Positions 1 through 64,000 of a stretch of 64,000 nucleotides of DNA are shown here, piece after piece. Both the position numbers and the translations under genes were made by a program. The DNA is from an uncultured Actinomycetota bacterium. Lineage in GTDB: Bacteria; Actinomycetota; Actinomycetes; Propionibacteriales; Nocardioidaceae. The first letter of the stretch is position 1; every line of letters starts with the position of its first letter. The DNA is taken from NCBI GenBank assembly GCA_963820035.1, contig CAWFYK010000002.1, forward strand, positions 724,524 through 788,523. Reading direction: 5' to 3'. Below the pieces are notes generated by a model. That model worked only from the letters and a program-made list of their open reading frames with translations, did no database searches and was not told where the DNA came from.

Positions 1-649
1 CTGGGCGGAGTTCTGCGGGTTGCGGGTCGCGGTGGACCCAGGGGTGTTCGTGCCTCGTCGCCGCACCGAGCTCCTCGTGCGGGAGTCAGTCGCGCGCCTC
101 AAGCAAGCGACGCCTCGGGGCGCTCGCGCAGTGGTGGTCGACCTGTGCTGCGGGTCGGGTGCAGTTGCGGTGGCCATCGCCGCGGCCTGTGGTCGCGTCG
201 ACCTCTACGCGGTCGACATCGAACCCGCGTCGGTGGCCTGCGCGCGGCGAAACCTGCCGGCGGCCAGCAAGATCTACGAGGGTGACCTCTATGCGCCGCT
301 CCCCATCGAGCTGCGCGGCCGGGTGGATGTCGTGGTGGCCAACGCGCCCTACGTGCCGAGCGACGCCGTCAGGCTGCTGCCGCCCGAAGCGCGACTGCAC
401 GAACCCCGGCTGGCGCTCGACGGCGGTGCCGACGGACTTGAACTCATGCGCAGAGTGACGTCTGATGCGCCCCAATGGCTCGCGCGCAGCGGCTGCCTGC
501 TCGTGGAGACGAGTGAAGGTCAGGCGTCAGCAGCGCTAAAGGCGATGGCTCGCAGCGGACTGACCGGCCAGGTAACGGTCTGCGCCGACCTCGACGCCAC
601 GGTCGTCATCGGCACCGTGGCCGAAGACGTGGTCGGCCGACCCCGGTAG
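1..649 (+). CDS. PrmC/HemK-related N5-glutamine-type SAM methyltransferase; 5' end lies outside the window
   Basis: ORF 20..649, and the frame stays open back to base 2 (WAEFCG...). Has the SAM motif VVDLCCGSGAVA and the catalytic NAPYVP motif. Confidence 0.7.
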   Translation, partial: WAEFCGLRVAVDPGVFVPRRRTELLVRESVARLKQATPRGARAVVVDLCCGSGAVAVAIAAACGRVDLYAVDIEPASVACARRNLPAASKIYEGDLYAPLPIELRGRVDVVVANAPYVPSDAVRLLPPEARLHEPRLALDGGADGLELMRRVTSDAPQWLARSGCLLVETSEGQASAALKAMARSGLTGQVTVCADLDATVVIGTVAEDVVGRPR

Positions 650-852
650 GCACTCCCGGCCCAGCCGGCGAACACGACGTCACAGGATCGTCGGCATCGC
701 CGATGGATGGACAGACATCTCCCCCAGCAGCGCGATATTTCGCCATCGGGACAACACCGCGCGGAGCTCCTCGGCCAGTGCGCATGAGGTCCCCGGCTGG
801 CTGACTCGTTGCACGCCGTGCACGAACCCGATCGGCGTGACGTCGAAGCCCG

Positions 853-1278
853 TCATCCGTGGGAGCTGCTGGGAAGCGGCGTGCCCTGCGCTGACATGAG
901 ACGCCATCTCCCGTCGTCGCGTGAGTAGACATGGGTGTAGCGGCTGGGGGTCGTGGCCGGCTGCTGGCCCGCCACCTGCATGGTGAGCGCGGTGCGCCCG
1001 ACGGCGACGGCCACCCCGGGACGGAGTCGGACGGTCACGTCAGCGAGGTCCCGCTCGATCGCCGTGAAGGTCAACAGCTCGGAGCGCATGGCCTCGACCA
1101 GCGTGCTCCGATCGGCCACGTCACCGCTCCGCACATCGACGATGACGAAGTCGGCTGAGAGAACGGTTTCGAGGCTCTCGATGTCGCAGTTGAGCAGCGA
1201 CCCGAAGAACGTCTCCTCAGCCGCCAGCACCTCCTCCGTCAGCCCCTGCGCCTGCTCGTCTCTGCGAGTATCGGTCAT
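853..1278 (-). CDS. SnoaL-like / DUF4440 (NTF2-fold) protein
   Basis: 141-aa ORF. The pattern ...ADFVIVDVRSGDV...YTHVYSRDDGRWRLMSAQGTP is typical of DUF4440/NTF2-like proteins. Confidence 0.5.
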   Translation of the reverse strand: MTDTRRDEQAQGLTEEVLAAEETFFGSLLNCDIESLETVLSADFVIVDVRSGDVADRSTLVEAMRSELLTFTAIERDLADVTVRLRPGVAVAVGRTALTMQVAGQQPATTPSRYTHVYSRDDGRWRLMSAQGTPLPSSSHG

Positions 1279-1441
1279 GCCGTCGTCCCTTCGGTGAGGT
1301 CGACGGTCAGGCGGAGGGTGCGGACCACGGCGTCGTCCGGGCGGTGCGCGAGGGTACTGACTCTCGGAGGCTTCATCCTCACGACTCTACGATCCGTCCC
1401 CCATGACGGATCAAGCGCTTTGATCGTCGTACGGTGTCGGC

Positions 1442-2086
1442 ATGCTGCTCGTGTCGCACCGGACGCCCCGGACAGAGGCCGGCTGCGAGGAGTTGGCACG
1501 GGCCGGGGCCAGCCTCTTCGAGCTCGACGTTCAGCTCCACGGCGACCGGATGGTGGTGTCACACTTCCTACCGGTCTTCCGCCTGCCTGGCTGGCTGGAG
1601 AACGACAACTTCAGCCTGCGCTGGACGTCGAAGGCACACCGAGACCCCACCGTCCAGGACGTCGCGAAGCTGGTGCCCGCGCAATGCTTGGTTCTCCTCG
1701 ACCTCAAGGAGCATGACCCGGTACGACGGTCGGTGCTGAACCGGCGGATCGCGACGGAGCTGACCGACCCGACGCGATTCCGCATCTGCACGCGGGAGCA
1801 GACCGACCTGGACGAGCTTCGCGCCCACGGGTTCCGCACCTGGCGCACCATCGGCAATCGCCGCGACCTCGACCGCGTCGTCAGCGGCGGAGACCTGCCG
1901 GACGAGGCAGTCTCCCTACGGAAGTCGCTGGCGGACTCTGCCACGATCAGACGGCTCCATGGAGTGGTGCCGACCGTGGTGGCCTGGACGGTGAACAGCG
2001 TGGGAACCGCCCGCAAGCTCACCGACCTCGGGGTCGACGGCCTCACGACCGACAACGTGAACGTCATGACCCGGGCCTCCGCCTAG
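1442..2086 (+). CDS. Glycerophosphodiester phosphodiesterase family protein
   Basis: 214-aa ORF with FELDVQLHGDRMVVSH near the N-terminus and VVAWTVNS...LGVDGLTTDN at the C-terminus, both GDPD-like. Confidence 0.55.
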   Translation: MLLVSHRTPRTEAGCEELARAGASLFELDVQLHGDRMVVSHFLPVFRLPGWLENDNFSLRWTSKAHRDPTVQDVAKLVPAQCLVLLDLKEHDPVRRSVLNRRIATELTDPTRFRICTREQTDLDELRAHGFRTWRTIGNRRDLDRVVSGGDLPDEAVSLRKSLADSATIRRLHGVVPTVVAWTVNSVGTARKLTDLGVDGLTTDNVNVMTRASA

Positions 2087-2099
2087 GGTCGGCGTTGTG

Positions 2100-3960
2100 G
2101 CTCGACGGGGGGCGGGAGCGCCGTAGTCGGATGGACAGTCGCATATCGTTCGGGTCTGAGTTCCTTGGGTTCGAGATGATTGGGTATGCAGGGTCGTCCG
2201 CTTGATGAGCGTGAGTTGTTGGATGCCGAGTCGGTTGCTGGTCATTTGGTCGATGAGGGCAGCGTGTTCTGGTTGTTGGCCGAGCATCGCCGGGTGCTGT
2301 TCGCGGGGGCGATGTTCGCGGACCTGTTCCCTTCGGGTCGTGGTCGTCCCTCGGTACCGGTCGACATTGCCGCGTCGATCTTGGTCTTGCAGGCGTTGCA
2401 TGGGCTGTCGGACCGTGAAGCGATGGCCGCGTTACGGACTGATCTGCGGTGGAAGGTCGCGTGTGGTCTGCCGATCGGGCATGGCGGGTTCGACCCGTCG
2501 ACGTTGACGTATTGGCGCAAGCGCCTCGCGGCGAGCGCAGCGCCGAACCGGATCTTCGACGCGGTGAAGGCGGTGGTCGCGGAGACCGGGGTCCTCAATG
2601 GCAGGAACCGGCGGGCACTGGACTCGACCATCCTTGATGATGCGGTCGCGACCGAAGACACCGTGACGCAGCTGATCGCGGTGATCCGCAAGGTCCGTCG
2701 CGAGGTCCCCGGTGCTGCTGAGGTGGTGACCGAAAGGTGCAGTGCGCACGACTATGACAATCCGGGTAAGCCGCAGATCGCTTGGGACGACAGCGAAGCC
2801 CGCGCGGTCTTGGTCGATGCGTTGGTCCGCGACGCTCTCGCGCTGCTCGAGGTCCTCAGCACCTGGAGTCTGACGGGCCTGCGGCCGAGGCGGTCGCGTT
2901 GCTGGCGCTGATCGCGGGCCAAGACGTCGAGCCGGCGCCCGGGTCCGACGGCACCGACGGGCGCTGGCAGATCGCCCGCAGCGTCGCCCCGGACCGGGTG
3001 ATCAGCATCGTGGACCCCGAGGCGCGGCACGCCCATAAGACCGTGCATCGCCGCCAGGACGGGTTCAAGGCTCACCTCGCGGTCGAGCCCGAGACGGGGA
3101 TCACGACCGGGTGTGAGTTCACCAAGGCATCAGGCGTGGCGGCTGCGGACGGCACGACCGGGATCCGGCTCCTCGACCACGACACCACCCTGGCCGAGCT
3201 CGACCAGGACGAGGTCGCCGACGTGCTGGGTGACAGCGCCTACGGCACCGGTGACGCACTCGAGGCGATCATCGGAGCCGGGCACGTCCCCCTGGTCAAG
3301 CCGGGACCGCTCAAGGCGACCGTTCCGGGCGGGTTCACCCTGGACGACTTCACCATCGATGAGCAAGCCGGGACCGCGACCTGCCCCAACGGCTTGACCC
3401 GCCCGATCACCAAGACCCGAAAAGTGACCTTCGGGGCAGGCTGTCGAGAGTGCCCGCTCCGGGCGCTGTGCACGACCGCCAAGTCCGGCCGGATGCTGAA
3501 CCTGCACCAGCACCATGGGCTGCTGCGTGACCACCGCAAACGCGCGAAAGACCCTGCCTGGCAAGCCGCCTACCGCCAACACCGGCCGATGGTCGAGCGC
3601 TCGATCGCCTGGCTGGTCGCCGGCGGGAACGCAAGGTCCGCTACCGCGGCGTCACCAAAAACAACGCCTGGCTCCACAACCGCACCGCAGCCCTGAACCT
3701 GCGCCGACTGCTGAACCTCGGCCTCATCCGACAGCACGGGGCCGGGCCCTGGCCTGAGTCCAACAGCAGCCACCACAAGCCAGCATCCGAGGGCCCGCCA
3801 GGCCCCAGGACGCCCTACGCGGTCGACCATCGGCCACCTCGCGCACACCGAACGAGGCAGTCACAACCACGCCACGACACGTGACAAGTCCCCAGCCGAG
3901 CGAGCATCAGCTGACAACCCCCCGAAACAAGCCTTGTTCAGCAGTCTCCTAGTCAGGCGG
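2100..3960 (+). mobile_element. Decayed IS1182-family insertion sequence; ends not defined
   Basis: Contains the frameshifted transposase listed below. A C-terminal-like ...ALFSSLL coding remnant lies near 3930-3950. I could not verify terminal inverted repeats. Confidence 0.5.
2180..3882 (+). pseudogene. IS1182-family DDE transposase, disrupted by at least two frameshifts
   Basis: ORFs 2180..2911 and 2782..3696 plus a third frame (RKVRYRGVTKNNAWLHNRTAALNLRRLLNLGL...) together rebuild one transposase. Recognisable segments are LHGLSDREA...LRWKVACGL, RVISIVDPEARHAHKT, GDSAYGTGD and RPMVERSIAWLV. Frame switches fall near 2870-2910 and 3625. Confidence 0.75.
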
Positions 3961-3984
3961 CTCGAGTTGATCTAGACGTCAACA

Positions 3985-4192
3985 GCGCAGTGATGCGGCG
4001 GCTCTTCGGGGAAGCCGCGGTGACGTGGCGCCTCACCTCGGTCGAATGACATATCCACGCACCTGCGTTGATATGGCGGTTGGATCGGCAATCTGACCGC
4101 AACTTCCACGCACATGCGTGGATCCGTTCGCGAACGCCCGTGTGAGGCGCCAGGACAACGGATCGCGGCTCGAGAGCCGCTGCGTCACTGCG
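3985..4192. repeat. Head-to-head pair of an approximately 100-bp conserved module (P-module), each headed by an ATCCACGCA-NN-TGCGTGGAT-type palindrome
   Basis: Palindromes at 4051-4074 (ATATCCACGCACCTGCGTTGATAT) and 4105-4122 (TCCACGCACATGCGTGGA, perfect 8-bp arms). Each is followed outward by GTGAGGCGCCA(C/G)G...CAC and GAGCCGC(C/T)GC(A/G)TCACTGCGC blocks. A third copy lies at 22228-22318. Confidence 0.7.
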
Positions 4193-4517
4193 CCTTTTCA
4201 CCCCGAGGTCATCGCGAGTGACCTCTACTCCAGTGGCGGGACCACGGTGGGGTGGCTAGCATCGAAGTAATGGGTTGTGACGCTGCGGAGTTCCGCCAGT
4301 CAGGTGGGATCCGGAGGCTGGGCCAGTGAGGGCCCGCGCGCAACCCGACCCGATGGGCGGCCGACAGCTACACCTTCGGACGCGCCGACCGGGTCACTCT
4401 TCGGGCTACGCCGAGGGCTCCAGCAGACGACGAAGCAACTCGGCGCCCGACGATAAGACGGCCGCGGTGAGAGCCGGGTAGGTCGTCACGAAACCTGACC
4501 ATCGATTCGGCAACCAG

Positions 4518-5756
4518 TTGCCGAACAAGAAGGGAAGTGTCATGCCGGGAAACCGCGTAGTCGTATACAAGGGACCGGGCGAAGTGGCCGTCGAGAGCAC
4601 CGACTACCCCAAGCTCGAGCTGCCCGACGACGTAGCCAAGGGCATCGGGGTCAAGAAGAATGCTCCCCACGCCGCCATCCTCAAGCTCGTCACCACCAAC
4701 ATCTGTGGAAGCGACCAGCACATGGTCCGAGGGCGCACGACTGCGCCGGTCGGACAGACCCTCGGTCACGAGATCACCGGAGAGGTCGTCGAGGTCGGTG
4801 ACGACGTGCTGTTCGTGAAGGAAGGGGACATCTGCTCCGTCCCGTTCAACATCGCCTGCGGTCGATGCCGCATGTGCAACGAGGGTAAGACGGGGATCTG
4901 CCTGAACGTCAACCCTGCAAGGGCCGGGGCGGCGTACGGATATGTCGACATGGGCGGCTGGATCGGCGGCCAGGCGGAGTACGTCATGGTGCCCTACGCC
5001 GACTTCAACCTGCTCCGGTTCCCCGACCGGGACCAGGCCCTCGAGAAGATCCTGGACCTGACGATGCTCTCGGACATCTTCCCGACGGGCTATCACGGGG
5101 CCCACACGGCGGGCGTGACGAGCGGCTCCACCGTCTACGTCGCTGGGGCCGGACCGGTCGGCCTCGCCGCGGCATACTCCGCCCACCTCCTCGGTGCCGC
5201 AACCGTCATCGTCGGGGACATGAACCCGGAGCGGCTACGCCAGGCCGAGAGCTTCGGCTGCGAGACCGTCGACCTGAGCACGGGCGACGAGCTGGCCGAC
5301 CTCATCGCGAAGCTGCTCGGAGAACCGGAGGTCGACGCCGCCGTGGACGCTGTCGGCTTCGAGGCACGTGGCCACGGAGCCGACGCGGAGGAGGCGCCCG
5401 CGACCGTGCTCAACGACATCATGACGGTCGCTCGTGCCGGAGCCTCGCTCGGCATCCCCGGCCTGTATGTCACCGGTGACCCGGGCGGCATCGACGACAA
5501 CGCCAAAGTCGGCCAGATCGGTGTCAAGCTGGGTCTGGGCTGGGCAAAGTCGCACGCCTTCGTCACGGGCCAGTGCCCGGTGAAGCGCTACAACCGCCAG
5601 CTCATGAACATGATTCTGAGCGGCAAGGCCGAGATCGCGAAGGCGGTCAACGCGGTTGCAATCCCCTTGGACGACGCCCCGAAGGGCTACCGAGACTTCG
5701 ACAAGGGAGCAGCCAAGAAGTTCGTGCTCGACCCGCACGGGATGGTGCCTGCCTGA
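4518..5756 (+). CDS. fdhA: Glutathione-independent formaldehyde dehydrogenase (Zn-dependent MDR family)
   Basis: Near-colinear with Pseudomonas putida FdhA as I remember it (TNICGSDQHMVRGRTTA, VPFNIACGRCRMC, GYVDMGGWIGGQAEYV, VAGAGPVGLAAA). The start may instead be the second Met at 4542. Confidence 0.85.
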   Translation: MPNKKGSVMPGNRVVVYKGPGEVAVESTDYPKLELPDDVAKGIGVKKNAPHAAILKLVTTNICGSDQHMVRGRTTAPVGQTLGHEITGEVVEVGDDVLFVKEGDICSVPFNIACGRCRMCNEGKTGICLNVNPARAGAAYGYVDMGGWIGGQAEYVMVPYADFNLLRFPDRDQALEKILDLTMLSDIFPTGYHGAHTAGVTSGSTVYVAGAGPVGLAAAYSAHLLGAATVIVGDMNPERLRQAESFGCETVDLSTGDELADLIAKLLGEPEVDAAVDAVGFEARGHGADAEEAPATVLNDIMTVARAGASLGIPGLYVTGDPGGIDDNAKVGQIGVKLGLGWAKSHAFVTGQCPVKRYNRQLMNMILSGKAEIAKAVNAVAIPLDDAPKGYRDFDKGAAKKFVLDPHGMVPA

Positions 5757-5804
5757 CGGGCGGTCCGTCATACCGCGTGCCACGAGGACGACTGATGGGA
5801 CGCA

Positions 5805-5837
5805 CTGAGGGTCGGAGCAGGTCGCTCCGACCCTCAG
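5805..5837. terminator. Bidirectional intrinsic-terminator-like hairpin between convergent genes
   Basis: Perfect 14-bp stem CTGAGGGTCGGAGC / GCTCCGACCCTCAG with the 5-nt loop AGGTC, followed by GTTGTTT. It lies between the fdhA stop and the stop of the 5891 gene. Confidence 0.7.
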
Positions 5838-5890
5838 CCCGTTGTTTCGCCTGCCGACGACGAGCGTCCGCCGTCCTCTAAGGCAGATCT

Positions 5891-6541
5891 CTAGGACAGG
5901 GTCGCGATGAAGTCGCTGTTGAACCCGAAGCACTGGTCGAGCCCAGCCCAGGTCGTGCAGTTGTTGAAGGCGCCGCCGTAGTTCTGCCAGACGTCGATGG
6001 CGCCGAGCGGAGCGTTCGTGGTCTCCCAGTACCAGCCACCCACGACGCCGTAGTCCATCGACCCCTGGACTGATGCGAAGTACTTGCCCTTCGTCAGCAC
6101 GACCTTCCTGATGTCGAGGCTCAGCACTGGGCTCGGGAAGTCGCCCCTGATGGTCCGCTTGGCGATGACCTTGCCCGGCAGTCCCTTCCTCGCCTTGTAG
6201 AACTTCACAGTGAAGCTGTCCGAAGGACCGGAGCCTCCGGCATAGACACCGGTGGCAGCAACGTTCGTAATGACGCACCTCCTCTTGACGGCGAAGTCGA
6301 AGGCGCCGATCGAGCTGTAGCCCGCGGGGTCCGCCGTCTTCGTCGAAAGGATGCCCGTGCCGGAGTCGGCGCCCGTCTGGCTGTAACAGGCCCCCTTCGC
6401 CGGGACGGCCGCCTGGTGTGAGACCGCATGCCGGGCGACGGCCGCGTCGGTCGAATGAGCGCTCGCCTGGCCGGCGAATGCGGTGGCGGCGATGAGCGCG
6501 GCGGCACTGACCCCCGCGAGGGACATGAAGCTGGGACGCAT
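5891..6541 (-). CDS. Secreted hypothetical protein
   Basis: Start chosen at MRPSFMSLAGVSAAALIAATAFAGQASA (signal peptide) with GGAG upstream. No family recognised. Confidence 0.55.
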   Translation of the reverse strand: MRPSFMSLAGVSAAALIAATAFAGQASAHSTDAAVARHAVSHQAAVPAKGACYSQTGADSGTGILSTKTADPAGYSSIGAFDFAVKRRCVITNVAATGVYAGGSGPSDSFTVKFYKARKGLPGKVIAKRTIRGDFPSPVLSLDIRKVVLTKGKYFASVQGSMDYGVVGGWYWETTNAPLGAIDVWQNYGGAFNNCTTWAGLDQCFGFNSDFIATLS

Positions 6542-6853
6542 GTTCGGGTACTCCACTCTCTTAGACCTGGTGCCGATCTCTGGGGAGAAAAGACTCCCGC
6601 GGGCGATTGGCGGGACGGTCAAAGAGTACGGACGGATGTCCGTGTCTCCTATAGATACAAGGGATCACCCACAATGATGCGAAGGGTCCGTTGTGCGCAG
6701 GGCTCGGCCTGTGCTACCGCGGGGGCGAGCTCATGCCGGTGTCGCGAGCGAACTGCTGGGTTCCGCCGAGGCTGGGTCGCGCCAAGCCTTAGGCTGGGTT
6801 CGCCGGTCGCGTCGACGACCGCACCCGCGACCGCCGAAGGAGCAGTCACGCTG

Positions 6854-8053
6854 ATGGTGAGGAAGACGCCGTTCCACGACCGGCTGAGCGAGCTCAACGA
6901 CACAGGTCTCTACACGCACTGGCAGGGCTACCTGTCGGCGCAACGCTACAGCCACTCAGCCAAGCACGAGTATTTCGCGGTGCGCAACAGCGTCGGCATC
7001 TTCGACACCTCACCCCTCTACAAATACTGGATCCGTGGCCGCGACGCCGAGCGGTTCCTGGCCGGGGTGCTGCTGCGCGACATCCGCGGCTGCCGGCCCG
7101 GGCACGCGCACTACACGATCTGGTGCGACGACGGCGGTTTCGTGATGGAGGACGGGGTCGTGTTCCGGCACTCCCCGACGGAGTTCCTGATGACGGCGGC
7201 GCGCCCGAACGTGGGCTACCTCGATGGGCTGGTGGGCAGACTCGACGTGGCGATCGAGGATGTCACGGAGGCGTTCGGAGTACTCGCCGTGCAAGGCCCG
7301 CGCTCACGAGAGGTGCTCTCGATGCTGACAGGCGGCGAGGCAGAGCGCCTGCGCTTCTTCGAGCTGACGAACACCAAGATCGCCTCCGCCCCTGTCACCG
7401 TCTCCCGGACCGGTTACACCGGTGACCTCGGATACGAGATCGCGGTGCCGTCGGACCGGGCGCTCGACGTGCTCGATGCCGTGCTCGATGCCGGTGAGGG
7501 GCGCGGACTACGACCCTTCGGCGAGGAGGCCCTGATGATGCTGCGCATCGAGGCCGGCCTGCCTCTGATCGACGTGGAGTTCCGCAACAGCCGACTCGCC
7601 TTCACCGACCACGACCGCGTCACGCCGAAGGAGCTCGGCATGGGTTGGATGCTCCGCGGTCTCGACGGCGACAGGGCCTTCGTCGGCCGGGACGCCATCC
7701 GCCGCGAGCTTGCTGACAGCACCTCGCGCTGGGCCACGGTCGGCATCGTCGTCGACTGGCAGGACTGGGACCGGCTCTACCGGGATGGCGGGCTCCTCCC
7801 ACCGAAGAACGAGACCCCGCTCCCCTACGAGTCCATGCTCTACGACGATGACCGCGTCCAGATCGGCTACGCCACCAGCTTCATGTACTCCCCTGTGCTG
7901 CAACGGCACATCGGCATCGCTCGGGTGCGACCGGACCACGCGGCAACGGGGAGCCAGGTCCGCCTCGAGCTCAGCATCAACCACCACAACACGACAGTCC
8001 TCGCGACTACCGCGCGACTCCCTCTGTTCAACCCCGGACGAAAGACGGCATGA
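6854..8053 (+). CDS. Aminomethyltransferase (GcvT) family folate-binding protein
   Basis: Motifs: MVRKTPFHDRL..., VGIFDTSPLYKYWIRG, VLAVQGPRSREVL, SRTGYTGDLGYEI. Start set at ATG 6854 after AAGGAG; the long upstream part of ORF 6428.. is not protein-like. Confidence 0.8.
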   Translation: MVRKTPFHDRLSELNDTGLYTHWQGYLSAQRYSHSAKHEYFAVRNSVGIFDTSPLYKYWIRGRDAERFLAGVLLRDIRGCRPGHAHYTIWCDDGGFVMEDGVVFRHSPTEFLMTAARPNVGYLDGLVGRLDVAIEDVTEAFGVLAVQGPRSREVLSMLTGGEAERLRFFELTNTKIASAPVTVSRTGYTGDLGYEIAVPSDRALDVLDAVLDAGEGRGLRPFGEEALMMLRIEAGLPLIDVEFRNSRLAFTDHDRVTPKELGMGWMLRGLDGDRAFVGRDAIRRELADSTSRWATVGIVVDWQDWDRLYRDGGLLPPKNETPLPYESMLYDDDRVQIGYATSFMYSPVLQRHIGIARVRPDHAATGSQVRLELSINHHNTTVLATTARLPLFNPGRKTA

Positions 8054-9681
8054 CCTCTATGACTGCTCCGACCACGCCAGCTGCCGCATCGTCGTACGAC
8101 GCCATCGTCGTCGGCGGCGGGCACAACGGTCTCGTCAACGGCGCCTATCTCGCCAAGTCGGGGCTTCGAACCCTCATCCTGGAGCGTCGCCACCTCGTCG
8201 GCGGAGCGGCCATCACGGAGGAGCTGGTCCCTGGCTTTCAGTTCACCACGTTCTCGTATGCGCTGAGTCTGCTGCGGCCGGAGATCATCCAGGAGCTCGA
8301 GCTGGTCAAGAACGGCTTCCTGCCGTTGCTCATGCCGTCGTCCTTCCACCCCACCGAGGACGGTGGCTATCTCTACCTGGGCGACGACCATGACCTCAAC
8401 ATCCAGGAGATCAAGCGGCACTCGCCCCACGACGCCGACGCCTACGACCGCTACCACCACGACCTCGACCGCGTCGTACAGGCCATCCGCCCGCTTTTCG
8501 ACAACCCGCCACCGAACATCTTCGGCAAGGACCCCGAGGACCTCGCCGACGTCTCCTGGCTGCTGACGCAGCTCGGCAGCGTCGAGAAGAAGGTGCTGCA
8601 CGACACGGTACGGTTGCTGACCGGCAGCGCGTCGGACTGGCTCGACGACTACTTCGAGAACGACGCGGTCAAGGCCTACCACGCCTCCTCGAGCATCATC
8701 GGCTCGAAGGTCGGGCCGATGTCACAGGGCTCCGGGCTGGTGCTGCTTTTCCACAAGATGGGCGAGCACGATGGACATCTCGGCTCCTGGGCGTTCCACA
8801 AGGGCGGCAACGGCGGGTTCACGCAGGTACTGGCCCGCGCCGCCCAGTCCTATGGCGCCGAGATCCGGCTCGAGTCGGCCGTGACCGCCGTGATCACGAA
8901 GGAGGGCCGCGTGACGGGAGTCGCCCTCGAGGACGGCACGGAGTTTCATGCGCCGGTCGTCGTGTCGGCGCTCGACCCGCGCCGGACGTTCCTCGAGCTG
9001 GTGGAGCCGCGCGAGCTCCCCGGCGACCTCGTCGACAGCATCGAGCGCTTCCGGTTCCAGGGAACGTCGGCGAAGGTGAACTTCGCGCTCGACGGCCTCC
9101 CGACCTACCCGGCACTGCCCGACACGTCTGACCACTACGGCGGGTTCGTCAACATCGGCCCCACCATCGAGTACGTCGAGCGGGCGTTCGACGACGCGAA
9201 GTACGGCTGGTACAGCAAGCGGCCCTTCATCGACGGGGCGATCCAGTCCGTCGTCGACCCTGACATGGCACCCCCCGGGAAGCATGTGATGTCGTGCTTC
9301 GTCCAGTACGCGCCGTACCACCTCAAGAACGGCGACTGGGACAGCGAGCGGGACCGGTTCGGCGACACCGTGCAGGCGGTGCTGGAGTCGCATTTCCCGG
9401 GCTTCGGAGATCTCGTCCTGCATCGCGAGGTCGTGACCCCGCTCGACATCGAGCGGGTCACCGGGCTCAGCGAAGGCAACATCTTCGCAGGCGAGTTCCT
9501 GGCACCCCAGATGTACTTCTTCCGGCCGGCACCGGGCTGGAGCCAGTACCGCACCCCGATCGACGGCTACTACCAGTGCGGGTCCGGGACGCATCCCGGT
9601 GGCTGCGTCATCGGGTCACCGGGCAGGCTTGCCAGCATGCGCATCCTGCAGGACCTGGCTCAGAGCGACAGCAGAGGCTGA
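8050..9681 (+). CDS. Phytoene-desaturase-family (CrtI/PYROXD2-like) NAD(P)/FAD-dependent oxidoreductase
   Basis: N-terminal YDAIVVGGGHNGLVNGAYLAKSGL dinucleotide fold and C-terminal YQCGSGTHPGGCVIGSPG. The start overlaps the upstream stop (ATGA at 8050-8053). Confidence 0.75.
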   Translation: MTSMTAPTTPAAASSYDAIVVGGGHNGLVNGAYLAKSGLRTLILERRHLVGGAAITEELVPGFQFTTFSYALSLLRPEIIQELELVKNGFLPLLMPSSFHPTEDGGYLYLGDDHDLNIQEIKRHSPHDADAYDRYHHDLDRVVQAIRPLFDNPPPNIFGKDPEDLADVSWLLTQLGSVEKKVLHDTVRLLTGSASDWLDDYFENDAVKAYHASSSIIGSKVGPMSQGSGLVLLFHKMGEHDGHLGSWAFHKGGNGGFTQVLARAAQSYGAEIRLESAVTAVITKEGRVTGVALEDGTEFHAPVVVSALDPRRTFLELVEPRELPGDLVDSIERFRFQGTSAKVNFALDGLPTYPALPDTSDHYGGFVNIGPTIEYVERAFDDAKYGWYSKRPFIDGAIQSVVDPDMAPPGKHVMSCFVQYAPYHLKNGDWDSERDRFGDTVQAVLESHFPGFGDLVLHREVVTPLDIERVTGLSEGNIFAGEFLAPQMYFFRPAPGWSQYRTPIDGYYQCGSGTHPGGCVIGSPGRLASMRILQDLAQSDSRG

Positions 9682-9812
9682 CCGAGTCTGCGGGCCCCTT
9701 GGCTCGAGGACGGCGGAAACTTGGGTCGTCACCGGGGAGTGTTCGACGCCCCGCCGACGTTGACCTCCGATGCCGGGGTCGTCCGGCGTCCGCGATCAGT
9801 GAGGAGCCCAGC

Positions 9813-10721
9813 ATGAAGGCAGTGCAGTTCGCAAGGTATGGCGGTCCGGAGGTCCTCGAGGTGGTCGACGTCGAAGAGCCGCACGCCGGTCCAGGGCAGG
9901 TCCGCATCGCGGTGAAGGCCGCCGGAATCAACCCCATCGACTGGAAGCTGCGAAGCGGTGCGTTGGCCGAGGCGATGCCGCTCACCCTGCCGGCCGGCAC
10001 GGGGCTGGATGCCGCCGGTGTCGTCGATGAGGTTGGCGAGGGAGTCACGGGCGTGGCCGTGGGGGACCCCGTCTTCGGGACGGCGGCACGTGGGGCGGTC
10101 GCGGAGTACACCGTCCTGAGGGAGTGGGTGCACAAGCCCGAAGGGATGTCGTTCGAAGAGGCGTCCGGTCTGCCCGTCGCCACCGAGACGGCCCGCCGAG
10201 CACTGAACCTGCTGGGCGTGCGCGCGGGTGACACGTTGCTCATCAACGGCGCCTCCGGTGGGGTCGGCCTGGCGACCATCCAGTTCGCGCGTGCCGCTGG
10301 AGCGAACGTCATCGCCATCGCGAGCGAGCCCAACCACGACTACCTTCGATCGCTCGGTGCCGTGCCGACGACGTACGGCGACGGCCTGGTCGAGCGGGTC
10401 AGGGCACTCGCCCCGGACGGGGTCGACCAGGCTTTCGATGTCGCCGGGTCCGGCGTACTCCCAGAGCTCGTCGAGATCACCGGTGATGCGAGCAAGGTGC
10501 TCACCATCGCCGACTACAGCGCCGAGCAGTACGGCGTGCGGATCACCGGAGGAGGCTCGGAAAGCGCGCCAGAAGGACGGCAGGAGGCCGCCGACCTCTT
10601 CGAACGCGGCCTGTTCACCCTTCCGGTCGCCGAGACGTTCGGCTTCGAGGATGTGGCAACGGCGCACGAGAAGAGCCAAGCCGGCCACGTCCGCGGCAAG
10701 TTCGTCATCACCGTTCCCTAG
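9813..10721 (+). CDS. NADPH:quinone oxidoreductase / zinc-type alcohol dehydrogenase superfamily protein
   Basis: MKAVQFARYGGPEVLEVVDVEEPHAGPGQVRIAVKAAGINPIDWK and LINGASGGVGLATIQFA. GAGGAG lies 6 nt upstream of ATG 9813. Confidence 0.8.
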   Translation: MKAVQFARYGGPEVLEVVDVEEPHAGPGQVRIAVKAAGINPIDWKLRSGALAEAMPLTLPAGTGLDAAGVVDEVGEGVTGVAVGDPVFGTAARGAVAEYTVLREWVHKPEGMSFEEASGLPVATETARRALNLLGVRAGDTLLINGASGGVGLATIQFARAAGANVIAIASEPNHDYLRSLGAVPTTYGDGLVERVRALAPDGVDQAFDVAGSGVLPELVEITGDASKVLTIADYSAEQYGVRITGGGSESAPEGRQEAADLFERGLFTLPVAETFGFEDVATAHEKSQAGHVRGKFVITVP

Positions 10722-10725
10722 CAGC

Positions 10726-10857
10726 CCGCCGAACCGTCACCTTCTTACCGCCGAACCGTCACCTTCTTACCGCCGAACCGTCACGTTCTTACCGCCGAAC
10801 CGTCACCTGCTTACCGCCGAACCGTCACGTTCTTACCGCCGAACCGTCAAGAAGTTC
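10726..10857. repeat. R22-A left arm, locus 1: 6 tandem 22-bp units CCGCCGAACCGTCACCTTCTTA
   Basis: Units start at 10726 + 22n. The last unit is the variant CCGCCGAACCGTCAAGAAGTTC. The array begins 4 bp after the qor-like stop codon. Confidence 0.95.
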
Positions 10858-10915
10858 CCGGCATGACGCCTCCGCGAGCAGCTCAAACAGCCGAGAGAAG
10901 AGATGGCGGCTGGAC

Positions 10916-11047
10916 TGCAAGAACCTGACGGCTCGACCGGAACAACCTGACGGCTCGACCGCAACAACCTGACGGCTCGACCGGAAGAACATGACGGCTC
11001 GACCGGAAGAACATGACGGCTCGAGGGTAATTACCTGACGGCTCGGC
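10916..11047. repeat. R22-A right arm, locus 1: 6 tandem 22-bp units GGAAGAACATGACGGCTCGACC (diverged inverse of the left arm)
   Basis: TGACGG anchor at 10926, 10948, 10970, 10992, 11014 and 11036. The last unit overlaps the 3' codons (RRAVR-stop) of the 11031..12317 ORF. Confidence 0.95.
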
Positions 11048-12317
11048 GAAGGCGAGCGACCGTCCGGCGTACGACCGGGTTGCGGCCGAGCCGCGCACGG
11101 ACCCCGGTCTGCCAGGAACGCGCGGTGGCCGGCCGGGCCCGCTCGTCCGCCACCAGCCCGTCGATCCGCTTCTGCTGACGCTCGACGCGTCGCAGCAGCT
11201 TGTCGCGCTCGGTCGTCAGTGCCTCGACCTGGTGACCGAGCTCGTCACCTTCCTGCCGAAGCTCGACCGCGTTGAGGACCATGCCGATGAGTCCCCCCGA
11301 CGCCGCCTGGAGCAGCTCCCGCTCGGTGGCCTCCGCCGGGTCGACGACATCGGACGGAGGATGCTCGGCTGGCACCAGCTCGGCCAGATCGCCTTCCACT
11401 CGGACGCCCGAAGTCTCGATCCCGGCGATCATCATGCGAGCGCGGTTGCGCACCCAGCCCTGCTGCTCGGGCGAGAGCGCGAAGCGCGGCTCCAGGCCGG
11501 CTCTGGTCGCGATGAGCGCTCCGCCCAGAGCGCCCCGGTAGCCATAAGGCTTCTCTGTTGCCATCCCCGGGTACTCGAGATTGAGCTGTCTCATCAGCTC
11601 GGCCGAGTGGGCGCCGAGCGACGAGTTGACCAGCGTCTCGGGTTGCTCGAGGCCCGTCATCGGAATCCCGAGCACCGAGCCGATGCGCCCGACGACGATC
11701 TCGGGAGTGGTTCCGGTGGGCGGCACCGTCACCACGGTGATCCGGTCGAGGGGGACCACCTGCTGCCATTGAGCGAAAATCGTCGTCACGTCGTGGACCT
11801 TCCAGAACCAGTCGCGCAGTCGAGTGGCGTCGCTCGCGGCCGCATCGCCGGATGGGGCATCCTCGTCGCCTGCCGGGGTGCCGTCAGAGCAGACGGCCGC
11901 CGCGAAGTCGTTCCAGCCGACGGTCTTGCCGCCCTTGATCGTCGTCTGCCAATGCGAGGGGATCAACTGGGCCGGATCCCGCACCGTGATGACGACGTTG
12001 AGCTCGACGTGCCTGAACCCATGCACGATGGTCCGGACCGAACGGGTTCCGCCACCGGCGATGAGCTCGTTGACGATCATCACGTCACCGTCGTGCTGGT
12101 TGACCTGGCGCACCAGCCGACGCCAGGTGTTGCCCCCCGGAGCGTCCGCCTTGGACATGCGCCCCAGCAGGTCCCGCACCGCGTCGTAACGGATGGTGCC
12201 GGCCACCCACAGCAACCCTTCCTCGGCAAGGCGTTGCGCGTTGAGCTCACCAACCTGTTGGACGTATGACGTCCCGGTCTTCATCTCGCCGATGTGCAGG
12301 AAGACCCGTCGCGCCAT
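11031..12317 (-). CDS. Hypothetical protein with a sulfotransferase-like N-terminal P-loop motif and a C-terminal coiled-coil-like region
   Basis: 428-aa ORF. HIGEMKTGTSYVQ resembles the 5'-PSB loop of sulfotransferases. The family call is tentative. Confidence 0.45.
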   Translation of the reverse strand: MARRVFLHIGEMKTGTSYVQQVGELNAQRLAEEGLLWVAGTIRYDAVRDLLGRMSKADAPGGNTWRRLVRQVNQHDGDVMIVNELIAGGGTRSVRTIVHGFRHVELNVVITVRDPAQLIPSHWQTTIKGGKTVGWNDFAAAVCSDGTPAGDEDAPSGDAAASDATRLRDWFWKVHDVTTIFAQWQQVVPLDRITVVTVPPTGTTPEIVVGRIGSVLGIPMTGLEQPETLVNSSLGAHSAELMRQLNLEYPGMATEKPYGYRGALGGALIATRAGLEPRFALSPEQQGWVRNRARMMIAGIETSGVRVEGDLAELVPAEHPPSDVVDPAEATERELLQAASGGLIGMVLNAVELRQEGDELGHQVEALTTERDKLLRRVERQQKRIDGLVADERARPATARSWQTGVRARLGRNPVVRRTVARLRRAVR

Positions 12318-12364
12318 AGACGCAGGTTAGTCGCAGCGGGGCCTCCCGCAGGTTCAGCCAGCCG

Positions 12365-13456
12365 ATGACAACCTGGGTGGGAGATCGCGACAGAGATACG
12401 GCGGTGGGTCATGATGTCCCGATGGATGTCCGAGTCGAGGTCGCGGAGGGAACGGCATTCGAGGTGCTGGTCGCCGCCGCTGCGGTCGCCGACGCCGACT
12501 GGCGAGACGCTTTCACGACCGGTGCCGCCCGCTACGCCGAGGCACTCGCGATGGCAGGACCGGAGTTCGTCCGACGAGTAGCAGGCTTCGGACGCTTCGG
12601 TTGGCTCAACCTCGTGGGACTGCTGACGAGGCACCCTCAGCCATGGGATCTCGGTGCGCTGATCTCCGCCGTACGCGAGTCGGATCCCGTTGCCCTGCAC
12701 CTCATCGCGGTGGGTGGTGACCGGCAGCAGCTTGTCGCCGTGGTGGACGAGCAGACGATCCTGGCCGCAGTTGCAGGTGACCAGGCGGCGCGACGCGAGC
12801 TGACTGCCGCGCTCGCGTCCGACGACCTGGTCATCGATGGCACCCCGTGGCTGGTCACGGGTGAAAGCGCCGAGCTGCAACGGGCCTACGTCGAGGTGCT
12901 GGAGACCTGGCGAGAGCTGCTGCTGGCGACCTCCGATGAGAAGGCACTGGCCGATGACCTGCACCGGATGGCGGACTCGGCCCGCATGCGGCTGGCCACC
13001 GCCCATGGCCAGGACTACCTCAGGGAGACCATCGGTGGAGTGCACTACTCCCCCGCCGGCCTGGACCGGGTCCTGGCTGTCGCGTCGCCCGAGGTGACGC
13101 CCGTCATCGTCGTCGTCGACGGGCGCGACGAGACGGTGATCCTGCATCCTCCTCGGGAGGAGAGGCAGTCCGCGGGGCAGTCCTCCCAGCGGTTGCTGGC
13201 GCTCAGCCGGGCAGTGGGCGACAAGACCCGGATGCGCCTCGTGACAGAGCTCCGAGACGGTGAGCGCGGGGCCATCGAGCTGGCTCAGGCACTCGGTGCC
13301 CCGCGTACGACGCTGCTCCACCACCTCGCGATCCTGCGTGCCGCCGGCCTCATCCATGTCGCCGTCACCCCGGGCGACGCGACCATCTACCGACTGCGCC
13401 CCGAGGGCTTCGCCGAGCTGTCCCGCTCGGCCGCCGAGTTCATACCAACCGAGTAA
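12365..13456 (+). CDS. ArsR/SmtB-family winged-helix regulator with a long N-terminal domain (DUF5937-like)
   Basis: C-terminal LSRAVGDKTRMRLVTELRDGERGAIELAQALGAPRTTLLHHLAILRAAGLI is an ArsR-type HTH. The start is uncertain; MDVRVEV at 12422 is possible. Confidence 0.65.
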   Translation: MTTWVGDRDRDTAVGHDVPMDVRVEVAEGTAFEVLVAAAAVADADWRDAFTTGAARYAEALAMAGPEFVRRVAGFGRFGWLNLVGLLTRHPQPWDLGALISAVRESDPVALHLIAVGGDRQQLVAVVDEQTILAAVAGDQAARRELTAALASDDLVIDGTPWLVTGESAELQRAYVEVLETWRELLLATSDEKALADDLHRMADSARMRLATAHGQDYLRETIGGVHYSPAGLDRVLAVASPEVTPVIVVVDGRDETVILHPPREERQSAGQSSQRLLALSRAVGDKTRMRLVTELRDGERGAIELAQALGAPRTTLLHHLAILRAAGLIHVAVTPGDATIYRLRPEGFAELSRSAAEFIPTE

Positions 13457-13507
13457 CGGTGTCGAAGAATCTCGACAACACCGGGTCGGACCCCTTACGG
13501 TCATCAC

Positions 13508-14506
13508 ATGCGAGCCCGGACGCTCCTCCTCGTCGCCGCCCTGCTAGCTATCGGCGCGTGCAGCAAGAGCCCCGCGGCCAGCGAGACCAGCCGCACCGGC
13601 GGCGGTGACCCGGCCACACCAGCCGGCAGCAGCGACCCAGCCGCGTCGATCGGCAGCCTGGTCAAGACCGGGCAAGGTCCCGTGGGGCTGACCATCGACA
13701 CCCAGGGACGGGTATGGGTCGCGAACGCCGACGCAGGAACGGTCAGCCGGATCAACGCCGCCGGTGACGGTGTCGACCTCACCAAGCGGGTCGGCGCCGC
13801 ACCCTTGCGGCTGGCAGCGACCCACGGAAGCGTGTGGGTGACCGTCTTCACCGACGGACGCCTGCTGCGGCTCGACGACGCGACAGGCCGCATCGTCGAC
13901 ACCGTCAAGATCGGCGCAGAACCCGAAGGTGTCGCCGCTGCCGGCGGATCCGTCTGGGTGGTCCTGCAGACCGCCGCCCAGCTGGTGCGCGTCGACCCGA
14001 GCGACGGGCACATCATCCGCCGCTATGACGTCGGCGTCGCCCCTCGACTCGTCACGGCGGGCCACGGGGCGTTATGGGTAAGCGACTTCGGCTCCGGGCG
14101 CATCTTGCGGGTCGATCCGGACACCGGACAGGTGACTCGGTCCGCGGCGCTCTGCTTCGGCCCGCAAGGCATGCTGGTCGGGGCAAGCGCCGTCTGGGTG
14201 GCCTGCACCACCGACAACCGGCTGGTGGCGGTGGACCCGCACACCCTCAAGAAGGCCGGTGAGATCCCGCTTCCGGGCGCACCCGACGCCGTCACGACCG
14301 GTCCGCACGGCCGGTTGTTGGTGGCTCTTCAGACCGGCCCGACCCTCGCGGTCGTCGACCCCGGGACACGCACCGTCGTACGACGCGACCGGCTCGGCCA
14401 TCAGGACCAACTCCACGACCGAGCCAATATCGACGTCGTCTATGGGGGCGGCCACGCTTTCGTGTCGTCGTACCTCGAAGGCGGCATCTACCACGTCAAG
14501 CCATGA
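13508..14506 (+). CDS. Lipoprotein with beta-propeller-type repeats (YncE/Vgb-like)
   Basis: Lipobox LLAIGAC. Repeated G..WV....G.V.R(I/V)D modules occur 6-7 times. Confidence 0.6.
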   Translation: MRARTLLLVAALLAIGACSKSPAASETSRTGGGDPATPAGSSDPAASIGSLVKTGQGPVGLTIDTQGRVWVANADAGTVSRINAAGDGVDLTKRVGAAPLRLAATHGSVWVTVFTDGRLLRLDDATGRIVDTVKIGAEPEGVAAAGGSVWVVLQTAAQLVRVDPSDGHIIRRYDVGVAPRLVTAGHGALWVSDFGSGRILRVDPDTGQVTRSAALCFGPQGMLVGASAVWVACTTDNRLVAVDPHTLKKAGEIPLPGAPDAVTTGPHGRLLVALQTGPTLAVVDPGTRTVVRRDRLGHQDQLHDRANIDVVYGGGHAFVSSYLEGGIYHVKP

Positions 14507-14573
14507 GCGCTCCCCCGGACTCAGCCGATGGTCCGGGGCCGGAATCCGCCCGTCCGGGAGGCGATCCGTGAGC

Positions 14574-15515
14574 TCAGGTGCCGATCGCGGGCTCGTCGAC
14601 GGTGGAGACCGTCAGCACCGCCTCGGTGATCCCGTCGAGGGCCTCGAGCCGATGCTCGAGAGTGCGGAGGGTGTGAGCGACGCTCGACTCGGCGTTGTCG
14701 CCGATGATGTCGACGCTGCCGACGACGTACATCTGGTTGGGCCCGATGAACACCATCCGTAGGAAGGTGACGTGGTCGACCTCGTCGTAGGAGTTGAGGG
14801 TGGCGATCGTGGCCGCCCGAGTGGCGTCGTTGACCGACTGCCCCACCAGGAACCGGCGGTTGCGGTCGATCAGCACGATCCCGATGACACCCAGCAGGAT
14901 GCCGACGAGGATCGAGCCGATCGCATCCGGGATCGGCGACCCGGTCAGCTGATGGGCCGCCACGCCAACGGCCGCGATCACCAAGCCGATGAGCGCCGCT
15001 GCGTCCTCGGCGAACACGGCCCGCAACGTGGGGTCCGACGTGGTGAGGGCGTGTTCCAGGATCTCCCGGTCGAGGTGGCTGGCCTCCTTCCGGGTCCGCC
15101 AGTACGCCTGCGCAAACGAGATCCCTTCGAGGATGAACGCGCAGCCGAGCACGACGTACGCGACCAGGAAGTGACCGCCCGGCTCCTGCCGGACCAGCTC
15201 CTGGATGCCGCGCATCACGGAGACGACGGCCCCCGCGGTGAAGAGGCCGAGGGCGGCGAACATCGACCAGACGTAGGCTTCGCGGCCGTAGCCGAGGGGG
15301 TGGGAGTCCGTCGGTCGGCCACGCCCGCGCCGGTCGGCGACGAGCAGGAACGACTCGTTGCCGACGTCCGCCCACGAGTGCGCGGCCTCCGCGGCCATCG
15401 AGGCGGAGCCGGTGATCAGCGCCGCGGCCGTCTTGGCGATCCCCACCAGGACGTTGGCCAGGAAGGCGACGACAACCGTGAGGCTGCTCTTGTCCAACCG
15501 CGGCTTGGGCGTCAT
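14574..15515 (-). CDS. Cation diffusion facilitator (CDF) family metal efflux transporter
   Basis: SASMAAEAAHSWADVGN and HPLGYGREAY motifs, with six predicted TM segments by eye. Confidence 0.8.
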   Translation of the reverse strand: MTPKPRLDKSSLTVVVAFLANVLVGIAKTAAALITGSASMAAEAAHSWADVGNESFLLVADRRGRGRPTDSHPLGYGREAYVWSMFAALGLFTAGAVVSVMRGIQELVRQEPGGHFLVAYVVLGCAFILEGISFAQAYWRTRKEASHLDREILEHALTTSDPTLRAVFAEDAAALIGLVIAAVGVAAHQLTGSPIPDAIGSILVGILLGVIGIVLIDRNRRFLVGQSVNDATRAATIATLNSYDEVDHVTFLRMVFIGPNQMYVVGSVDIIGDNAESSVAHTLRTLEHRLEALDGITEAVLTVSTVDEPAIGT

Positions 15516-15572
15516 GACCGCCCATCATGCCTTGCCAAGCATCAGCCATGACACTCCAGGTCAGGAGGTGGA

Positions 15573-16811
15573 TCAGGGCACGATCTGACCGCTCACCCAC
15601 AGCCCCAGCGTCCCGACCAGCAGGCAGGCGGGGACGGTGAGGATCCCGAGCAAGGTGAAGCGACGCAACGACGGCACCAGGTCGTGCTCGCGCAGCACCC
15701 GCCGCCACAGCAGAGTCGCCAGCGACCCAGGGTAGGCCAGGTTCGGTCCGACGTTGACGCCGATGAGCACGGCGAGCACGGCGAGGGATCCGATCGCGCC
15801 CGCGGCCGGCAGCAGGATCAGCAGCGCCGGAAGGTTGTTGACGAGGTTGGCCAGCACTGCCCCGGTCACCGCCATCGCAAGCAACGCGATGAACGACTGG
15901 TTCGTCGGGAGCATCCGGTCGAAGGCGTCGCCGAGGCCGTTCTCCACCGCAGAGCGTACGACGACCGCGAGGCCCATCACGAAGAGCAGGAACGGCATGT
16001 GCACGGCCCGGGCGACGGTCCACACGGAGGCCTTGCGGGTCGCCACCACCCGACCGGCCAGGACGACGGCGCCTGCGATGGCGGCCCAGTACGCCTGAAC
16101 TCCCACCAGAGATGTCACGATGAAACCCACCAGGGTGAGGGCGAGGACCACCAGGGCGAACCAGGGCGTCGCAACGGATTCGGCCGGCTCGGGGCGGGCG
16201 GGCTCGACGAGGTCGCGCTTGAAGTAGACCGCGTGGGCGACGAACTCCACGGCCAGCACCAGCAGCCACGGCAATAACATCAGCGCGGCGAAGTGCACGA
16301 GCGTCAAGCCGGTGGCCGCCAGGGCCAGCAGGTTCGTCAGGTTCCCCATGGGCAGGAGCAGCGACCCCGAGTTGGCGACGTGACCGGTGGCATAGACGTA
16401 GGGTCGCGGCGAGATGTTCAGCCGGGCGGACGCCGAGAGCACGACTGGTGTCAGGAGCACCACCGTGGCGTCCAGGCTGAGCACGCTCGTGACCGCGGCC
16501 GCGACGACGAACACGAAGAACAACAGTCGGCGCCCACCGCCATGCGACCGCGCCAGCCACGACCCGACCGCCACGAAGACACCCTCGCGGGCGCAGCACA
16601 AACCGAGCACCAGGACCCCCACGAGGAAGATCAGCACGGGCGCCAACTGGTCGAGCTCATCGACCGCTTCGGACCAGGTGACCACGCCGAGCGCGAGTGC
16701 CACCGCCGCCGCGACGACGGCGACCACCGACTCCGGCGGACGCCTCGGCTTGCCTACGGCGACCGCCAGCACGCAGGCCAGCAGCAGGAGGGAGGCGACC
16801 AGGCCGAGCAC
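15573..16811 (-). CDS. ArsB/NhaD-superfamily (SLC13-like) permease
   Basis: 412-aa polytopic membrane ORF with MGNLTNLLA and NVGPNLAYPGSLATLLW motifs typical of ArsB/NhaD permeases. Confidence 0.65.
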   Translation of the reverse strand: MLGLVASLLLLACVLAVAVGKPRRPPESVVAVVAAAVALALGVVTWSEAVDELDQLAPVLIFLVGVLVLGLCCAREGVFVAVGSWLARSHGGGRRLLFFVFVVAAAVTSVLSLDATVVLLTPVVLSASARLNISPRPYVYATGHVANSGSLLLPMGNLTNLLALAATGLTLVHFAALMLLPWLLVLAVEFVAHAVYFKRDLVEPARPEPAESVATPWFALVVLALTLVGFIVTSLVGVQAYWAAIAGAVVLAGRVVATRKASVWTVARAVHMPFLLFVMGLAVVVRSAVENGLGDAFDRMLPTNQSFIALLAMAVTGAVLANLVNNLPALLILLPAAGAIGSLAVLAVLIGVNVGPNLAYPGSLATLLWRRVLREHDLVPSLRRFTLLGILTVPACLLVGTLGLWVSGQIVP

Positions 16812-16883
16812 GAGGCCCGAACCTACACCCGGGACCTACAGGCCCTTTGTCTCCGCAGCGAACGGTCTGCCACAGTTTTCCTC

Positions 16884-18191
16884 ATGCCCACCACCTTTGA
16901 CTCCGACGCGGAGGCAGCGGGACTGTGCGCCTTCGTCGATGCGTCCCCTTCGCCGTTCCATGCCTGCACTGAGGCGGCCGCAGTCCTCGAGGCCAGCGGC
17001 TTCACGGCGCTCGACGAGACGGCCGGCTGGCCGCGCGAACCTGGCCGCTACTACACGACTCGCGGCGGCTCACTCGTCGCCTGGAGCACGGAGTACGCCG
17101 ATGGCCGCGCGACGCCGTTCCGCGTCGTCGGAGCCCACACGGACAGCCCCAACCTGCGGATCAAGCCACGCCCCGACGTCTCCCGCGCCGGCTGGCGGCT
17201 GCTCGGCGTCGAGGTCTACGGCGGTCCGCTGCTGAACTCCTGGCTCGACCGCGATCTCGGGCTCTCGGGGCGCGTCACTGTCCGGGGAGCGAGCGGCGTG
17301 GAGGAGCGGCTGGTCGCGATCAACGACCCGATCCTGCGGGTCGCGCAGCTCGCGGTGCATCTCGACCGCGAGGTCAACGAAGCCGGAGTGAAGCTCAACC
17401 CGCAGCAGCACCTCGCACCGATCTGGGGCGTTGGCACGGAGCCGGGCGACTTCCGCGCCATGGTCGCCGACACCGTGGGGTCCGAGCGTGACGACGTCCT
17501 GGGCTGGGACCTGATGACCCACGACCTCACCCCCTCGCGCCGCATCGGTCAGGACCGGGAGCTCATCGCGGCGCCTCGCCTCGACAACCTCGCCACGACG
17601 TACGCCGGGGTGAGGGCGATGGTCACGGCCGTCGAGACGGCTCCCGCGTCGCCCCAGGTGCTGGTGCTCGTCTTGTTCGACCACGAGGAGAACGGCAGCA
17701 TGTCCGAGCGCGGCGCCTTCTCGACGCTGCTGCCCGCCACGTTGGAGCGAATCGTGATCACCCGCGGCGGTGATCGGGAGGACTACCTGAGGGCCCTTGC
17801 CGGATCCGTCATCGCGTCCGGCGACATGGGTCACGCGACCCACCCCAACTACGCCGAGCGACACGAGCCACAGCACCAGATCGCCGTCAACGGCGGCCCG
17901 GTGCTGAAGGTCAACAACCGGCTGCGCTATGCGACCGACGCGCGGGGGACGGCGGCGTTCTCGCTCGCGTGCGCGCAGGCCGGCGTACCTGTCCAGCAGT
18001 TCGTCGGGCGCTCCGACATCCCGTGTGGCTCGACGGTCGGCCCGATGACGGCCGCCCTCACCGGAGCGACGACCGTGGACTTCGGGGCGGCTGCCCTGTC
18101 GATGCACTCGGCGCGAGAGCTGTGCGGCGCGGATGACCCCGCGATGTACGCCGCCGCCCTGGCCGCCTTCCTGTCCCCCGCCGCCCCTTGA
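16884..18191 (+). CDS. apeB: M18-family aspartyl aminopeptidase
   Basis: MPTTFDSDAEA..., SPSPFHA, VGAHTDSPNLRIKP, LFDHEENGS, SMHSARE. The ORF upstream of ATG 16884 is antisense to the permease and not protein-like. Confidence 0.8.
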   Translation: MPTTFDSDAEAAGLCAFVDASPSPFHACTEAAAVLEASGFTALDETAGWPREPGRYYTTRGGSLVAWSTEYADGRATPFRVVGAHTDSPNLRIKPRPDVSRAGWRLLGVEVYGGPLLNSWLDRDLGLSGRVTVRGASGVEERLVAINDPILRVAQLAVHLDREVNEAGVKLNPQQHLAPIWGVGTEPGDFRAMVADTVGSERDDVLGWDLMTHDLTPSRRIGQDRELIAAPRLDNLATTYAGVRAMVTAVETAPASPQVLVLVLFDHEENGSMSERGAFSTLLPATLERIVITRGGDREDYLRALAGSVIASGDMGHATHPNYAERHEPQHQIAVNGGPVLKVNNRLRYATDARGTAAFSLACAQAGVPVQQFVGRSDIPCGSTVGPMTAALTGATTVDFGAAALSMHSARELCGADDPAMYAAALAAFLSPAAP

Positions 18192-18244
18192 CCATCCGAG
18201 ACGTCCGGAAGTCTCGGATGGTGGTGCCGGAAGTCTCGGATGGT
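18191..18244. repeat. Minimal R22-B element: one inverted unit plus two direct units that form a perfect hairpin between convergent genes
   Basis: ACCATCCGAGAC (18191-18202), loop GTCCGGAA, GTCTCGGATGGT (18211-18222), then a second direct unit to 18244. It fills the whole gap between the apeB stop (18189-18191) and the marR-like stop (18253-18255). Confidence 0.85.
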
Positions 18245-18252
18245 TGGGGGGG

Positions 18253-18837
18253 TCAGGGGTCGAGGTTCTCCAGGCCACGGATCGCGACCTCGAGGAGCTC
18301 CGCCAGCTGGGCACGCTGGCGCTTGGTGAGACAGGCGAGTACGTCGGACTCGAGCATGTCCGACTCCCGGATCGCGCTACGGAAGAGCTCCCAGCCGAGG
18401 TCGGACAGCACGACCCGCACGCGGACCCGGTTCTCCGGGTCGGTCGAGCGGGTGACCAGTCCGCGGGCGGTCATCCGGTCCAGCCGATGCGTCATCGACG
18501 ACGGCGCGACGTTGGCAGCGTCCGCGAGCTCGCTCGGCGTACATCCTCGGCCGCCCTGATCGCGCACCAGAGTGCTCATCACGGACCACTCCCCCGCGGA
18601 GATGTCGAGGTCCGCTAGCTGCCGGTCGTACCACTGGTTGAGGCGCCTGGCGAGGCCGTGTACGGCGGTGATCACGCGCTGCACCGACTCGTCGCCGCCG
18701 GCGGCGACATAGACCGCCACATCCTGACGGTGCGCCTCGGAGAGGGAGGTCGCCGTGGACGGGGAGCCGGCCGGCCCGGGCGAGCCGCCCGACAACGGCG
18801 CGGGTGAGCGCCGAAGAGCCGTCCGCTTGCGCGCCAT
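18253..18837 (-). CDS. MarR-family transcriptional regulator
   Basis: ...LARRLNQWYDRQLADLDISAGEWSVMSTLVRD...PSELADAANVAPSSMTHRLDRMTARGLVTR. Start set at MARKRT (18837) because the longer N-terminus is encoded by an AT-rich stretch. Confidence 0.8.
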   Translation of the reverse strand: MARKRTALRRSPAPLSGGSPGPAGSPSTATSLSEAHRQDVAVYVAAGGDESVQRVITAVHGLARRLNQWYDRQLADLDISAGEWSVMSTLVRDQGGRGCTPSELADAANVAPSSMTHRLDRMTARGLVTRSTDPENRVRVRVVLSDLGWELFRSAIRESDMLESDVLACLTKRQRAQLAELLEVAIRGLENLDP

Positions 18838-18862
18838 CAAGCCAGTGTGGCACATCACAGAC

Positions 18863-18874
18863 TTCGATATCGAA
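18863..18874. promoter_or_regulatory. Candidate MarR operator: perfect palindrome TTCGATATCGAA in an AT-rich divergent promoter region
   Basis: 12-bp perfect palindrome 26 bp upstream of the marR-like start, in the marR/MFS divergent intergenic region (18838-19061). Neighbouring CATCGAAGAG/CTTCGAT half-site-like repeats are present. Confidence 0.45.
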
Positions 18875-19061
18875 ATCTCTTGCATCGAAGAGTATGATAT
18901 CTAACAGAGCTGCTCGACGCATGCCCGCGTGCCCAAAGGCCGCCCTCGACGCGCTCCACACTCACACGCATCACTCGCACCACTCACAACACCCCGCACC
19001 CCACCCTCGACGCCACACCGGCGCCGCGACGCGGTGCCCTCACGACCCTGAGGAGGACGCC

Positions 19062-20333
19062 ATGACCCGCGCGCGCCTGATCACGGCAGCCGCCTTCGCC
19101 GGAAACCTCGGCTGGGGGGCGATCCTGCCCTACCAGTACGCCTACGTGGTCGACGCCCGCCACTGGGGCCCGACGACCGGCGTCCTCACCGGCACCTTGT
19201 TCTGCATCGGGGCCGTCATCGCCGCGCCGCTGGCGGGCCGGCTCGCCGACCGCTACTCCGCCGGGCGCCTCGCCGTCGGGTTCGAGCTGCTCGCCGCCGT
19301 CGCCTGCCTCGCGATGGGCGCCGCGGGCACGGCCACCCTCTTCCTCGCCGGGATGCTGGTGTTCGGCGCGGCCGTCACGGCCTCGCAACCCGCCACCCAG
19401 GTGCTCGTGCTCGAGTGCGTCGAGCCGCAGAACCGCCGGGCGATCTTCGCCTACCAGTTCACCGCGATGGCTCTGGGGATGGCCGTGGGCTCCTTCACGG
19501 CCGGTTGGCTGATCGACTTCAGCGAGCCGAACGGGATGTGGCCGGCGTTCGCCGCTGCCGCGCTCGGATTCGCCGTCTCGGCGGGGTTCATCAAGGCCGC
19601 CGCACGTACGACGACGTACCCCGCCTGCGACTCCCTGGTCACCACGACCGAGTCGATCGACAACGAGCACGTCGGGCTAGCCGCCTACAAGAAGCTGGCG
19701 CACAACCGGCCCGTGCGGCTGTTCGCCATCGTGTCCATGCTGCTGGCGGCGGGCTTCTATGCCCAGTTCGAGACCGGGCTGCCGGCGTTCGCGCTCAAGT
19801 CGCTCGACGTGGCACCCAGCACTGTCGGCACCGCCGCCGCGGTGAACTGCGTGGTCATCGTCGCGCTGCAGTGGCTCGTCGTGAAGATCACCGGCAAGAA
19901 CCCTGGGGCCGTCCTCCTCGCCGTGGTCGGGTCCATCTGGGTGCTGAGCTGGCTGCTCCTCGAGCTCGCTCTCTTCACCGGACCGGCGAGCGCGAACGTC
20001 ATCTTCGTCGTCGCCTTCGGCATCTTCGCGGTCGGCGAGACGATGTATGCACCCGTGCTGAGCCCGCTCGCCGCGGCAGTTGCCCCGGATGGGATGGTCG
20101 GCACCACGCTCGGCGCCCTCGCGGGTCTGCGGACCGGCATCAGCGCCGCGGGCCCGCTGGTCGCCGGCCTGCTGATCTCGGCGTCGCTCCCGCACGTCTT
20201 CGTGTTGCTGCACGTGGCGATCAACATCGCGGCGGTCACGGTGGCATTGCGCCTCTGGTCCGTCCAGCGCCGCGCCTCGGTCCCGGTTGAGGTGGATAAT
20301 GAACAGACCGACCTGAGGAGCGCCCGTGTCTGA
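19062..20333 (+). CDS. MFS transporter
   Basis: MTRARLITAAAFAGNLGWG..., about 12 TM segments by eye, GAGGAGGA RBS upstream of ATG 19062. Divergent from the MarR gene. Confidence 0.8.
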   Translation: MTRARLITAAAFAGNLGWGAILPYQYAYVVDARHWGPTTGVLTGTLFCIGAVIAAPLAGRLADRYSAGRLAVGFELLAAVACLAMGAAGTATLFLAGMLVFGAAVTASQPATQVLVLECVEPQNRRAIFAYQFTAMALGMAVGSFTAGWLIDFSEPNGMWPAFAAAALGFAVSAGFIKAAARTTTYPACDSLVTTTESIDNEHVGLAAYKKLAHNRPVRLFAIVSMLLAAGFYAQFETGLPAFALKSLDVAPSTVGTAAAVNCVVIVALQWLVVKITGKNPGAVLLAVVGSIWVLSWLLLELALFTGPASANVIFVVAFGIFAVGETMYAPVLSPLAAAVAPDGMVGTTLGALAGLRTGISAAGPLVAGLLISASLPHVFVLLHVAINIAAVTVALRLWSVQRRASVPVEVDNEQTDLRSARV

Positions 20334-21732
20334 CCGGTTCCACCCCGCGACGTATCCCGTTCCCGCGAGCGATGCCCTTGTGGCGTTCATGCGGGAGGGC
20401 TGGTCCGACGGCGACGACCCGGTCGACCGCCTTCCGGTGGCCGACCGGGCCGCTTGGCGTCGGAGCCGGCTGGCGCAGCGGTTTGCCGGCGAGCGGATCG
20501 TCGTACCCGCCGGGCCGCTGAAGCCGCGCGCAAACGACACCGACTACCGCTTCCGCGCCGAGTCGGCACACGTCTACCTCACCGGCAACCAGTCGTCCGA
20601 CGCCGTGCTCGTCCTCGACGACGGAGAGGCGACGCTCTTCTTCCGGCCCCGTCACGCCAAGGATGACGAGGCCTTCTGGCGCGACGGCCGCTACGGCGAG
20701 ACGTGGGCGGGTCGTCGACGGTCGCTCGCGGAGGCCGAGGAGCTCTACGGCGTCCGGTGCCGGCACATCTACGACCTCCCGGAGGCGCTCGAGGCTCTTG
20801 GACAGGCGCTCGTGCTCCGAGGGGTCGACGCCGATGTCGACGCGCTGGTGGCGCCGCACCCGGAGGCGAGAGCCGACGCGGAGCTTGCGACCTACCTTTC
20901 GGAGATGCGCCTGGTCAAAGATGACTGGGAGGTCGGCGAGCTGCAGGACGCCATCGACTGCACCACGCGCGGGTTCGAGGACGCCGTCCGCGCGTGGGCC
21001 GACGTACGACGCTGGGGCGAGCGCTGGATCGAAGGGACCTTCTGGCGGCGGGCTCGGGCGGAAGGCAACGACGTCGGCTACGAGAGCATCTGCGCCGGCG
21101 GGCCACACGCGACGACTCTCCACTGGATCGAGAACGACGGCCCGATATCCCCAGGCTCGCTCGTGCTCCTTGACATGGGAATCGAGAATCGGTCCCTCTA
21201 CACGGCCGACATCACCCGTACGCTCCCGGTCGACGGAGTCTTCACGAGCGAGCAGCGGGACCTCTATGCTCTCGTCTTCGCAGCGCAGGAGGCCGGGATC
21301 GCCGCAGTCCGCCCAGGTGCCGGGTTCCGTGACTTCCACGTGGCCGCCCAAACGGTACTGGCGCACGGGCTCTCCGACATGGGTCTGCTGCCCTGCTCTG
21401 CCGAGGAGTCCCTGGAGAAGGACAGCAAGCTGCACACCCGCTGGACGCTCCACGGCACCGGGCACATGCTCGGTCTTGACGTGCACGACTGCGCGGCCGC
21501 TCGCGAGGAGAACTACCTCGAGGGCAAGCTCGAGGCCGGGATGGTGCTCACCGTGGAGCCGGGCATCTACTTCCAGGCATCGGACCTGCTCGCGCCGGAG
21601 GCGCTGCGGGGGGTAGGGATCCGGATCGAGGACGACGTGCTCGTCACCGATGACGGCTGCCGTAATCTCTCGGCTGGGCTGCCCCGAACCGCCGAGGCCG
21701 TCGAGTCGTGGATGGCAGACCTGCTGCCGTAA
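20326..21732 (+). CDS. Aminopeptidase P family (M24B Xaa-Pro aminopeptidase)
   Basis: HWIENDG, LVLLDMGIE..YTADITRT, HGTGHMLGLDVHD, VEPGIY, GIRIEDDV. GTG start overlaps the MFS stop. Confidence 0.85.
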   Translation: MSDRFHPATYPVPASDALVAFMREGWSDGDDPVDRLPVADRAAWRRSRLAQRFAGERIVVPAGPLKPRANDTDYRFRAESAHVYLTGNQSSDAVLVLDDGEATLFFRPRHAKDDEAFWRDGRYGETWAGRRRSLAEAEELYGVRCRHIYDLPEALEALGQALVLRGVDADVDALVAPHPEARADAELATYLSEMRLVKDDWEVGELQDAIDCTTRGFEDAVRAWADVRRWGERWIEGTFWRRARAEGNDVGYESICAGGPHATTLHWIENDGPISPGSLVLLDMGIENRSLYTADITRTLPVDGVFTSEQRDLYALVFAAQEAGIAAVRPGAGFRDFHVAAQTVLAHGLSDMGLLPCSAEESLEKDSKLHTRWTLHGTGHMLGLDVHDCAAAREENYLEGKLEAGMVLTVEPGIYFQASDLLAPEALRGVGIRIEDDVLVTDDGCRNLSAGLPRTAEAVESWMADLLP

Positions 21733-22196
21733 AGGCGAATACCGTGCAGCTGACCATCCGCCCGGCCCGGCCCGACGAGGCTTCCGCCATTGCGGCCCTC
21801 GTCGAGGAGAGCTACCAGCACTACGTGCCACGCATCGGGCTGCGTCCCGCGCCGATGGACGCCGACTACGACGCCGACGTGATGAGCCAACGCGTGTGGG
21901 TGGCTGAGCACGACGGTGCAGTGAGCGGCGTCATCGTCATCGGCGTCGAGGACGGCCATCTGCTCGTTGACAACGTGGCGGTGTCGCCGCCGTACCAAGG
22001 GCAGGGGATCGGCTCGCGACTGCTCGACCTTGCCGAGGACCAGGCCCGCTCGGCCGGCATCACCGAGATCCGGCTGTTCACCCACGAGAAGATGCACGAG
22101 AACATCGCGTACTACGGCCGGCGCGGTTACGTCGAGACCCACCGGCAGCAGGAGAACGGCTTCAGCCGGGTGTTCTTCAGCAAGTACCTCACCTGA
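21708..22196 (+). CDS. GNAT-family N-acetyltransferase
   Basis: LLVDNVAVSPPYQGQGIGSRLLDLAE (acetyl-CoA motif A). The start could be the GTG at 21744. Confidence 0.8.
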   Translation: MDGRPAAVKANTVQLTIRPARPDEASAIAALVEESYQHYVPRIGLRPAPMDADYDADVMSQRVWVAEHDGAVSGVIVIGVEDGHLLVDNVAVSPPYQGQGIGSRLLDLAEDQARSAGITEIRLFTHEKMHENIAYYGRRGYVETHRQQENGFSRVFFSKYLT

Positions 22197-22227
22197 CTTT
22201 GGCCCGGTTTCCCTGGTCAGCTCGGCA

Positions 22228-22318
22228 ATATCAACGCAGGTGCGTGGATGTGTTCCGCAGCCCAGCGTGAGCCGCCACGTCACACGAGTATCGCGGGAGC
22301 CGCTGCGGTCACGGCGCC
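22228..22318 (+). repeat. Third copy of the P-module (palindrome ATATCAACGCAGGTGCGTGGAT plus two conserved blocks)
   Basis: 22228-22249 matches the reverse complement of 4051-4074 at 22 of 24 positions. GTGAGCCGCCACGTCAC (22267-22283) and GGGAGCCGCTGCGGTCACGGCGCC (22295-22318) match the blocks at 4019-4035, 4142-4159 and 4171-4192. Confidence 0.7.
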
Positions 22319-22381
22319 CTTGTGCCGCCGACGCGAGAGAAGATCCCGGCGGACCCTTGCGCCGTCGTACCCCAGGTCGTC

Positions 22382-22572
22382 AAAACTCTCGGATCGTCGT
22401 ACCGAAACTCTCGGATCGTCGTGCCGAAACTCTCGGATCGTCGTGCCGAAACTCTCGGATCGTCGTACCGAAACTCTCGGATCGTCGTACCGAAACTCTC
22501 GGATCGTCGTGCCAAAACTCTCGGATCGTGGTGCCGAAACTCCCGGATCGTGGTGCCGAAACTCTCGGATCG
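22382..22572 (+). repeat. R22-B single-arm array: 9 tandem 22-bp units (GAAACTCTCGGATCGTCGTACC / ..GTGGTGCC)
   Basis: TCGGATCG anchor at 22389 + 22n (n=0..8; unit 8 carries TCCCGG). The last unit runs straight into the stop codon of the GroES-like gene (22573-22575). Confidence 0.95.
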
Positions 22573-22914
22573 TCAGAGGTAGAGGCCGGTGGCGCCTTCT
22601 TCGACGCGTTCGGAGGCGACGGCGTGCAGGTCGCGCTCGCGGAGCAGGATGTACATGTCGCCGCGCACCTCGACCTCGGCCTTGTCCTCGGGGTCGAAGA
22701 GCACCCGATCGCCCGCCTCCACGGTGCGGACGTTGGCCCCGACACCGGCCACCCGCGCCCAGGCGAGCCGGCGGCCCATCATCGCAGTCGCCGGGATGAC
22801 GATCCCGGCCGAGGACTTGCGCTCACCGGCCTCGGCGTCGAGCTGGACGAGCACCCGGTCGTGGAGCATCCGGATCGGCAGCTTCTCGACCGGAGTTGGT
22901 GTGTTCTTCGTCAC
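22573..22914 (-). CDS. GroES-like co-chaperonin family protein (non-canonical)
   Basis: IRMLHDRVLVQ..., SAGIVIP, GDRVLF, GDMYILLRERDLHAV follow the GroES pattern. It is not adjacent to a groEL. Confidence 0.55.
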   Translation of the reverse strand: MTKNTPTPVEKLPIRMLHDRVLVQLDAEAGERKSSAGIVIPATAMMGRRLAWARVAGVGANVRTVEAGDRVLFDPEDKAEVEVRGDMYILLRERDLHAVASERVEEGATGLYL

Positions 22915-23177
22915 CCGGCGATCCTGCGGATCACGACCACCAGGACGACGAAACCGACGACACCGCCGGCGACCTTGCCGATCGTCGCGGTGTTGGCGGA
23001 GCCGTCCTCGTTGACGAACTTCGACTTGAGGCTGTCGAGCTGGCGGGCGACGATGGTCTGAGGCTTCACGCGATAGACGAGCTGGTCGATCGTCGACGCC
23101 AGCCGCTCCCGAGTGTCGGAGATCTCGGCGGTGATCTGGTCGGGCGTCCTCGAGTCCGGGCTCGCGCTCGCGCTCAC
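22911..23177 (-). CDS. DUF3618-domain membrane-anchored protein
   Basis: TPDQITAEISDTRERLASTIDQLVYRVKP plus a C-terminal TM segment. GTG 23177 is preceded by AGGAGG. Confidence 0.6.
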   Translation of the reverse strand: MSASASPDSRTPDQITAEISDTRERLASTIDQLVYRVKPQTIVARQLDSLKSKFVNEDGSANTATIGKVAGGVVGFVVLVVVIRRIAG

Positions 23178-23276
23178 TGGTTCCTCCTGCGTTCGTATGC
23201 GAGGGGCAAGTCTTACATGTCTCACGGTACGCTGCTGCCGCCCCCGCCTTTCAGTCGATGCAAAGAGGAAGCCGCC

Positions 23277-23741
23277 GTGACCCGACTCCAAACAGGTGAC
23301 CTGGCACCGGACTTCACCCTCTCAGACGACCACGGCAACCAGGTCAGTCTGCAGGACTTCCGCGGCCGCAAGGTTGTGCTCTACGTCTACCCGGCCGCCA
23401 TGACCCCCGGTTGCACCAGCCAGGCCTGCGACTTCCGCGACTCGCTCGACTCGCTCGCTGCTGCCGGTTTCGCCGTGCTCGGCCTCTCCCCCGACTCTCC
23501 CGGCAAGCTCGCGAAGTTCCGCGAGCGTGACAGCCTGACGTTCCCCTTGCTGTCAGACGCTGACAAGCAGGTGCTCGGGGCCTACGACGCCTATGGCGAG
23601 AAGAAGCTCTATGGCAAGACCGTCATGGGGGTGCTCCGCTCGACGTTCGTCATCGCGGAGGATGGCACGATCGAGCAGGCGATGTACAACGTACGCGCGA
23701 AGGGTCACGTCGCCAAGCTGCGCAAGGAGCTCGGCGTCTGA
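23277..23741 (+). CDS. bcp: Thioredoxin-dependent thiol peroxidase (peroxiredoxin Bcp)
   Basis: GDLAPDFTL.D..G, KVVLYVYPAAMTPGCTSQACDFRD, FPLLSDADKQV. Confidence 0.85.
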   Translation: MTRLQTGDLAPDFTLSDDHGNQVSLQDFRGRKVVLYVYPAAMTPGCTSQACDFRDSLDSLAAAGFAVLGLSPDSPGKLAKFRERDSLTFPLLSDADKQVLGAYDAYGEKKLYGKTVMGVLRSTFVIAEDGTIEQAMYNVRAKGHVAKLRKELGV

Positions 23742-23778
23742 ACCCACAACACCTCCCCGCCTAGACTCGGGGAGTCTG

Positions 23779-23861
23779 GCCAGAGTGGTGGAATTGGCAG
23801 ACACGCGGGCTTTAGGTGCCCGTGCCCTTTGGGCGTGAGGGTTCGAGTCCCTTCTCTGGTA
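23779..23861 (+). tRNA. tRNA-Leu (anticodon UAG), class II with a long variable arm; no encoded CCA
   Basis: Acceptor GCCAGAG/CTCTGGT, anticodon stem CGGGC/GCCCG with loop TTTAGGT, variable arm GCCCTTTGGGCG, T-arm GAGGGTTCGAGTCCCTT. Confidence 0.9.
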
Positions 23862-23884
23862 CGACGAGAGCGTGTGCTCCGTGG

Positions 23885-24979
23885 CTATCCGGCTGACAGC
23901 AGGGCACGCGCCTCACGAGCGATCTGCAGGTCCTCCCGCGCAGCCACCACCACGATGCGCACGGCACTCCCGACGGCCGTCACGTCGCAGTCGTCGGAGG
24001 CGCTGTCGTTGCGAGTCGCGTCGACCTTCACGCCGAGGTAGTCAAGCCGGGCGGCCGCGCGCCGGCGTACCCGGGGTGAGTGCTCGCCCACCCCGCCGGT
24101 GAACGCGAGGACGTCGAGGCCGCCGATGGCCGCCGTCATGGCGGCGATGCCGGCGACCAACCGGTGAACATAGACATCGAGGGCGAGCGCGGCCGTCGCG
24201 TCGCCGGCGTCGACCGCAGCCTCGACCTCTCGCATGTCGCCCGTCCCCGCGAGCGCCAGCAGACCGGAACGCTCCTCCAGCGCAGTCGCCACGCTGCGCG
24301 ACGTGAGGCCCTCATGCTCCTCGAGCCATAGCACCAGTCCGGGGTCGACGGACCCCGAGCGAGTTGCCATCACCAGCCCCTCCAGCGGCGTGAATCCCAT
24401 CGTGGTGTCCACGCTGCGACCGCCGGCCACCGCCGCGAGCGAGGCGCCCGCGCCGAGATGACACGTGACCACGCGAAGCTCCTCAAGAGGTCGCCCGACG
24501 ATCTCAGCGACCCGGTGCGCGCAGTATGCGTGGGAGAGCCCGTGGAAGCCGTAGCGGCGGATGCCATAGCGTTCGCGCCACTCGAGCGGAACCGCGTAGG
24601 TCGCCGCAGCTGCCGGGATCGACGTATGAAACGCCGTGTCGAAGCAGGCCACGGCCTCGATATCGGGCAGCACGGCGGTCACCGCGTCGAGCGCGGCGAG
24701 TGACTTCGGCTGGTGCAGCGGAGCCAGGTCAGTCAGCTCTCGAAGCCGAGCCCGCACCTCGTCGTCGACCCTCACAGGTCCCGTGAACGTCGTACCGCCG
24801 TGCACGACCCGATGCCCGACCACGTCGGGCCGTTCCCAGGACGCGAGGATCTTGGTCAACCGTGTCGTGTCGAGCCCTTCGCTGCCCGCGGGAAGGTCGT
24901 TGCTCGCTTCGACGACGTCCTCACGGAGAAGCCGGAGCTTCAGGCTCGACGATCCCGCGTTGACGACGAGAGTCCGCAC
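23885..24979 (-). CDS. ackA: Acetate kinase
   Basis: MRTLVVNAGSSSLKLRLL, GHRVVHGG, FDTAFH, YGFHGLSH, HLGAGAS, FTGGVGEH. Confidence 0.9.
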   Translation of the reverse strand: MRTLVVNAGSSSLKLRLLREDVVEASNDLPAGSEGLDTTRLTKILASWERPDVVGHRVVHGGTTFTGPVRVDDEVRARLRELTDLAPLHQPKSLAALDAVTAVLPDIEAVACFDTAFHTSIPAAAATYAVPLEWRERYGIRRYGFHGLSHAYCAHRVAEIVGRPLEELRVVTCHLGAGASLAAVAGGRSVDTTMGFTPLEGLVMATRSGSVDPGLVLWLEEHEGLTSRSVATALEERSGLLALAGTGDMREVEAAVDAGDATAALALDVYVHRLVAGIAAMTAAIGGLDVLAFTGGVGEHSPRVRRRAAARLDYLGVKVDATRNDSASDDCDVTAVGSAVRIVVVAAREDLQIAREARALLSAG

Positions 24980-24982
24980 CGC

Positions 24983-27400
24983 TCAGTCCCGTCCGGGCCA
25001 GGTCCAGTTCGCGATGACCGGATCGTCCTCGCCGTGCTCGCGGGTGTAGGCCCGGGCGGCTAGCCGTGCGTCCGACATCTGCTGACGGAGGTTCGCTGCC
25101 CGGCTACCGAGTGTTGGCACCCGGTCGATGACGTCCATGACGATGTGGAAGCGGTCGAGGTCGTTCAACATCACCATGTCGAACGGCGTCGTCGTGGTGC
25201 CTTCTTCCTTGTAGCCGCGCACGTGCATGTTGTGGTGGTTCGTACGACGGTAGGTCAGCCGGTGGATCAGCATCGGGTAGCCGTGATAGCCGAAGATGAC
25301 CGGCTTGTCCTTCGTGAACAGCGCGTCGTAGTCCCGATCGGAGAGCCCGTGCGGGTGCTCGGCCTCCGGTTGCAGCCGCATCAGGTCGACGACGTTGATC
25401 ACTCTGACCTTCAGCTCGGGCAGGTGGATGCGCAGCAGGTCGGCGGCCGCCACGATCTCCAGCGTGGGGGTGTCGCCGGCGCATGCGAGGACGACATCGG
25501 GCTCGCCGTCGGTATTGCCCGCCCAGGGCCAGATGCCCAGCCCGCGCGTGCAATGGGCGATCGCCTCGTCCATCGACAGGTAGGTGAGCGCCCGCTGCTT
25601 GCCCGCGACGATGACGTTGACGTAGTGCCGGCTGCGCAGGCAGTGGTCGGCGACCGACAGCAGCGTGTTGGCGTCCGGGGGCAGGTAGACCCGGACGATC
25701 TCGGCCTTCTTGTTGACGACGTGGTCGATGAAGCCTGGGTCCTGGTGGGAGAGTCCGTTGTGGTCCTGCCGCCAGACGTGGGAGGAGAGCAGGTAGTTCA
25801 GCGACGCGATCGGCGCCCGCCAGGGGATCCGATTCGTCGTCTTGAGCCACTTCGCGTGCTGGTTGAACATCGAGTCGACGATGTGGATGAATGCCTCGTA
25901 GCAGTTGAAAAGCCCGTGGCGACCCGTGAGCAGATAGCCCTCCAGCCAGCCCTGGCACAGATGCTCCGACAGCACCTCCATCACCCGGCCGTCCGGTGAG
26001 AGATGGTCGTCCCCTGCGAGGGTCACGGCGTCCCAGGCGCGGTCGGTCTCCTCGAACACCGCCGAGAGCCGGTTGGACGCCGTCTCGTCTGGACCCATGA
26101 TGCGGAAGCGGTCGGGGTTGGCGGCGATCACGTCACGCAACATCCCACCGAGCACGCGGGTCGCTTCGCTGGACTCGACGGCCGGTCTTTCGACGTCGAC
26201 GGCGTAGTCCCTGAAGTCCGGCATGGCAAGGTCGCGCAGCAGCGTTCCCCCGTTCGTGTGCGGGTTCGCGCTCATGCGGCGCTGACCTCGGGGGGCGAGC
26301 GCCCGCAGCTCGGGGACCAGCCGGCCGGCCTTGTCGAACAGCTCCTCCGGCCGGTAGCTGGTCATCCACTCCTCGAGCAGCTTGCGGTGCTCCGCATTGG
26401 TGCGCGTCTCGGCGAGCGGGACCTGGTGGGACCGGAACGTCCCCTCGACCGGGAGACCGTCGACCACCTTGGGGCCGGTCCAGCCCTTCGGCGTCCGGAG
26501 CACGATCATCGGCCACGGCGGCCGGGTGCCCGGAGCCACCGAGCCGCCGGACGCCGCTGCCTCCCGAGCCTCCTGCTGGAAGCCGGCGATGTCGTTGAGC
26601 ACGCCGTCGAGGGTCGACGCGAGCTGCTGGTGCACCGCCATCGGGTCGTCTCCGACGACGAAGTGAGGCGTGTATCCGTAGCCGCGCATCAGGGCCGCCA
26701 GCTCGTCGTCCGGGATGCGGGCGAGCACCGTCGGGTTGGCGATCTTGTAACCGTTGAGATGCAGCACCGGAAGGACTGCGCCGTCCGACACCGGGTTGAG
26801 GAACTTGTTGGAATGCCAGCTCGCCGCCAGCGGGCCGGTCTCCGCCTCGCCGTCCCCGACGACGCAGCACACCAGGAGGTCGGGGTTGTCGAACGCCGCG
26901 CCGTAGGCATGCACGAGGGCGTAGCCCAGCTCGCCGCCCTCGTGGATGGAACCCGGCGTCTCGGGTGCCACGTGGCTCGGGATGCCACCAGGGAACGAGA
27001 ACTGCCGGAACAGCCGCCGTAGGCCGTCCTCGTCCTCCGCGATGGAGGAGTAGATCTCCGAGTAGGTGCCTTCGAGGTAGGCGTTGGCCACCAGACCGGG
27101 ACCGCCGTGGCCGGGTCCGGTCACGAACATCGCGTTGAGGTCCCGTTGCCGGATCGCCCGGTTCAGGTGAACGTAGAGGAGGTTGAGACCCGGCGTGGTG
27201 CCCCAGTGACCGAGCAGTCGCGGCTTCACATGCTCGGGCAGGAGCGGCTGGCGCAGCAAGGGGTTGTCCATCAGATAGATCTGCCCCACGGAGAGGTAGT
27301 TCGCCGCGCGCCAGTAGGCGTCGATGAGCTCCAGCTCATAACGGCTGTACGGGCGGCCGGTCGGCTCAGGAACCTCGTGGGATGTGGTCACAGGCCACAT
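24983..27400 (-). CDS. xfp: Xylulose-5-phosphate/fructose-6-phosphate phosphoketolase
   Basis: [59 protein letters not shown]. Start set at Met41 (27400) so that it does not overlap the upstream kinase gene. Confidence 0.9.
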
Positions 27401-27441
27401 TGTGCAGAGCGCCGCCGACGACTCGGTCGGGGCCCCCCGTC

Positions 27442-29235
<1,794 letters not shown>

Positions 29236-29397
29236 CTACCGCAGCCCGGGATGACGGCTGACGATGGGCTGGTGCTGCCACCAGCGTTCGGCCTGGTGGT
29301 AGCGGCCGGCCGCGTAGAGGCCGAGGAGGAACGCGACGAACGCTGCCACGGAACCCCCCGCAAGATAGAGCTTGCTCCGATCGTTGCCTGTGGTCAT
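29236..29397 (-). CDS. Small single-TM protein resembling the C-terminal tail of the adjacent DoxX protein
   Basis: MTTGNDRSKLYLAGGSVAAFVAFLLGLYAAGRYHQAERWWQHQ... compared with the DoxX C-terminus ...VCILLGLYSAGRYIGLGRWWERL. AGGAGAG RBS upstream. Confidence 0.45.
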   Translation of the reverse strand: MTTGNDRSKLYLAGGSVAAFVAFLLGLYAAGRYHQAERWWQHQPIVSRHPGLR

Positions 29398-29548
29398 GGG
29401 TTCTCTCCTGGCGGATGGTGACGGGGCTGCTGGGGCCAAGCCTATGATGCCGTGCCCCACGGGAACAGGTACTCGGTTTCGTCAACCACGGCCAGACGAC
29501 GAGGGTATGGCGCACCAGTCCCGCCGACACACCGGACCTTTTCCGCGG

Positions 29549-30142
29549 CTACTTCAGGATGGGGGACCGCTGCGTGAAGGACAGGCGCTCCCACCAGCGA
29601 CCCAGCCCGATGTAGCGGCCGGCGCTGTAGAGGCCTAGCAGGATGCAGACCAGCATGCCGATCGTGTGCTCGTCGAACAGCGGGTTGTTGGCCGGCGTCA
29701 GGACGACACTCCACATCATCAGGAAGAGCAGCGCACCCGCGGCACTCCCGATGCGCATGAAGATGCCGAAGGTCAGCGCAGTGCCGATACAGAACAGAGC
29801 GCCCATGAACATCACGTCGGCGAACCAGGTGCCGGCGAGCGTGTGGTAGACGCCCTCGAAGGGGCCCTTGGCGGCATAGGCGAGGAAGCCGTTCGTGGGG
29901 CTGCCACCATGGATCCACGCATCGGTGCCGAACCTGGTGGTGACACCGGTGTCGGCGTTCACTCCGGTCGACCAGCCGAGGCCGAGAAGCTTGTCGAAGA
30001 AGGCCCACAGGAACGAGAAGCCTACGACGATTCGCAGTGCGCCGAACACGTAGTGGCCGATGGCGTTCACGGGCTGTTCGGTCGTGGTGACGTCGACGTG
30101 ACCGGCCACCAGCGGTTGCTCGGGATTATGGGTCGTGGTCAT
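29549..30142 (-). CDS. DoxX-family membrane protein
   Basis: ALRIVVGFSFLWAFFDKLLGLG... with four TM segments. AGGAG lies 5 nt upstream of ATG 30142. Confidence 0.7.
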   Translation of the reverse strand: MTTTHNPEQPLVAGHVDVTTTEQPVNAIGHYVFGALRIVVGFSFLWAFFDKLLGLGWSTGVNADTGVTTRFGTDAWIHGGSPTNGFLAYAAKGPFEGVYHTLAGTWFADVMFMGALFCIGTALTFGIFMRIGSAAGALLFLMMWSVVLTPANNPLFDEHTIGMLVCILLGLYSAGRYIGLGRWWERLSFTQRSPILK

Positions 30143-30241
30143 GGCATCTCCTGATGGGCATGTTAGGGAAGGCTGTCTTACCTGGACCCAACCTGGCCTG
30201 CCGAGTCGACTTCGCGCATCAGGACGAGGACCCCACTTCAG

Positions 30242-30255
30242 GGGGCTTAGGTCCC
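30242..30255. promoter_or_regulatory. Candidate DosR-type box (GGGGCTTAGGTCCC)
   Basis: Matches the mycobacterial DosR core GGGACTWWAGTCCC at 12 of 14 positions. Lies in the divergent DoxX/USP intergenic region. Confidence 0.3.
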
Positions 30256-30325
30256 AGGCCCGCTGGACCTCTGGCACTGACCGACCACGTGCACCACGCC
30301 CACGATGGACCCAGGAGGTCACACC

Positions 30326-30805
30326 ATGAACGAGAGCCGTGCGCCCATCGTCGTCGGGGTGGACGAAACCCCAGCGGCACAGACCGCCTTACGCTTCGCA
30401 CTCCACGAAGCCAGTCGACGCGGGAGTGCCCTCGATGTCGTGACCGCCTGGCGCTGGCAGCCGACGACGCAGGACCCGAGCCCGCAAGACTCGCGGGAGG
30501 TGGCCCGCGCGGAGGCCCAGGGCATTCAGGACCGAGCCGTGGCCCTGGCTCTCGAAGGAATGGACGGCTCGCCCGTGCTGTCCCGTCAGGTGGTCGAAGG
30601 TGATCCCGCCGACGTGCTGCTGCGGGTGTCACGCGCTGCCGACTATCTCGTCGTCGGCAGCGGCCGGAAGGGGCCGGTCAAGCGGATGCTGCTCGGCTCC
30701 GTCAGTGCCGACTGCGTCCGGAAGGCCATCTGCCCCGTCCTGGTGGTGCCGGCACCTCTCGCCCAGGACAGACACGGCGACCTGGTGATGAGCGCTCAGG
30801 AGTGA
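30326..30805 (+). CDS. Universal stress protein (UspA family)
   Basis: IVVGVDETPAAQTALRFA..., YLVVGSGRKGPVKRMLLGSVSADCVRKAICPVLVVP. AGGAGG RBS upstream. Confidence 0.85.
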   Translation: MNESRAPIVVGVDETPAAQTALRFALHEASRRGSALDVVTAWRWQPTTQDPSPQDSREVARAEAQGIQDRAVALALEGMDGSPVLSRQVVEGDPADVLLRVSRAADYLVVGSGRKGPVKRMLLGSVSADCVRKAICPVLVVPAPLAQDRHGDLVMSAQE

Positions 30806-30902
30806 CGTTCATCCCAGGCCAGTGGTGGATCGATCGGCGTGGTGACGGTCCGCTGCGTGGCGATCCGGATCGGGACGATCCGCGGCGGCGGACAATCGGC
30901 GG

Positions 30903-31565
30903 CTAGTGTTCCTGGCCGGTCGCCGGGTGCAGCTTGGCCGCCAGGACCGCCGCCTGGGTACGCCGCTCGAGGCCTAGCTTGGCGAGGATGCTGGATACGT
31001 AGTTCTTCACGGTCTTCTCCGCGAGGAACATCGTCTCGGCGATCTGCCGGTTGGTCATCCCCTCCGCGATGTGTCCGAGGATCTTGCGCTCCTGCTCGGT
31101 CAGCGACCGGAGCTCGTCCGGCTGGTCACTCCCTCTGCGGAGCCTCTCGAGGACGCGGTGCGTCACGGCAGGGTCCAGCAGTGACTGGCCGCTGGCCACC
31201 TGGCGAACCGCCTCGACGAGGTCGTTGCCCCTGATCTGCTTGAGGACGTAACCGGCCGCGCCGGCCATGATGGCGGCGAACAGCGCGTCGTCGTCGTCGT
31301 ACGACGTCAGGATCAGGGCATGGATCGAGGGGTCGATCGAACGGATGTCGCGGCAGACGTCGATGCCGGAGCCATCCGGGAGTCGGCCGTCGAGCACCGC
31401 GACGTGCGGGTGCAGTGCCGGGATGCGGGCGGCGGCCTCGCGCGCGAGCCCCGCCTCCCCCACCACGACGATGTCGGGCTCGGCCTCGAGCAGCTCACGG
31501 AGTCCGCGGCGGACCACCTCATGATCGTCGAGCAGGAACACGCGGATGACGTCAGGGTCTGGCAT
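30903..31565 (-). CDS. DosR/DevR-like NarL/LuxR-family response regulator
   Basis: IRVFLLDDHEVVRRGL...VAVLDGRLPDGSGIDVC (receiver domain) and LTEQERKILGHIAEGMTNRQIAETMFLAEKTVKNYVSSILAKLG (LuxR HTH). Confidence 0.85.
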   Translation of the reverse strand: MPDPDVIRVFLLDDHEVVRRGLRELLEAEPDIVVVGEAGLAREAAARIPALHPHVAVLDGRLPDGSGIDVCRDIRSIDPSIHALILTSYDDDDALFAAIMAGAAGYVLKQIRGNDLVEAVRQVASGQSLLDPAVTHRVLERLRRGSDQPDELRSLTEQERKILGHIAEGMTNRQIAETMFLAEKTVKNYVSSILAKLGLERRTQAAVLAAKLHPATGQEH

Positions 31566-31652
31566 AGCATCCTTCATACCCGCCGCTCCGCGGACGTGCC
31601 AGCGACGAACGGGACTGTTGGACGGGACCTTCGGCCCTATACCGGAGGGCGA

Positions 31653-32270
31653 CTACCGCACCGGGCCTTGACTCGCCCACCGGGCGACCACCGGCGCGAT
31701 CGCCCGGAGCGCCTTGCCACGATGGCTGATCGCGTCCTTCTCGGCGTCGGGAAGCTCGGCCGTCGTGCGGCTGCCACCGTCGGGTACGAACAGCACGTCG
31801 TAGCCGAAACCACCCGTCCCACGGAGCTCGCGGATGACCTGGCCGGGCATCTCCCCCAACGCGATCTCCTCGACCCCGCCTGGTGCACAGAAGGCGACGG
31901 CGCACCTGAACTGGGCGCCACGCCGGACATCAGGAGTGTCCTCGAGCTGCTCGAGGAGGAGGGCGTTGTTGGCGGCGTCGACCTTCGCCCGCCCGGCCCA
32001 GCGGGCCGACAGCACCCCAGGCATCCCCCGCAGGGCGTCGACGCAGAGGCCACTGTCGTCCGCCAGCGACGGCAGCCCCGTCGCCTGCAGACCCGCACGG
32101 GCCTTGATGAGGGCGTTGCCCTCGAAGCTGGGTTCGGTCTCGGCCGGCTCGTCGTACGACGGAACGTCCGCGAGCCCGAGCACCTCGATGCCCGGGACGG
32201 CGCTGTTCAGGATCCGGCGCAGCTCCTCGAGCTTCTTCGAGTTGCGCGACGCCAGGAAGACCCGGGTCAC
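31653..32270 (-). CDS. rdgB: Non-canonical purine NTP pyrophosphatase (RdgB/HAM1)
   Basis: [60 protein letters not shown] 32270 overlaps the rph stop (GTGA). Confidence 0.85.
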
Positions 32271-32986
32271 GACGCGAGCGCCTCCTGCTGCATCCGAGTC
32301 AGATCGGCGCATCCCTTGACGGCGAGCTCGAGAAGCGCGTCGAGCTCCGCGCGGCCGAACGGGTCGGCCTCCGCCGTGCCCTGCACCTCGACGTAGCGCC
32401 CGTCGCCGGTCATCACGACGTTCATGTCGGTCTCCGCCCGCACGTCCTCCTCGTATGGCAGGTCGAGACGCGGCTCGCCGTCGACCAGCCCCACGGAGAC
32501 CGCGGCCACGGAGCCACGCAACGGCTCGCCCTTGAGCGCGCCTCGGCCGCGGAGGTGCTGCACCGCGTCGGCGAGGGCGACGTAGGCACCGGTGATGGAT
32601 GCGGTGCGGGTGCCGCCGTCGGCCTGGAGGACGTCGCAGTCGAGCACGATCGTGTTCTCACCGAGCGCCCGGTAGTCGATGACGGCGCGGAGCGACCGGC
32701 CGATGAGCCGTGAGATCTCGTGGGTACGGCCCCCGATGCGGCCTTTGACGGACTCACGGTCGGACCGGGTGTGGGTCGAGCTCGGCAGCATCGCGTACTC
32801 GGCGGTCACCCAACCGAGCCCGCTGTCCTTGCGCCACCGAGGGACGCCGGTGGTGGCGCTGGCGACACACAGCACCCGGGTGCGGCCGAACTCGACGAGC
32901 ACAGAGCCGGCTGCGTGGTCGAGCCAGTTCCGGTTGAGGGTGATGGGGCGCAGTTCGTCGGCCGCACGGCCGTCAGCTCGGGTCAT
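32267..32986 (-). CDS. rph: Ribonuclease PH
   Basis: [56 protein letters not shown]. Confidence 0.9.
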
Positions 32987-33054
32987 GGCGCCGACCCTAT
33001 CGCCGGGCTCGAGACGGGCCGGACCCGATCGGCCGCGCCCATCAGGGGCCCCTG

Positions 33055-33100
33055 CCCGGTGGCCAGCCCGGTGGCCAGCCCGGTGGCCAGCCCGGTGGCC
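33055..33100. repeat. 12-bp tandem repeat CCCGGTGGCCAG, about 3.8 copies
   Basis: Units at 33055, 33067 and 33079, with a partial unit at 33091. Lies in the rph / ECF-sigma divergent intergenic region. Confidence 0.9.
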
Positions 33101-33149
33101 ATATCCGGTCGCCGCGCATCGCCGGCTCGGCGGCCCCGGACGAACTGCC

Positions 33150-33191
33150 GTGACGGGTTTGGCGTGACGGGTTTGGCGTGACGGGTTTGGC
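33150..33191. repeat. 14-bp tandem repeat GTGACGGGTTTGGC x3, immediately upstream of a -10-like GATAAT
   Basis: Units at 33150, 33164 and 33178. GATAAT at 33203-33208 sits 6 nt before the GTG start of the sigma factor (33215), suggesting a leaderless mRNA. Confidence 0.85.
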
Positions 33192-33214
33192 CGACTCGGG
33201 ACGATAATCAGAAT

Positions 33215-33751
33215 GTGAGCGAATCCGTGTCTGCCGTCCCCGATGCGGACGCGCTGCTCACGCTTTACGACGAGGCACTGCCCGTCGTCTACGGATACCT
33301 GCTCACCCGCTGTGGACAACGCGAAGAGGCGGAGGATCTGACGACGGAGACGTTCATGGCCGCGGTCGACGCCGTACGACGTCAGACCGTCCCTGACCTC
33401 ACCACCCGCTGGCTCATCGGCGTCGCTCGACACAAGCTGGCCGACCACTGGCGACGATCCGCACGCGACCAGGCTCGGCTGAGCGCCATCCGAGGCAGCC
33501 TAGGGGACCAGCTGGTCGACCCGTGGGACGTGGAGCTCGACCGGGTGGTCGCCGAGGAGACGCTCGCCGGGCTCACCCCGCTGCACCGGCTCGTCCTCAC
33601 GCTCCGCTACGTGGACGACCTGCCCGTTGCGGAGACGGCCGAGGTGATCGGCCGCAGTCTGGCAGCGACGGAGTCGCTCCTGACGAGGGCGAAGGCCGCT
33701 TTCCGCGAGGCCTACCCCTCCGAGGACACGACGGAAGGAGGGGCGACATGA
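33215..33751 (+). CDS. ECF-type sigma-70 family RNA polymerase sigma factor
   Basis: Region 2: [14 protein letters not shown]...[16 protein letters not shown]. Region 4: [41 protein letters not shown]. Confidence 0.85.
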
Positions 33752-34386
33752 GCGACCCGCTGGACATCCTGCGACGTGAACCGAGCGCCGTCTTCCCCGA
33801 CCCGGAGTTCGCCGACCGGCTGCGCGCACGGCTCACGCGCGCCCTCGACCCCCAGGAAGCCGACTATCACCTAGGAGCAGACATGAGTCCCACCCCCGCG
33901 TCCTCGACCGCCAGTCAACCTGCCGAGACGGCAAGGCCGGCCGAGAGGGACGCGGCCGAGGCGGCAACGCCGGCCGAGGCGGCAACGCCGGCCGAGGCGG
34001 CAACGCCGGCGATGGTGCCCTACCTCGCCGCCCAGGGCGCTCGAGAGGCCATCGACTGGTACACCGACGTGTTCGGCGCCACCCTCGCCGGCGACCCGAT
34101 CGTGATGCCCGACGGCCGCATCGGCCACAGCGAGCTGCACATCGGACGAGCCGTCATCTACCTCTCCGATGCACACCCCGAGATCGGTGTTGTCGCGCCG
34201 ACGGCGGGCGAGGCCTCGGTCAGCCTGATGCTGACAGTCGACGACGCGGACGCCGTACTCGCTCGTGCACAGCGAGCCGGTGGCCGAAGCGACCGAGAGC
34301 CCTACGACGCCTACGGGCGGCGCAACGCGTGGATGATCGACCCGTTCGGGCATCGCTGGGGACTGAACAGCCCGATTCGAGGCTGA
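33748..34386 (+). CDS. VOC (glyoxalase/PhnB-like) domain protein with an N-terminal extension, translationally coupled to the sigma factor
   Basis: ATGA overlap with the sigma stop. The C-terminal half (MVPYLAAQGAREAIDWYTDVFGA...HSELHIG...IYLSDA...WMIDPFGHRWGL) is PhnB/VOC-like. Confidence 0.7.
   Translation: MSDPLDILRREPSAVFPDPEFADRLRARLTRALDPQEADYHLGADMSPTPASSTASQPAETARPAERDAAEAATPAEAATPAEAATPAMVPYLAAQGAREAIDWYTDVFGATLAGDPIVMPDGRIGHSELHIGRAVIYLSDAHPEIGVVAPTAGEASVSLMLTVDDADAVLARAQRAGGRSDREPYDAYGRRNAWMIDPFGHRWGLNSPIRG
33955..34008 (+). repeat. In-frame 18-bp tandem repeat x3 (AEAATP) in the linker of the VOC protein
   Basis: GCCGAGGCGGCAACGCCG at 33955, 33973 and 33991. Confidence 0.9.
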
Positions 34387-34434
34387 CGGTACGACGGCCC
34401 CAGGCCCTGCGGATTCGTCCGGTCACGACGCAAC

Positions 34435-34660
34435 GCAACCATCCGAGAGTTTCGGCACCACCATCCGAGACTTCCGGCACCACCATCCGAGAGTTCCGGT
34501 ACGACGATCCGAGACTTCCGGCACCACCATCCGAGAGTTCCGGCACCACCATCCGAGAGTTCCGGCACGACGATCCGAGACTTCCGGCACCACCATCCGA
34601 GAGTTCCGGCACCACCATCCGAGAGTTCCGGTACGACGATCCGAGACTCCCGGCATCGGC
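34435..34660. repeat. R22-B composite copy 1, left arm: 10 tandem 22-bp units (ACCACCATCCGAGAGTTCCGGC type)
   Basis: ATCCGAG anchor at 34441 + 22n (n=0..9) with no phase slips. Two sub-types are interleaved (ACCACCATCC / ACGACGATCC). Confidence 0.95.
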
Positions 34661-34924
34661 ATGGCCGGCTGCGGGGTCCCCTCTGTCAAGCGGCGTGCGT
34701 TGGTCGGGACGTGAAGAACAGCGGTGACGGCGGCTTTCGAGCTGCTCGTGTTGGTATGGCGCCGCGCGTCTGGGCCGGTGAACACAATCACGTTCGCAAA
34801 CAAAGAAGTTCGGCGCCAGTGCGACGGAACCACCTCGAGGGCCGTTGCGTCACTGCCGTTGTTCACGTCCCGAGCAACGCACGCCGCCTGAAGGAAGCGA
34901 CCCGCAATCGGGCTGTGCCGCAGG
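34661..34924. other. R22-B 264-bp core, copy 1 (internally palindromic, non-coding)
   Basis: Identical by eye to 41403-41666. Contains 43-nt imperfect inverted arms around a 118-nt, less GC-rich centre. Confidence 0.85.
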
Positions 34925-34925
34925 G

Positions 34926-35227
34926 TCGGATCGTGGTGCCGGAACTCTCGGATCGTCGTACCAAAACTCTCGGATCGTCCTACCAAAACTCTCGGATCGT
35001 GGTGCCGGAACTCTCGGATGGTCCTGCCAAAACTCTCGGATCGTACGTACCAAAACTCTCGGATCGACGTGCCAAAACTCTCGGATCGTCCTACCAAAAC
35101 TCTCGGATCGTCGTACCAAAACTCTCGGATCGTCGTACCAAAACTCTCGGATCGTGGTGCCAGAACTCTCGGATCGTGGTGCCAGAACTCTCGGATCGTG
35201 GTGCCAGAACTCTCGGATGGTCGGGAG
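34926..35227. repeat. R22-B composite copy 1, right arm: one partial plus 13 tandem units (GGAACTCTCGGATCGTGGTGCC type)
   Basis: TCGGATCG anchor at 34948 + 22n. A single 23-bp unit shifts the phase by +1 from 35059. The array ends 18 bp before the MBL stop codon. Confidence 0.95.
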
Positions 35228-35245
35228 GTAGCAGAGCAGGCTGGG

Positions 35246-36004
35246 TCAGAGGTGGTAGGACAGGCCGGGGCGCGCCACCGACAGCGCGCCGGTGAAGTGC
35301 GGCTCGGCGTCGGCAAGCACCCGGTCGCGGTCGACCCAGGGCTGGACGTGGGTCAGCAGCAGCTGACCGGCGCCGGCGCGCGTGGCGATTTCGGCCGCCT
35401 CCCGCCCCGACATGTGCAGGTGCTCGGGCTTCTCCCCGTTCTCGAGGAACGTCGCCTCCGCGAGCAGCAGGTCGCAGCCGACGGCGATCGACTCCAACGC
35501 GTCGCACGGTCCGGTGTCACCGGAGTAGACCAACGTCCGCTCGTCGGCGGTGACGCGGATCGCGTAGGCGTCCACCGGGTGGTCGACGTTGGTGGTGTCG
35601 ATGCGGAACGGGCCGATGTCGACGGGCTTGCCGTCGTACTCGCGGAAGTCGAACTCGGCGGTCATGCCCGGCTCGGGGGCGATGTCGTAGGCACGCGCCA
35701 TCCGGCCGGCCACCCCCGGTGGACCGAAGACCGGGATCGAGCCCAGGTGGCCGCTCGGGTGGTATTTCCGCACCACATAGAAGCCGCAGAGATCGAGGCA
35801 GTGGTCGGCGTGCAGGTGAGTGAAGGCCACCGCGTCGATGGTGCGGAGGTCGACGTAGTTCTGCAGCGCGCCGAGGGCGCCGCTGCCGAGGTCGAGCAGC
35901 AACCGGAAGTCGCGACCGTGATACGCCGTCTCGACCAGGTAGCACGAGGCCGGCGAGTCCGGGCCGGGAAAGGAGCCGGAGCAGCCGACGACGGTGAGCT
36001 TCAT
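35246..36004 (-). CDS. MBL-fold metallo-hydrolase (Rv1339-like)
   Basis: [38 protein letters not shown]. The start ATG overlaps the murI stop (ATGA). Confidence 0.8.
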
Positions 36005-36807
36005 ACGCCGACCCACGCGAACTGGTCGACGAGCTCGAGCTCCGGGCCGAGGAACCGCCGCCCGATCTCCCGGAACTCCCCCGGCTGCCCGGTCGTCAGG
36101 AACCGGTGGGTCGGCTCCGGCAGCCCTGCAGGTCGCTGCAGACCTTCGCGGAGAAGCAGCGCGTAGACGTCCTTGGCGGTCTCCTCCGCGCTCGAGACGA
36201 GCGTCACGTCGGTGCCGAGGACGTAGGAGATCACCCCCGTGAGCAGTGGGTAGTGCGTGCAGCCAAGGATCAGCGTGTCGATCTGCGCGCCGAGCAGCGG
36301 ATCGAGGTAGCCGTGGGCGACCGCCAGCAGGTCGGCCCCGCTGGTGACGCCGCGCTCCACGAACTCCACGAACTGCCCGCACGCCTGGGTGGTGAGGATG
36401 ACCTGGGGCGCGGCCGCGAACGCGTCGTCGTAGGCCCTCGAGGCCCGCGTCGCCGGCGTGCAGATGACCCCCACCCGGTTGTTGCGGGTGGCGGCGACGG
36501 CGCGCCGCGTTGCGGGGAAGATCACCTCGACGACCGGCACCGGGTAGCGCTCTCGAGCGTCCCGCAACATCGCGGCGCTCGCGGAGTTGCACGCGATCAC
36601 CAGCGCCTTGACCCCCTTGTCAACGAGGTGGTCGAGACATTCCAACGCGTATTCGCGCACCTCGCCGATCGGCTTCGACCCGTAGGGCTGCCGTGCCGTG
36701 TCGCCGAGATAGAGGACCGGCTCGTGGGGCAGCTGGTCGAGGACGGCGCGCACCACGGTGAGACCCCCGAAACCGGAGTCGAAGATGCCGATGGGCGCGT
36801 CCGTCAT
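36001..36807 (-). CDS. murI: Glutamate racemase
   Basis: [41 protein letters not shown]. Confidence 0.9.
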
Positions 36808-36951
36808 CTGACCACCGTACGACGGGGAGCCCGCCATTTTGCGATTGTGCGACACACACCACACCGGCATGGACCCAACGACGGCGAGGGCCGGCCGAAC
36901 GTCGCGCCGTGGTCGACACCTCGCCGGATCGGCGAGCGCGGCGGGACGGTC

Positions 36952-37464
36952 CTACTCGTCGAGCTGGCTGCCGCCGAAGTACATCAGGGGGTCGCTGAGC
37001 AGCTCGAGCTGAATGCCGTCGGGGTCCTTGAAGTACATCGACTCCTCGATGCCGCGGTCGGGTCCGGCATAGGTCACCCCGGCCTCGTCGAGCCGCACCT
37101 GGATCTGCTCCCACCGGTCCCGCGGCGCCGAGATCGCGATGTGCTGGACGGTGCCGAACGCCTCCACTCCAGGCTCGAGACCCAGGCCTGGGAAGTCGAA
37201 GAAACCCAGCAGAGTCTTGTTGCCGAGGTCGAAGAAGAAATGCGACGACCCGGGATAGTCGCGGTTCTCCACCAGCTCGACGAGCGGGAACCCGAGCAGG
37301 CCCTGGTAGAACTCGATCGTCTGCTCGACATCGGAGCAGATCAGCGCGAGATGGTGGATCCCGCGGCCTGGCGTCGAGGGACGCTCAGCCGTTGGCGACA
37401 GGTAGCGCTTGCGCAGCTCTGCTCGCCGGGCCTCCAGCTCGGCCAGCTCGGAATCGTTCGGCAT
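36952..37464 (-). CDS. VOC-family (glyoxalase/dioxygenase-fold) protein
   Basis: IHHLALICSDVEQTIEFYQGLLGFPLV...VQHIAISA...YFKDPDGIQLEL. Confidence 0.75.
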   Translation of the reverse strand: MPNDSELAELEARRAELRKRYLSPTAERPSTPGRGIHHLALICSDVEQTIEFYQGLLGFPLVELVENRDYPGSSHFFFDLGNKTLLGFFDFPGLGLEPGVEAFGTVQHIAISAPRDRWEQIQVRLDEAGVTYAGPDRGIEESMYFKDPDGIQLELLSDPLMYFGGSQLDE

Positions 37465-37536
37465 GGTCCCGCACCTCTCTCACGACCGCTCGCGCCCCGC
37501 AAGAGCGACTGTATCCCCCGGGCGTCGTACGTCGGG

Positions 37537-38520
37537 TCAGTCTTCGAACGGAAGGGTCGGGTGAGGCGGCCCGTGGGCGGGGTCGACACCGTCGAAGAGG
37601 CTGCTCACCGACTCGCCGGCATGGACCCGGGAGATCGCCTCGGCGAACAGCTCCGCGACCGACCTGACCTGGAGCTCTGGCCAGTGTGTGGTCGCCGGCA
37701 CCGTGTCGGTGGTGACGACCTCGCTGATCGACGGATGCCCGCGGAGCCGCTCGACGGCCTTGCCGACGAACAACCCGTGGGTGCACGCAACTGCCGCCTC
37801 GACGCAGCCGAGGTCCTTGAGCTTGTCGAGCAGCTCCACGATCGAGCCGCCGGTGGCGATCTCGTCGTCGAGGACGATGGCCCGCTTCCCGGCCACGTCC
37901 CCGACGATCGCGTCGATCACCACCGAGTCGTCTGCCAGCCGCTGCTTGCTGCCGGCGGCGACGGGAAGGCCCAGCAGCCGGGCGAACTGCGTTGCCGTCT
38001 TGGCGTTGCCGAGGTCGGGCGAGACGACCACCGTGTCGGACAGGTCGCGGTCGCGGAAGTGCTCCGCGAGTACGCCGAGCGCCGTCAGGTGATCGACCGG
38101 CACCGAGAAGAAGCCGTGCACCTGGGGCGCGTGCAACGTCATCGTCAGGATCCGATCGGTGCCCGCCGCGAGCAGCATGTCCGCGACGAGACGTCCGCCG
38201 AGGGAGATCCGCGAGGCGTCCTTCTTGTCCGACCGGGCGTAGGCATAGTGCGGGATCACGGCCGTGATCTGCGCCGCCGAGGCCCCTCGAGCCGCGTCGA
38301 TCATCAGCAGCAGCTCCATCAGGTGCTCCTGGGTGGGCGGCACGAGCGGCTGCACGATGTAGACGTCACGCTGCCGGCAGTTCGCCTGCAGCTGCGCCTG
38401 CAGGCAGTCGTTGCTGAAGCGCTTGATCTCGACCGGGGAAAGCCGCACGCCGAGGTGCGAGCAGATCGCCTGCGCGAGGGCCCGGTGCGCACTGCCGCTG
38501 AAGACGACGATCTCACGCAC
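37537..38520 (-). CDS. prs: Ribose-phosphate diphosphokinase family protein
   Basis: IVVFSGSAH..LA..I, FSNDC, DVYIVQ, IPHYAYARSDKK, VVSPDLGNAK, AIVLDDEIATGGS. Confidence 0.8.
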   Translation of the reverse strand: MREIVVFSGSAHRALAQAICSHLGVRLSPVEIKRFSNDCLQAQLQANCRQRDVYIVQPLVPPTQEHLMELLLMIDAARGASAAQITAVIPHYAYARSDKKDASRISLGGRLVADMLLAAGTDRILTMTLHAPQVHGFFSVPVDHLTALGVLAEHFRDRDLSDTVVVSPDLGNAKTATQFARLLGLPVAAGSKQRLADDSVVIDAIVGDVAGKRAIVLDDEIATGGSIVELLDKLKDLGCVEAAVACTHGLFVGKAVERLRGHPSISEVVTTDTVPATTHWPELQVRSVAELFAEAISRVHAGESVSSLFDGVDPAHGPPHPTLPFED

Positions 38521-38640
38521 GACCCCACCCCCAACGGGTATCCACCGGACGGTCTGCGGTCACTCTAGCCACCGCAGGGGGACGGCGACATACCGCGTCG
38601 AGGACCGGACGGCCGACACACCTGCGGCGTCGGCCACCGC

Positions 38641-39213
38641 TCATCGCTGCGCCGCGTCGAGCAGCGTCTCCAGCTGGTAGCCGAGCCAGCCGTAGATGCG
38701 GTAGAGGGAGCTGGCCGGGTCGTCCTCCGGGAGCGAGAGCCAGGCCAGCTCGTCGTCGTCGGCCGTCACCTCAAGCCGGGCGGCCAACGTGAGGCGGAGG
38801 TCGGTGAGGCAGCGCAGCCAGGACCGTACCTCGTCGGGACCCAGCTCGAAGTCGATCACGGCCTCCTCGTCGTCCGGGTCGACCTCTCCGATGGACCGTA
38901 CGACGACGTGAGCCGCGTCGACCTTCGACCTCCGCAGTCCCTGCTCGGTGAAGCGCCGGAACTCGGCCGCCACCTCGGAGTCGTCGATGTAGGCGTCGGG
39001 CAGCAGCCGCAGCAGCGCAGGGTCGGTCGGCGGCTCCCGCGGGGAGTCCATCACGACGAGCTCCTCGAGCGGGTCGACGTCGGCGTCACCGGTGGGCTCG
39101 CCGTCGCTGAGGAGCTCGATGAGCTGCCGCGCCAGGTCGGACAGCAGCAGTCCGATGAGAGCGGGCATCTCGACGTAGACCCGGCCCTTGCGTCGCGAAC
39201 GGAAGTAGCTCAC
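38641..39213 (-). CDS. DUF2017-domain protein (usual clpS neighbour in Actinobacteria)
   Basis: ...[12 protein letters not shown]...A..V......[16 protein letters not shown].... GTG 39213 overlaps the clpS stop (GTGA). Confidence 0.65.
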
Positions 39214-39509
39214 TGGTCGGCCTTCTGCAGGGTCGCCCACAGACCGTAGGTATGCATCGCTTGGACGTCGCGCTCCATCTCCTCACGGCTCCCGGTCGAC
39301 ACGACTGCCTTGCCCTCGGTGTGCACCTGCATCATCAGCCGCTTCGCCTTGGCTTTCGAGTAGTGGAAGTACTCCACGAACACGAACGCCACGTAGGACA
39401 TCAGGTTGACCGGGTCGTCCCACACGATCGTGACCCAGGGGACGTCGGGCAGCACGAACTGGTCGGTGTCGGGCCGCTCCAGCGTGGAGGACTCAGGAGT
39501 AGCGGTCAT
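39210..39509 (-). CDS. clpS: ATP-dependent Clp protease adaptor ClpS
   Basis: [47 protein letters not shown]. Start chosen at MTATPES. Confidence 0.85.
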
Positions 39510-39626
39510 CGCCCTCATTGTCACCCATCGGCTGAGCATCGGCTGGTCACCGGTCACCGGTCACCGGGTATCGGCTGGTCACCCATCAGGTGAAGCTCGG
39601 CCCACCGCTGCCATACGCTGATCCCC

Positions 39627-40952
39627 GTGCACACGACGGGTCTGCTGACCGACCACTACGAGCTCACGATGGTGCAAGCGGCGCTTCGATCGGGCACCGC
39701 CGAGCGGTCGAGCGTCTTCGAGGTGTTCGCCCGCCGGCTGCCGGACGGCCGTCGTTACGGTGTCGTCGCCGGGACCGGCCGGATCCTCGATGCGCTCTCG
39801 TCGTTCCGCTTCGACTCCTCCCAGCTCGGCTGGCTCGCCGACAACGGCATCGTCGACGAGCCGACGCTGGAATGGCTGTCCCGCTACCACTTCAGTGGCA
39901 CGATCTCCGGCTACGGCGAGGGCGACGCCTACTTCCCGGGCAGCCCGATCCTGGTGGTCGAGGCCAGCTTCGCCGAGGGAGTGCTGCTCGAGACGCTGAT
40001 CCTGTCGATCCTCAACCACGACTCGGCCGTGGCATCAGCGGCATCTCGGATGAGCCGGGCTGCTGAGGGGCGGCCGTGCATCGAGATGGGCTCCCGCCGT
40101 ACCCACGAGCGGGGAGCGGTCGCGGCCGCCCGAGCCGCCTACATCACGGGCTTCTCGGCGACCTCGAACCTGCAGGCCGGTCTCGACTACGGCGTCCCGA
40201 CGGCCGGCACCGCCGCCCACTCGTTCACGCTGCTGCACGACAGTGAGCGCGACGCCTTCACGACCCAGGTCGAGACGCTCGGGCGGGGTACGACGCTGCT
40301 CGTCGACACCTACGACGTCGGGGAGGCGGTGAAGACGGCCATCGACGTCGCGGGACCCGAGCTGGGCGCGGTGCGGATCGACTCAGGCGACCTGAGCCTG
40401 CTCGCCAAGCAGGTACGCCGCCAGCTCGACGAGCTCGGTGCGACGGCGACCCGCATCATCGTGACGAGCGACTTGGACGAGTTCTCGATCGCCGGGCTCT
40501 CCGGCGCCCCCGTGGACGGCTACGGCGTGGGGACCTCCCTCGTCACCGGCTCCGGCTCCCCCACGTGCGGGTTCGTCTACAAGCTCGTCGCGCGGGCGCT
40601 GTCCGGCGAGCCAGGCGGCACGCTGCTCCCGGTCGCGAAGAAGAGCAGCCACAAGATGAGCGTGGGCGGCCGCAAATGGGCGGTCCGGCGATGTGACGCT
40701 CGCGGCAACGCCGTCGCCGAGGTGCTCGGGGTGGGCGAGCTGCCCGCCCTCGACTCGAACGAACGGCCGCTGCTCGTCCCGCTCGTGAGCGGCGGCGAGG
40801 TCGTCGGTCGGGAGACGCTCGACGACGCCCGGGCACGCCATGAACGCGCGATGGCGGAGCTGCCGGTCGAGGCCGGCAAGCTGTCGCACGGCGAGCCGGC
40901 GATCGACACCGAGTTCGTCATCCCCGACCCAGCCGCCGCCGCCCGCTCGTAG
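39627..40952 (+). CDS. pncB: Nicotinate phosphoribosyltransferase
   Basis: LLTDHYELTMVQAAL, FEVFARRLP, EMGSRRTH, GTAAHSF, VRIDSGDL. Confidence 0.9.
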   Translation: MHTTGLLTDHYELTMVQAALRSGTAERSSVFEVFARRLPDGRRYGVVAGTGRILDALSSFRFDSSQLGWLADNGIVDEPTLEWLSRYHFSGTISGYGEGDAYFPGSPILVVEASFAEGVLLETLILSILNHDSAVASAASRMSRAAEGRPCIEMGSRRTHERGAVAAARAAYITGFSATSNLQAGLDYGVPTAGTAAHSFTLLHDSERDAFTTQVETLGRGTTLLVDTYDVGEAVKTAIDVAGPELGAVRIDSGDLSLLAKQVRRQLDELGATATRIIVTSDLDEFSIAGLSGAPVDGYGVGTSLVTGSGSPTCGFVYKLVARALSGEPGGTLLPVAKKSSHKMSVGGRKWAVRRCDARGNAVAEVLGVGELPALDSNERPLLVPLVSGGEVVGRETLDDARARHERAMAELPVEAGKLSHGEPAIDTEFVIPDPAAAARS

Positions 40953-40956
40953 TACC

Positions 40957-41402
40957 CCGACGATCCGAGACTTTCGGCACCACCATCCGAGAGTTTTGGT
41001 ACGACCATCCGAGAGTTTCGGCACCACCATCCGAGAGTTTCGGTACGACGATCCGAGAGTTCCGGCACCACCATCCGAGAGTTCTGGCACCACCATCCGA
41101 GAGTTCTGGTACGACGATCCGAGAGTTCCGGCACCACGATCCGAGAGTTCCGGCACCACCATCCGAGAGTTCCGGCACCACCATCCGAGAGTTCCGGCAC
41201 CACCATCCGAGAGTTCCGGCACCACCATCCGAGAGTTCCGGCACCACCATCCGAGAGTTCCGGCACCACCATCCGAGAGTTCCGGCACCACCATCCGAGA
41301 GTTCCGGCACCACCATCCGAGAGTTCCGGCACCACCATCCGAGAGTTCTGGCACCACCATCCGAGAGTTCTGGCACGACGATCCGAGACTTCCGGCACCA
41401 CC
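40957..41402. repeat. R22-B composite copy 2, left arm: 20 tandem 22-bp units
   Basis: ATCCGAG anchor at 40963 + 22n (n=0..19) with no phase slips. Eight consecutive units (41161-41336) are identical. The array starts 4 bp after the pncB stop. Confidence 0.95.
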
Positions 41403-41666
41403 ATGGCCGGCTGCGGGGTCCCCTCTGTCAAGCGGCGTGCGTTGGTCGGGACGTGAAGAACAGCGGTGACGGCGGCTTTCGAGCTGCTCGTGTTGGTATG
41501 GCGCCGCGCGTCTGGGCCGGTGAACACAATCACGTTCGCAAACAAAGAAGTTCGGCGCCAGTGCGACGGAACCACCTCGAGGGCCGTTGCGTCACTGCCG
41601 TTGTTCACGTCCCGAGCAACGCACGCCGCCTGAAGGAAGCGACCCGCAATCGGGCTGTGCCGCAGG
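41403..41666. other. R22-B 264-bp core, copy 2
   Basis: Base-for-base equal (by eye) to 34661-34924 at a constant offset of 6,742. Inverted arms at 41429-41471 and 41590-41632 are 38/43 complementary. Confidence 0.85.
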
Positions 41667-41828
41667 GTCGGATCGTGGTGCCGGAACTCTCGGATCGTGG
41701 TGCCGGAACTCTCGGATCGTGGTGCCGGAACTCTCGGATCGTACCAAAACTCTCGGATCGCCTACCGAACTCTGGATCGCTACAAAACTCTCGGATCGTA
41801 TCGTCGTACCAAAACTCTCGGATCGTCG
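41667..41828. repeat. R22-B composite copy 2, right arm: about 7 units, progressively degenerate
   Basis: TCGGATCG at 41668, 41690, 41712 and 41734 is in phase. After that come irregular units at 41753, 41771 (TCTGGATCG), 41791 and 41818. Confidence 0.85.
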
Positions 41829-41829
41829 A

Positions 41830-41850
41830 GGGAGGGGAGGGAGGGGAGGG
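41830..41850 (+). other. G-quadruplex-type motif GGGAGGGGAGGGAGGGGAGGG
   Basis: Five G3-4 runs separated by single A residues, between the right arm and the DUF1697 stop codon (41851-41853). Confidence 0.6.
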
Positions 41851-42402
41851 TCAGGTGAGGGTGGGGGACGGCGCGGCCCACTTGTCGGCGAGGGCGGTGA
41901 CGACCTTCCAGTCGCGGCTCGTCGCGGCGAGCCCGGCTAGCTTCTCGATCCGCGCGTTGTTGGCCTTGGCCTCGTGGGAGGGCTTGGCGAGCCACATGTG
42001 GAGGTCGCGGCCGACCAGCTGCAGCCGCTCGCCGTCGACGTCCCAGCCGTTCAGTCGCTTCGTCGCCTCCGCTGCAGGCTCAGACCGCAGGAAGCTCAGA
42101 TAGTGCCGGGCGTCGTCGCCCAGCGGGTTGTCCGGGGCGGACTCGACGATGGCCCGGAGCTGCTTCGGCGTCCGCACCAGGGCCGGCACGGCGAACCCGA
42201 GCTGCTCCTCCAGCGCCGTCTCCATCATCGTCTCCACCTTCGCGGTGGACCTGGCCCGCGAGACGACGCACACGTTGCCGCTCTGGATGTGCGTCTCCAC
42301 CTCCGTGAAGCCGGCGTCGACGAGATGACCACGGAGCGCCTCCATCTTCACGAAACGGCCGCCCACGTTGACCGCTCGGAGGAACGCGATGTACGTCGCC
42401 AT
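41851..42402 (-). CDS. DUF1697-domain protein
   Basis: MATYIAFLRAVNVGGRFVKMEALR...VETHIQSGNV. The part of ORF 41851..42600 upstream of this Met is not needed. Confidence 0.7.
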   Translation of the reverse strand: MATYIAFLRAVNVGGRFVKMEALRGHLVDAGFTEVETHIQSGNVCVVSRARSTAKVETMMETALEEQLGFAVPALVRTPKQLRAIVESAPDNPLGDDARHYLSFLRSEPAAEATKRLNGWDVDGERLQLVGRDLHMWLAKPSHEAKANNARIEKLAGLAATSRDWKVVTALADKWAAPSPTLT

Positions 42403-42589
42403 GGCGGCCAAGCCTACCCAGACACGGCCCGGCCCGCCGTCGGCGTCAGCCTCCCCCGAGCATCGCCTTGAGGAAGCCGACGACGTCTCACGGATGCCTC
42501 CTGGGTGCCGTGAGTGACCGTCTCTGATCTTCTGCCCGACCCCACGCCTGGTCAAGACATCGTTCCGAGACCCTTCTCTGATCGCGCGG

Positions 42590-43438
42590 TCAGGTGACAT
42601 CGCGTCTCCGCGCTACCAGGATCGTCAGCGCCCAGCAGCCCACGACATAGCAGACCAACGTGATCAGAGAGCGGCCCTCCGTGACGCTGTCGTTGACGCC
42701 CGGTGGCGGGTCGAGCACCCGGGCCGGCATCACCGACGTCACGAGGGAGCCGGCGTTCACCCCAGGGAGTACGTCGCGAATGGGACTGAGCGCCGTCAGC
42801 ACCGAGGACGCCATGCCCGAGACCAGGTTCTCGATGCCGAGCACCCAGACCACGCCCAGCCCGATCGGCAGCGCCACTCCTCGCAGGATGACACCCATGA
42901 CGGCGCCCAAAGACGCCCAGACGACCAGCACGAGCCAGCCGGCGCCGATCCCGGAGACCAGGTCGCCGAGCGCGGGGAAGTTCAGCGGCTTCGTCTCGCC
43001 GAGAGCGATGGTGGTCGAGGTGACCGCACCGAACGTGAGCTGCGCCAGCACGGCCACCAGAGTTGCCGCCGCAATCGCCAGCAGCTGCCCGACCATCACG
43101 GCTGACCGCGCCGGACGCTGGGTGAGCTGGGTCTTGACCGTCCCCCAGCCGTATTCGCTCCCCGAGATCAGCGCGCCCAGCACGAGCGCCAGCGCTCCGG
43201 CGAACACGGGGAACCCGCTGAGCGTGTTGCCGACCAGCTGGGCCGGCAGCGTGGACGCCAACAGATCGGCCGGGGTGGCGCCCTCATCGAGCTTGTTTCC
43301 CCCGGTGTAGGAGAGGAACGGGATCAGGTAGCTGAAGATCTGGTTGAGCACGATGGCAGCGACCAGCAGCACCCAGGCGGCCGGCCGGCGTACCAGCTTG
43401 AACAGCTCTGCCCTGCTCACAGCGACGATGTCAGACAT
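42590..43438 (-). CDS. ABC-2 type transporter permease
   Basis: MSDIVAVSRAELFKLVRRPAAWVLL..., six TM segments by eye. The start overlaps the ATPase stop. Confidence 0.7.
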   Translation of the reverse strand: MSDIVAVSRAELFKLVRRPAAWVLLVAAIVLNQIFSYLIPFLSYTGGNKLDEGATPADLLASTLPAQLVGNTLSGFPVFAGALALVLGALISGSEYGWGTVKTQLTQRPARSAVMVGQLLAIAAATLVAVLAQLTFGAVTSTTIALGETKPLNFPALGDLVSGIGAGWLVLVVWASLGAVMGVILRGVALPIGLGVVWVLGIENLVSGMASSVLTALSPIRDVLPGVNAGSLVTSVMPARVLDPPPGVNDSVTEGRSLITLVCYVVGCWALTILVARRRDVT

Positions 43439-44432
43439 GGTGCACCTCGCGATCTGTCCCGATGTCCGTCGACGTCGCCGTCGACGTGGCCTCGTCATGG
43501 TGTCCGGTCATCTCCATGAAGACGTCCTCGAGCTCGCGCTCCTCGCGCCTCAGCTCGGTGACGGCGATTCCGGCGGTGACGAGACAGCGCGCCAGCTCGG
43601 CCGTATGTCGGCTGTCCATCTCGACCCGGAGGGTGCCGTCCACGACCCGCACGGACCGCACCTCGGGCCTGGCCTCGACCAGCTCGCGAGCCCGATCGGA
43701 CGGCGCCGCGGACACGACGAGCTCGCCGTGTCCGCGCAACTCGTCGACGGAGCTCTCCGCGATGATCCGGCCGCGATCGATGACGGCGACGCGGTCGCAG
43801 ATCTGCTGCACCTCGCCCATCAGGTGGCTCGAGAGCAGCACGGTCCGACCCTCCGCTCCCAGGCGGCGGATCAGTCCCCTCATGTCGCGCATGCCGGCCG
43901 GGTCCAGCCCGTTGGTCGGCTCGTCAAGCACGACGACCTGCGGGTCCTTCAGGAGTGCCGCGGCGACTCCGAGCCGCTGCTTCATCCCGAGGGAGTACGT
44001 CGCATAGCGGTCATCGCCTCGCTCGGTCAGCGACACCAGGCTCAACGCCTCCTCTATCGCAGCGGACGGGAGGCCGCCGTAGCGGGCCAGCACCCGCAGG
44101 TTGTCCCGGCCGGACAGGAAGGGGTAGAACGCGGGCCCCTCAATGAGGGCACCGACTCTCGCCAGCGCCTCCGATGTCCCCGGGTTCTGACCGAGCACGG
44201 AGACGGTGCCGCCTGTTGGCCTGATCAGCCCGAGCAGCATCCGCAGTGTCGTGGTCTTCCCTGCGCCGTTCGGGCCGAGGAAGCCGTAGATCTCGCCGCT
44301 TCGCACGGTGAGGCTGATCGAGTCCACTGCGCGGATCTCACCGCGACGGCGGGCTCCTTGATTGCCTCGACGGCGTTTCCGTGAAGCGCCATAGGTCTTC
44401 GACAGGTCGTGCGCGACAACGGTGTCGGTCAT
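43431..44432 (-). CDS. ABC transporter ATP-binding protein
   Basis: Walker A GPNGAGKTT, signature YSLGMKQRL, Walker B VVVLDEPTNGLD. Confidence 0.9.
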   Translation of the reverse strand: MTDTVVAHDLSKTYGASRKRRRGNQGARRRGEIRAVDSISLTVRSGEIYGFLGPNGAGKTTTLRMLLGLIRPTGGTVSVLGQNPGTSEALARVGALIEGPAFYPFLSGRDNLRVLARYGGLPSAAIEEALSLVSLTERGDDRYATYSLGMKQRLGVAAALLKDPQVVVLDEPTNGLDPAGMRDMRGLIRRLGAEGRTVLLSSHLMGEVQQICDRVAVIDRGRIIAESSVDELRGHGELVVSAAPSDRARELVEARPEVRSVRVVDGTLRVEMDSRHTAELARCLVTAGIAVTELRREERELEDVFMEMTGHHDEATSTATSTDIGTDREVHHV

Positions 44433-44686
44433 CGCTGCTCCTTCAGCACGGCAAGACGTTCGCGGTACTCCTGCTCGTCGATCTCACCGGCGGCATAGCG
44501 CTCGGCCAGCCGTGCCTGGCCAGCCTGGCTGCCGGCCATCCGGAAGCGCCGACGACCGCCGACCACAAAGAACCAGATGACGGCACCGAGGAAGAGCAAC
44601 CACAGCAGCGGGAACACCGGCCACCAGGCCGGTCCGTTCCACTGGTCGGAGTGGGCGAGCAGGGTCGGGTTCGCAAGAAGCAGCAT
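44429..44686 (-). CDS. SHOCT-domain small membrane protein
   Basis: One TM segment plus C-terminal LAERYAAGEIDEQEYRERLAVLK (SHOCT). The stop overlaps the ABC ATPase start. Confidence 0.7.
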   Translation of the reverse strand: MLLLANPTLLAHSDQWNGPAWWPVFPLLWLLFLGAVIWFFVVGGRRRFRMAGSQAGQARLAERYAAGEIDEQEYRERLAVLKEQR

Positions 44687-44865
44687 CGAAGACTCCAGAA
44701 GTGAGGGAAAGGAACGCCTCCAAGCCTGTCCAGCAAGGCCCCTGCCGTCGTCGCCCCTCGGACGCGACCAAGGCTGCCGCGGTGGGCGCAGGTGCGCGTC
44801 GGCCGACTACGCCGATGGGAGTAGTCGGCAGTGCCAGCCCGGCCGGACGACGTACGACGGGGTGG

Positions 44866-45531
44866 TCAGCCCGACCAGCCGGGCCGGACAAGCCCGCTCT
44901 CGTAGGCCATCACGACGAGCTGGGCCCGGTCGCGCGCCTGCAGCTTCGTCATCGCGCGGCTCACGTGGGTCTTGGCGGTCGCCGGGCTGAGCACCAGACG
45001 CATCGCGATCTCGTGGTTGCTCAAGCCCTCCCCGACCAACGCTACGACCTCCCGCTCGCGGTCGGTGAGCGGGTCGAGGAGCTCGGGCGCGACGCTTCGC
45101 CGGCTGCGGTTGGCGAACTCCGAGATCAGCCGTCGGGTGACCCCGGGCGACAGCAGAGCATCGCCGGCTGCGACCGCGCGTACCCCCGCGAGCATCTCAG
45201 CGGGCTCGGTGTCCTTCACCAAGAAGCCGCTGGCACCGATTCGGACCGCTTCGAACACGTACTCGTCGAGGTCGAACGTGGTCAGGATGACGACGCGGGT
45301 GTCGCCGAGGGCCGGGTCCGCGACGATCTGCCTGGTCGCCTCCAGGCCATCCATGCCAGGCATCCGGATGTCCATCAGGACGACGTCCGGGCGGGTCGCG
45401 CTCACGACGTCGACCGCCTCCTGGCCGGTCGACGCCTCCCCCACGACGTCGATGTCGTGCTCGGCGTCGATCAGGGCGCGCAGCCCGGCCCGCAGCAGTG
45501 CTTGGTCGTCGGCCAGCACGACCCGGATCAC
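44866..45531 (-). CDS. NarL/LuxR-family response regulator
   Basis: IRVVLADDQALLRAGL, DVVLMDIRMPGMDG, LTDREREVVALVGEGLSNHEIAMRLVLSPATAKTHVSRAM. Confidence 0.9.
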   Translation of the reverse strand: MIRVVLADDQALLRAGLRALIDAEHDIDVVGEASTGQEAVDVVSATRPDVVLMDIRMPGMDGLEATRQIVADPALGDTRVVILTTFDLDEYVFEAVRIGASGFLVKDTEPAEMLAGVRAVAAGDALLSPGVTRRLISEFANRSRRSVAPELLDPLTDREREVVALVGEGLSNHEIAMRLVLSPATAKTHVSRAMTKLQARDRAQLVVMAYESGLVRPGWSG

Positions 45532-46814
45532 GGCGGATCCTCGCGAGAGAGCGGCAGCGTCGCGCGGATCAGCACGCCCCCAGTCGTGGCACGGCCGACG
45601 GTCAAGGTGCCGCCCAAGGCAGCGGCGCGCTCGTGCATCCCGCGAAGCCCGCTTCCCGTCGGCTCCGGCCAGCCGGGTTCGGCGCCGCCGGCCACGACGC
45701 CTGCGCCGTCTCCGTCGTCGTCGATCTCGACCACGAGTACGTCGGGGCGGTAGTCGAGCCGGACCTCCGCCCGGGCGGCTCCCGCATGTCGGATCACGTT
45801 GGTGACCGCCTCCTGGATGATCCGAAACGCAGCCAGCTCGACGGCCGTCGGCAGCGGTTGAACGTCCCCGTCGACCCTGGTGCGAAGATCCAGGCCGGCG
45901 AGCGCGCTGCGCTCGACGAGGTCGGGCAGCGAACCGAGCATCGCGGTGGGGCTGCGGGGCGCCCCTTCAGCCTCGTCGCGCAGAACCCCCACGAGGCTGC
46001 GGAGCTCCACGAGTGCCTCTTTGCTCGCCTCCTTGATGACGCCGAGGGCGGTCTCGACCTGGTCCGGACGGCGTTCCACCAGATGCAGCGCCACGCCTGC
46101 CTGCACGTTGATGAGCGACATGTGGTGGGCGACGACGTCGTGCAGCTCGCGAGCGATGCGCAGTCGCTCCTCGTTTGCCTGCCGACGCCCCGTCTCCCGG
46201 CGTGCCGCGCTGGCCGCGACCCACCGCTCGCGTCTGATCCGAACCGCCTCCGCAGCGGTGAGGATCACCAGTCCCCACGCCGCGACGCCGAGCGCCTCCC
46301 CCCAGGTGACCTGCTCGTCCAGCAGCCAAGAACGAGCGACGAGATGGCCGGCGTACAGCACGACGAAGCCCGACCAAGCGGCGAGCCGGTGGCCCGACAC
46401 GAGCGCAGCGAACAAGGCGATGGCCGCGCTCACGACGACCGGACCGTAGGGATAGCCGCGCAGCAGGTAGGCCAGGGTCGCCGCGAGGACGACCCACATG
46501 ACGGCGACCGGCTGGCGTCGTACCCACAGCAGCGCAACAGGACCAACCAGGGCGAGCAGCCAGGCGAGCGCGTCCAGGCTCCTTGCGCCGGTCTGGTGCC
46601 GGGAGGCGCCTATCGTCCCGACGACGACGAAGACCGCGAGCACGAGCGGACCCACGAACCCGATCCGCGGCGGCCGTCCCGGCCGGTCGGACCGGGCTCG
46701 CCAGTCCGCCCGCCACCGCTCGTCGGGCCGACCGGGCCCGGCAGCCCGCCAGGCCACGTCCGATCGCCCCGCTCCGTCGGGCTGGTCGGGGGATCGGCCC
46801 GCGGTCGTGGTCAC
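45528..46814 (-). CDS. Sensor histidine kinase (HisKA_3 / DesK-LiaS type)
   Basis: N-terminal TM segments, H-box ERLRIARELHDVVAHHMS, HATPase motifs QEAVTNVIRHAG...DDGDG...GSGLRGMHERA. Confidence 0.85.
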   Translation of the reverse strand: MTTTAGRSPDQPDGAGRSDVAWRAAGPGRPDERWRADWRARSDRPGRPPRIGFVGPLVLAVFVVVGTIGASRHQTGARSLDALAWLLALVGPVALLWVRRQPVAVMWVVLAATLAYLLRGYPYGPVVVSAAIALFAALVSGHRLAAWSGFVVLYAGHLVARSWLLDEQVTWGEALGVAAWGLVILTAAEAVRIRRERWVAASAARRETGRRQANEERLRIARELHDVVAHHMSLINVQAGVALHLVERRPDQVETALGVIKEASKEALVELRSLVGVLRDEAEGAPRSPTAMLGSLPDLVERSALAGLDLRTRVDGDVQPLPTAVELAAFRIIQEAVTNVIRHAGAARAEVRLDYRPDVLVVEIDDDGDGAGVVAGGAEPGWPEPTGSGLRGMHERAAALGGTLTVGRATTGGVLIRATLPLSREDPP

Positions 46815-46893
46815 CCTTGCACGCTAAGCGAGAACGTGGCGAGTGTCATCGCCTCCCCGGCCGAGTGCCTGCTACTCCCCCGGGAGTACCGCC

Positions 46894-47047
46894 CCGTCGA
46901 GCCGTCACCTTCTTACCGCCGAACCGTCACCTTCTTACCGCCGAACCGTCACCTTCTTACCGCCGAACCGTCACCTTCTTACCGCCGAACCGTCACCTTC
47001 TTACCGCCGAACCGTCACCTTCTTACCGCCGAACCGTCAAGAAGTTC
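46894..47047. repeat. R22-A left arm, locus 2: 7 units (1 degenerate, 5 perfect CCGCCGAACCGTCACCTTCTTA, 1 terminal variant)
   Basis: Perfect units start at 46916 + 22n (n=0..4). The terminal variant CCGCCGAACCGTCAAGAAGTTC (47026-47047) is the same as at locus 1. Confidence 0.95.
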
Positions 47048-47090
47048 CCAGTACGACGCCCCGCGCGGGAGCGTCATATCGTTGGCCGAC

Positions 47091-47288
47091 GGAACAAACC
47101 TGACGGCTCGACCGGAAGAACATGACGGCTCGACCGGAACAACCTGACGGCTCGACCGCAACAACCTGACGGCTCGACCGGAACAACCTGACGGCTCGAC
47201 CGGAAGAACATGACGGCTCGACCGGAAGAACCTGACGGCTCGACCGGAACAACCTGACGGCTCGACCGGAAGAACATGACGGCTCGCC
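47091..47288. repeat. R22-A right arm, locus 2: 9 units GGAAGAACATGACGGCTCGACC / GGAACAACCTGACGGCTCGACC
   Basis: TGACGG anchor at 47101 + 22n (n=0..8). The array ends 5 bp before the hppD stop codon (47294-47296). Confidence 0.95.
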
Positions 47289-47293
47289 GGAGG

Positions 47294-49192
<1,899 letters not shown>

Positions 49193-49205
49193 CTAGAGTC
49201 CTCGG

Positions 49206-50225
49206 ATGCATGTTCTCGTCTCCGGCGGTGCCGGCTACATCGGGTCGCACACCGTCATCCAGCTGATCGCTGCCGGCCACGACGTCCTCATCGTCGACAA
49301 CTTCGCCAACTCCAAGCCCACCGTCGTCAACCGGCTCGAGGCGATCACCGGCCGACCAGTGCAGCTGATGTCGTTCGACCTCTGCGATGCAGACAAGACC
49401 GAGCACCTCTTCGCCAACGAGCCCATCGACGCGGTCGTGCACTTCGCCGGCTTCAAGGCGGTCGGCGAGAGTGTCGAGAAGCCTTTGGAGTACTACGAGA
49501 ACAACCTCGGCACGACGTTCTCCCTGGTGCGGGCCATGCAGCGCCACGGCGTTGACAAGCTGGTGTTCTCGTCGTCGGCGACCGTCTACGGACCCGACGC
49601 TCCGGTGCCGATGGACGAGAGCCTGCCGACCTCGGCGACCAACCCCTACGGCTGGACGAAGGTGATGATCGAGCAGGTGCTGCGGGACGTCGCGGTCGCC
49701 CGGCCCGACTGGCGGATCGGGCTGCTGCGCTACTTCAACCCGGTCGGCGCTCACTCGTCCGGGACGATCGGCGAGGACCCGTCCGACATCCCCAACAACC
49801 TGATGCCCTTCATCGCCCAGGTCGCCGTGGGCCGGCGGGAGAAGCTGCTCGTGTTCGGCGACGACTACGACACGGTCGACGGCACCGGGGTGCGTGACTA
49901 CATCCACGTCGAGGATCTGGCGGCCGGCCACGTCGCGGCCCTGACGAAGCTGACCCGGACCGACCAGTCGGTCAGCACCTGGAACCTCGGCAGCGGCCAC
50001 GGCACCAGCGTCCTCGAGCTGCTGCATGCGTTCGAGCGGGCGGTCGGACGCGAGCTGCCCTACGAGGTGGTCGGCCGTCGCGCGGGCGACATCGCCGCGT
50101 CGTACGCCGATCCGTCACTCGCCGAGGCGGAGCTCGGTTGGACTGCGACCAGGTCCGTCGACGACATGTGCGCGGACGTGTGGCGGTGGCAGTCGCAGAA
50201 CCCGATGGGCTACCCGGACGCCTGA
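49206..50225 (+). CDS. galE: UDP-glucose 4-epimerase
   Basis: VLVSGGAGYIGSH, SSSATVYG, YGWTK, YFNPVGAH, DYIHVEDLA. Confidence 0.9.
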   Translation: MHVLVSGGAGYIGSHTVIQLIAAGHDVLIVDNFANSKPTVVNRLEAITGRPVQLMSFDLCDADKTEHLFANEPIDAVVHFAGFKAVGESVEKPLEYYENNLGTTFSLVRAMQRHGVDKLVFSSSATVYGPDAPVPMDESLPTSATNPYGWTKVMIEQVLRDVAVARPDWRIGLLRYFNPVGAHSSGTIGEDPSDIPNNLMPFIAQVAVGRREKLLVFGDDYDTVDGTGVRDYIHVEDLAAGHVAALTKLTRTDQSVSTWNLGSGHGTSVLELLHAFERAVGRELPYEVVGRRAGDIAASYADPSLAEAELGWTATRSVDDMCADVWRWQSQNPMGYPDA

Positions 50226-50252
50226 CACCGATCCGAGACGACGCGTCGCGGC

Positions 50253-50825
50253 CTACTCCGAGAGGGCAGCCGCCGAGCGGCGCGCTCGGTCGACGCTCCG
50301 CTCGGCCCGGTCGACGAGATCAGCTCCGGATCCCGCGGCAGCGACGTTGATCGAGACCAGCCGCGCCGCAGCGCGGGTTGCCGCCTCCGCCAGCAGGAGC
50401 CCAGTCGCGCAGTCGCCACGCAACCTGCGGTTGCCCTCGACCAGCAGCCTGCCTGCGAGCTCGGCTGCCTGCGCGCCGAGCTCGGCCGTCTCAGTCGGCA
50501 CCTCCGAGGCTTCCCGAAGGGCGTCCTGAAGACCGACTGCCTCGCACTCGCGCGAGGTCGGCCGATCTCCTCGGGCTGCGACGCCCGCCGCGATCACCTT
50601 CCCGTAGGCCCGGCTGTCCGCATCCGCGAGCTGGACGGCCCGGAGCCGGAGTGCGTCGGCGCGGTTAGCCAGCAGCTCGGAGTCGGCCACCGAGTCGGCG
50701 GAATAGCGTGCCGTCATCGCGACCAACCCGGCGGCGAGTGACACGGCGATCGCGGCGACCGCTCCACCGCCCGGAGCCGGCGTCCGCTCGGCGACCTCGT
50801 CGATGAAGCGGCTGAGGTCCGTCAA
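50253..50825 (-). CDS. Cyclodeaminase/cyclohydrolase family protein (FTCD C-terminal-like)
   Basis: FIDEVAERTPAPGGGAVAAIAVSLAAGLVAMTARY. No in-frame ATG nearby. TTG at 50825-50823 overlaps the fhs stop, so the start is uncertain. Confidence 0.6.
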   Translation of the reverse strand: MTDLSRFIDEVAERTPAPGGGAVAAIAVSLAAGLVAMTARYSADSVADSELLANRADALRLRAVQLADADSRAYGKVIAAGVAARGDRPTSRECEAVGLQDALREASEVPTETAELGAQAAELAGRLLVEGNRRLRGDCATGLLLAEAATRAAARLVSINVAAAGSGADLVDRAERSVDRARRSAAALSE

Positions 50826-52516
50826 AACAGCCCGACCGTCTCGCCGTTCTCGTCGATGTCGATGTGGGCGGCGGCCGGGTCGGAGCCAAGGCCCGGCATG
50901 GTGCGCATGTCGCCGCAGATCGGGTAGATATAGCCGGCACCGACCGATGCGCGCACCTCGCGGACCGGCAGCGTCCATCCGGTCGGGGCGCCCTTGAGCT
51001 TCGGGTCCGACGAGAGCGACAGGTGCGTCTTCGCGATGCAGATCGGCAGGTTGCCGAAGCCGGCCTTCTCGTACTGGTCGAGCTGCCGGCGCGCGGCCAC
51101 CGAGTAGTCGACGTCGGCGGCGCCGTAGATCTCGGTGGCGATGGTCTCGATCTTCTGACGCAGGGGAACGTCGTCGGGGTAGAGCAGCTCGAACCGACTG
51201 GGCTCCTCGGCGGCCTCGGCGACAGCCTCGGCGAGCTCGATCGCTCCTCGCCCTCCGTCGGCGAAGTGGTTCGACACCGCACATCGGGCACCCGCCTGCT
51301 CGGCGATCTCCCGCACCGCCGCGACCTCGCTCGGGTGGTCGTCGGTGAAGGAGTTGAGGGCTACGACGGGCGAGACGCCGTGCCGGCGTACGTTCTCGAT
51401 CTGCTTGATGAGGTTCGCGGCGCCCGCCTGCACGTCGTCGACGTTCTCGGCGAAGAGGTCGTCGGGCAGCGGGCGGCCGGCGACGATGCGGTAGTTGCCG
51501 GAGTGCGCCTTGAGCGCGCGCACGGTCGCCACGACCACCGCCGCATCGGGGGCCTCACCGGCGACCCGGCACTTGATGTTGAAGAAGCGCTCGGCGCCCA
51601 TGTCGGCCCCGAACCCCGCCTCGGTGACCACGTAGTCCCCACATCGCAAGGCGATCAGGTCGGCCAGCACCGAGGAGGTGCCGGTCGCGATGTTGCCGAA
51701 CGGGCCGCCATGGACCAGGACGGGTGTGTTCTCGATCGTCTGCAGCAGGTTGGGTTTGATGGCCTGCCGCATCAACACCGTCATCGCGCCGGCGGTGTTG
51801 AGCTGCTCCGCTGTCACTGGTGCGCCGTCCTTCGTGTAGCCCACGACGATCCGGCCGAACCGCTCGCGGAGATCGCGGAACGATGTCGCCAGCCCCAGTG
51901 TCGACATCACCTCCGACGCCGCGGTGATGTCGAAGCCGGTCTCCCTGGGTACGCCGTCCAACCGGCCGCCGAGGCCTGTCACGATGCCGCGAAGCGCGCG
52001 GTCGTTGATGTCGAGGACTCGGCGCCACGTGATGCTGTAGGGGTCGATCCCCAACGCGTTGCCCTGGTAGATGTGGTTGTCGAGCATCGCACTCAGCAGG
52101 TTGTGTGCTGTGGTGATGGCGTGGATGTCACCCGTGAGGTGGAGGTTCAGCTTCTCCATCGGGACGACCTGGCTGTATCCCCCACCCGCTGCGCCGCCCT
52201 TGATGCCCAGCGTCGGACCCATAGACGCCTGGCGCAGCACGGCGACGGCTCGACGGCCGATATGGCTCATCCCTTGGGAGAGTCCCACCGCGGTCGTCGT
52301 CTTGCCCTCGCCGAGCGGGGTGGGGGTGATGGCGGTGACGACGACGTACTTCGCCCGGGGCCGGTCGGCGAGCTCCTCGATGGCATCGAGACTGACCTTC
52401 ATCACGTCGCGGCCATAGGGCTCCAGCAGGTGGCTGCCGAGGCCCATGTCGCCTGCGATGTCCTCGATGGGCTTGAGGGTGGCGGCGCGGGCGATCTCCA
52501 GGTTTCCGAGGGCCAT
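50822..52516 (-). CDS. fhs: Formate--tetrahydrofolate ligase
   Basis: VVTAITPTPLGEGKTTT, PSMGP.LGIKGGAAGGGY, EAGFGADMGAE.FFNIKCR, PICIAKTHLSLS. Confidence 0.9.
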   Translation of the reverse strand: MALGNLEIARAATLKPIEDIAGDMGLGSHLLEPYGRDVMKVSLDAIEELADRPRAKYVVVTAITPTPLGEGKTTTAVGLSQGMSHIGRRAVAVLRQASMGPTLGIKGGAAGGGYSQVVPMEKLNLHLTGDIHAITTAHNLLSAMLDNHIYQGNALGIDPYSITWRRVLDINDRALRGIVTGLGGRLDGVPRETGFDITAASEVMSTLGLATSFRDLRERFGRIVVGYTKDGAPVTAEQLNTAGAMTVLMRQAIKPNLLQTIENTPVLVHGGPFGNIATGTSSVLADLIALRCGDYVVTEAGFGADMGAERFFNIKCRVAGEAPDAAVVVATVRALKAHSGNYRIVAGRPLPDDLFAENVDDVQAGAANLIKQIENVRRHGVSPVVALNSFTDDHPSEVAAVREIAEQAGARCAVSNHFADGGRGAIELAEAVAEAAEEPSRFELLYPDDVPLRQKIETIATEIYGAADVDYSVAARRQLDQYEKAGFGNLPICIAKTHLSLSSDPKLKGAPTGWTLPVREVRASVGAGYIYPICGDMRTMPGLGSDPAAAHIDIDENGETVGLF

Positions 52517-52776
52517 GCGGGGCTGTCCTTTCGGTCGTGGGTCGTACGTCGGCCGGGCCGCCGGGTGTGTCTCTCACCGGGTCACCGCGGCCACGCGCGC
52601 CGATCGTACGCTCATCGCGGCTCGTGCGGGGGTACGACGAGGTGACACGCTCGATTGCGGAGAACGCAGGTTCTCGAGCACCAGAATCCTGCGCGTCCCG
52701 CCTAGACTCGATCGCGACGGGGCAGGCAGGCGCCAATCGGCGAGCAGCCGCGAGCAGCCGTGACGACACGGGAGGG

Positions 52777-53763
52777 ATGCCGGACGTGAACGAGCCGGAG
52801 GTGACGACGCCTTCGTGCTGCACGCCCGCCCCGCCCGACCGGGCACGGTCCCAAGCGGCACCTGGTGAAGCCGTCGCGAGCAGTCCCCACGGCGCCCGGA
52901 ATCCCCGGAGCACGCGAGGACAGGTCCGGCTTCCCGGCGGCACGTTCGCGATGGGCGACCCGTTCGACGAGGGCTACCCTTCCGACGGCGAGACTCCGGT
53001 CCATGAGGTCACGCTCGACTCCTTCCTGATGGACGCGACGGCGGTGACCAACGCCCAGTTCGCCACGTTCGTCAAGGCGACGGGCTACCGCACCGAGGCC
53101 GAGGACTTCGGCTCGTCCGCGGTCTTCCACCTCGTCGTACCTGCTGAGAACGCGGAGGTGCTCGGGATCGCCACCGGCGTGCCCTGGTGGCTCAACGTCG
53201 AAGGCGCCTGCTGGCGTCATCCCGAGGGACCCACCTCGACGATCGCCGACCGGCAGAACCACCCCGCCGTCCACCTCTCGTGGAACGACGCCAACGCCTA
53301 CTGCGCCTGGGCCGGCAAGCGACTGCCCACCGAGGCCGAGTGGGAGTACGCCGCCCGCGGCGGTCTCGAGTCGAGGCGCTTCGCGTGGGGTGACGAGCTC
53401 ACCCCCAACGGTCGCTGGAACTGCAATATCTGGCAGGGCCGGTTCCCGCAGGTCAACACGCTCGACGACGGCTTCCTCACCACGGCCCCGGTCAAGAGCT
53501 TCCGGCCCAACGGCTTCGGGCTCTGGAACATGGCCGGGAACGTCTGGGAGTGGTGCTCCGACTGGTTCTCGCCCGACTACTACCGCGAGTCGCCCGCGTC
53601 CTCGCCCGCGGGTCCCGAATCCGGGGAGCAGCGCGTCATGCGCGGCGGCTCCTATCTCTGCCACGACTCGTACTGCAACCGCTACCGGGTCGCCGCCCGC
53701 TCGTCGAACACCCCCGAGTCCTTCTCTGGCAACCTGGGGTTCCGCTGCGCCAACGACGACTGA
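52777..53763 (+). CDS. Formylglycine-generating enzyme (SUMF1/FGE) family protein
   Basis: GGTFAMGD, HPAVHLSWNDANAYCAWAGKRLPTEAEWEYAARGG, GNVWEWCSDWF, RVMRGGSYLCH.SYCNRYRVAAR. GGAGGG lies before ATG 52777. Confidence 0.85.
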   Translation: MPDVNEPEVTTPSCCTPAPPDRARSQAAPGEAVASSPHGARNPRSTRGQVRLPGGTFAMGDPFDEGYPSDGETPVHEVTLDSFLMDATAVTNAQFATFVKATGYRTEAEDFGSSAVFHLVVPAENAEVLGIATGVPWWLNVEGACWRHPEGPTSTIADRQNHPAVHLSWNDANAYCAWAGKRLPTEAEWEYAARGGLESRRFAWGDELTPNGRWNCNIWQGRFPQVNTLDDGFLTTAPVKSFRPNGFGLWNMAGNVWEWCSDWFSPDYYRESPASSPAGPESGEQRVMRGGSYLCHDSYCNRYRVAARSSNTPESFSGNLGFRCANDD

Positions 53764-53773
53764 CCCGGATCCG

Positions 53774-54139
53774 TCACCAGAGCAGGCCGCCGAGGGCGTA
53801 GCCAGCGACCACGAAGGACAGGCCGACCACCACACTGGCCACGACGTTGACACCGGCGGCCAGCATCGAGCCGTCCTCGACGAGCCGGAACGTCTCGAAG
53901 TTGAACGTCGAGAACGTCGTGAGCGCTCCGCAGAAGCCGGTGCCGATGAGCAGGAGCAGCCAGTGGGATGACGAACCGGCGGCACCGGCCACCAGACCGA
54001 GGATGGCTGATCCCACCATGTTGACCGTGAAGGTCCCCCACGGGAAGACCATGTCGTGGCGGGCGGAGATGACCCGGTCGGTGGAGTAGCGGCCCACGGC
54101 ACCCACGCACCCGCCAAGGAACACCAGGAGGATCGCCAC
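53774..54139 (-). CDS. crcB: Fluoride efflux channel CrcB (FEX/Fluc)
   Basis: GGCVGAVGRY, GTFTVNMVGS, TGFCGALTTFSTF. Confidence 0.85.
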   Translation of the reverse strand: MAILLVFLGGCVGAVGRYSTDRVISARHDMVFPWGTFTVNMVGSAILGLVAGAAGSSSHWLLLLIGTGFCGALTTFSTFNFETFRLVEDGSMLAAGVNVVASVVVGLSFVVAGYALGGLLW

Positions 54140-54143
54140 GACG

Positions 54144-54488
54144 CTAGCCTCCGCTCTCGTCCTCGAGGAAGCGCACGACCTCCACCGGCTCGATCACACA
54201 GGTAGCCCGGCTGACGAGCCCTTCGAGCGCATCGACGAAGTCGCGCACCCGCTGCTCGCTGTCGATGACCACCACCATGATCGGCAGGTCGTCGCCGAGC
54301 GACAGGATCCGGGTGGTGTGGATCGTTCCTGCGGAACCGTAGCCCTCGATGCCGCGAAAGACGGCCGCGCCCGCGAGCTTGGCCCGATGTGCCCGGTGCA
54401 CGATCTCCGTGTAAAGCGGATGGTGGTGGTATTGGTGCGACTCGCCGACGAAGATCGTCAGCCGGGTGGCTTGCCCCTCGACTCTCAT
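54144..54488 (-). CDS. DUF190-domain protein (frequent crcB partner)
   Basis: RLTIFVGESHQYHHHPLYTEIVHRAHRAKLAGAAVFRGIEGYG. Confidence 0.7.
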   Translation of the reverse strand: MRVEGQATRLTIFVGESHQYHHHPLYTEIVHRAHRAKLAGAAVFRGIEGYGSAGTIHTTRILSLGDDLPIMVVVIDSEQRVRDFVDALEGLVSRATCVIEPVEVVRFLEDESGG

Positions 54489-54501
54489 CTCGCCCCTCTC
54501 A

Positions 54502-55038
54502 TCAGCTGATCTCTCGATCCTGACGCGTCCGCGTTCTGGTGGCCACACGGGTCACCGCCACACCGAGCCACACCCCGACGAGCCCGGTGACGAGCGAGCC
54601 GACGAGATAGGCCGCCGCGAGCAGCCATTCATCGCCTGCTCCGAGCATCCGCACATCGAGCATGGCAGTTGAGTACGTCGTGAGCCCGCCCAGCACGCCG
54701 ACGCCGAGGAACGGCCGCAGGTAGCGCCCGGGTCGCCAGACATCGGTGACGAAGACCATCAGCACCCCGATCAGCACGCAGCCGACGGCATTGACGACGT
54801 ACGTCGACCACGGGAACCCGGGTGCCCCCGTCGGCACGACCTGAGCGACCGCATAGCGGAGGATGCTGCCGAGGCCCCCGCCCACGGCGATCACCGCCAG
54901 CACGTCGCCGTCGCGACGGAACGCGCCAGGCGCTCGGGACAGCCAGCTGCCGACCGGTTCGGGCCGGCGGCGGAAGAGGTCAGGCCGGTCGCGCGTCCCG
55001 ACCACGTCGGGGTCGACCGGCAGCCGCTCGCTATCCAT
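54502..55038 (-). CDS. crcB: Fluoride efflux channel CrcB, second paralog with an N-terminal extension
   Basis: IAVGGGLGSILRY, STYVVNAVGC, GVLGGLTTYST. Start at MDSERL (55038), with GGAGG 9 nt upstream. Confidence 0.8.
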   Translation of the reverse strand: MDSERLPVDPDVVGTRDRPDLFRRRPEPVGSWLSRAPGAFRRDGDVLAVIAVGGGLGSILRYAVAQVVPTGAPGFPWSTYVVNAVGCVLIGVLMVFVTDVWRPGRYLRPFLGVGVLGGLTTYSTAMLDVRMLGAGDEWLLAAAYLVGSLVTGLVGVWLGVAVTRVATRTRTRQDREIS

Positions 55039-55097
55039 GCGCACCATCCTCCACCGACCGTCTCGAAGGCACGGACCTGCTGGACCATGCTGGACTG

Positions 55098-55154
55098 CGG
55101 TAGAGGCCATCAGCGAAGTGCACGTCGCGGGTCAAGGCGAGCCTCATCGCCTGT
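55098..55154 (-). promoter_or_regulatory. Fluoride riboswitch (crcB RNA motif)
   Basis: Minus-strand RNA: ACAGGCGAUGAGGCUCGCCUUGACCCGCGACGUGCACUUCGCUGAUGGCCUCUACCG. It shares GGCGAUGAGGC.CGCC and CUGAUGGCCUCUAC with the Thermotoga petrophila fluoride riboswitch as I recall it. Located about 60 nt upstream of the crcB-DUF190-crcB operon. Confidence 0.85.
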
Positions 55155-55196
55155 GCAACGAGTCTGCCCCAGACCACGGGGCTAGGCAAGCGAGAG

Positions 55197-56960
55197 TCAG
55201 TCCCGCCGCCGCTTGGCTGCCCACGAGCGGATCGTGCTGATCCGCTGCTCCAGCTCGCTCGCCGTCGCGGCTGCGGCGGGTGGCCCACCGCAGGCTTTTC
55301 GGAGCTCGGCGTGGATCACCCCGTGGGGCGAGCCGGACCGATGGTGCCAGGCGGCCACGAGCGTGTTGAGCTCCTTGCGGAGCCCGGCCAGCAGTTCGTG
55401 CGTGGTCGGCTCCGCCGGCGAGGCGCCACCGGTCCGATGTCGCTTCCGCCCGCTGGCGGCCTGACGGGTCCGCAACAGCTGCCTGACCTGGTCGGGCTCG
55501 AGGAGACCGGGGATGCCGAGGAAGTCCAGCTCCTCGTCGCTGCCCGGCGTCACGTCCCCCTGGGGTCCGAACTCGCCGCCATCGAAGACCACCCGGTCGA
55601 AGGACGCCGCGCTCGACAACGCGGCGTAGCCAGGGCCGTCCTCGGGGACAGTGGAGTCGGCAGCGGCCCGGCTGAGCAGGTCGTCCTCCGCCGCGAAGAT
55701 GTCGTCGTCGGTGCTCACCGGCCGCCGCAGGGCATGGTCGCGCTGCACCTCCATCTCCGCGGCAAGGGCGAGCAGCGGGCCGACCGAGGGCACGAACACG
55801 GTGGCTGTCTCACCCCGCCGACGCGCCCGGACGAATCGCCCGACCGCCTGGGCGAAGTACAGCGGTGTCGCCGCCGTCGTGGCGTAGACGCCGACCGCGA
55901 GCCTCGGGATGTCCACCCCTTCGCTGACCATCCGGACCGCCACCATCCAGCGTCTGTCACTGGCCGCGAAGTCGGCGATCTTCCGGGAGGCGGCCCGCTC
56001 GTCCGACAGCACGAGGGTGGCACGCTCCCCGGTGACGTCGGCGACCAGCTTCGCGTAGCCCCTCGCGGCATCCTGGTCCGTCGCGATCACCAGCCCGGCC
56101 GCGTCGGGGACGTGCTGGCGAACCTCCGTGAGCCGCCGATCGGCAGCCGAGAGCACCGCAGGCACCCAAGCCCCCTCCACGTGGAGCGCGGTGCGCAGTG
56201 CCTGGGCTGCCTGGTCCTTCGTCAGCGGCTGGCCGAGCCGCGCCGACATCTCGTCGCCGACGCGGCTGCGCCATTGCACGTCACCCGAGTAGGCCATGAA
56301 AAGCACCGGCCGGACCACCCGGTCGGCGAGCGCCTCCGCGTAGCCGTAGGTGTAGTCGGCGATGCTGCGCTTGACCCCTTCGGGATCGGGGGCATAGGTG
56401 ACGAAGGGGATCGGGTTGACGTCGGACCGGAACGGGGTGCCGGTCAGCGCCAACCGCCTGGTCGCCGGCTCGAACGCCTCCTGCACAGCCTCCCCCCAGC
56501 TCAGGGCGTCGCCCGCGTGATGCACCTCGTCGAGGATGACAAGGGTCCGATAGCGCTCGGTGCGCACCCGGAAGGCCAGCGGCTTGGCTGCGACTCCGGC
56601 ATAGGTGACGACGACGCCGACGTAGTCCTTGCTCGGCCTGCCTTGCGTCGGTGAGTACGTCGGGTCGACCGCCAGCCCGGCGCGGGCGGCCGCCTGCGCC
56701 CACTGGGTCTTGAGATGCTCGGTGGGGGCGACGATCGTGACCCGGTCGATGACCCGCCGTTCGAGCAGCGTCGACGCGACGGTGAGGGCGAACGTGGTCT
56801 TGCCGGAGCCTGGGGTGGCCACGGCCAGGAAGTCGCGGCTCCCCGCCTCGAGGTATTGCCCGAGCGCGGCGTCCTGCCAGGCTCGGAGCCGGGGCGCCGT
56901 ACCCCAGGCGGCTCGCTCGGGGTAGGCGGCGCCGAGGAGGTGGGGTGCGTGGTCGGTCAC
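55197..56960 (-). CDS. DEAD/DEAH-box (SF2, Res-subunit-like) helicase
   Basis: Motif I ATPGSGKT, motif II ILDEVHH, motif III LTGTP, and a C-terminal helicase lobe (VSEGVDIPRL, QAVGRFVR). Confidence 0.75.
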   Translation of the reverse strand: MTDHAPHLLGAAYPERAAWGTAPRLRAWQDAALGQYLEAGSRDFLAVATPGSGKTTFALTVASTLLERRVIDRVTIVAPTEHLKTQWAQAAARAGLAVDPTYSPTQGRPSKDYVGVVVTYAGVAAKPLAFRVRTERYRTLVILDEVHHAGDALSWGEAVQEAFEPATRRLALTGTPFRSDVNPIPFVTYAPDPEGVKRSIADYTYGYAEALADRVVRPVLFMAYSGDVQWRSRVGDEMSARLGQPLTKDQAAQALRTALHVEGAWVPAVLSAADRRLTEVRQHVPDAAGLVIATDQDAARGYAKLVADVTGERATLVLSDERAASRKIADFAASDRRWMVAVRMVSEGVDIPRLAVGVYATTAATPLYFAQAVGRFVRARRRGETATVFVPSVGPLLALAAEMEVQRDHALRRPVSTDDDIFAAEDDLLSRAAADSTVPEDGPGYAALSSAASFDRVVFDGGEFGPQGDVTPGSDEELDFLGIPGLLEPDQVRQLLRTRQAASGRKRHRTGGASPAEPTTHELLAGLRKELNTLVAAWHHRSGSPHGVIHAELRKACGGPPAAAATASELEQRISTIRSWAAKRRRD

Positions 56961-57023
56961 GGAGTCCTTTCACGGCGCGGCCGGGCATGGGGACGCGTCG
57001 GTGCGACAGCGGAACGGCCCAGC

Positions 57024-58439
57024 CTACGTGGGGTTCGCGGCGCCTGTCGGGCGCACCCGGAACGCCACCACGACCGCCAGCAGCATGACCGCGAAGCACA
57101 GCCCGAAGATGACCTCGAAGACCTCGGTGGCCGGCAGGGAGCCGCGCCACAGGGCGAAGACAACGCCAGCGGCTCCCACCACCACGAGACCGCCGAGCGA
57201 GTCGCTCATCTGCAGCGCCGCGGAGTTCGCGCCCTGCTCCGAGGGCCGGGAGAGCTCGAACAGCAGCACCGAGTTGCTCGACATCGACAATCCCATCCCG
57301 AGCCCTCCGATCGCCAGCCCGACCCCGGCCAGCCAGGCGGGCACGACGACTGCCGCCGTGACCACACTGGCCGACCCGGTGACCAGGACGCCCACCATGG
57401 TCACCGCGGCGCCAATGCGGACCAGCCCGCTGCGCCGGGTTCGCAGACTGGAGCGACCCTGCCACCAGGAGCCGGAGGCCCAGCCGATGGCGGTGCAGGC
57501 GACCGCCAGCCCGGCAAGGGTCGGCGAGGCTCCGCGATGCTCGACGAGCATCAGCGGAACGTATGCCTCGCAGCCGAAGAAGCCGCCCGCGATGACACCA
57601 CGAAACGCCACGACGGACGGGAGTCCTCGTCGCAGCCGCAGGGTGCCGGCAGGAAAAAGCCGCCAGGCGCTGACCGACACCAGACCCAGCCCGACGACGG
57701 CCGCGAAGATGGCGACGGTCCAATTGCGGTTCCCGGCCTCCAGTCCGGCCCATTGCAGCACCCCGGCGCCGACCGCCATCGCGAGTGCCATCGGGATGCG
57801 CCCGGTCTGTGCCACCGCCTCGCGCGGCCGGTCACCACTGATGCGCGGGATGACGAAGGCCAAGGGCAGCGGAACGAGCGGGACGAGCGACAGGAAGGCC
57901 CACCGCCAGGAGACGTACTGGGTCAGGCTGCCGGCGACGAACGGACCGACGACGGAGGGCACCACCCACGCCGTCGCGATCAGCGACATCACCTTGGGCC
58001 GCAAGGATTCGGGATAGCACTGCCCGATCACGACGTAGACCGCGACGATGGTGAGTCCGGCTCCGAGGCCCTGTACGACGCGGCCTGCGATCAGCATCGG
58101 CATCGACGTGCTGAGACCGGACACCACCAGCCCCAGCCCGAAACACAGTCCGCCGACGAGCAGCGGCACCCTCGGACCGATCCGGTCACACACCCCGCCA
58201 CCGACTCCGGTCGAGAACATCACCGCCCCGAGAAAGCCGGTGAGCGCCCAGGCATAGAGGCTCAGACCGCCGAGGTCGCGGGCGGCCACCGGCAGCGCGG
58301 TGGCGACGGCCATGAACTCGAAGGCGATCACCACGATCATCGCGAAGATGCCGCACGAGAGGGCGCGGTAGGCAGGGTGGAACGGGCTGGTCTCGAGCGG
58401 GGGACGGCTCGTCAGCGACCCCGCCGCGCCCGGAGCCAT
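57024..58439 (-). CDS. MFS transporter (DHA2/EmrB-like, 14-TM type)
   Basis: Start at MAPGAAGS. Motifs GGGVCDRIGPR and RVVQGLGAG, with many TM segments. Confidence 0.8.
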   Translation of the reverse strand: MAPGAAGSLTSRPPLETSPFHPAYRALSCGIFAMIVVIAFEFMAVATALPVAARDLGGLSLYAWALTGFLGAVMFSTGVGGGVCDRIGPRVPLLVGGLCFGLGLVVSGLSTSMPMLIAGRVVQGLGAGLTIVAVYVVIGQCYPESLRPKVMSLIATAWVVPSVVGPFVAGSLTQYVSWRWAFLSLVPLVPLPLAFVIPRISGDRPREAVAQTGRIPMALAMAVGAGVLQWAGLEAGNRNWTVAIFAAVVGLGLVSVSAWRLFPAGTLRLRRGLPSVVAFRGVIAGGFFGCEAYVPLMLVEHRGASPTLAGLAVACTAIGWASGSWWQGRSSLRTRRSGLVRIGAAVTMVGVLVTGSASVVTAAVVVPAWLAGVGLAIGGLGMGLSMSSNSVLLFELSRPSEQGANSAALQMSDSLGGLVVVGAAGVVFALWRGSLPATEVFEVIFGLCFAVMLLAVVVAFRVRPTGAANPT

Positions 58440-58474
58440 CAGGCGATCTCCTCGTCGTCGCGGACGGACGGACC

Positions 58475-58738
58475 TCAGTCCTGGTTCTCGTCGTCGCCGT
58501 GCTTCAACGACTCCCAGATCTCCTTGCAGGTGGGACAGATGGGGTACTTCTGGGGGTCCCGGCTCGGGACCCACACCTTGCCGCAGAGCGCGACCACCGG
58601 AGTACCCATCACCATGGCCTCCGTCAGCTTGTCCTTGCGGGCGTAGTGGCTGAACCGGTCATGGCCGCCGTCGTCGAGATCTTCCTCGGTACGGCGGTCC
58701 TCGATCGTCTCGACGCCTGGACTCAGCTGGGTGCTCAC
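58475..58738 (-). CDS. DUF3039-domain protein
   Basis: DRFSHYARKDKLTEAMVMGTPVVALCGKVWVPSRDPQKYPICPTCKEIW. GTG start at 58738. Confidence 0.7.
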   Translation of the reverse strand: MSTQLSPGVETIEDRRTEEDLDDGGHDRFSHYARKDKLTEAMVMGTPVVALCGKVWVPSRDPQKYPICPTCKEIWESLKHGDDENQD

Positions 58739-58767
58739 GCCGACAGTGTAGTGAGGCCAGGTCTGGC

Positions 58768-59316
58768 TCAGTTCATGCTGGGCTCGTCGGGGAACGTGGC
58801 GACGTAGGCGAGCTCCCCCGGCTGGCGCCGCAGGACCTGCCGCCACAGGTTCTCCGGGTCGTGGCTGAGCAGGTCGCCCGGGGCGGCGCCGACGACGTAC
58901 CAGGAGCCTTCCTCGATCTCGGCCTCCAACTGGCCGGCGCCCCATCCGGCGTACCCCGAGAAGATCCGCACACCCACCAGGTCGGGCAGCACGTCGCCAG
59001 GCTCCTTGTCGAGGTCGACGAGGCCATAGGCGCCGGCCACACGGTGGAAACCGTCCGCCGGGCCGCGCCCGAGAGCCACCGCGACGGCAAGGGCGGAGTC
59101 CTGGGCCACCGGTCCGCCGGCGAAGATCGTCCGCGGACCGACGACGGCGTCTGACCAGGTCGGGAGCACCTCGGCGAGCGGCAGCACGGAGGGCCGGTTG
59201 ATCACCACCCCCAGCGCCCCGTCGTCGTCGTGGTTGAGCACCAGGATGACCGCGCGGCTGAAGTTGGGGTCCCTCAGCCGCGGGGTGGCGACCAGCAGCT
59301 GGCATTCGAGGTTCAT
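58768..59316 (-). CDS. YqgE/AlgH-family protein (UPF0301)
   Basis: LLVATPRLRDPNFSRAVILVLNHDDDGALGVVINRP...GGPV. Confidence 0.8.
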   Translation of the reverse strand: MNLECQLLVATPRLRDPNFSRAVILVLNHDDDGALGVVINRPSVLPLAEVLPTWSDAVVGPRTIFAGGPVAQDSALAVAVALGRGPADGFHRVAGAYGLVDLDKEPGDVLPDLVGVRIFSGYAGWGAGQLEAEIEEGSWYVVGAAPGDLLSHDPENLWRQVLRRQPGELAYVATFPDEPSMN

Positions 59317-60710
59317 CAGCCGTCGCCGCCTCCCACCGCCGCTTTGACGGCGGTCGCGACTGCCTTGTGCACCTGCTCGTGGAAGACGCTCGGGATCACG
59401 TAGTTGGCATTGAGCTCGGCGTCGGTCACGCTGGACGCGATGGCCTTGGCGGCGGCGACCAGGAGGGGCTCGTCGATGGCCGTGGCGGACGCGTCGAGCA
59501 GCCCTCGGAACACGCCGGGGAAGGCCAGCACGTTATTGATCTGGTTGGGGTAGTCGGAGCGACCGGTGGCGACGACGGCCGCATGGGCACGAGCCGCGGC
59601 CGGGTCGACCTCGGGGTCGGGGTTCGCGAGCGCGAAGACGATCGACCTCGGCGCCATGGCGGCGATGTCGTCCCCGGTGAGCAGGTTGGGGGCGGACACG
59701 CCGATGAACACGTCGGCGCCCTTGATGATGTCCGGCAGACTGCCACCGACACGGTCGGCGTTCGTGTGCTCGGCGATCCATGCGAGCGACGGGTCCATAT
59801 CGGCCCGATCGGCGCTGATGACGCCGGCGACATCGGTGACGACGACGTGGCGGGCGCCAGCGGCGAGGACCAGCTTGACGATCGCCGAGCCGGCGGCACC
59901 GGCCCCAGACATCACGACCCGGACGTCGCGGATGTCCTTGTCCACCACCCGGAGGGCGTTGGTCAGAGCGGCCAGGACGACGATCGCCGTACCGTGCTGG
60001 TCGTCGTGGAACACCGGGATGTCCAGCAGCTCTCGCAGCCGGGCCTCGATCTCGAAACACCGCGGCGCGGAGATGTCCTCCAGGTTGATCCCGGCGAACA
60101 CCGGAGCCACGATCTGGACCGTTCGAACGATCTCGTCGACGTCCTGGGTGTCGAGACACAGCGGCCAGGCGTCGATCCCGGCGAACCGCTTGAACAGCGC
60201 AGCCTTGCCCTCCATCACCGGCAGGGCTGCGGCCGGACCGATGTTGCCGAGCCCCAGCACCGCCGAGCCGTCGGTGATGACAGCGATGGCGTTGCGCTTG
60301 ACGGTGAGCCTGCGGGCATCCTCCGGGTTCCGGGCGATGGCCAGCGAGACTCGTGCGACGCCTGGTGTGTAGACCATCGACAGGTCGTCGCGGTTGCGGA
60401 TGGGGTGCTTCGAGGCCATCTCGATCGTGCCGCCGAGGTGCATCAGAAAGGTACGGTCCGAGACCTTGTGGACATCGACTCCCGCGAGTGCGCGCAAGGC
60501 CCCGACGATGACGTCTGCGTGGTCGGTGTCGCGTGCCGCGCAGGTCACGTCGATCCGCAGCCGGTCGACCTCGGACGACGTCACGTCGAGCGCCGTGACG
60601 ACGCCTCCTGAGGCCTCGACTGCCTGGGTCAGGTGGCTCATCTCGGTGCCGACCGCCGGAACCTCGAGGCGGACCGTGATCGAGTAGGAGACGCTCGGTG
60701 TGGTCGTCAT
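59316..60710 (-). CDS. NAD(P)-dependent malic enzyme with an N-terminal ACT-like domain
   Basis: LSMVYTPGVA, VITDGSAVLGLGNIG, FAGINLEDISAPRCFEIE, FHDDQHGTAIV, GAGAAG. Confidence 0.85.
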   Translation of the reverse strand: MTTTPSVSYSITVRLEVPAVGTEMSHLTQAVEASGGVVTALDVTSSEVDRLRIDVTCAARDTDHADVIVGALRALAGVDVHKVSDRTFLMHLGGTIEMASKHPIRNRDDLSMVYTPGVARVSLAIARNPEDARRLTVKRNAIAVITDGSAVLGLGNIGPAAALPVMEGKAALFKRFAGIDAWPLCLDTQDVDEIVRTVQIVAPVFAGINLEDISAPRCFEIEARLRELLDIPVFHDDQHGTAIVVLAALTNALRVVDKDIRDVRVVMSGAGAAGSAIVKLVLAAGARHVVVTDVAGVISADRADMDPSLAWIAEHTNADRVGGSLPDIIKGADVFIGVSAPNLLTGDDIAAMAPRSIVFALANPDPEVDPAAARAHAAVVATGRSDYPNQINNVLAFPGVFRGLLDASATAIDEPLLVAAAKAIASSVTDAELNANYVIPSVFHEQVHKAVATAVKAAVGGGDG

Positions 60711-60893
60711 ACCCCCATCATCGCAAGGAACCCGGCGCGCGCCCGAGAGTGTGCTCGTCCCGGCGTCGTCGGTTCCACCGCAAAGCGGAGCGATCTGGGG
60801 CCGGACAGCGGCGCGGATCCCCGAGTTGCTCCATTCTGGGCAGCGGGTCGCTCCGGCCCGCAGGGCCGCGGAGCTCCGCCCCTCACCTGGGCA

Positions 60894-61946
60894 CTAATGC
60901 TTCAGCGTGACGCTGCCGCCCTGAGCCGGCACCAGCTCGATGAAGGTGTGCCCGGGCGGCACCGAGAGCGGCTTGCCGTTCGACGCGTGCAGCTGGACGG
61001 CTCCATGGGTGCCGACCTTGTGCCAGGTGCCGTTCACCGCCTTGTCACCGTGGACGAGGGTCGCGTCGCCGGTGCCGTAGAAGAAGGTCTCCGGCACCGG
61101 GTTGCCCGCCGGGTCGACGTACCCGGCGTCGCCGACCCTGACCCGCAGGATCAAGACGTTGGTGGCCTTGAAGTCGTGGCCGGTCTGGGCGTAGGAGTTG
61201 GTGCGAACCCACGTCTTGCCTTCGAGCCGCCAGCTATCGGTGTGAGCACCCGAAAGCGTCGCCGTGATCGCGGTGACCGGGACGGTGCCGTGGAACGCAG
61301 GCCCACCGAACGGGAGGTATGGCGCGGCGGGCGGCTTCCATGGGCGGTCGACGTGCTTGGCGAGGACGGGAAGCTTCATCATCAGGTTGTAGGGCGACGG
61401 GCGGGCGCTCGACCGATAGAACCCGACGGCGCCCTCCGTGACGCGGTCGACCCCCGCCTGGTTGAGCAGCATCATCGTCTTCGGCGCGGCTCCGGACGCC
61501 ACGATGAACGCGTTGGCGGGCTCGGTGATCCCGATGTCCGACGCTCGCATCGAACGGACCGGCCCGACCTGCGGGGGGATCGCCGAGTAATAGAAGGCCG
61601 CGAGCCTGGTGAGGCCGCCTTCGACGAGCTCCTCGACGATCATGTCGGCCTCATTGAGGCCGAGCTGCGGGTCGGCGCTTGACGTGTTGTCGACCTTCAC
61701 GACGTAAACCGGATGGTGGGGGAGCTTGCCGGTGAGAGGTTCCCCCGTGAGCGGCCAGATCTTCTTCTGAGGCGGTGGCGGCGGCTTCGTCGTCGTGGAC
61801 CCGGAGCTGTGCGTTGGTGACGTTGGCGTGGTGGGCGGCGCGCTGCTCGAGTCGCTCCCGCCGCTACAGGACGAAAGCGATGCGCAGAGGACGAGAACCG
61901 CGAGGGCGGCCATGGTGGTGGTACGTCGAGATCGGTGCGAGCTCAC
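60894..61946 (-). CDS. DUF3048-domain lipoprotein
   Basis: Lipobox LSSC, then PLTGEPL...PVYVVKVDNTSSADPQLGLNEADMIVEELVEGGLTRLAAFY. The start may be Met12 (61913). Confidence 0.7.
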   Translation of the reverse strand: MSSHRSRRTTTMAALAVLVLCASLSSCSGGSDSSSAPPTTPTSPTHSSGSTTTKPPPPPQKKIWPLTGEPLTGKLPHHPVYVVKVDNTSSADPQLGLNEADMIVEELVEGGLTRLAAFYYSAIPPQVGPVRSMRASDIGITEPANAFIVASGAAPKTMMLLNQAGVDRVTEGAVGFYRSSARPSPYNLMMKLPVLAKHVDRPWKPPAAPYLPFGGPAFHGTVPVTAITATLSGAHTDSWRLEGKTWVRTNSYAQTGHDFKATNVLILRVRVGDAGYVDPAGNPVPETFFYGTGDATLVHGDKAVNGTWHKVGTHGAVQLHASNGKPLSVPPGHTFIELVPAQGGSVTLKH

Positions 61947-62066
61947 GTGCCTAGTGTGCAGCAGTTCGTGGTCCGCGGCGCACGGCGCGCGCCCGGCGAG
62001 TGTCGTCCTGACGCGCCTCGACGCCCAGCGGGAAGGGGGCCGCTGGGCGTCGGGCTCGTGGGTGCG

Positions 62067-62561
62067 TCAGGGGCGACGTGTACCGGCGTACCAGGACGAC
62101 GTCCACACAGGTGCGCGGTGGACGCGCTGGCCCGGGTGGGGGGCGTGGATGATGACTGCGCGGTGCTCCCTGTTCCAGTAGAGGAACATGCCGACGTGGT
62201 AGACGTGTCCGCTACCGTCGTGGAAGAAGACCAGGTCACCGCGGATCATGTGCTTCTTGATGATGTGGTGGACCGAGGCGTACTGCGAAGCGGCCGTCCG
62301 GGGCAGGCTCAGCGCCGAGTGGTCGTAGGAGTACATCGAGAGACCGGAGCAGTCGAAGGCGTTCGGACCGGCAGCGCCATAGACGTAGGGGTCCCCGATG
62401 CGGGAGATCGCGACGTCGGCGGCGTGGTCGATCTTCTTGTCGATCGGCGACGTCGCGGCGGCTGAGGCGCCGGGTGCAGCAACCAGAGTCAGTCCGACCA
62501 GAACGGCGAAGACGAGGGGGATGAGCGCGCCGAGGCGGCGCAACGAACCTGATGCAGGCAT
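62067..62561 (-). CDS. Secreted NlpC/P60 (C40) cell-wall peptidase
   Basis: Signal peptide, YVYGAAGPNAFDCSGL (catalytic Cys) and GDLVFF...HVGMF (catalytic His). Confidence 0.85.
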   Translation of the reverse strand: MPASGSLRRLGALIPLVFAVLVGLTLVAAPGASAAATSPIDKKIDHAADVAISRIGDPYVYGAAGPNAFDCSGLSMYSYDHSALSLPRTAASQYASVHHIIKKHMIRGDLVFFHDGSGHVYHVGMFLYWNREHRAVIIHAPHPGQRVHRAPVWTSSWYAGTRRP

Positions 62562-62571
62562 GAAGATATCT

Positions 62572-62810
62572 CCTTCTCACGCCTGTGAGGTGAGCTGTCG
62601 GGTTCGAGCGAGAAGGTGCCCGGCCGTCAAAGGACGACTTAACCCCAAGCATGCCTACGGAAGACCGTTTCGATGCAGAAGAGTGGTTCCCCCACTTCTA
62701 CCCCTGAATGAGAGTTTCTGTGATTGGCGATTGGGTCGTAGTCGACACGGGGTAGAACTCGGCGTCCGTCGACCACGCTCTTCAGTTTTGGGTCCCGAGG
62801 ATCTAACCAC
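62572..62810 (-). promoter_or_regulatory. Probable cyclic-di-AMP riboswitch (ydaO/yuaA motif) in the 5' leader of the NlpC/P60 gene
   Basis: The minus-strand RNA contains CGGGACCCAA, GGGGUAGAAG, GGGGGAACC, UGGGGUUAAGUC and AACCCGACAGCUCACCUCACAGGCGUGAGAAGGAG. Compare Bacillus subtilis ydaO: GGGGGACCCA, GGGGUGAAUC, ACCCGAAUCCGUCAGCUAACCUCGUAAGCG. Boundaries are approximate. Confidence 0.6.
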
Positions 62811-62903
62811 ACAACGGGCGGAAACCCAACCCTGGTGGGCGATTTCCCTGAGTGTGTCACCGCCTCGGCGCGGCTCGCTCGGCCGCGAGGCCCAGAGATC
62901 CAC

Positions 62904-63200
62904 TCACGGATGACTCGGGCTCGGCGGCTGGTCCGCCAGCTCGAACATGACGTCGTCGACGTAGCAGTAGAACCATTCCTCACCAGGCTCGAAAGACTGG
63001 ATGAGCGGGTGTTTCGTCGAACCGAAGTGAGCCGTCGCGTGCCGGTTCGGGGAGCTGTCGCAACAGCCCACGTGTCCGCATTCGGCACACCGCCGAAGGT
63101 GCACCCAGCGGGCACCCATCGCAAGGCATTCGACGCATCCGTCTCCGCTCGGAGGGACATCGGCGACCGTGTCGAGATGGGTGCAGGTCTCGGGCATCAT
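62904..63200 (-). CDS. UBP-type zinc-finger domain protein
   Basis: CTHL...CVEC...WVHLRRCAECGHVGCCDSSPNRHATAHF..TKHP. Confidence 0.7.
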   Translation of the reverse strand: MMPETCTHLDTVADVPPSGDGCVECLAMGARWVHLRRCAECGHVGCCDSSPNRHATAHFGSTKHPLIQSFEPGEEWFYCYVDDVMFELADQPPSPSHP

Positions 63201-63390
63201 GGCTCCTTCTGCGCTGTCCTGGTCGAACGCAGCATATGCCAGACCGCCCGGTCGCATCCGCTGTCGACAGCGGCCCGACCCCGCCCATCACATCCCTGGA
63301 AAGAGTCCCTTGCTTTGTAGCAGTACGTATGGCACAGTGCTTGGTACAAACCTGATGACAGGTTCCACTCGACACGACATGGGAGGGCAC

Positions 63391-63795
63391 ATGCGCCAGC
63401 TCGCGCTCGTCCCCCTTGCGCTCGTGCTGGTCGCAGGCTGTGGGCTCTTCGGCTACCTCCTGTTGCGAAGCCTTGCCCCTCGGGGGGACCGTGAGCTGAA
63501 CAGGATGCTGGTCGCCAGCAATCTCGAGGTCGGTGCCACATCAGCGGCCTTTCTGAGGCCCACGTTCTCCCGACGGAGCCGCTGGGGCGCCATCGGCGGC
63601 GGAGTCGGGTTTGCCATCAGCGTCTTGGTCAGTCTTTCGTTGCCACCAGGCGACTACCTGGGGGCCTTCAGTGCTGGTGGCCTTCTTGTCGGAGCCACGT
63701 TCGGCAGCGCCCTGAGCGCTCGCCGCAGCGACGAACCTATGACGGGTGACGTGCGAGTGGCCCTGTCCAACCGCACGGCATGTCGGAGTACCTGA
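63391..63795 (+). CDS. Hypothetical membrane protein
   Basis: MRQLALVPLALVLVAGCGLFGY... plus further TM segments. GGGAGGG RBS upstream. No family recognised. Confidence 0.45.
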   Translation: MRQLALVPLALVLVAGCGLFGYLLLRSLAPRGDRELNRMLVASNLEVGATSAAFLRPTFSRRSRWGAIGGGVGFAISVLVSLSLPPGDYLGAFSAGGLLVGATFGSALSARRSDEPMTGDVRVALSNRTACRST

Positions 63796-64000
63796 CTCGC
63801 CGCCAGGTCGTGACGGAGCTAGTCATCGCGGGCTCGGCCTGGCCGTACGGTCTACGGGGTGTGGGCTCCGGTCCTACCCGACTCCGACAGCGGCTTCGTG
63901 GATGTGGATCGGCGCCGGAGGGTCGTCCTCGGTGCCGCAACTGGCGGTGCTTCTGCTGCAGCGCTGGCTGCTGCGCGAACCGCGTTCCGCCGACGGTGAG

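What the first reader, a model, noticed from the sequence alone, without database searches (positions are those of the whole stretch)
10726..11047. R22-A composite element, locus 1: a second 22-bp family with the same mirrored layout
The element sits between the convergent qor-like gene (stop 10719-10721) and the 11031..12317 ORF. It has three parts:
- 6 units of CCGCCGAACCGTCACCTTCTTA (10726 + 22n).
- A 58-bp spacer (10858-10915).
- 6 units of GGAAGAACATGACGGCTCGACC (TGACGG at 10926 + 22n).

The right unit is a diverged inverse of the left. Phased reverse-complement comparison gives 16/22 identical positions. The period is again exactly 22 bp and the layout is again array-core-inverted array.

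The junction of R22-A right-arm units reads CCGGAA, as in R22-B. This suggests a common recognition element repeated every two helical turns.
Basis: seen in the sequence. Interest (0 to 1): 0.72.

Follow-up and report, generated by a model that had tools for sequence, protein, structure and literature searches.

The report
Gene-less mirror-array element of a nuclease family
The 22-bp mirrored repeat block is real and is a gene-less copy of a widespread, apparently undescribed actinobacterial element whose full-length relatives carry a DNA-binding nuclease gene between the same two inverted repeat arrays.

Summary
Window 10726-11047 holds six 22-bp units, a short core, and six to seven inverted units. 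A second copy lies at 46894-47291.

The CCGGAA interpretation is not supported. The conserved part is CGARCCGTCA. CCGGAA occurs in 1 of 129 arrays from other genomes.

A genome scan found more than 100 arrays of this kind. Most are in Nocardioidaceae and related Actinomycetota. Nineteen of them are mirrored pairs. The closest relative of the source genome lacks elements at three orthologous sites but has its own elsewhere.

In eight loci a ~300-aa gene sits between the two arms. It encodes an AbiEi-type winged-helix module fused to a Vsr/DUF559 nuclease.

A protein-only search gave 80 independent loci. Period-21 to 23 arrays are 32-fold enriched beside the gene. All 34 scorable arm pairs are mirror images, and 87 of 101 arrays have period 22.

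The Nocardioides locus L070 carries both R22-A arm types around the gene. L024 is a gene-less composite at a site that is gene-bearing in relatives.

Best reading: R22-A is a non-autonomous array of binding sites for such a protein. This resembles the REPIN-RAYT relationship. Binding and mobilisation are inferred, not shown.

The parts
10726..10857 (+). R22-A locus 1, left arm. Six 22-bp units of CCGCCGAACCGTCACCTTCTTA. The sixth unit diverges after CCGTCA. The arm starts 4 nt after the qor-like stop codon.
10858..10903 (.). Core between the arms. Together with the end of the last left unit, about 35 nt (AGAAGTTCCCGGCATGACGCC...) are shared with locus 2. The rest is unrelated. No coding remnant and no TCCACAG motif were found.
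10904..11047 (-). R22-A locus 1, right arm. One degenerate unit plus six units read on the minus strand as GGTCGAGCCGTCA(G/T)GTT(G/C)TTCC. The outermost units supply the last five codons and the TAA stop of ORF 11031-12317.
9294..10721 (+). Flanking gene: zinc-type alcohol dehydrogenase / quinone oxidoreductase-like. Stop codon at 10719-10721. The listed ORF start is probably too far upstream.
11031..12317 (-). Flanking convergent gene with no Pfam match and GC3 of 0.85. Its 3' end overlaps the right arm.
46894..47291 (.). R22-A locus 2. Left arm 46894-47039 (6.6 units), core 47040-47089, right arm 47090-47291 (9.2 units). It lies between the HisKA_3 kinase start and the HPPD stop codon (47294-47296). 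The closest relative has no element here.
34438..35223 (.). R22-B composite with the same architecture and a different unit, ATCCGAGAGTTCCGGCACCACC. Arms at 34438-34655 and 34926-35223, with a 270-bp core. The site is empty in the closest relative.
40963..41828 (.). R22-B composite with arms at 40963-41404 (20 units) and 41668-41828. Its core is 100% identical over 263 bp to the core of the 34438-35223 copy. The site is empty in the closest relative.
22383..22574 (-). R22-B solo arm of 8.7 units. It abuts the stop codon of groES (22573-22914, minus strand).

Best explanation
R22-A locus 1 is a gene-less, non-autonomous member of a large family of 'mirror-array' elements of Nocardioidaceae and related Actinomycetota.

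The full-length form is: [array of 22-bp units pointing inward] - about 100 bp holding a TCCACAG motif - a ~300-aa gene - [the same array inverted]. The gene encodes an AbiEi-type winged-helix DNA-binding module fused to a Vsr/DUF559 (PD-(D/E)XK) nuclease.

Each 22-bp unit is most likely the binding site of one monomer of that protein. Each arm is then a phased row of sites, with the conserved CGARCCGTCA block recurring every two helical turns. The rest of the unit sets which paralogue binds.

Gene-less composites such as R22-A arise from gene-bearing ones by loss of the gene. They are then carried or spread in trans, as REPINs depend on a RAYT. They are tolerated only in the short spacers at gene 3' ends. 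Their arrays grow and shrink by recombination or slippage.

Shown: the anatomy, the family, the gene-array association, presence/absence polymorphism, and a gene-less copy at a site that is gene-bearing in relatives.

Inferred: that the protein binds the units, that its nuclease drives spread or array turnover, and that the source genome still encodes the cognate protein.
For: (1) Family. A capped genome scan gave 88 loci, with 101 arrays of period 22 and 19 mirrored pairs with short gaps. The arrangement was head-to-head in all 10 pairs (7 from other genomes, 3 in the window) where orientation could be assigned.

(2) Polymorphism.
- The closest relative (HPPD 90% identical, colinear over 20 kb) has no element at three orthologous sites.
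- It has an R22-A-like element (13.6 identical units plus 2 inverted) and another mirrored family where the window has none.
- MAG141 has 31 array loci in the capped sample. One is gene-bearing.

(3) Gene between the arms.
- Eight loci from the DNA-pattern scan have the gene between the arms.
- In 80 loci found from protein patterns alone, arrays lie upstream in 47/70 and downstream in 45/58 loci with flank available.
- Array density is 2.09/kb within 350 bp of the gene against 0.065/kb elsewhere.
- All 34 arm pairs are mirror images (84% reverse-complement identity against 49% direct). 87 of 101 arrays have period 22.

(4) Direct link to R22-A. In L070 (Nocardioides sp. BWSM_104) the upstream arm is CTCGAGCCGTCAGGTTCGAACC, the R22-A right-arm type. 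The downstream arm is TGACGGTTCGGCGGTTCAGAAG, the reverse complement of the R22-A left-arm type. L110, L118 and L008 are similar.

(5) Origin by gene loss. L024 is colinear on both sides with the gene-bearing loci L146, L115 and L112. It holds only two facing arrays 30 bp apart.

(6) The protein.
- Pfam finds AbiEi_4, AbiEi_1, MTES_1575 and DUF559.
- The AF2 model has pLDDT 89. It matches AbiEi (6y8q, E 1.4e-5) and the I-Bth0305I nuclease domain (3r3p, TM 0.73).
- The D..ExDG..H motif is kept in 73 of 75 members.
- AbiEi proteins bind one monomer per 23-bp repeat (PMC7319586).

(7) Gene-less arrays share units with the gene-flanking arrays of the same genome or contig. Examples are L030/L065, L008/L048, L142 and L097.
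Against: - No homologue of the gene is in the 64-kb window.
- None of the 240 listed homologues lies on a contig of the source genome's known lengths. The cognate protein of R22-A in this organism is therefore unconfirmed.
- No target-site duplication or sharp terminus could be defined. The intergenic DNA of the nearest relative is too diverged.
- A hydrolytic PD-(D/E)XK nuclease cannot by itself perform strand transfer, so the route of dispersal is unknown.
- Gene-bearing copies sit at conserved chromosomal positions across species. This fits a domesticated 'master' gene but equally fits a non-mobile regulator with operator arrays.
- About half of the arrays are solo arms, which a simple 'two ends' model does not need.
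- Similarity of the R22-A core to the region after the upstream array of L118 is not above chance.
Confidence: 0.62

Rival explanations
1. The arrays are operator or decoy sites only. The AbiEi-nuclease protein autoregulates its own gene through the flanking arrays, as AbiEi does. The gene-less arrays are orphan operators that titrate or position the protein. They spread only by ordinary recombination, and the nuclease plays no role in dispersal.
For: - AbiEi and Rv2827c repress their own promoters through two to four 23-bp repeats.
- Gene-bearing copies are at conserved chromosomal sites.
- No target-site duplication was seen.
Against: - Arrays flank the gene on both sides in mirror orientation, and the downstream array has no promoter to control.
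- Dozens of gene-less copies per genome sit at non-orthologous sites in close relatives.
- Two R22-B copies have 100% identical 263-bp cores, which requires a recent copying process.
- The nuclease motif is conserved.
Confidence: 0.2
2. The element acts as a nucleic-acid structure. The two arms pair into a long interrupted hairpin (RNA) or a cruciform (DNA). This serves as a bidirectional terminator or stabiliser between convergent genes, and protein binding is irrelevant.
For: - The region folds to -138.9 kcal/mol, with a z-score of -7.9 against shuffles.
- 47 of 93 arrays begin within -60 to +12 nt of a same-strand stop codon, against 8% for random positions.
- Outer flanks are C-rich and G-poor.
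Against: - Any inverted array folds this way.
- The arms differ at 6 of 22 positions by C.C, C.A and A.C oppositions, not wobble pairs (read).
- The arm-specific differences are conserved between the window and L070 rather than compensated.
- About half of the arrays are solo arms with no partner.
- There is no U-tract terminator and no Rfam family.
- Locus 2 lies upstream of a gene start.
Confidence: 0.1
3. It is a conventional MITE or foldback element of a DDE transposon with multiple subterminal transposase-binding sites, as in the Mu or Tn7 ends with their 22-bp sites. The AbiEi-nuclease gene is merely frequent cargo.
For: - Inverted arms made of repeated 22-bp sites resemble the multi-site ends of Mu and Tn7 (own knowledge).
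- There is presence/absence polymorphism.
Against: - No transposase lies between or beside any of about 110 arm pairs. The only recurrent gene is the AbiEi-nuclease.
- No target-site duplication is recognisable.
- With the arms as found, the TG...CA dinucleotides face the core, not the outside.
- The protein-based search recovers the arrays in most loci.
Confidence: 0.05
4. The arrays are plasmid-type iterons and mark a replication origin or partition site.
For: Iterons of R6K, pPS10 and RK2 are spaced at 22 bp (own knowledge).
Against: - The context is chromosomal housekeeping genes (groES, NAPRTase, HPPD).
- There are five loci in 64 kb and at least 31 in one MAG.
- No rep or par gene is adjacent.
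- Neither the DNA nor the protein matches 72,556 plasmids or 50,697 phages.
Confidence: 0.02

Closest known systems
REP/REPIN elements and their RAYT (TnpA_REP) genes
   Same: - Short repeats are dispersed by the dozen in intergenic DNA, mostly at gene 3' ends, and are often arranged as inverted pairs.
- A low-copy, vertically inherited chromosomal gene is itself flanked on both sides by inverted copies of its cognate repeat.
- Several repeat families with different sequences coexist in one genome.
   Different: - The enzyme is an AbiEi winged-helix module fused to a Vsr/DUF559 PD-(D/E)XK nuclease, not an HUH Y1 transposase.
- The repeats are non-palindromic 22-bp units in head-to-tail arrays of 3-20 copies, not single hairpin-forming palindromes.
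- No biochemical link between protein and repeat has been shown.
AbiEi antitoxin / Rv2827c operator sites (type IV AbiE toxin-antitoxin systems)
   Same: - The N-terminal ~200 residues match AbiEi by sequence (PADLOC E to 1e-22) and by fold (6y8q).
- AbiEi binds one monomer per 23-bp repeat, and Rv2827c has four such repeats. The unit size matches.
   Different: - There is no AbiEii nucleotidyltransferase partner. A nuclease is fused instead.
- The repeats form long tandem arrays on both sides of the gene and at many gene-less loci, not two to four sites in one promoter.
Free-standing homing endonucleases of the Vsr-like EDxHD family (I-Bth0305I)
   Same: - The nuclease domain superimposes on the I-Bth0305I catalytic domain (3r3p, TM 0.73, rmsd 3.2).
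- It is a small selfish-looking gene carrying its own DNA-binding module.
   Different: - It is not in an intron or intein.
- It is flanked by arrays of repeats.
- It sits at conserved chromosomal sites.
- Gene-less repeat copies have no counterpart in homing systems.
Foldback transposons and the multi-site transposon ends of Mu and Tn7 (22-bp MuA/TnsB sites)
   Same: The inverted arms are built of several phased copies of a ~22-bp protein-binding site (own knowledge of those systems).
   Different: - No DDE transposase is present.
- No target-site duplication was found.
- Site numbers are far higher and variable.
- Solo arms are common.
Plasmid iterons (R6K, pPS10, RK2)
   Same: Direct repeats are spaced at 22 bp, which places bound proteins on one face of the helix (own knowledge).
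   Different: - The elements are chromosomal, dispersed and mirrored.
- There is no Rep gene, and nothing matches plasmid collections.

Membership tests
Mirror-array elements associated with the AbiEi-Vsr/DUF559 nuclease gene (defined here; no description found in the paper library) | Tandem units with a period of 22 bp (rarely 21 or 31-32) | tested here: met
   Both arms have period 22 with no indels. The family has period 22 in 87 of 101 arrays.
Mirror-array elements associated with the AbiEi-Vsr/DUF559 nuclease gene (defined here; no description found in the paper library) | Two arms in head-to-head (mirror) orientation | tested here: met
   16/22 reverse-complement identity, beyond all 2000 shuffles. 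All 34 gene-flanking pairs are mirrored.
Mirror-array elements associated with the AbiEi-Vsr/DUF559 nuclease gene (defined here; no description found in the paper library) | Unit sequence related to arrays that flank a family gene | tested here: met
   The L070 arms match both R22-A arm types, 15 contiguous identical bases each, with arm-specific differences shared. L110, L118 and L008 match at 16-17/22.
Mirror-array elements associated with the AbiEi-Vsr/DUF559 nuclease gene (defined here; no description found in the paper library) | Nuclease gene and TCCACAG motif between the arms (full-length form) | tested here: not met
   There is no homologue and no coding remnant in the window, and no TCCACAG in the cores. 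It is therefore filed as the gene-less form, like L024.
Mirror-array elements associated with the AbiEi-Vsr/DUF559 nuclease gene (defined here; no description found in the paper library) | Cognate protein encoded elsewhere in the same genome | not testable with these tools
   Only 64 kb of the source contig plus ~20 kb of overlapping fetches are held. Collection scans were exhausted. No listed homologue lies on a 552,048- or 1,269,692-bp contig.
REP/REPIN-RAYT systems | Repeat unit is an imperfect palindrome that forms a hairpin | tested here: not met
   The R22-A unit has no internal inverted repeat. Only some relatives have a palindromic TGACCCGTCA core.
REP/REPIN-RAYT systems | Cognate gene is an IS200/IS605-like HUH tyrosine transposase | tested here: not met
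   The gene between the arms is an AbiEi module fused to a Vsr/DUF559 nuclease.
REP/REPIN-RAYT systems | Cognate gene flanked by its repeats, with many gene-less copies in intergenic DNA | tested here: met
   This is a likeness of logic, not membership.
DDE-transposon MITE / foldback element | Target-site duplication at the ends | tested here: inconclusive
   No duplication is visible at about 20 inspected ends. No filled and empty pair was close enough for base-level alignment.
DDE-transposon MITE / foldback element | Autonomous partner encoding a DDE transposase between the same ends | tested here: not met
   Only the AbiEi-nuclease gene, or ordinary small genes, lie between arms.
Plasmid iterons / replication origin | Adjacent initiator gene in a plasmid or origin context | tested here: not met
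CRISPR array | Repeats separated by unique spacers of similar length | tested here: not met
   Units are contiguous, head to tail.
AbiE type IV toxin-antitoxin system | AbiEi antitoxin encoded with an AbiEii (DUF1814) nucleotidyltransferase toxin | tested here: not met
   The neighbours in N. marinisabuli are mdh and DUF3017-folD. The protein carries a fused nuclease instead.
Known structured RNA / intrinsic terminator | Match to an Rfam family, or a GC hairpin followed by a U-tract | tested here: not met

The most novel reading that the evidence does not exclude
These are a new class of bacterial selfish element. Its only enzyme is a sequence-guided Vsr-like (PD-(D/E)XK) nuclease tethered by an AbiEi module to phased 22-bp arrays. 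The protein cuts at or beside the arrays, and host repair copies, moves, expands and contracts them. Repair could be homologous recombination or the Ku/LigD end-joining that I recall from general knowledge as typical of Actinobacteria; it was not checked here. The result is populations of gene-less mirror arrays, such as R22-A and R22-B, that depend on paralogous 'master' genes. This would be a REPIN-RAYT-like symbiosis built from entirely different parts.
Probability: 0.35. Interest if true: 0.9.

Novelty: new variant of a known kind. Interest (0 to 1): 0.8.

Why it matters
- It would give a function and a DNA target to a large family of 'DUF559 / AbiEi-domain' hypothetical proteins. The family has 577 clusters at E<=1e-30 and about 12,500 at E<=1e-10 in a 50%-identity library.
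- It would explain the dense 22-bp arrays that break short-read assemblies of Nocardioidaceae. Many family genes sit alone on 1.0-1.4-kb contigs.
- It would add a second, mechanistically unrelated example of the repeat-plus-domesticated-enzyme relationship known from REPINs and RAYTs.
- The natural protein-site pairs, each with its own 22-bp specificity, would be a ready-made set of orthogonal DNA-binding modules.
- Cultured hosts exist, so the hypothesis can be tested directly. They include N. marinisabuli, N. acrostichi, N. taihuensis, N. panacihumi and Aeromicrobium sp. 9AM.

Tried and rejected
- Rfam at gathering threshold found nothing on any array.
- A viral-contig scan gave one unrelated phage hit.
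- An exact look-up of the NAPRTase ORF failed, probably because of the start codon.
- The 100%-identical HPPD returned only the same ENA contig, not the 1.27-Mb one.
- The loci with 0.5-1 kb between arms were first suspected to be one element with cargo. L035, L089, L076 and L059 turned out to hold ordinary genes or two separate elements.
- Core homology between R22-A and the post-array region of L118 was not above shuffles.
- blastx of the R22-A and R22-B cores against the family gave only E~0.1 hits containing a stop codon. This was rejected as a coding remnant.
- The crude gene-caller test for arm orientation relative to neighbouring genes showed no outer/inner asymmetry (65% against 63% facing a 3' end). 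It showed only a general 3'-end preference.
- Two protein searches aimed at finding the source genome's own copy did not find it.
- Four literature searches for a prior description found none.
- Plasmid and phage collections were negative, apart from one weak match in a Nonomuraea record 11.85 Mb long that is listed among the plasmids.

Full report
**1. Observation**

- TRF reports 5.6 copies of CCGCCGAACCGTCACCTTCTTA at 10726-10849 (95% matches, no indels). It reports 6.3 copies of a second 22-bp unit at 10907-11045 (88%).
- CCGTCA recurs at 10734+22n. Its complement TGACGG recurs at 10926+22n, with a degenerate copy at 10904.
- A three-unit pattern of the shared core matches 20 times in the window and never in 100 shuffles.
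- The left unit and the reverse complement of the right unit agree at 16/22. None of 2000 shuffled pairs reached that.
- The element fills the spacer between two convergent genes. The qor-like gene stops at 10719-10721. The minus-strand ORF 11031-12317 takes its last five codons and its TAA from the outermost right-arm units.
- A second R22-A copy lies at 46894-47291. Three loci of a second 22-bp family (R22-B) lie at 22383-22574, 34438-35223 and 40963-41828.

**2. What is conserved**

The two arms share CGARCCGTCA and a loose TTSTT. CCGGAA is not conserved.
- It is in 3 of about 6.5 right-arm units at locus 1.
- It is absent from the left arms and from the solo R22-B arm.
- It is in 1 of 129 arrays from other genomes and in 0 of 72 arrays that flank the associated gene.
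- A and B units agree at 11/22 in the best of 44 registers, which is the mode of the null distribution.

The 'common recognition element' is therefore not supported. R22-B does resemble a GATCCGTCA sub-family of the A superfamily (15/22 to L021 and L059). This is suggestive only.

**3. Context and source**

- The window is 68.5% G+C chromosomal DNA with housekeeping genes (groES, NAPRTase, HPPD and a two-component system).
- It comes from ENA metagenome assembly ERZ25039495, contig_87978, 552 kb.
- No Rfam family, promoter-like site or U-tract terminator lies on the element.
- Neither the DNA nor the associated protein matches plasmid or phage collections.

**4. Census**

- Nearly all are from Nocardioidaceae, Propionibacteriales and unclassified Actinomycetota MAGs. 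Cultured Nocardioides and Aeromicrobium are included.
- TRF finds 101 arrays of period 22 with at least three copies.
- Each array is homogeneous, but arrays differ from one another in the 12 nt outside the core.
- Nineteen loci are mirrored composites with gaps of 0-250 bp. Wherever orientation could be assigned, the arms point at each other.
- About as many arrays are solo arms.
- MAG141 alone contributes 31 loci.
- By a crude gene caller, arrays are intergenic in 89 of 91 cases.
- Half of the arrays start within -60 to +12 nt of a same-strand stop codon, against 8% for random positions.

**5. Presence/absence**

The closest relative recovered is ERZ25039552 contig_67094. Its HPPD is 90% identical, and it is colinear with the window over more than 20 kb.
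- It has no element at the HPPD/kinase, NAPRTase/DUF1697 and MBL/glyoxalase junctions. There the genes are 98 bp apart, overlapping, and 10 bp apart respectively.
- It carries an R22-A-like element of 13.6 perfectly identical units plus two inverted ones next to the malic-enzyme gene.
- It also carries a further mirrored family between crcB and the FGE-sulfatase gene. The window has nothing at either of these sites.
- The two R22-B cores in the window are 100% identical over 263 bp, although their arrays differ in length.

The elements are therefore gained or lost on a short time scale, and their arrays turn over quickly. Base-level ends and target duplications could not be defined at this divergence.

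**6. The associated gene**

In eight loci from the DNA scan, a ~300-aa ORF lies between an inward-pointing array and its inverted partner. These loci are L002, L008, L010, L030, L060, L070, L075 and L084.

The protein has these features.
- Pfam finds AbiEi_4, AbiEi_1, REase_MTES_1575 and DUF559. PADLOC finds AbiEi over the first ~200 residues.
- An AlphaFold model (pLDDT 89.4) matches the AbiEi antitoxin (6y8q, E 1.4e-5).
- For its last 100 residues, the model matches the catalytic domain of the homing endonuclease I-Bth0305I (3r3p, TM 0.73). It also matches NGO0050/DUF559, PvuRTs1I and Vsr more weakly.
- The D..ExDG..H motif is intact in 73 of 75 full-length members.

As an independent test, I searched metagenome contigs with two peptide patterns of the protein and no DNA information. 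This gave 80 loci.
- Arrays of period 21-23 lie within 350 bp upstream in 47 of 70 loci and downstream in 45 of 58 loci that have flank.
- Their density is 2.09/kb beside the gene against 0.065/kb in the rest of the same contigs.
- In all 34 loci with both arrays, the two are mirror images (84% reverse-complement identity against 49% direct).
- 87 of 101 arrays have period 22. Nine have period 21. The five with period 31-32 belong to the most divergent proteins.
- Unit sequences differ from locus to locus, which points to many specificities.
- The few arrays far from the gene are gene-less composites with units like those beside the gene (L095, L097, L142).
- Many family members sit alone on 1.0-1.4-kb contigs, as expected if repeated arrays break assemblies.

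**7. Link to R22-A**

- In L070 (Nocardioides sp. BWSM_104) the upstream arm is CTCGAGCCGTCAGGTTCGAACC. The downstream arm is TGACGGTTCGGCGGTTCAGAAG.
- These are the R22-A right-arm and left-arm types. Fifteen contiguous bases are identical in each. The positions that distinguish the two R22-A arms (GTCGAG against GCCGAA, CAGG against CAC) are the same in L070.
- The 16/22 divergence between the arms is thus an inherited asymmetry, not decay.
- The orthologous gene in the complete genome of N. marinisabuli lies between mdh and DUF3017-folD, with short degenerate arrays on both sides.
- L024 is colinear on both sides with the gene-bearing loci L146, L115 and L112 (78-90% amino-acid identity in the flanking genes). 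It has only a three-unit array and a four-unit inverted array 30 bp apart, with no trace of the gene.
- A gene-less composite therefore occupies the very site of a gene-bearing one. This is what an origin by loss of the gene predicts.

**8. Mechanism**

Shown: the anatomy, the family, the polymorphism and the gene-array association.

Inferred from established knowledge:
- AbiEi and Rv2827c bind one monomer per 23-bp repeat (PMC7319586).
- Each 22-bp unit is therefore most simply one binding site. The fixed period places the bound proteins in phase.

Inferred without direct support:
- The fused nuclease cuts at or near the arrays, and host repair then drives array turnover and spread to new intergenic sites.
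- The gene-less copies depend on the protein in trans.

The relationship resembles REPINs and their RAYT genes in logic. A low-copy, vertically inherited gene is flanked by its repeats, and dozens of gene-less copies lie at gene 3' ends. Neither the enzyme nor the repeat type matches, so this is a likeness and not membership.

**9. Rivals**

- A pure operator/decoy role fits the AbiEi precedent. It does not explain the mirrored downstream arrays, the non-orthologous insertion sites or the identical R22-B cores.
- A hairpin or terminator role fits the position at gene ends and the strong predicted fold (-138.9 kcal/mol, z -7.9). That fold follows from any inverted array. The arm differences are not compensatory, solo arms are common, and there is no U-tract.
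- A DDE-type MITE is unlikely because no transposase or target duplication was found.
- Iterons are excluded by the chromosomal context.

**10. Limits**

- The cognate gene of R22-A in the source genome was not found. Only 64 kb are held, and the two protein searches listed no hit on the source contigs.
- The genome census was capped.
- Most related sequences are MAGs.
- Protein binding and nuclease activity are untested.
- No paper in the held library describes the association. That library is incomplete.

Noticed in passing
L095-L174 upstream regions; L070:85-100; L175:5938-5950: A nearly invariant TCCACAG heptamer, often TTGTCCACAGG, lies between the upstream array and the nuclease gene. 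It resembles what I recall as the actinobacterial DnaA-box consensus TTGTCCACA. It occurs in 58 of 72 loci, against 0.012 expected per 170 bp, and is inverted in 10 loci. It is absent from the gene-less cores in the window.
   Followed up: partly
outer 30 nt of 107 arrays in L002-L092 and the window: The DNA just outside each arm, read in the unit's sense strand, is C-rich and G-poor. C is 46-48% and G is 22%. The control is the 20 nt after stop codons of array-free genes, at 38.6% C and 34.5% G. Runs such as CCCCTCCC / GGGAGGGG are frequent, for example window 41829-41850. This may be a target preference or part of the element end.
   Followed up: partly
window 34656-34925 and 41405-41667: The R22-B core is 100% identical between two loci 6.5 kb apart. 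It carries its own ~40-bp inverted repeat (AAGCGGCGTGCGTTGGTCGGGACGTGAAGAACAGCGGTGACG / its complement). It has no Rfam match and no convincing coding remnant.
   Followed up: partly
window 11031-11047: The minus-strand gene 11031-12317 ends inside the element. Its last five codons (R A V R plus stop) are encoded by the terminal unit, whose variant GGGTAATTACC supplies the TAA.
   Followed up: no
L092:1331-1629: The closest relative carries 13.6 perfectly identical 22-bp units (GTTGAGCCGTCAGGAAGTTCCG) followed by only two inverted units. This is a strongly lopsided and evidently very recent expansion.
   Followed up: no
L050:5306-5565 (Nocardioides acrostichi): Two unrelated 22-bp arrays abut with a 14-bp gap (GACCCGCGAGGGGTCGCGAATC x4.7 and GTGACGGGTCACGTGAAAACTG x6.5). 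This looks like a hybrid of two families. The first unit resembles the arrays flanking the gene in L111.
   Followed up: no
window about 50822-52526 (L090:11617-13321): The formate-tetrahydrofolate ligase gene is called in three pieces (319, 43 and 141 aa). This suggests frameshift errors of a long-read assembly, or a pseudogene. It is a caution for indels inside arrays such as 41729-41828.
   Followed up: no
window 33054-33101 and 33149-33191: Two perfect short tandem repeats of other periods lie here: GCCCGGTGGCCA x4 and CGTGACGGGTTTGG x3.1. The second contains TGACGG but has a 14-bp period.
   Followed up: no
window 62565-62739 (-), 55094-55160 (-), 23779-23862 (+): A c-di-AMP riboswitch, a fluoride riboswitch upstream of the crcB genes, and tRNA-Leu.
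   Followed up: no
L001:2727-2792 (IMG/VR contig): A phage contig has GACCCGTCAAC three times at 22-bp spacing inside what looks like a replication-protein gene. This is iteron-like and probably unrelated to the actinobacterial family.
   Followed up: no
L094:167-783 and 12787-12931: A more distant relative has other intergenic tandem repeats (52 bp x11.9 and 68 bp x2.1) but no 22-bp arrays in 21 kb.
   Followed up: no
L014, L026, L044, L058, L074, L087: The pattern scan also hit 22-bp arrays with a CCGTCA-containing unit in Planctomycetota, Stellaceae, Gammaproteobacteria, Neisseriales and Sorangium genomes. Whether these are chance matches or distant relatives was not examined.
   Followed up: no

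Follow-up and report, generated by a model that had tools for sequence, protein, structure and literature searches.

MITEs depend on a transposase and REPINs on a RAYT, and REPIN-RAYT systems were reportedly described by Nunvar et al. in 2010. The repeats found in our actinobacterial window (the whole stretch of DNA that was analysed, 64 kb) are closest to REPIN-RAYT in the logic of the system (Bertels & Rainey 2011, PMC3116915). In both, the repeats are short and non-coding and are scattered over intergenic gaps, often at the 3' ends of genes, a single chromosomal gene is flanked by cognate inverted repeats and is largely inherited vertically, and different paralogs are matched to different types of repeat sequence. 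However, the protein of REPIN-RAYT is an HUH/Y1 (IS200/IS605-like) transposase, whereas the one considered here combines an AbiEi winged helix with a Vsr-type nuclease. REP, BIME and REPIN units are imperfect palindromes of about 20-35 bp that alternate in orientation; the units here are non-palindromic, 22 bp long and without a conserved REP-like tetranucleotide, and they stand head to tail in arrays of 1 to 20 copies whose orientation switches once, at the core.

The bacterial MITEs (Correia, ERIC, Nezha) are likewise small, non-coding, multi-copy elements with inverted ends, and they too are present or absent at orthologous sites, as are the copies of the window, whose sites are empty in the relatives L076 and L077. 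The comparison may extend to a partner gene: the unit type of the window also flanks a decayed AbiEi-Vsr gene (L075), and related types flank intact ones. However, tandem-array ends of variable length take the place of the single terminal inverted repeat, no target-site duplication was seen, and the partner protein is in no known transposase family. MIRU-type minisatellites have units of 40-100 bp between the genes of operons, overlapping stop and start codons, whereas the 22-bp units here form mirror pairs and lie mostly between convergent genes. The repeats of a CRISPR array are separated by unique spacers of comparable length, while those of the window are contiguous, head to tail, with a period of 22, and the preliminary description was right to set CRISPR aside. 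It had also found no named repeat family that fits, and our searches found none; Rfam at gathering score gave zero matches in any element of the window. The published literature and databases that we searched, covering 22-bp actinobacterial repeats, bacterial foldback elements, Nocardioides repeats, DUF559, AbiEi fusions and MTES_1575, held no description of a mirror-array element. To our knowledge, the Foldback/Galileo transposons have no bacterial counterpart. These also have long terminal inverted repeats made of tandem sub-repeats and many gene-less fold-back copies (PMC3573991, PMC4079207), but they occur in eukaryotes, rely on a P-element or MULE-type transposase and make target-site duplications.

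On balance, we think it probable that copy 1 (34435-35227) is a gene-less, non-autonomous member of a Nocardioidaceae-type family of actinobacterial chromosomal elements. The family is defined by two arrays of 22-bp units that face each other in mirror, in the order forward array, middle part, reverse array. This kind of element appears to be undescribed, and its full-length relatives appear to hold a single gene for a DNA-binding nuclease. The repeats of the window are as follows.

10726 to 11045, no strand: family A copy 1, 5.6 forward units (CCGCCGAACCGTCACCTTCTTA) and 6.3 reverse-type units around a 57-bp core
18192 to 18252, no strand: mini element of 61 bp, 1 forward and 2 reverse units, without core
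22383 to 22574, minus strand: half element, 8.7 reverse units
34387 to 34437, plus strand: apparent remnants of decayed units, with filler, from the VOC stop codon (34384-34386) to the start of the clean units
34438 to 34655, plus strand: copy 1 left arm, 10 forward 22-bp units of the ATCCGAGAGTTCCGGCACCACC type (Tandem Repeats Finder)
34656 to 34925, no strand: copy 1 core, a non-coding predicted hairpin of about 264-270 bp
34926 to 35223, minus strand: copy 1 right arm, about 13.5 units of the reverse-complement type, period 22 (Tandem Repeats Finder)
35224 to 35245, no strand: filler of 22 bp, which reaches the metallo-beta-lactamase stop codon (35246-35248, minus strand)
40955 to 41404, plus strand: copy 2 left arm, 20 forward units, beginning 3 nt past the NAPRTase TAG
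41405 to 41667, no strand: copy 2 core, 100% identical to the copy 1 core, with the identity spanning 41402-41667 (alignment, BLAST)
41668 to 41828, minus strand: copy 2 right arm, about 7.5 partly decayed reverse units
46894 to 47291, no strand: family A copy 2, 6.6 forward units and 9.2 reverse-type units around a 50-bp core

With a total length of 793 bp, copy 1 fills the gap between two convergent stop codons exactly, namely those of a glyoxalase/VOC ORF ending at 34386 and of a minus-strand metallo-beta-lactamase (MBL) ORF ending at 35246, both supported by Pfam. The gap is free of genes, as first described: the ORFs inside copy 1 (one of 297 aa on the minus strand and one of 55 aa) had zero Pfam matches, and Pfam found nothing in the short cores. 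Tandem Repeats Finder (period 22, 9.9 copies, 88% matches, with a higher-order period of 66 bp) and the ATCCGAG anchors at 34441 + 22n, with zero slips, agree on the 10 units that had been counted in the left arm. In the right arm, where 13 units with one of 23 bp had been reported, 13.5 copies were found, and the single 23-bp step is the one from the anchor at 35035 to that at 35058. The two-anchor pattern matched 52 times in the window, against 0.06 matches expected from shuffles. Sequence inspection showed that CGGTACGACG, immediately 3' of the TGA, is an exact unit end, and that the final VOC codons with their stop (ATTCGAGGCTGACGGTACGACG) are unit-like; the approximately 50 bp from the VOC stop to the first clean unit look like decayed units.

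Copy 2 spans 40955-41828 (about 870 bp), is non-coding (no Pfam-supported ORF) and is followed by GGGAG filler as far as the DUF1697 stop codon at 41851. The core had been called unique, which it is not, because it recurs without a mismatch in copy 2. The two copies have different arrays and unrelated gene contexts, and the duplication of their core was recent. The last unit of the half element touches the stop of a GroES-like gene (TGA followed directly by CGATCCGAG on the gene's strand), and the mini element is an exact fill of the gap between two convergent stop codons. In all, the B type is present in the window as two full copies, one half copy and one mini copy, beside the two family A copies, and repeats of the proposed family make up about 3% of the window sequence.

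Copy 1 is one composite imperfect palindrome whose arms are tandem arrays, as had been proposed; the arms are 82-91% complementary over 99-176 nt. Its core contains an inverted repeat (34657-34729 / 34848-34920) and is predicted to be a nearly perfect hairpin (RNA fold -173 kcal/mol, z = -9.8). As single-stranded DNA, the entire 793 nt are predicted to form one hairpin (-282 kcal/mol, z = -20.7). The long hairpin of the preliminary description was rejected as a trait of the family, because the gene-less cores of L088 and L076 are unstructured.

An assembly artefact could be dismissed, since the same architecture is found in many independent assemblies, including two complete genomes. The order of a forward array and then a reverse array is constant in the window, in metagenome-assembled genomes of Propionibacteriales and in soil metagenomes, and it recurs in Nocardioidaceae/Propionibacteriales genomes. 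Units of the B type are kept among organisms that share only about 80% identity in NAPRTase. The syntenic relative L076, at 83% identity in NAPRTase, has 10 bp separating its VOC and MBL genes, while its genes for NAPRTase and DUF1697 overlap by 29 bp. Because the sites of copies 1 and 2 are thus both empty in L076, both copies were gained or lost since divergence. L076 has a forward-middle-reverse element of its own, between two other convergent stop codons, and in L077 the gap is 58 bp and has no array. In most cases the outer ends of the arrays touch stop codons within 0-10 nt, and some arrays (L067, L035, L039, L051 and 46894 in the window) are located 5' of genes, or between genes that run in the same direction or diverge. 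No target-site duplication was recognisable at the junctions of the window copies or of the copies in relatives; decay of the outermost units could mask a short one. BLAST of copy 1 in distant mode gave zero matches in 72,556 plasmids and in 50,697 phage records, and an exact 24-mer of the core gave zero matches in JGI metagenome contigs. A pattern of three ATCCGAG anchors with a period of 22 was too permissive for use across genomes; among the matches listed for it were many unrelated 11-/22-bp arrays from other phyla and from phages.

In the full-length relatives, the middle part is occupied by an AbiEi-Vsr gene, and mirror arrays with a period of 21-22 bracket this gene at all nine gene loci examined: L081 (= L095, L082), L040, L075, L100, L106, L103 (Solicola gregarius CP094970), L104 (Nocardioidaceae bacterium SCSIO 66511), L105 (Antricoccus suffuscus) and L107. 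The gene is intact or frameshifted at eight of them and decayed in L075. The remark that there is no transposase holds for the window, in which tblastn found no AbiEi-Vsr gene, but not for the full-length relatives to the extent that these encode a predicted nuclease. The core of the window copies was ruled out as a remnant of the nuclease gene, with no similarity in tblastn or blastn. Between some lineages the units are wholly different, yet they match on either side of each gene, and the paralogs P0136 and P0168, on the same contig, each have a separate unit type. The unit type paired with P0186 of Solicola gregarius is GAGGAGAGGATCCCGGCCCCTC. The B unit of the window is 82% identical to the units around the decayed L075 gene, with the first 17 nt identical, and 77% identical to the L081 units; the 99th percentile of identity for random 22-mers is 64%. 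Over seven pairs, protein similarity and unit similarity showed no significant correlation (Spearman 0.29, p = 0.21). The gene adjoins relA in five lineages (L040, L081, L100, L104, L107), and in four an array begins 0-4 nt past the relA stop, with unrelated unit sequences. Strains with a protein 97-98% identical have 4 and 3 units upstream and 4 and 2 downstream, respectively, within fixed outer boundaries.

The flanked protein, of about 305 aa, joins an AbiEi-type winged-helix module at its N terminus to a nuclease domain of the Vsr/DUF559 type at its C terminus. Its AlphaFold model (pLDDT 91.8) has as best PDB match the AbiEi antitoxin of S. agalactiae (E = 1.6e-6, probability 1.0), and the C-terminal domain resembles both a DUF559 protein and, at a target-normalised TM-score of 0.73, the Vsr-like catalytic domain of I-Bth0305I. 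Among the PADLOC models, those of AbiEi alone match, over residues about 15-200 with E-values to 6e-12. The homologs carry PF09407, PF13338 and PF18741 and are annotated as DUF559 or very-short-patch-repair endonuclease; a profile search put the number of cluster representatives at 493 for E <= 1e-30 and at 8,344 for E <= 1e-10. In 35 sequences 47-69% identical to P0121, residues D231, E242, D244, G245, H249, D258 and R262 (P0121 numbering) are invariant in all 35. These residues are of a catalytic type. Homing endonuclease genes lie within self-splicing introns or inteins, or stand alone beside their cleavage site, and their enzymes cut the empty allele; we know of none flanked by repeat arrays. 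I-Bth0305I, a Vsr-like EDxHD homing endonuclease (PDB 3r3p), shares the nuclease fold and the context of selfish DNA, but the gene here lies outside introns and inteins and its product has another DNA-binding module. DUF559 proteins have been listed as enriched near predicted invertible inverted repeats (PMC9881135).

[quoted passage not shown] AbiEi and Rv2827c, which have the same DNA-binding fold, bind 23-bp repeats with one monomer per repeat, up to four at once, and AbiEi-type proteins regulate their own expression through repeats in the promoter (PMC7319586). Both the AbiE operators, with several repeats of about 23 bp per locus, and the repeats of 21-22 bp here stand beside the gene. 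However, the AbiEi-Vsr protein has a C-terminal nuclease domain and no AbiEii (DUF1814) partner, none being found as a neighbour in six gene tables (L100, L103-L107), and its repeats flank the gene on both sides, with up to 20 units and with further, gene-less arrays elsewhere. Since the AbiEi proteins characterised so far occupy each 23-bp repeat with one monomer, we infer that the units are binding sites for the AbiEi-Vsr nuclease. The earlier proposal that a 22-bp period marks a protein-binding array thus gains indirect support, by analogy, from the AbiEi-type genes that related arrays bracket.

The window copies would be MITE/REPIN-like, non-autonomous derivatives. Each 22-bp unit would bind one monomer of a cognate protein, so that both ends of the element would be coated in opposite orientation, and the nuclease domain would cleave at or near the arrays. 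The element may then be copied or moved by host repair or recombination, and insertions would persist only in the tiny gaps between gene ends, while the arrays would lengthen or shorten through slippage or unequal exchange. In the window copies a 264-bp hairpin would stand in place of the gene, and these copies would depend for their mobilisation on a protein encoded elsewhere in the genome. A protein cognate to the B and A units is assumed here. If copy 1 is such an element, the source genome should have one gene with ATCCGAGAGTTCCGG-type arrays and another with CCGTCACCTTCTT-type arrays; cognate genes would be expected beside ATCCGAGAGTT-type and CCGTCAC-type arrays. We know of no strand-transfer activity in Vsr-type nucleases, and for this reason a host repair pathway must be invoked. 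Actinobacteria possess NHEJ and recombination pathways.

A stronger form of this reading, tentative in our opinion, is that the family forms a new class among the mobile or selfish elements of prokaryotes, outside the known transposase superfamilies. At either end of the element, the winged-helix/Vsr-nuclease protein would polymerise on arrays of its 22-bp sites, and cuts repaired by the host would move or copy the element into gaps at gene ends. The arrays might even be self-generated, if the fill-in of staggered cuts one unit apart added a single unit of 22 bp in each cycle. Pairs of arrays without a gene, the window copies among them, could spread as parasites of a single, vertically inherited gene and could reach a few per cent of the sequence in some genomes. 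Against the main reading, the position next to relA suggests that the gene was inherited vertically for a long time or was domesticated, more than that it hops actively, and gene conversion between elements could have produced the identical cores without recent transposition.

It is also conceivable, though we consider it unlikely, that the arrays are host cis-elements at the 3' ends of genes and terminate transcription between convergent genes, by way of C-rich Rho-loading sites on the sense transcript, a roadblock of AbiEi-Vsr protein or a long hairpin; the protein would then be a domesticated regulator and not a mobility factor. The close contact of outer array ends with stop codons argues for this, as do the synteny with relA across genera and the arrays just past the relA stop in four lineages. 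Five solitary arrays that abut a stop all read in the sense orientation of their gene, and the whole window element is a strong predicted hairpin. Sense-strand C exceeds G in 14 of 20 unit types. Because the skew is positive in only these 14, the idea of Rho loading (rut) was demoted to a rival; in the other six, including several window arms, it is absent or reversed. Our scan found no intrinsic-terminator-like sites and no sigma-70 promoters. Moreover, the arrays placed 5' of genes or between co-directional or divergent genes do not fit termination, the cores of other members are not hairpins, and the orthologous gene pairs of relatives manage without the element. The arrays might instead be passive satellite DNA, produced by slippage, foldback break repair and gene conversion with no dedicated protein, in which case the association with AbiEi-Vsr would be incidental or the gene's own operator repeats would have expanded. 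The copy number does change rapidly, the window element is a near-palindrome of the kind that foldback repair makes, target-site duplications were not seen, and the upstream array could be a mere operator, given the autoregulation of AbiEi-type proteins (PMC7319586). However, arrays stand on both sides of the gene, and not at the promoter alone, at 9 of 9 loci; the period of 22 and the mirror layout outlast a complete turnover of the unit sequence; and the similarity of B-type units among organisms as far apart as their NAPRTase indicates is unexpected for unconstrained intergenic DNA. We hold a passive satellite to be quite improbable.

Iteron plasmid origins, among them those of the R6K, pSC101, P1 and F types, have direct repeats of 17-22 bp spaced by about 22 bp, together with a neighbouring gene for a Rep initiator, DnaA boxes and an AT-rich unwinding element on a plasmid or phage replicon; in ParR/parC-type centromeres the repeat array stands just upstream of a parMR or parAB operon. 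The preliminary description had likened the locus to plasmid iterons and ParR/parC centromeres, and head-to-tail units spaced by 22 bp would be accounted for if an initiator or a ParR-like protein bound them as an origin of replication or as a centromere for partition. Two further likenesses to iteron origins are found in gene-carrying relatives only: the forward array adjoins the gene of a winged-helix protein, and the leader between array and gene has a DnaA-box-like 9-mer (TTGTCCACA in L081 and L105, TTATCCACA in L100 and L106). In the window, however, several copies stand in 64 kb of chromosome as mirror pairs between housekeeping genes (VOC, MBL, NAPRTase, DUF1697, GroES, HPPD), without a DnaA-like box or an AT-rich unwinding region. 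The plasmid and phage searches were empty, Pfam and NCBIfam gave no Rep or Par family for the AbiEi-Vsr protein, and par genes are absent from the locus tables. We hold this reading to be very improbable.

If copy 1 belongs to a nuclease-dependent family as we propose, an intergenic repeat family of soil actinobacteria would be the footprint of a nuclease and its binding arrays, with a logic that parallels the REPIN-RAYT and MITE-transposase pairs and is built from unrelated parts, and a large set of 'hypothetical' or DUF559 proteins would gain a role. The element provides a bacterial case of tandem-array inverted ends, known elsewhere from the Foldback-type transposons of eukaryotes. As markers, the arrays are VNTR-like and evolve fast, and they are a likely cause of breaks in the assembly of Nocardioidaceae genomes.

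The link of family A to the gene-carrying elements is weak, its unit being only 62% identical to that of Antricoccus (L105). The stop codon of a minus-strand gene (11031-12317) lies within the last unit of its copy 1. Its copy 2 stops 2 nt short of the stop codon of an HPPD-like gene, and the relative L078 has a family A array at the orthologous site. A 428-aa protein that adjoins family A copy 1 was rejected as a partner, with no Pfam match and no association with arrays elsewhere. By eye, this protein resembles a P-loop or sulfotransferase-like enzyme.

The two mirror-oriented 22-bp arrays around a core that the preliminary description placed at 34435-35227 (copy 1) were borne out by Tandem Repeats Finder and by anchor counts:

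34438-34655: left array of copy 1; period 22, 9.9 copies, 88% matches, with a 66-bp higher-order period
34926-35223: right array of copy 1; period 22, 13.5 copies, 88% matches

The left array holds ten units with the ATCCGAG anchor at 34441 + 22n, and the opposite-strand anchors span 34925 to 35218 with one 23-bp step; a two-anchor pattern matched 52 times in the window, whereas shuffling predicts 0.06 matches. Likewise, the gap between the convergent stop codons of the glyoxalase/VOC gene (end 34386) and the metallo-beta-lactamase (MBL) gene (minus strand, end 35246) contains no credible gene, as had been stated, and the ORFs within it had no family match. The core was described as unique; it is 100% identical to 41402-41667. 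Because this core is itself a hairpin (fold z = -9.8), the whole 793-nt element folds as a single stem (z = -20.7). Other repeats precede, and lie within, the ORF assigned to the VOC gene: perfect 12-bp (x4) and 14-bp (x3.1) tandem repeats at 33054-33101 and 33149-33191, and an 18-bp (x5.1) repeat at 33922-34010. The first 170 residues of this ORF had no Pfam match, and the true start of the gene may therefore lie downstream.

Further elements of the window carry the 22-bp unit of copy 1 (B unit) or a second unit family (family A); the arrays by themselves account for about 3% of its 64 kb:

40955-41828: copy 2, a second full copy flanked by the NAPRTase and DUF1697 genes; 20 forward units, the copy 1 core and about 7.5 reverse units, these decayed
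22383-22574: half element, directly adjoining the stop codon of a GroES-like gene
18192-18252: 61-bp mini element without a core; one forward unit and two reverse units, all B-type
10726-11045: family A copy 1, CCGCCGAACCGTCACCTTCTTA units in mirror layout, 57-bp core
46894-47291: family A copy 2, CCGCCGAACCGTCACCTTCTTA-type units in mirror layout, 50-bp core

The mini element exactly fills the space between two convergent stop codons (18189-18191 and 18253-18255). Both family A copies show a systematic difference between the left arm and the right (CACCTTCTTA versus CAGGTTCTTC/CATGTTCTTC). At 41828-41862, a G-rich GGGAG/GAGGGAGGG micro-repeat separates the right arm of copy 2 from the DUF1697 gene; it reaches into the gene's 3' end, where it codes for part of a C-terminal tail (AAPSPTLT) that relatives lack. 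A 58-bp motif (ATATCAACGCAGGTGCGTGGAT...) occurs in inverted orientation at 4020-4077 and 22225-22283 (84% identity) and is probably a regulatory site; one copy lies with TCCACGCACATGCGTGGA in a lower-GC non-coding stretch (3700-4370) and the other adjoins the half element.

Relatives of the NAPRTase are named Nocardioidaceae or Propionibacteriales. In the syntenic relative L076, whose NAPRTase is 83% identical, 10 bp separate the VOC gene from the MBL gene, and the NAPRTase gene shares a 29-bp overlap with the DUF1697 gene; the relative L077 has a 58-bp gap without an array. Copies 1 and 2 are absent from these sites, and therefore each was gained or lost after the lineages diverged. In the window and the compared relatives alike, the conserved portion of each flanking protein stops at the same residue. 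L076 has its own mirror element, built of GACCATCCGCCCCTTCCGACCC units, between two different convergent stop codons, and a third relative, L078, carries a CCGCCGAACCGTCACCTTCTTA array of family A at 14687-14766, 3' of an HPPD-like gene, orthologous to window 46894-47291.

Among the matches listed, pattern scans placed B-type units in three Propionibacteriales metagenome-assembled genomes, one Actinomycetota genome and soil metagenomes, always in the order forward array, middle part, reverse array. The middle part ranges from nothing (loci L017 and L026) through tens to hundreds of bp up to about 1 kb. Outer array ends lie mostly 0-10 nt from the neighbouring stop codon, with the recurrent junction TGA|C(G/C)ATCC. 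No plasmid or phage match, Rfam family, or terminator-like or promoter-like site was found among these elements. Unrelated phage or proteobacterial arrays of 22-bp units with ATCCGAG (L003 4919-5071, L005 1664-1750, L001, L004, L006 and L030 5682-5763; all but L030 are IMG/VR contigs) were retrieved only because the ATCCGAG search pattern is permissive. Each of their units has an internal inverted repeat, TCCGAG-n4-CTCGGA, and they look like classical iterons or operators.

The middle parts of about 1 kb, in L081, L040 and L075 (decayed), encode homologous proteins that join an AbiEi-type DNA-binding module to a Vsr/DUF559-type nuclease (AbiEi-Vsr). There were 385 homologs at E <= 1e-5, mostly in Nocardioidaceae, and the family comprises 493 cluster representatives at E <= 1e-30. 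The gene is flanked on both sides by mirror arrays with a 21-22-bp period in 9/9 loci examined (leader, region with a DnaA-box-like motif between the forward array and the gene start):

L081 (also L095, L082; one locus, three strains): unit GACCATCCGCGGGTTCCCGCCC; leader 2734-2790
L040: unit CGCGATCCGAGGGTTCTGGTTG; frameshifted gene
L075: unit CCATCCGAGACTTCCGGGTCGA; decayed gene
L100: unit ATCCGCGAGTTCTGGTCCGCTC; protein P0136; leader 9940-10000
L106, on the contig of L100: reverse array CGGATGGGCGCACCACAACCGA; paralog P0168; leader 4940-4990
L103, Solicola gregarius CP094970: unit GAGGAGAGGATCCCGGCCCCTC, 10.9 and 3 copies; leader 5930-5975
L104, Nocardioidaceae bacterium SCSIO 66511: unit ACGCTCACACGCGAGTAGCACC; leader 5900-5960
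L105, Antricoccus suffuscus: unit CCGCTCGTCCGTCACGTATGT, 21 bp; leader 3915-3960
L107: unit CCCTCGCGAGTCACTGCGTCAC; leader 2950-2965

The units always match across the two sides of each gene and are wholly different between some lineages. Since no further mirror-type arrays were seen in the nine loci beyond the gene-flanking pair, gene and arrays form one unit. Array copy number varies between strains with 97-98% identical protein, and the outer boundaries are fixed. The gene's neighbour is relA in five lineages, suggesting that it has been inherited vertically for a long time. On the 138-kb contig ena:ERZ27251491:k141_2558825, which holds both L100 and L106, about 13 kb of metabolic genes lie between two diverged paralogs that have different unit types, in the order DUF349, P0168, P0136, relA; other genomes have a single nuclease gene at the DUF349-relA site, and the arrangement resembles a duplicated element that captured cargo or had it inserted. 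L082 (1550-2158) differs from its near-identical strains L081/L095 by a clean in-frame 354-bp deletion of nuclease residues 113-230, which may be a step towards gene-less derivatives.

Pfam gave weak AbiEi_4 and REase_MTES_1575 matches to the protein; its homologs, annotated as DUF559 or very-short-patch-repair endonuclease, have PF09407, PF13338 and PF18741, and PADLOC AbiEi models cover residues ~15-200. The top PDB match of an AlphaFold model built from 35 sequences (pLDDT 91.8, pTM 0.88) was the S. agalactiae AbiEi antitoxin (E = 1.6e-6). The modelled C-terminal domain aligns structurally with the Vsr-like catalytic domain of the homing endonuclease I-Bth0305I (target-normalised TM-score 0.73) and also with a DUF559 protein. 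The motif D231 ... E242-x-D244-G245 ... H249 ... D258 ... R262 (P0121 numbering) is invariant. No AbiEii toxin gene stood beside AbiEi-Vsr genes in the gene tables examined. Characterised AbiEi proteins bind one monomer per 23-bp repeat, and Rv2827c binds four repeats at once (PMC7319586).

The units next to the decayed gene of L075 share 82% identity with the window B unit, whose first 17 nt (CCATCCGAGACTTCCGG) they match exactly, and those of L081 share 77%; random 22-mers reach 64% at the 99th percentile. The family-A unit shows a weaker likeness (62%) to that of Antricoccus. Since the window has no AbiEi-Vsr homolog, its copies would be non-autonomous.

What the evidence supports best is an element, selfish or semi-domesticated, that consists of a nuclease and its binding array and has gene-less derivatives; binding of the units by the protein, cleavage and the route of spread are inferred. 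In logic its closest analogy is a REPIN-RAYT pair, and in anatomy a Foldback-type transposon. No target-site duplication was seen at the elements, graded covariation between protein and unit was not significant, and to our knowledge a Vsr nuclease by itself cannot integrate DNA. The identical cores of copies 1 and 2 could reflect gene conversion instead of recent movement. A host element for transcription termination or a roadblock is partly supported, by the array position and by a C-over-G skew in 14/20 unit types, and passive satellite DNA is a further rival to the nuclease-array element.

The iteron or centromere geometry proposed in the preliminary description is kept as a weak rival, despite the DnaA-box-like motif that is always present in the leader of the seven loci for which regions are listed. 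This motif is exact as TTGTCCACA in L081 and L105 and as TTATCCACA in L100 and L106, and has one or two mismatches in L103, L104 and L107; it may serve as a promoter or operator element, or reflect genuine control by DnaA, and is absent from the window's gene-less copies. That the repeat fits no named family still holds, as no such element is described in the literature, Rfam, Pfam, NCBIfam, PADLOC, PHROGs or plasmid/phage libraries searched. We rate the nuclease-array element as akin to known inverted-end elements with non-autonomous derivatives, with a substantial chance that it is a new class.

Three RNA features of the window reached the Rfam gathering score:

62565-62739, minus strand: c-di-AMP riboswitch
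55094-55160, minus strand: fluoride riboswitch, adjacent to crcB genes (also the case in L076)
23779-23861, plus strand: tRNA gene

Follow-up and report, generated by a model that had tools for sequence, protein, structure and literature searches.

The window analysed here is a stretch of 64,000 nt from an uncultured soil Actinomycetota bacterium of the Nocardioidaceae (contig CAWFYK010000002.1, positions 724,524 to 788,523). Several of its intergenic spaces hold arrays of 22-bp repeats of two families, with units CCGCCGAGCCGTCAGGTTCTTA (family A) and ATCCGAGAGTTCCGGCACCACC (family B). An earlier note on this DNA listed ten array edges with their distances to the neighbouring gene ends; all ten check out by Tandem Repeats Finder or by reading of the sequence, the sources of the gaps (stop codon to array edge) given below. 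Pfam backs the names of nine of the ten flanking genes (zinc-ADH/qor-like, M18 aminopeptidase, MarR, Cpn10, glyoxalase/VOC, MBL, NAPRTase, DUF1697 and HPPD-type); the remaining one, the ORF at 11031, has no Pfam match yet a high coding score. At the gathering score of Rfam 15 the arrays have no match; the matches in the window (a c-di-AMP riboswitch, a fluoride riboswitch and one tRNA) all lie off the arrays.

A family A pair occupies 10726..11045, with arms at 10726-10849 and 10907-11045 around a 57-bp core; its predicted fold (-146 kcal/mol, z = -5.9) is a long hairpin with imperfections. The array starts 4 nt after the end of the qor-like stop at 10721, and the minus-strand 11031 ORF has its stop 15 nt inside the last unit. 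Both the apeB and the marR-like edges belong to a mini-element of family B at 18189..18255, missed by Tandem Repeats Finder and read from the sequence as one unit and two inverted units (predicted hairpin -46.7 kcal/mol, z = -3.9). At the apeB (M18 peptidase) edge the stop TGA (18189-18191) is followed by CC and ATCCGAGA; at the marR-like edge the gene strand reads TGA, CCCCCCCAACC and ATCCGAGA, and the forward strand ends in TTGGGGGGG followed by TCA, the marR-like stop (18253-18255). A single minus-strand array of family B (22383..22574, ~8.7 units) runs in sense to the Cpn10-like gene, whose minus-strand stop (22573-22575) overlaps the first unit by 2 nt (TGA, then CGATCCGAGA).

The larger family B pair at 34438..35223 (arms 34438-34655 and 34926-35223, 270-bp core) lies ~50 nt from the VOC stop, which ends at 34386, and 22 nt from the MBL stop at 35246, with a C-rich linker in the latter gap. 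G004 and G005, two sister species, have an empty site here with a spacer of ~14-30 bp. Another family B pair, at 40953..41850, consists of a left arm (40963-41404), a 263-bp palindromic core and a right arm (41668-41828). The pncB stop TAG ends at 40952 and is followed by the linker TACCC, the gap to the left arm being 10 nt; the DUF1697 stop at 41851 is preceded by a 22-nt G tract (41829-41850), a C/T tract on the gene strand. This site is empty in G003 (14-bp spacer), G004 (4-nt gene overlap) and G006 (29-nt overlap), and DUF1697 has an 8-residue extension in the present genome. At the family A pair 46894..47291 (arms 46894-47039 and 47090-47291) the native minus-strand hppD stop (47294-47296) lies 2 nt from the right arm; the hppD C-terminus (site 19) is conserved through its final residue in G004, a species with a family C array of its own in the same place. 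The left edge of this pair, 46894, is the sole listed edge facing a gene start, as the earlier note had it, that of a histidine kinase ~80 nt or more away.

A genome-wide tally (4.8 Mb, 68.5% G+C) found 239 arrays of the two families, in 186 elements. An arm consists of 3-20 direct units head to tail, with 36-41% C and 23-27% G; read inward from its outer end it is C-rich and free of stop codons in all frames. Neighbouring arrays face inward in every case: all 56 same-family neighbouring pairs are inverted and inward, and only 2 of 58 pairs within 1.5 kb mix the families, which rules out that paired arrays are two independent half-elements. Palindromy is present at the level of the whole element, not in the single unit, and the pairs are predicted to fold into long hairpins. 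The outer terminus is sharp, in-register similarity to the unit stopping 3-6 nt outside the core, and the conserved 7-8-bp cores TCCGAGA and GAGCCGTC stand among unit positions that vary between species. Growth of the array at its outer end, eating into the spacer, is not supported: divergence is higher in units at the edge than in those in the middle, as unequal exchange would predict. The arrays are the arms of a palindromic, foldback-type family of intergenic elements with defined ends.

Genes were called with a purpose-made codon-bias caller, whose stop positions are reliable and start positions approximate, and the null expectation comes from moving each element to uniformly drawn positions within the spacer it occupies. 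Of the 239 arrays, 169 have a stop codon facing their outer (5') edge, at a median gap of 6 nt, and in 120 the gap does not exceed 10 nt (55 ± 3.5 expected, z = 18.6). The 3'-end enrichment proposed in the earlier note is borne out genome-wide, and much more strongly than the window alone would indicate; it is moreover polar and recurs in other genomes. At inner and start-facing edges the nearest gene is ~100 nt away. Where a convergent spacer holds a single array, 39 outer edges are within 10 nt of a stop against only 11 inner ones (p = 9e-5). By spacer type the 186 elements divide into 84 convergent, 79 tandem and 23 divergent, the convergent share (45%) comparing with 17.5% among spacers overall (p = 2e-18). 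Convergent spacers that hold no element are 87 nt long at the median. For some elements the start of the next gene is only 20-48 nt downstream. The elements are tied to gene ends, not randomly scattered.

The junctions are precise. The modal gap is 0-2 nt, the stop and the first unit having GA in common; of 75 family B junctions, 21 have exactly 2 nt between stop and core, and the phase of the junction within the unit is fixed, not random. Insertion does not require a stop-like triplet at its target, since most outer edges away from gene ends lack TGA, TAA and TAG beside the first unit. Reading of the junctions revealed inverted arms and no visible direct target-site duplication, with flanks that are compositional mirrors (C-rich versus G-rich).

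The stops concerned are native: of 29 genes set against a relative's orthologue, 22 have their stop at the same codon. A third family, C, is present in G004 at 7 of the 29 orthologous gene ends (Poisson p ~8e-7), in two cases instead of family B and in two with the orientation reversed. Native G004 spacers of 51, 268 and 76 nt are missing at occupied sites here, and in paired elements both ends adjoin stops and the native spacer is gone. Sites 11, 12 and 17 are clean insertions at the extreme stop-proximal end of the spacer, at most 7 nt from the stop, with the rest of the spacer kept; at site 12 the element lies between the stop and an intact native hairpin terminator. The stop-abutment rule recurs, with other unit variants, in the sister species G004, G003 and G001, and also in Nocardioides panacihumi and Streptomyces; in G003 and G001 14 of 20 edges fall at -3 to 0 nt. 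The rule does not extend to the 22-bp arrays with TCCGAGA found in Bacteroidales, Helicobacter, Geobacter and others, which are probably unrelated.

Outside each outer edge lies a G-poor zone, including a C/T-rich linker, C-shifted last 20 codons and a surplus of TAA stops. In array-abutting genes the last 20 codons have a C3 of 0.71 and a G3 of 0.20 (0.46 and 0.36 in other genes), TAA makes up 20% of stops versus 4.5%, and linker G is 0.10-0.15 versus 0.32. Array-less orthologues lack the shift in their last codons (p = 0.0025). The C-skew is also present at outer edges that face promoters or have no gene end, and is symmetric on both outer flanks. Several simple origins can be set aside. A C-rich tract follows the stop in only 1.8% of genes and so is not a general feature of the genome; the codon bias extends no further than the last 20 codons, which excludes a mark of highly expressed genes; outer flanks are unique save for segmental duplicates and one 17-nt match, which excludes a flank carried along with the element; and the end of in-register similarity within 3-6 nt excludes decayed units. 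At -0.29 to -0.33 kcal/mol per nt, the folds predicted for sense arrays are more stable than those of mononucleotide-shuffled sequence, and the idea that these arrays are unstructured RNA is not supported.

Each of families A and B has one gene-bearing copy with its own paralogue of a nuclease-like protein; the other copies seen (~180 elements) lack the gene, leaving just two array-flanked protein genes for ~186 elements. The protein, of ~275-310 aa, has weak matches to DUF559 (PF04480) and REase_MTES_1575 (PF18741), suggestive of the PD-(D/E)XK type, and an N-terminal part that reads as putatively DNA-binding. A search of the whole genome for the Y1 HUH transposase (RAYT, PF01797) gave no match, with controls scoring as expected. 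Rho is encoded in the genome.

Two readings of the tight abutment had been offered in the earlier note: insertion into terminator-like sequences, or selection for action at mRNA 3' ends. The former is not supported. The empty sites in G004 share no hairpin or motif, the element at site 12 is placed outside the hairpin of the kept terminator, and most outer edges away from gene ends lack even a stop-like triplet. The latter is plausible, given the fixed orientation, re-use of sites by different families, loss of native spacers and a G-poor signature reaching into codon and stop choice.

We favour, at a probability of roughly 40%, retention of the elements as transcript-end modules, possibly linked to Rho. 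Elements would persist mainly where the outer end directly follows a stop, the array then forming the start of the gene's 3' untranslated RNA. The last 20 codons, linker and sense array may together act as a G-poor, C-rich entry stretch, and the core or opposite arm as the hairpin after it; a Rho-dependent terminator or insulator should be built in this way. Modules able to work from either side would be the most likely reason for the persistence of the elements, and we infer that a function at the RNA level keeps them in place, with Rho as its reader. Polar abutment to native stops, inward pairing, hairpin potential and enrichment in convergent spacers all speak for such modules, as do site re-use, spacer loss, G-avoidance in the last 20 codons, the TAA and linker biases, the presence of Rho and replication in other actinobacteria. 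Against them, the modal 0-2-nt gap with its shared GA is sharper than termination should need, and the element at site 12, sitting upstream of an intact native terminator, is redundant as a terminator. The C-skew extends to promoter-facing outer edges, where no known transcript enters; C-rich post-stop tracts are not general in the genome; and some elements closely precede the next gene's start. Sense arrays do not qualify as a classic unstructured Rho-binding site, having at least as much structure as shuffled sequence.

Targeted stop-proximal integration is a close rival for the mechanism behind the placement, though we consider it on the whole unlikely. The nuclease and DNA-binding machinery encoded by the element would insert a defined end right 3' of the gene end, cued by strand-asymmetric G-poor DNA or by the state after ribosome release with uncoupled transcription, and purifying selection would then merely remove harmful copies. 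The base-level precision (the exact 2-nt gap of family B, the -3 to 0 nt edges of G003 and G001) and the sharp outer terminus speak for such machinery. The clean insertions at sites 11, 12 and 17, one of them upstream of a kept terminator, the DNA-level C-skew on both outer flanks even where no gene ends, and the nuclease paralogue proper to each family point the same way. The stops used, however, are native and in frame, and a DNA enzyme cannot read frame; nor is there an obligatory stop-like triplet at non-gene edges or a common motif in the empty sites of G004, and insertion at a single point fails to explain paired elements with both ends at stops and the spacer gone.

Neutral compaction, which we hold to be improbable, would have elements insert wherever tolerated, after which deletion bias in a compact genome strips all non-functional DNA from between the protected stop and the protected element end, and promoters protect start-facing sides. 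It fits the loss of native spacers at several occupied sites, the ~100 nt kept at start-facing edges, and the convergent genes of sister species that lie 14 nt apart or overlap by 4-29 nt. Yet the G-poor linkers are not random leftovers, sites 11, 12 and 17 keep the rest of the spacer with the element still within 7 nt of the stop, convergent spacers empty of elements still have a median length of 87 nt, the inner flanks of single arrays retain ~100 nt, and the junction phase is fixed.

It is rather doubtful that integration is guided by the stop itself, taking place where the ribosome is released and RNA polymerase uncoupled, with the element reading frame by way of translation; this would account for the 0-2-nt junctions at native in-frame stops, the polarity and the absence of a DNA target motif. 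We likewise give little credence to a DNA-level protein platform (a roadblock, topological barrier or gyrase-type site between transcription units) built by cooperative binding to units of two helical turns with a 7-8-bp core: the 22-bp period, the cores kept while other unit positions vary between species, the convergent-gene enrichment, the symmetric skew and the putative DNA-binding part of the associated proteins are in keeping with it, but it explains neither the 0-10-nt abutment nor single-array polarity, does not predict codon and stop-codon changes on one strand, and has just two array-flanked protein genes for all the elements.

Literature searches yielded no published description of this array family, and comparison with known systems gives partial likenesses. 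Like the REP/BIME and REPIN-RAYT systems of proteobacteria, the elements are dispersed, homogeneous within the genome, extragenic and hairpin-forming, have a cognate protein gene, and lie mostly 3' of genes or between convergent ones with few in divergent spacers. Some REPs lie within ~15 nt of stop codons and influence translation and the decay of mRNA; attenuation of transcription by BIMEs involves Rho. A REP, however, is a short imperfect palindrome, single or as an inverted doublet, whereas the arms here are tandem direct units; and in place of Y1/RAYT the associated protein is PD-(D/E)XK nuclease-like, as judged from weak matches. Foldback (FB) elements of Drosophila and other eukaryotes have long terminal inverted repeats of short tandem repeats and a variable centre, an architecture shared by the inverted arms of tandem sub-repeats here. 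They are eukaryotic and use another transposase, while the gene-bearing copies here encode a nuclease-like protein; we know of no relation of FB elements to stop codons. MIRU, intergenic tandem repeats of actinobacteria, have ends that touch the flanking stop and start codons; they differ in having units of 40-100 bp inside operons, with small ORFs for translational coupling, and in not forming inverted arrays.

The heptameric G-rich intergenic repeats of Xanthomonas and Nostoc are dispersed tandem repeats, often in inverted pairs and under-represented between divergent genes (PMC4692102), and resemble our arrays in each of these respects. They have a 7-nt unit, form G-quadruplexes, had their distances binned at 0-50 bp, and lie mostly between same-direction genes without convergent-gene enrichment; the study reports no associated gene, defined ends or codon-usage effect (Rehm et al. 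2015, PMC4692102). The unit here is 22 nt and has no G-run periodicity. The BrickBuilt MITE of Porphyromonas gingivalis, a non-autonomous element that includes a spacer-less 23-nt minisatellite and has leader and tail subunits and promoter activity, is always 49-591 nt from coding sequences (PMC4596501); it shares with our elements a minisatellite of similar unit size but lacks stop-codon abutment. Rho-dependent terminators offer a functional likeness: the arrays stand right after the point of ribosome release in a genome that encodes Rho, have C exceeding G over ~60-80 nt and beyond, with regular YC dinucleotides and a palindrome downstream, and the C-rich, G-poor stretch after the translated region extends over unit, linker and last 20 codons. 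Unlike such terminators the arrays are mobile, repeated and palindromic, and their sense RNA is predicted not to be unstructured.

Whichever reading applies, the arrays break short-read assemblies, yield long phantom ORFs and can change annotated C-termini. If integration is targeted, they would represent a new way for a mobile element to locate gene ends. Canonical terminators are rare in high-G+C actinobacteria, where transcription termination is therefore poorly understood. Should the elements serve as transcript-end modules, they would amount to mobile cassettes for termination or insulation, whose families turn over while colonising the same gene ends across species and reshape the last 20 codons and stop choice of ordinary genes, and a portable repeat of this kind would offer a direct experimental handle on actinobacterial termination.

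Tandem Repeats Finder reports eleven 22-bp arrays in the window, built from units of two families, A (CCGCCGAGCCGTCAGGTTCTTA) and B (ATCCGAGAGTTCCGGCACCACC), and missed a mini-element at 18189-18255. The arrays stand singly or as inverted pairs facing inward with a core between them. An earlier note on this DNA had placed nearly every array edge within a few bp of a stop codon; the stop-to-array distances that it quoted are all correct to a few bases, and nine of its ten names for flanking genes agree with Pfam. Convergent genes flank five of the six window elements; the sixth lies 3′ of the hppD stop with its other side towards a histidine kinase start, and is alone in facing a gene start, as had been noted. 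Rfam gave no match to the arrays. Its matches elsewhere in the window, a c-di-AMP riboswitch (62565-62739, − strand), a fluoride riboswitch (55094-55160, − strand) and a tRNA (23779-23861, + strand), are unrelated to them.

The whole genome (4.8 Mb, 68.5% G+C, nine contigs; the window is C2:724524-788523) was surveyed with Tandem Repeats Finder and cyclic matching against both consensus units, using 4,409 genes from our own codon-bias caller, which is crude and gives approximate start positions. This census yielded 239 arrays (family A, 134; family B, 105) totalling 31.6 kb, cleanly separated from unrelated repeats. Certain AT-rich tandem repeats (AAAGAGAAAG…, TTTATTTTTT…) at C3:93462-95341, within this 68% G+C genome, may be of foreign origin or result from misassembly. 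Taking the strand of the units as given above as ‘+’, neighbouring pairs of the same family are all ‘+ then −’ (33 A and 23 B, none in the reverse order), and families are mixed in only 2 of 58 pairs (p = 1.6e-14), which makes each pair a single palindromic element whose arms both have their ‘+’-strand 5′ end on the outside. One chimeric pair, at C1:9710-10056, has an A arm and a B arm 50 bp apart, each abutting the stop of one of two convergent genes. A motif common to both families, GTACGACG(G/C)C, marks inner ends genome-wide (e.g. window 22361-22370) and is often repeated inverted in family A pairs (CGTCGTAC); since it is usually kept in single arrays, these may be half-elements.

Two copies bear a gene between their arms, one of family A (C1:313371-314815) and one of family B (C5:167417-168697). 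The two proteins are paralogues, 38% identical, and weakly match REase_MTES_1575 and DUF559, both families of PD-(D/E)XK-type nucleases. No Y1/RAYT gene is present in the genome.

In 169 of the 239 arrays the outer edge faces a stop, with a median gap of 6 nt and a gap of ≤10 nt in 120, while for those facing a start the median is ∼100 nt and a single gap is ≤10 nt; inner edges of single arrays have a median gap of ∼100 nt irrespective of what they face. When each element is re-placed uniformly inside its spacer, 55 ± 3.5 edges abut a stop by chance, against the 120 found (z = 18.6), so that the enrichment at 3′ ends proposed in the earlier note holds genome-wide. In convergent spacers, with stops on both sides, single arrays have 39 outer edges but only 11 inner edges within 10 nt of a stop (p = 9e-5), and such spacers hold 45% of elements while making up 17.5% of all spacers (p = 2e-18). 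The rule is stricter in family B, where 74 of 88 long arrays face a stop. Array orientation and the excess between convergent genes both favour our main reading, to which we give a probability of a little under 40%: that elements may be retained because they act at transcript ends.

The outer arm terminus is sharp. In-register similarity to the unit extends outward past the AGCCGTCA core by 6 nt in family A, and past ATCCGAGA by 3-5 nt in family B; the flank beyond is unique sequence. As an exception, family B duplicates at C3:530509 and C6:29535 are preceded by ∼17-25 nt of another gene end (…GAGCTCGGCGACTAAC; compared with C1:369273), the sole sign of a flank copied along. Between stop and first unit lies a pyrimidine-rich C/T tract of 0-25 nt (C 0.60-0.65, G 0.10-0.15; for the first 8 nt past the stops of other genes, C 0.40, G 0.32). 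Of 75 family B cases, 21 have exactly 2 nt between stop and core, reading TGA C[C/G] ATCCGAGA, where the GA of the stop also serves as part of the unit's GAC. Direct reading finds no stop codon in either consensus unit in the three sense frames, so any ORF entering an arm would read through. So sharp a junction weighs against retention for a role at transcript ends and for integration targeted to stop-proximal positions, the other explanation left and a close rival, to which we give a somewhat lower probability; against it count the absence of a DNA motif and the fact that a reading frame cannot be read from DNA.

Array-abutted genes are C-shifted at third codon positions, solely over their last 20 codons. 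C3/G3 is 0.71/0.20 in the last 10 codons (other genes 0.46/0.36) and 0.61/0.30 in the 10 before them (0.48/0.37), with no difference further upstream. The bias is not seen in array-less orthologues from G004, a sister species (C-minus-G skew 0.151 here versus 0.054; paired p = 0.0025). Abutted stops are TAA, the one stop codon that lacks G, in 20% of cases, and stops elsewhere in 4.5% (p = 5e-11). Such a strand-specific G-poor signature, extending into codon and stop choice, again favours a role at transcript ends; targeted integration would better account for an equal skew (0.15-0.21) at promoter-facing outer edges and for the structured sense RNA, both of which count against that role. Inner edges show no skew, and array pairs fold as long hairpins.

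For 34 genes abutted by arrays, the final 200 nt were searched against G004 (same genus, ∼76-90% identity), which is only a proxy for the pre-insertion state, and 29 orthologues were obtained. The stop is at the same codon in 22 of the 29 and within one codon in four more; three have an altered C-terminal tail, a change that DUF1697 exemplifies (KWAAPSPTLT here, followed by a 22-nt C/T tract; KW[R/G/C] in relatives). By this comparison, the abutted stops are native. Where synteny continues, insertions are clean, at the extreme stop-proximal end with the spacer retained (sites 11, 12 and 17), and at site 12 a hairpin terminator is kept as well, with the element placed between it and the stop, which favours targeting over retention. 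At other sites the native spacers (51, 76, 182 and 268 nt in G004) are largely or wholly gone, with 0-52 nt remaining, which favours retention. Neither random insertion with purifying selection nor simple compaction can produce this pattern, given the clean insertions at the stop with the rest of the spacer kept, the fixed junction phase, and linkers that are not left-over DNA.

Several further observations come from the relatives, which are metagenome-assembled genomes, where repeats are under-represented. At site 6, G004 has no array and a 60-nt, almost G-free, C-rich tract right after the stop (locus L018, G004:C27:29650-30300); its counterpart here is a family A pair (C2:327165-329540). 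Gene packing in the genus is extremely tight, convergent pncB and DUF1697 overlapping by 4 nt in G004 and 29 nt in G006 (loci L001 and L004). In G002, an assembly of few contigs, frameshifts that are probably uncorrected long-read errors split the conserved pncB, hppD and MBL genes (locus L006, G002:C2:684001-704000), and the pncB and hppD 3′ sites hold larger, different inserts.

G004 carries a third family (GAGCCGTCGCAAACTTGCCGTC; 124 unit dimers), for which we examined 27 outer edges; 17 face a stop, mostly at distances of −7 to +15 nt and often with TGA within the first unit. It occupies seven of the 29 orthologous gene ends that bear A or B here, against an expectation of ∼0.5 (Poisson p ∼8e-7; 0.004 if the baseline is four-fold higher); at two of the seven it replaces family B and at two the orientation is opposite. 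Gene ends are thus re-used by different families, beyond simple inheritance, and this too favours retention. Variants of family B occur in G001 and in G003, a Propionibacteriales genome; 20 of the 21 outer edges that could be assessed there face a stop, 14 of them at −3 to 0 nt. Scanned more widely, for TCCGAGA occurring three times at 22-bp spacing, a public collection of genomes yielded further arrays in Nocardioides panacihumi and in four isolates of Streptomyces. At the 5′ edge, 14 of 17 actinobacterial arrays have the end of an ORF of ≥100 codons, against 3 of 27 in Bacteroidales and 2 of 21 in other taxa; the non-actinobacterial arrays (loci L084-L160) do not abut ORF ends. Their hosts, many metagenome-assembled, are Prevotella sp. 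RGIG1607, Bacteroidales bacterium KA00251, Helicobacter, Geobacteraceae, Gemmatimonadota and Accumulibacter.

Some REP elements adjoin stop codons. We found no published description of a foldback family with 22-bp units and cognate nuclease paralogues, of polar, base-level abutment to stops, of a G-avoidance zone at array-abutted gene ends, or of different families re-using the same gene ends. The general phenomenon already has a published precedent in the heptamer repeats of Xanthomonas and Nostoc, which are strongly biased in position towards the stop codon and have an unexplained function (PMC4692102). Retention for a role at transcript ends is further favoured by the anatomy of the elements described here, which resembles a Rho-binding stretch with a pause hairpin after it; the genome encodes Rho.

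Follow-up and report, generated by a model that had tools for sequence, protein, structure and literature searches.

The gap between the convergent pncB and DUF1697 genes is entirely taken up by a non-coding insertion, an imperfect palindrome of ~870 bp in which a minisatellite arm is followed by a hairpin core and by a second, inverted minisatellite arm. This insertion, hereafter copy 2, shares an identical core with another composite (copy 1) in the window, by which we mean the whole 64-kb stretch of DNA that was analysed. We consider it somewhat more probable than not that both belong to a lineage-specific, non-autonomous, non-coding dispersed repeat of the REP/BIME, MITE or TRIT kind, equipped with foldback-like VNTR arms. 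The neighbourhood is an ordinary segment of an actinobacterial chromosome and the neighbours are housekeeping genes. Copy 2 and its flanks are made up as follows:

39627-40952, plus strand: pncB (nicotinate phosphoribosyltransferase), the left flank, with Pfam domain NAPRTase_N (E=2e-26) and a TAG stop at 40950-40952
40953-40962, plus strand: linker of 10 nt, TACCCCGACG, a partial unit (3' tail ...CCGACG) leading into the first full unit
40963-41402, plus strand: left arm of 20 in-phase 22-bp units with the consensus ATCCGAGAGTTCCGGCACCACC (TRF, 20.1 copies, 93% matches)
41403-41667, no strand assigned: core of 265 bp, non-coding, identical to 34661-34925 (alignment and exact comparison)
41416-41471, no strand assigned: left half of the core inverted repeat, pairing with 41590-41645 (56 nt, 84% complementary, 118-nt loop)
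41590-41645, no strand assigned: right half of the core inverted repeat, pairing with 41416-41471
41668-41828, minus strand: right arm, with units in reverse-complement orientation, 3 of them perfect (41668-41733), followed by ~4 decayed units with indels
41829-41850, no strand assigned: G-run tract GGGAGGGGAGGGAGGGGAGGG, separating the right arm from the DUF1697 stop (sequence)
41851-42411, minus strand: DUF1697 gene, the right flank, convergent with pncB (Pfam DUF1697, E=7e-35)

The first-pass annotation had named the gene with the stop at 40950-40952 pncB, which the NAPRTase N-terminal domain bears out, and its description of the arms also held, with 20 in-phase left-arm units at 40963 + 22n, the last ending at 41402, and a short, decaying right arm of ~7 units (3 perfect plus ~4 decayed). 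The left arm has nine identical units in its middle (41139-41336) and variant ones distally. On the other side, TRF finds 3.4 perfect copies at 41668-41742 and, for the entire right arm, 7.5 copies with 78% matches and 17% indels. The arms are mutually reverse complementary (41114-41188 versus 41668-41742, 75 nt, 97% complementarity), the inverted repeat of the core is itself imperfect (56-73 nt), and terminal inverted repeats are present in the outermost sequences of copy 2, CGACGATCCGAG...CTCGGATCGTCG. All six reading frames are free of stop codons throughout the left arms, which is how long spurious ORFs come to cross them; spurious ORFs crossing repeats are the only ones within copy 2. A partial unit like that of the linker also precedes the arrays at most related loci, and the G-run tract at 41829-41850 is C/T-rich on the sense strand of DUF1697.

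Six elements of this kind, comprising four B-unit sites and two A-type composites, cover ~4% of the window. The further features that bear on the comparison are these:

34441-35223, no strand assigned: copy 1 composite, with left arm 34441-34660 (10 units), core 34661-34925 and right arm 34926-35223 (13.5 units)
22197-22574, no strand assigned: degenerate B relative, whose 8.7 units (22383-22574), all in minus orientation, come after a core-like segment of 186 bp (22197-22382)
18189-18245, no strand assigned: minimal B element, consisting of three units, the second of them inverted, with a hairpin stem of ~17 bp
3940-4215, no strand assigned: diverged core-like palindrome, armless, ~250 bp downstream of an IS5/IS1182-like transposase
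10726-11045 and 46894-47291: family A composites, arm-core-arm (TRF and sequence)

Pairwise alignment and exact comparison confirmed the claim that the cores of copies 1 and 2 are the same base for base: 34660-34956 equals 41402-41698 over 297 bp without a difference, at an offset of 6,742, and this run consists of the 265-bp core extended by 1 bp to the left and by 31 bp into the right arm, in agreement with the ~30 bp of continued identity noted earlier. Copy 1 lies between a glyoxalase-family gene (plus strand) and a metallo-beta-lactamase-fold gene (minus strand), and the 10 and 13 units that had been counted by eye in its arms correspond to 9.9 copies in the left and 13.5 in the right arm according to TRF. 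The arms of the two copies are unlike in unit number, in the order of unit variants and in higher-order structure, the left arm of copy 1 being built as a 66-bp super-repeat and that of copy 2 containing the run of nine identical units. A two-unit pattern occurs 44 times in the window versus 0 times in 100 shuffles, which excludes chance. The proposal of recent core copying by duplication, transposition or conversion is supported in that the cores are 100% identical while arms and flanking genes differ, and a simple segmental duplication, judged unlikely from the outset, is excluded by the different flanking genes together with a syntenic relative that lacks both insertions. The comparison thus supports a recent copying of the 265-bp core between loci 6.7 kb apart, which would have proceeded via transposition or gene conversion. 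The core was found in this window only, as two identical copies and two diverged relatives.

The other B-unit sites likewise fill the space between gene ends. The degenerate relative spans from stop to stop between a GNAT gene (plus strand) and a Cpn10 gene (minus strand), and the minimal element, which folds with -39.4 kcal/mol (z -5.3), bridges the gap between a plus-strand gene and a minus-strand MarR gene. According to self-trained gene calls, 5 of the ~12 convergent junctions in the window are occupied by such elements, and the sixth element, the second family A copy, is located between co-directional genes. Family A has the unit CCGCCGAACCGTCACCTTCTTA in one arm and a diverged, inverted version of that unit in the other, and in the gene at 11031-12317 the last five codons and the TAA stop fall within a family A unit. 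Both families share the 22-bp period and the arm-core-arm architecture; homology between the A and B units was considered and found unsupported, with 11-13 of 22 matches in the best rotation (p 0.09-0.5). The cores of family A are unstructured (z +0.3 and -1.1). The sole transposase among the window proteins is the IS5/IS1182-like enzyme (2246-3696); no termini common to this transposase element and the core were detected, and no Y1 transposase was present among the 31 window proteins scanned.

The core of copies 1 and 2 is predicted to form one long imperfect hairpin, with RNA folding energies of -163.1 kcal/mol (z -9.8) on the plus strand and -150.7 kcal/mol (z -8.3) on the minus strand, and the whole of copy 2, folded as single-stranded DNA, gives a single hairpin of -274.5 kcal/mol compared to -170 +/- 7 for shuffled sequences (z -15). 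Taken alone, one unit shows no more structure than shuffled sequence, and the same is true of three units in tandem (z -0.4, +0.4 and +0.3; family A z +2.7). Read-through transcripts from both convergent genes could form a very long hairpin. Variation among the 59 in-phase units of the window is concentrated at positions 9, 12, 13, 16, 19 and 22, and the block ATCCGAGA.TT is almost invariant. Rfam searches of the element gave nothing, whether at the gathering threshold or when relaxed to E=10, and the element shows no promoter-like site, no excess of terminator-like sites over shuffles and no U-tract.

The named PncB homologues come from Nocardioidaceae MAGs, and the closest relative compared (L056; PncB 83% identity, same gene order) is empty at both insertion sites, with a gap of 10 bp between the glyoxalase and lactamase_B genes and with pncB overlapping DUF1697. 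Between its FGE-sulfatase and crcB genes, where the window has only 10 bp, L056 contains a 487-bp composite made of a 22-bp array of 7.5 units, a 206-bp core that is unstructured (z +0.4) and an inverted array of 5.3 units. Empty and filled orthologous sites in L056 versus the window indicate gain or loss of elements over times comparable to those of species divergence. Gene ends differ at these places as well. The FGE-sulfatase C-terminus reads ...ANPA* at the filled site of L056 versus ...ANDD* and ...ANDV* at empty sites, and the crcB gene of L056 has lost its last codon. In the window, the DUF1697 C-terminus has 7-8 extra, C-rich residues (AAPSPTLT*) that are absent in L056 and L057, and a C-terminus comparison showed the last ~10 codons of PncB (IPDPAAAARS) to be C-rich and different from those of all three relatives. 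At one junction, the species-level MAGs L022 and L048 have an orthologous element with ~90% identical flanks; the number of units differs in both arms, which supports the earlier view of the arms as VNTRs, and the ATCCGAGACTT block is unchanged.

Scanning with a relaxed three-unit pattern brought up 39 loci among species-representative genomes, in addition to 16 contigs from metagenomes. Related 22-bp "ATCCGAG" arrays from high-GC genomes account for 35 of the 39 loci, all of them in Propionibacteriales, Nocardioidaceae or Actinomycetota MAGs, with no cultured species among these 35; one MAG contributes 25 of the related array loci, and about 11 metagenome contigs extend the family further. 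Together with the four B-unit sites and two A-type composites of the window, these 35 loci support the suggestion, made from the two copies, that a repeat family exists. The strict two-unit pattern gave 0 matches in a genome-contig collection, and neither pattern scan nor BLAST found the element in viral contigs, plasmids or phages. Arm/arm composites make up about a quarter of the elements and single arms about half or more; the related composites are either coreless hairpins, which fold strongly (z -4.9 to -7.3), or have cores of 65-200 bp. In short-read assemblies, arrays have at most 7 units, mostly 3-5, and three contigs (L004, L009 and L010) stop inside arrays. Pairs of inverted arrays 0.7-1.1 kb apart were considered as cargo-bearing composites and rejected. 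What they enclose are fragments of genes or unremarkable genes (alpha/beta hydrolase, mycothiol S-transferase), and with arrays this dense, such neighbours are to be expected. No description of the 22-bp family was found in the literature searched, and this repeat family of uncultured Nocardioidaceae-like actinobacteria has apparently been undescribed so far.

Using a self-trained gene caller to relate arrays to genes, we found that the arrays are closely tied to stop codons. A sense-strand gene ends at the outer side of 43 of the 56 classifiable arrays, and in 36 of these 43 the first ATCCG follows the stop at a distance of at most 11 nt, with a mode of 2 nt (TGAC[C/G]ATCCG). Convergent junctions harbour 27 of 50 arrays versus 8.4 expected (p=2e-11). 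Between co-directional genes, one end of the array meets a stop codon and the other side has a spacer of 49-1,048 nt; array orientation in such pairs is about 10:9, and on this ground we rejected the arrays as strand-specific 3'-UTR signals. The gene ends themselves are atypical: the base after the stop is C in 32 of 36 array-adjacent genes versus 150 of 304 others (p=4e-6), TAA is the stop in 9 of 36 versus 7 of 304 (p=4e-6), and the C fraction over the last 7 codons is 0.50 versus 0.37 (p=3e-11). When 22-mers one and two periods upstream were compared with the unit, no degenerate full units emerged inside the upstream ORF (6.8 and 6.5 matches of 22 versus 6.1 in the control), and the influence of the array is limited to the last few codons. 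A lone ATCCG after stops was also considered as a general signal and rejected (9 observed versus 8 expected). The atypical gene ends, combined with C-termini that change at filled sites, suggest that neighbouring genes obtain their last codons and their stop codon from the element.

The reading that we favour, that of a non-autonomous dispersed repeat, can be set out as a chain of putative steps. The family would spread as non-autonomous DNA moved by an enzyme encoded elsewhere, and this putative enzyme might recognise the conserved ATCCGAGA..TT block, which recurs every two helical turns, as in MITE/foldback or REP/RAYT systems. Copies would survive only in the few dispensable bases at gene 3' ends, where the outer C-rich flank of the element could turn into the neighbour's last codons and stop. 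The arms may then lengthen or shorten through replication slippage and unequal exchange, and the core may have been copied either by inserting into the middle of an arm/arm hairpin already in place or through conversion with the arms as homology. Several observations stand against a simple transposon model. The target-site duplications that the first-pass annotation proposed to look for are not visible at copy 1, copy 2 or related composites, and the flanks of copy 2 are TACCC and AGGGA; no transposase with matching ends was found in the window; and many related loci are single-armed, with no inverted partner, which speaks against simple transposition by terminal inverted repeats. The contact with stop codons, co-directional pairs with 66-625 nt of free spacer included, is also sharper than selection alone would predict. 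A bolder version, which we regard as doubtful though worth stating, is that these are the first bacterial foldback-type mobile elements: a putative dedicated enzyme, either a recombinase or a transposase, would attach to the 22-bp units, spaced two helical turns apart, and insert the palindrome precisely at gene-end junctions, the element would give both neighbours new terminal codons and stops, and paralogues of the enzyme would explain why the unrelated units of families A and B have one period of 22 bp and one architecture.

The rival explanations were ranked according to single-arm structure, orientation, C/G bias, the terminator scan, the core structure of relatives and synteny. It is unlikely, in our judgement, that the elements are primarily host-selected 3'-end elements, that is, bidirectional terminators or stabilisers of mRNA 3' ends and thus the Nocardioidaceae counterpart of TRIT or REP. 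Their span from stop to stop between convergent genes, the strong folding of coreless composites (z -4.9 to -7.3) and the fact that two species have kept an orthologous element in which the ATCCGAGACTT block is invariant would all fit this idea, as would the precedents of TRIT, which is likewise palindromic, bidirectional and narrowly placed around stops (PMC3152330), and of REPs, which lie downstream of ORFs and whose termini can provide stop codons (PMC3733652). However, about half of the related loci have a single arm, and such an arm is unstructured alone (z near 0 or positive); the terminator scan of the element gave neither a U-tract nor a terminator-like site, and mycobacterial RNA polymerase reportedly requires a U-tract (PMC3993855); and the ~10:9 orientation in co-directional contexts means that no strand-specific RNA signal is conserved. 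Twenty units are, moreover, far beyond the needs of a terminator, and orthologous junctions function without the element. An improbable alternative dispenses with transposition: arrays would arise and expand in place, and their similarity, including the identical core, would be kept purely by recombination or conversion. The 297-bp identity tract is indeed asymmetric about the core and stops 31 bp inside one arm, a pattern that conversion could leave, the arms are ~90% alike and only 6.7 kb apart, solo arms are common, and neither a target-site duplication nor a transposase was found; yet conversion requires a prior homologous array and leaves the first arrival at dozens of unrelated gene ends unexplained, and the same applies to the empty and filled orthologous sites and to identical unit variants at loci with unrelated flanks.

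We attach even less credence to the arrays as phased binding sites for a protein (a nucleoid-associated protein, gyrase or a partition factor), or to their C-rich strand as a Rho-loading (rut) site. A conserved block of 11-15 bp with a variable spacer every 22 bp, or two helical turns, is what a binding array might look like, two unit families without significant similarity share one period, single arms are unstructured, and the mRNA strand is the C-rich one in 29 cases and the G-rich one in 14, with 12 even. Gyrase and IHF are known to bind REP/BIME elements, and a length of ~22 bp is common among plasmid iterons. Against binding arrays, no rep, par or regulator gene is consistently adjacent, the bias of C over G is weak and reversed in one sub-family, orientation relative to genes is not fixed, and the copy number ranges from 3 to 20 with no obvious dosage logic. 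That the core is a structured non-coding RNA to which the arms are incidental flanks is very improbable, despite a very stable predicted fold that is stronger on the plus strand and despite two diverged core-like sequences in the window: the element matches no Rfam family and has no promoter-like site, the halves of the palindrome at 3940-4215 have decayed independently with no compensatory changes seen on inspection of the alignment, and the composites of relatives and of family A have unrelated, unstructured cores (z +0.4, and +0.3 and -1.1, respectively). We give next to no weight to an assembly artefact in which metagenome mis-joins created the arrays and the duplicated core. Short-read contigs do often break in such arrays, as in L004, L009 and L010, but the copies have different unique flanks matching conserved synteny, the order of variants in the arms is locus-specific, the architecture is independently present in other assemblies, and an identical PncB protein is on record on a 1.27-Mb contig.

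The elements are almost invisible in short-read assemblies and thus constitute an unrecorded layer of genome structure in common soil actinobacteria, where they offer a natural set of VNTR markers and a case of a repeat that seems to rewrite the last codons and stops of its neighbours. Two unrelated families of 22-bp units with one architecture point to a length-measuring protein or process. If mobile, the elements would extend the foldback design to bacteria, and if functional, they would be the second sequence-specific gene-end signal of actinobacteria after TRIT. Dispersed gene-end repeats and minisatellite-bearing MITEs are known already; the features that the favoured reading does not account for are the common 22-bp period and the coupling to stop codons.

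Among known systems, REP/BIME/REPIN sequences are extragenic, high-copy and downstream of ORFs, preferentially between convergent or unidirectional genes; they are often inversely paired into larger hairpins in strain-variable number, and REP termini of the GTAG type can provide the stop codon of a flanking gene (PMC3733652). The 22-bp arrays are similarly extragenic, downstream of ORFs and enriched between convergent genes. They differ in that the 22-bp unit is not palindromic, whereas a REP unit is a 20-40-bp imperfect palindrome with its own stem-loop, in that they form head-to-tail tandem arrays of up to 20 units instead of alternating orientations, and in that the host is a high-GC actinobacterium. 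As to the REP end tetranucleotide (GTAG/CGTC), minus-orientation ...TACGACG variants start with CGTC, and the commonest variant starts with GGTG or CGTG. The positional behaviour of the elements matches that of REPs and above all that of TRIT, the tuberculosis Rho-independent terminator motif of Mycobacterium, which has 147 palindromic, bidirectional copies whose positions are distributed very narrowly around the stop codon, so that they overlap with coding-sequence ends (PMC3152330). TRIT, too, is a dispersed palindromic repeat limited to an actinobacterial lineage, the comparison covering its positional behaviour; it is a single conserved hairpin and has neither tandem arrays nor a separate core.

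BrickBuilt and MITEPgRS of Porphyromonas gingivalis are, like the elements described here, non-autonomous and intergenic; these MITEs of a few hundred bp occur in ~20 copies, and their tandem repeat, with ~22-23 nt per unit (41 nt in PgRS) and no spacers, varies in repeat number (PMC4596501). They contain one direct array inside a unique leader and tail with IS5-type terminal inverted repeats and lie 49-591 nt from genes, whereas the elements described here have their arrays as inverted arms around a unique central part and touch stop codons. Like MITEs in general, these elements possess terminal inverted repeats and are small (~870 bp), non-coding and multi-copy, but neither the two copies nor the related composites show a flanking target-site duplication. 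CRISPR arrays differ in that the units are contiguous here, without spacers, and no cas domains occur in the scanned neighbours; plasmid iterons and centromeres differ in that there is no rep or par neighbour and no match in the plasmid and phage collections. The MIRU-VNTR loci of mycobacteria are intergenic tandem repeats at or over neighbouring stop codons with variable copy number, and their units of 40-100 bp are operon-oriented and translatable in phase, without inverted pairs around a core. The present elements are likewise intergenic actinobacterial tandem repeats abutting stops and varying in copy number, but with 22-bp units that are inverted around a core. The foldback (FB) transposons of eukaryotes have long inverted arms of tandem sub-repeats whose number varies between arms and copies, a central domain that is variable or absent and outer repeats that are more degenerate than the inner ones; they make target-site duplications and have associated transposases. 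Although neither a target-site duplication nor a transposase was found for the elements described here, they share with FB transposons a centre that is variable or missing, the stronger decay of outer compared with inner repeats, and the inverted arms of tandem sub-repeats, with 10/13 units in copy 1 versus 20/7 in copy 2.

Between the FGE-sulfatase and crcB genes the window has a gap of only 10 bp (53764-53773, CCCGGATCCG), within which CGGAT and ATCCG overlap, whereas the nearest retrievable syntenic relative, L056, carries a 487-bp composite element (19249-19735) of which this gap is the empty counterpart. In the related MAG Co_metawrap_536 (contig L057), a 58-bp gap follows the pncB stop (5059-5116), and a single unit-like sequence lies directly 3' of that stop (TAG CATCCGCTGCCC...), which may be what is left of an array at this junction or the seed of one.

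A second family of composites, family A, is built on the unit CCGCCGAACCGTCACCTTCTTA, with a core of ~50-57 bp; its other arm is inverted and diverged. Its copies are:

window 10726-11045, family A composite
window 46894-47291, family A composite
contig L058 14687-14766, family A composite

The 3' end of the adjacent gene, namely its final five codons and TAA stop, overlaps with the right arm of the first copy (window 11031-11045). Families A and B have the 22-bp period and the architecture in common, but the similarity between their units is not significant (p 0.09-0.5).

Other features of the window were as follows:

2246-3696, IS5/IS1182-like transposase in two ORFs (DUF772 domain, 2246-2911; DDE_Tnp_1_6, 2899-3696)
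23779-23861, plus strand, tRNA (Rfam)
33054-33101, perfect short tandem repeat, GCCCGGTGGCCA x4
33149-33191, perfect short tandem repeat, CGTGACGGGTTTGG x3
41829-41849, five G-runs, GGGAGGGGAGGGAGGGGAGGG, between the right arm of family B copy 2 and the DUF1697 stop
55094-55160, minus strand, fluoride riboswitch (Rfam), upstream of the crcB-DUF190-crcB genes
62565-62739, minus strand, c-di-AMP riboswitch (Rfam)

The split transposase probably represents an IS that has decayed or suffered a frameshift, and a search for terminal inverted repeats of this element found none; the 670-bp non-coding stretch that follows it contains the core-like palindrome (3940-4215). The G-run tract, C/T-rich on the sense strand of the DUF1697 gene, is a possible G-quadruplex former. 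Both short tandem repeats sit in a divergent promoter region, between gene starts at 32986 (-) and 33227 (+), and they look like operator sites.

In contig L030, two inverted arrays flank a segment (3337-4333) that had no Pfam match and that, on inspection of its translations, looks like a deletion remnant, in which an amino-acid-binding protein (N-terminal part) is apparently fused to an ABC ATPase (C-terminal part).

The relaxed three-unit search pattern also matched 22-bp tandem arrays (for example, AACTCGGATAACTCGGATATAA) in seven unrelated low-GC contigs, from Bacteroides, Prevotellaceae, Leptospiraceae and others (L004, L009 (GC 34-40%), L013, L039, L046, L053 and L055). Their fit to the pattern is probably coincidental, but they show that 22-bp minisatellites recur across distant bacteria.
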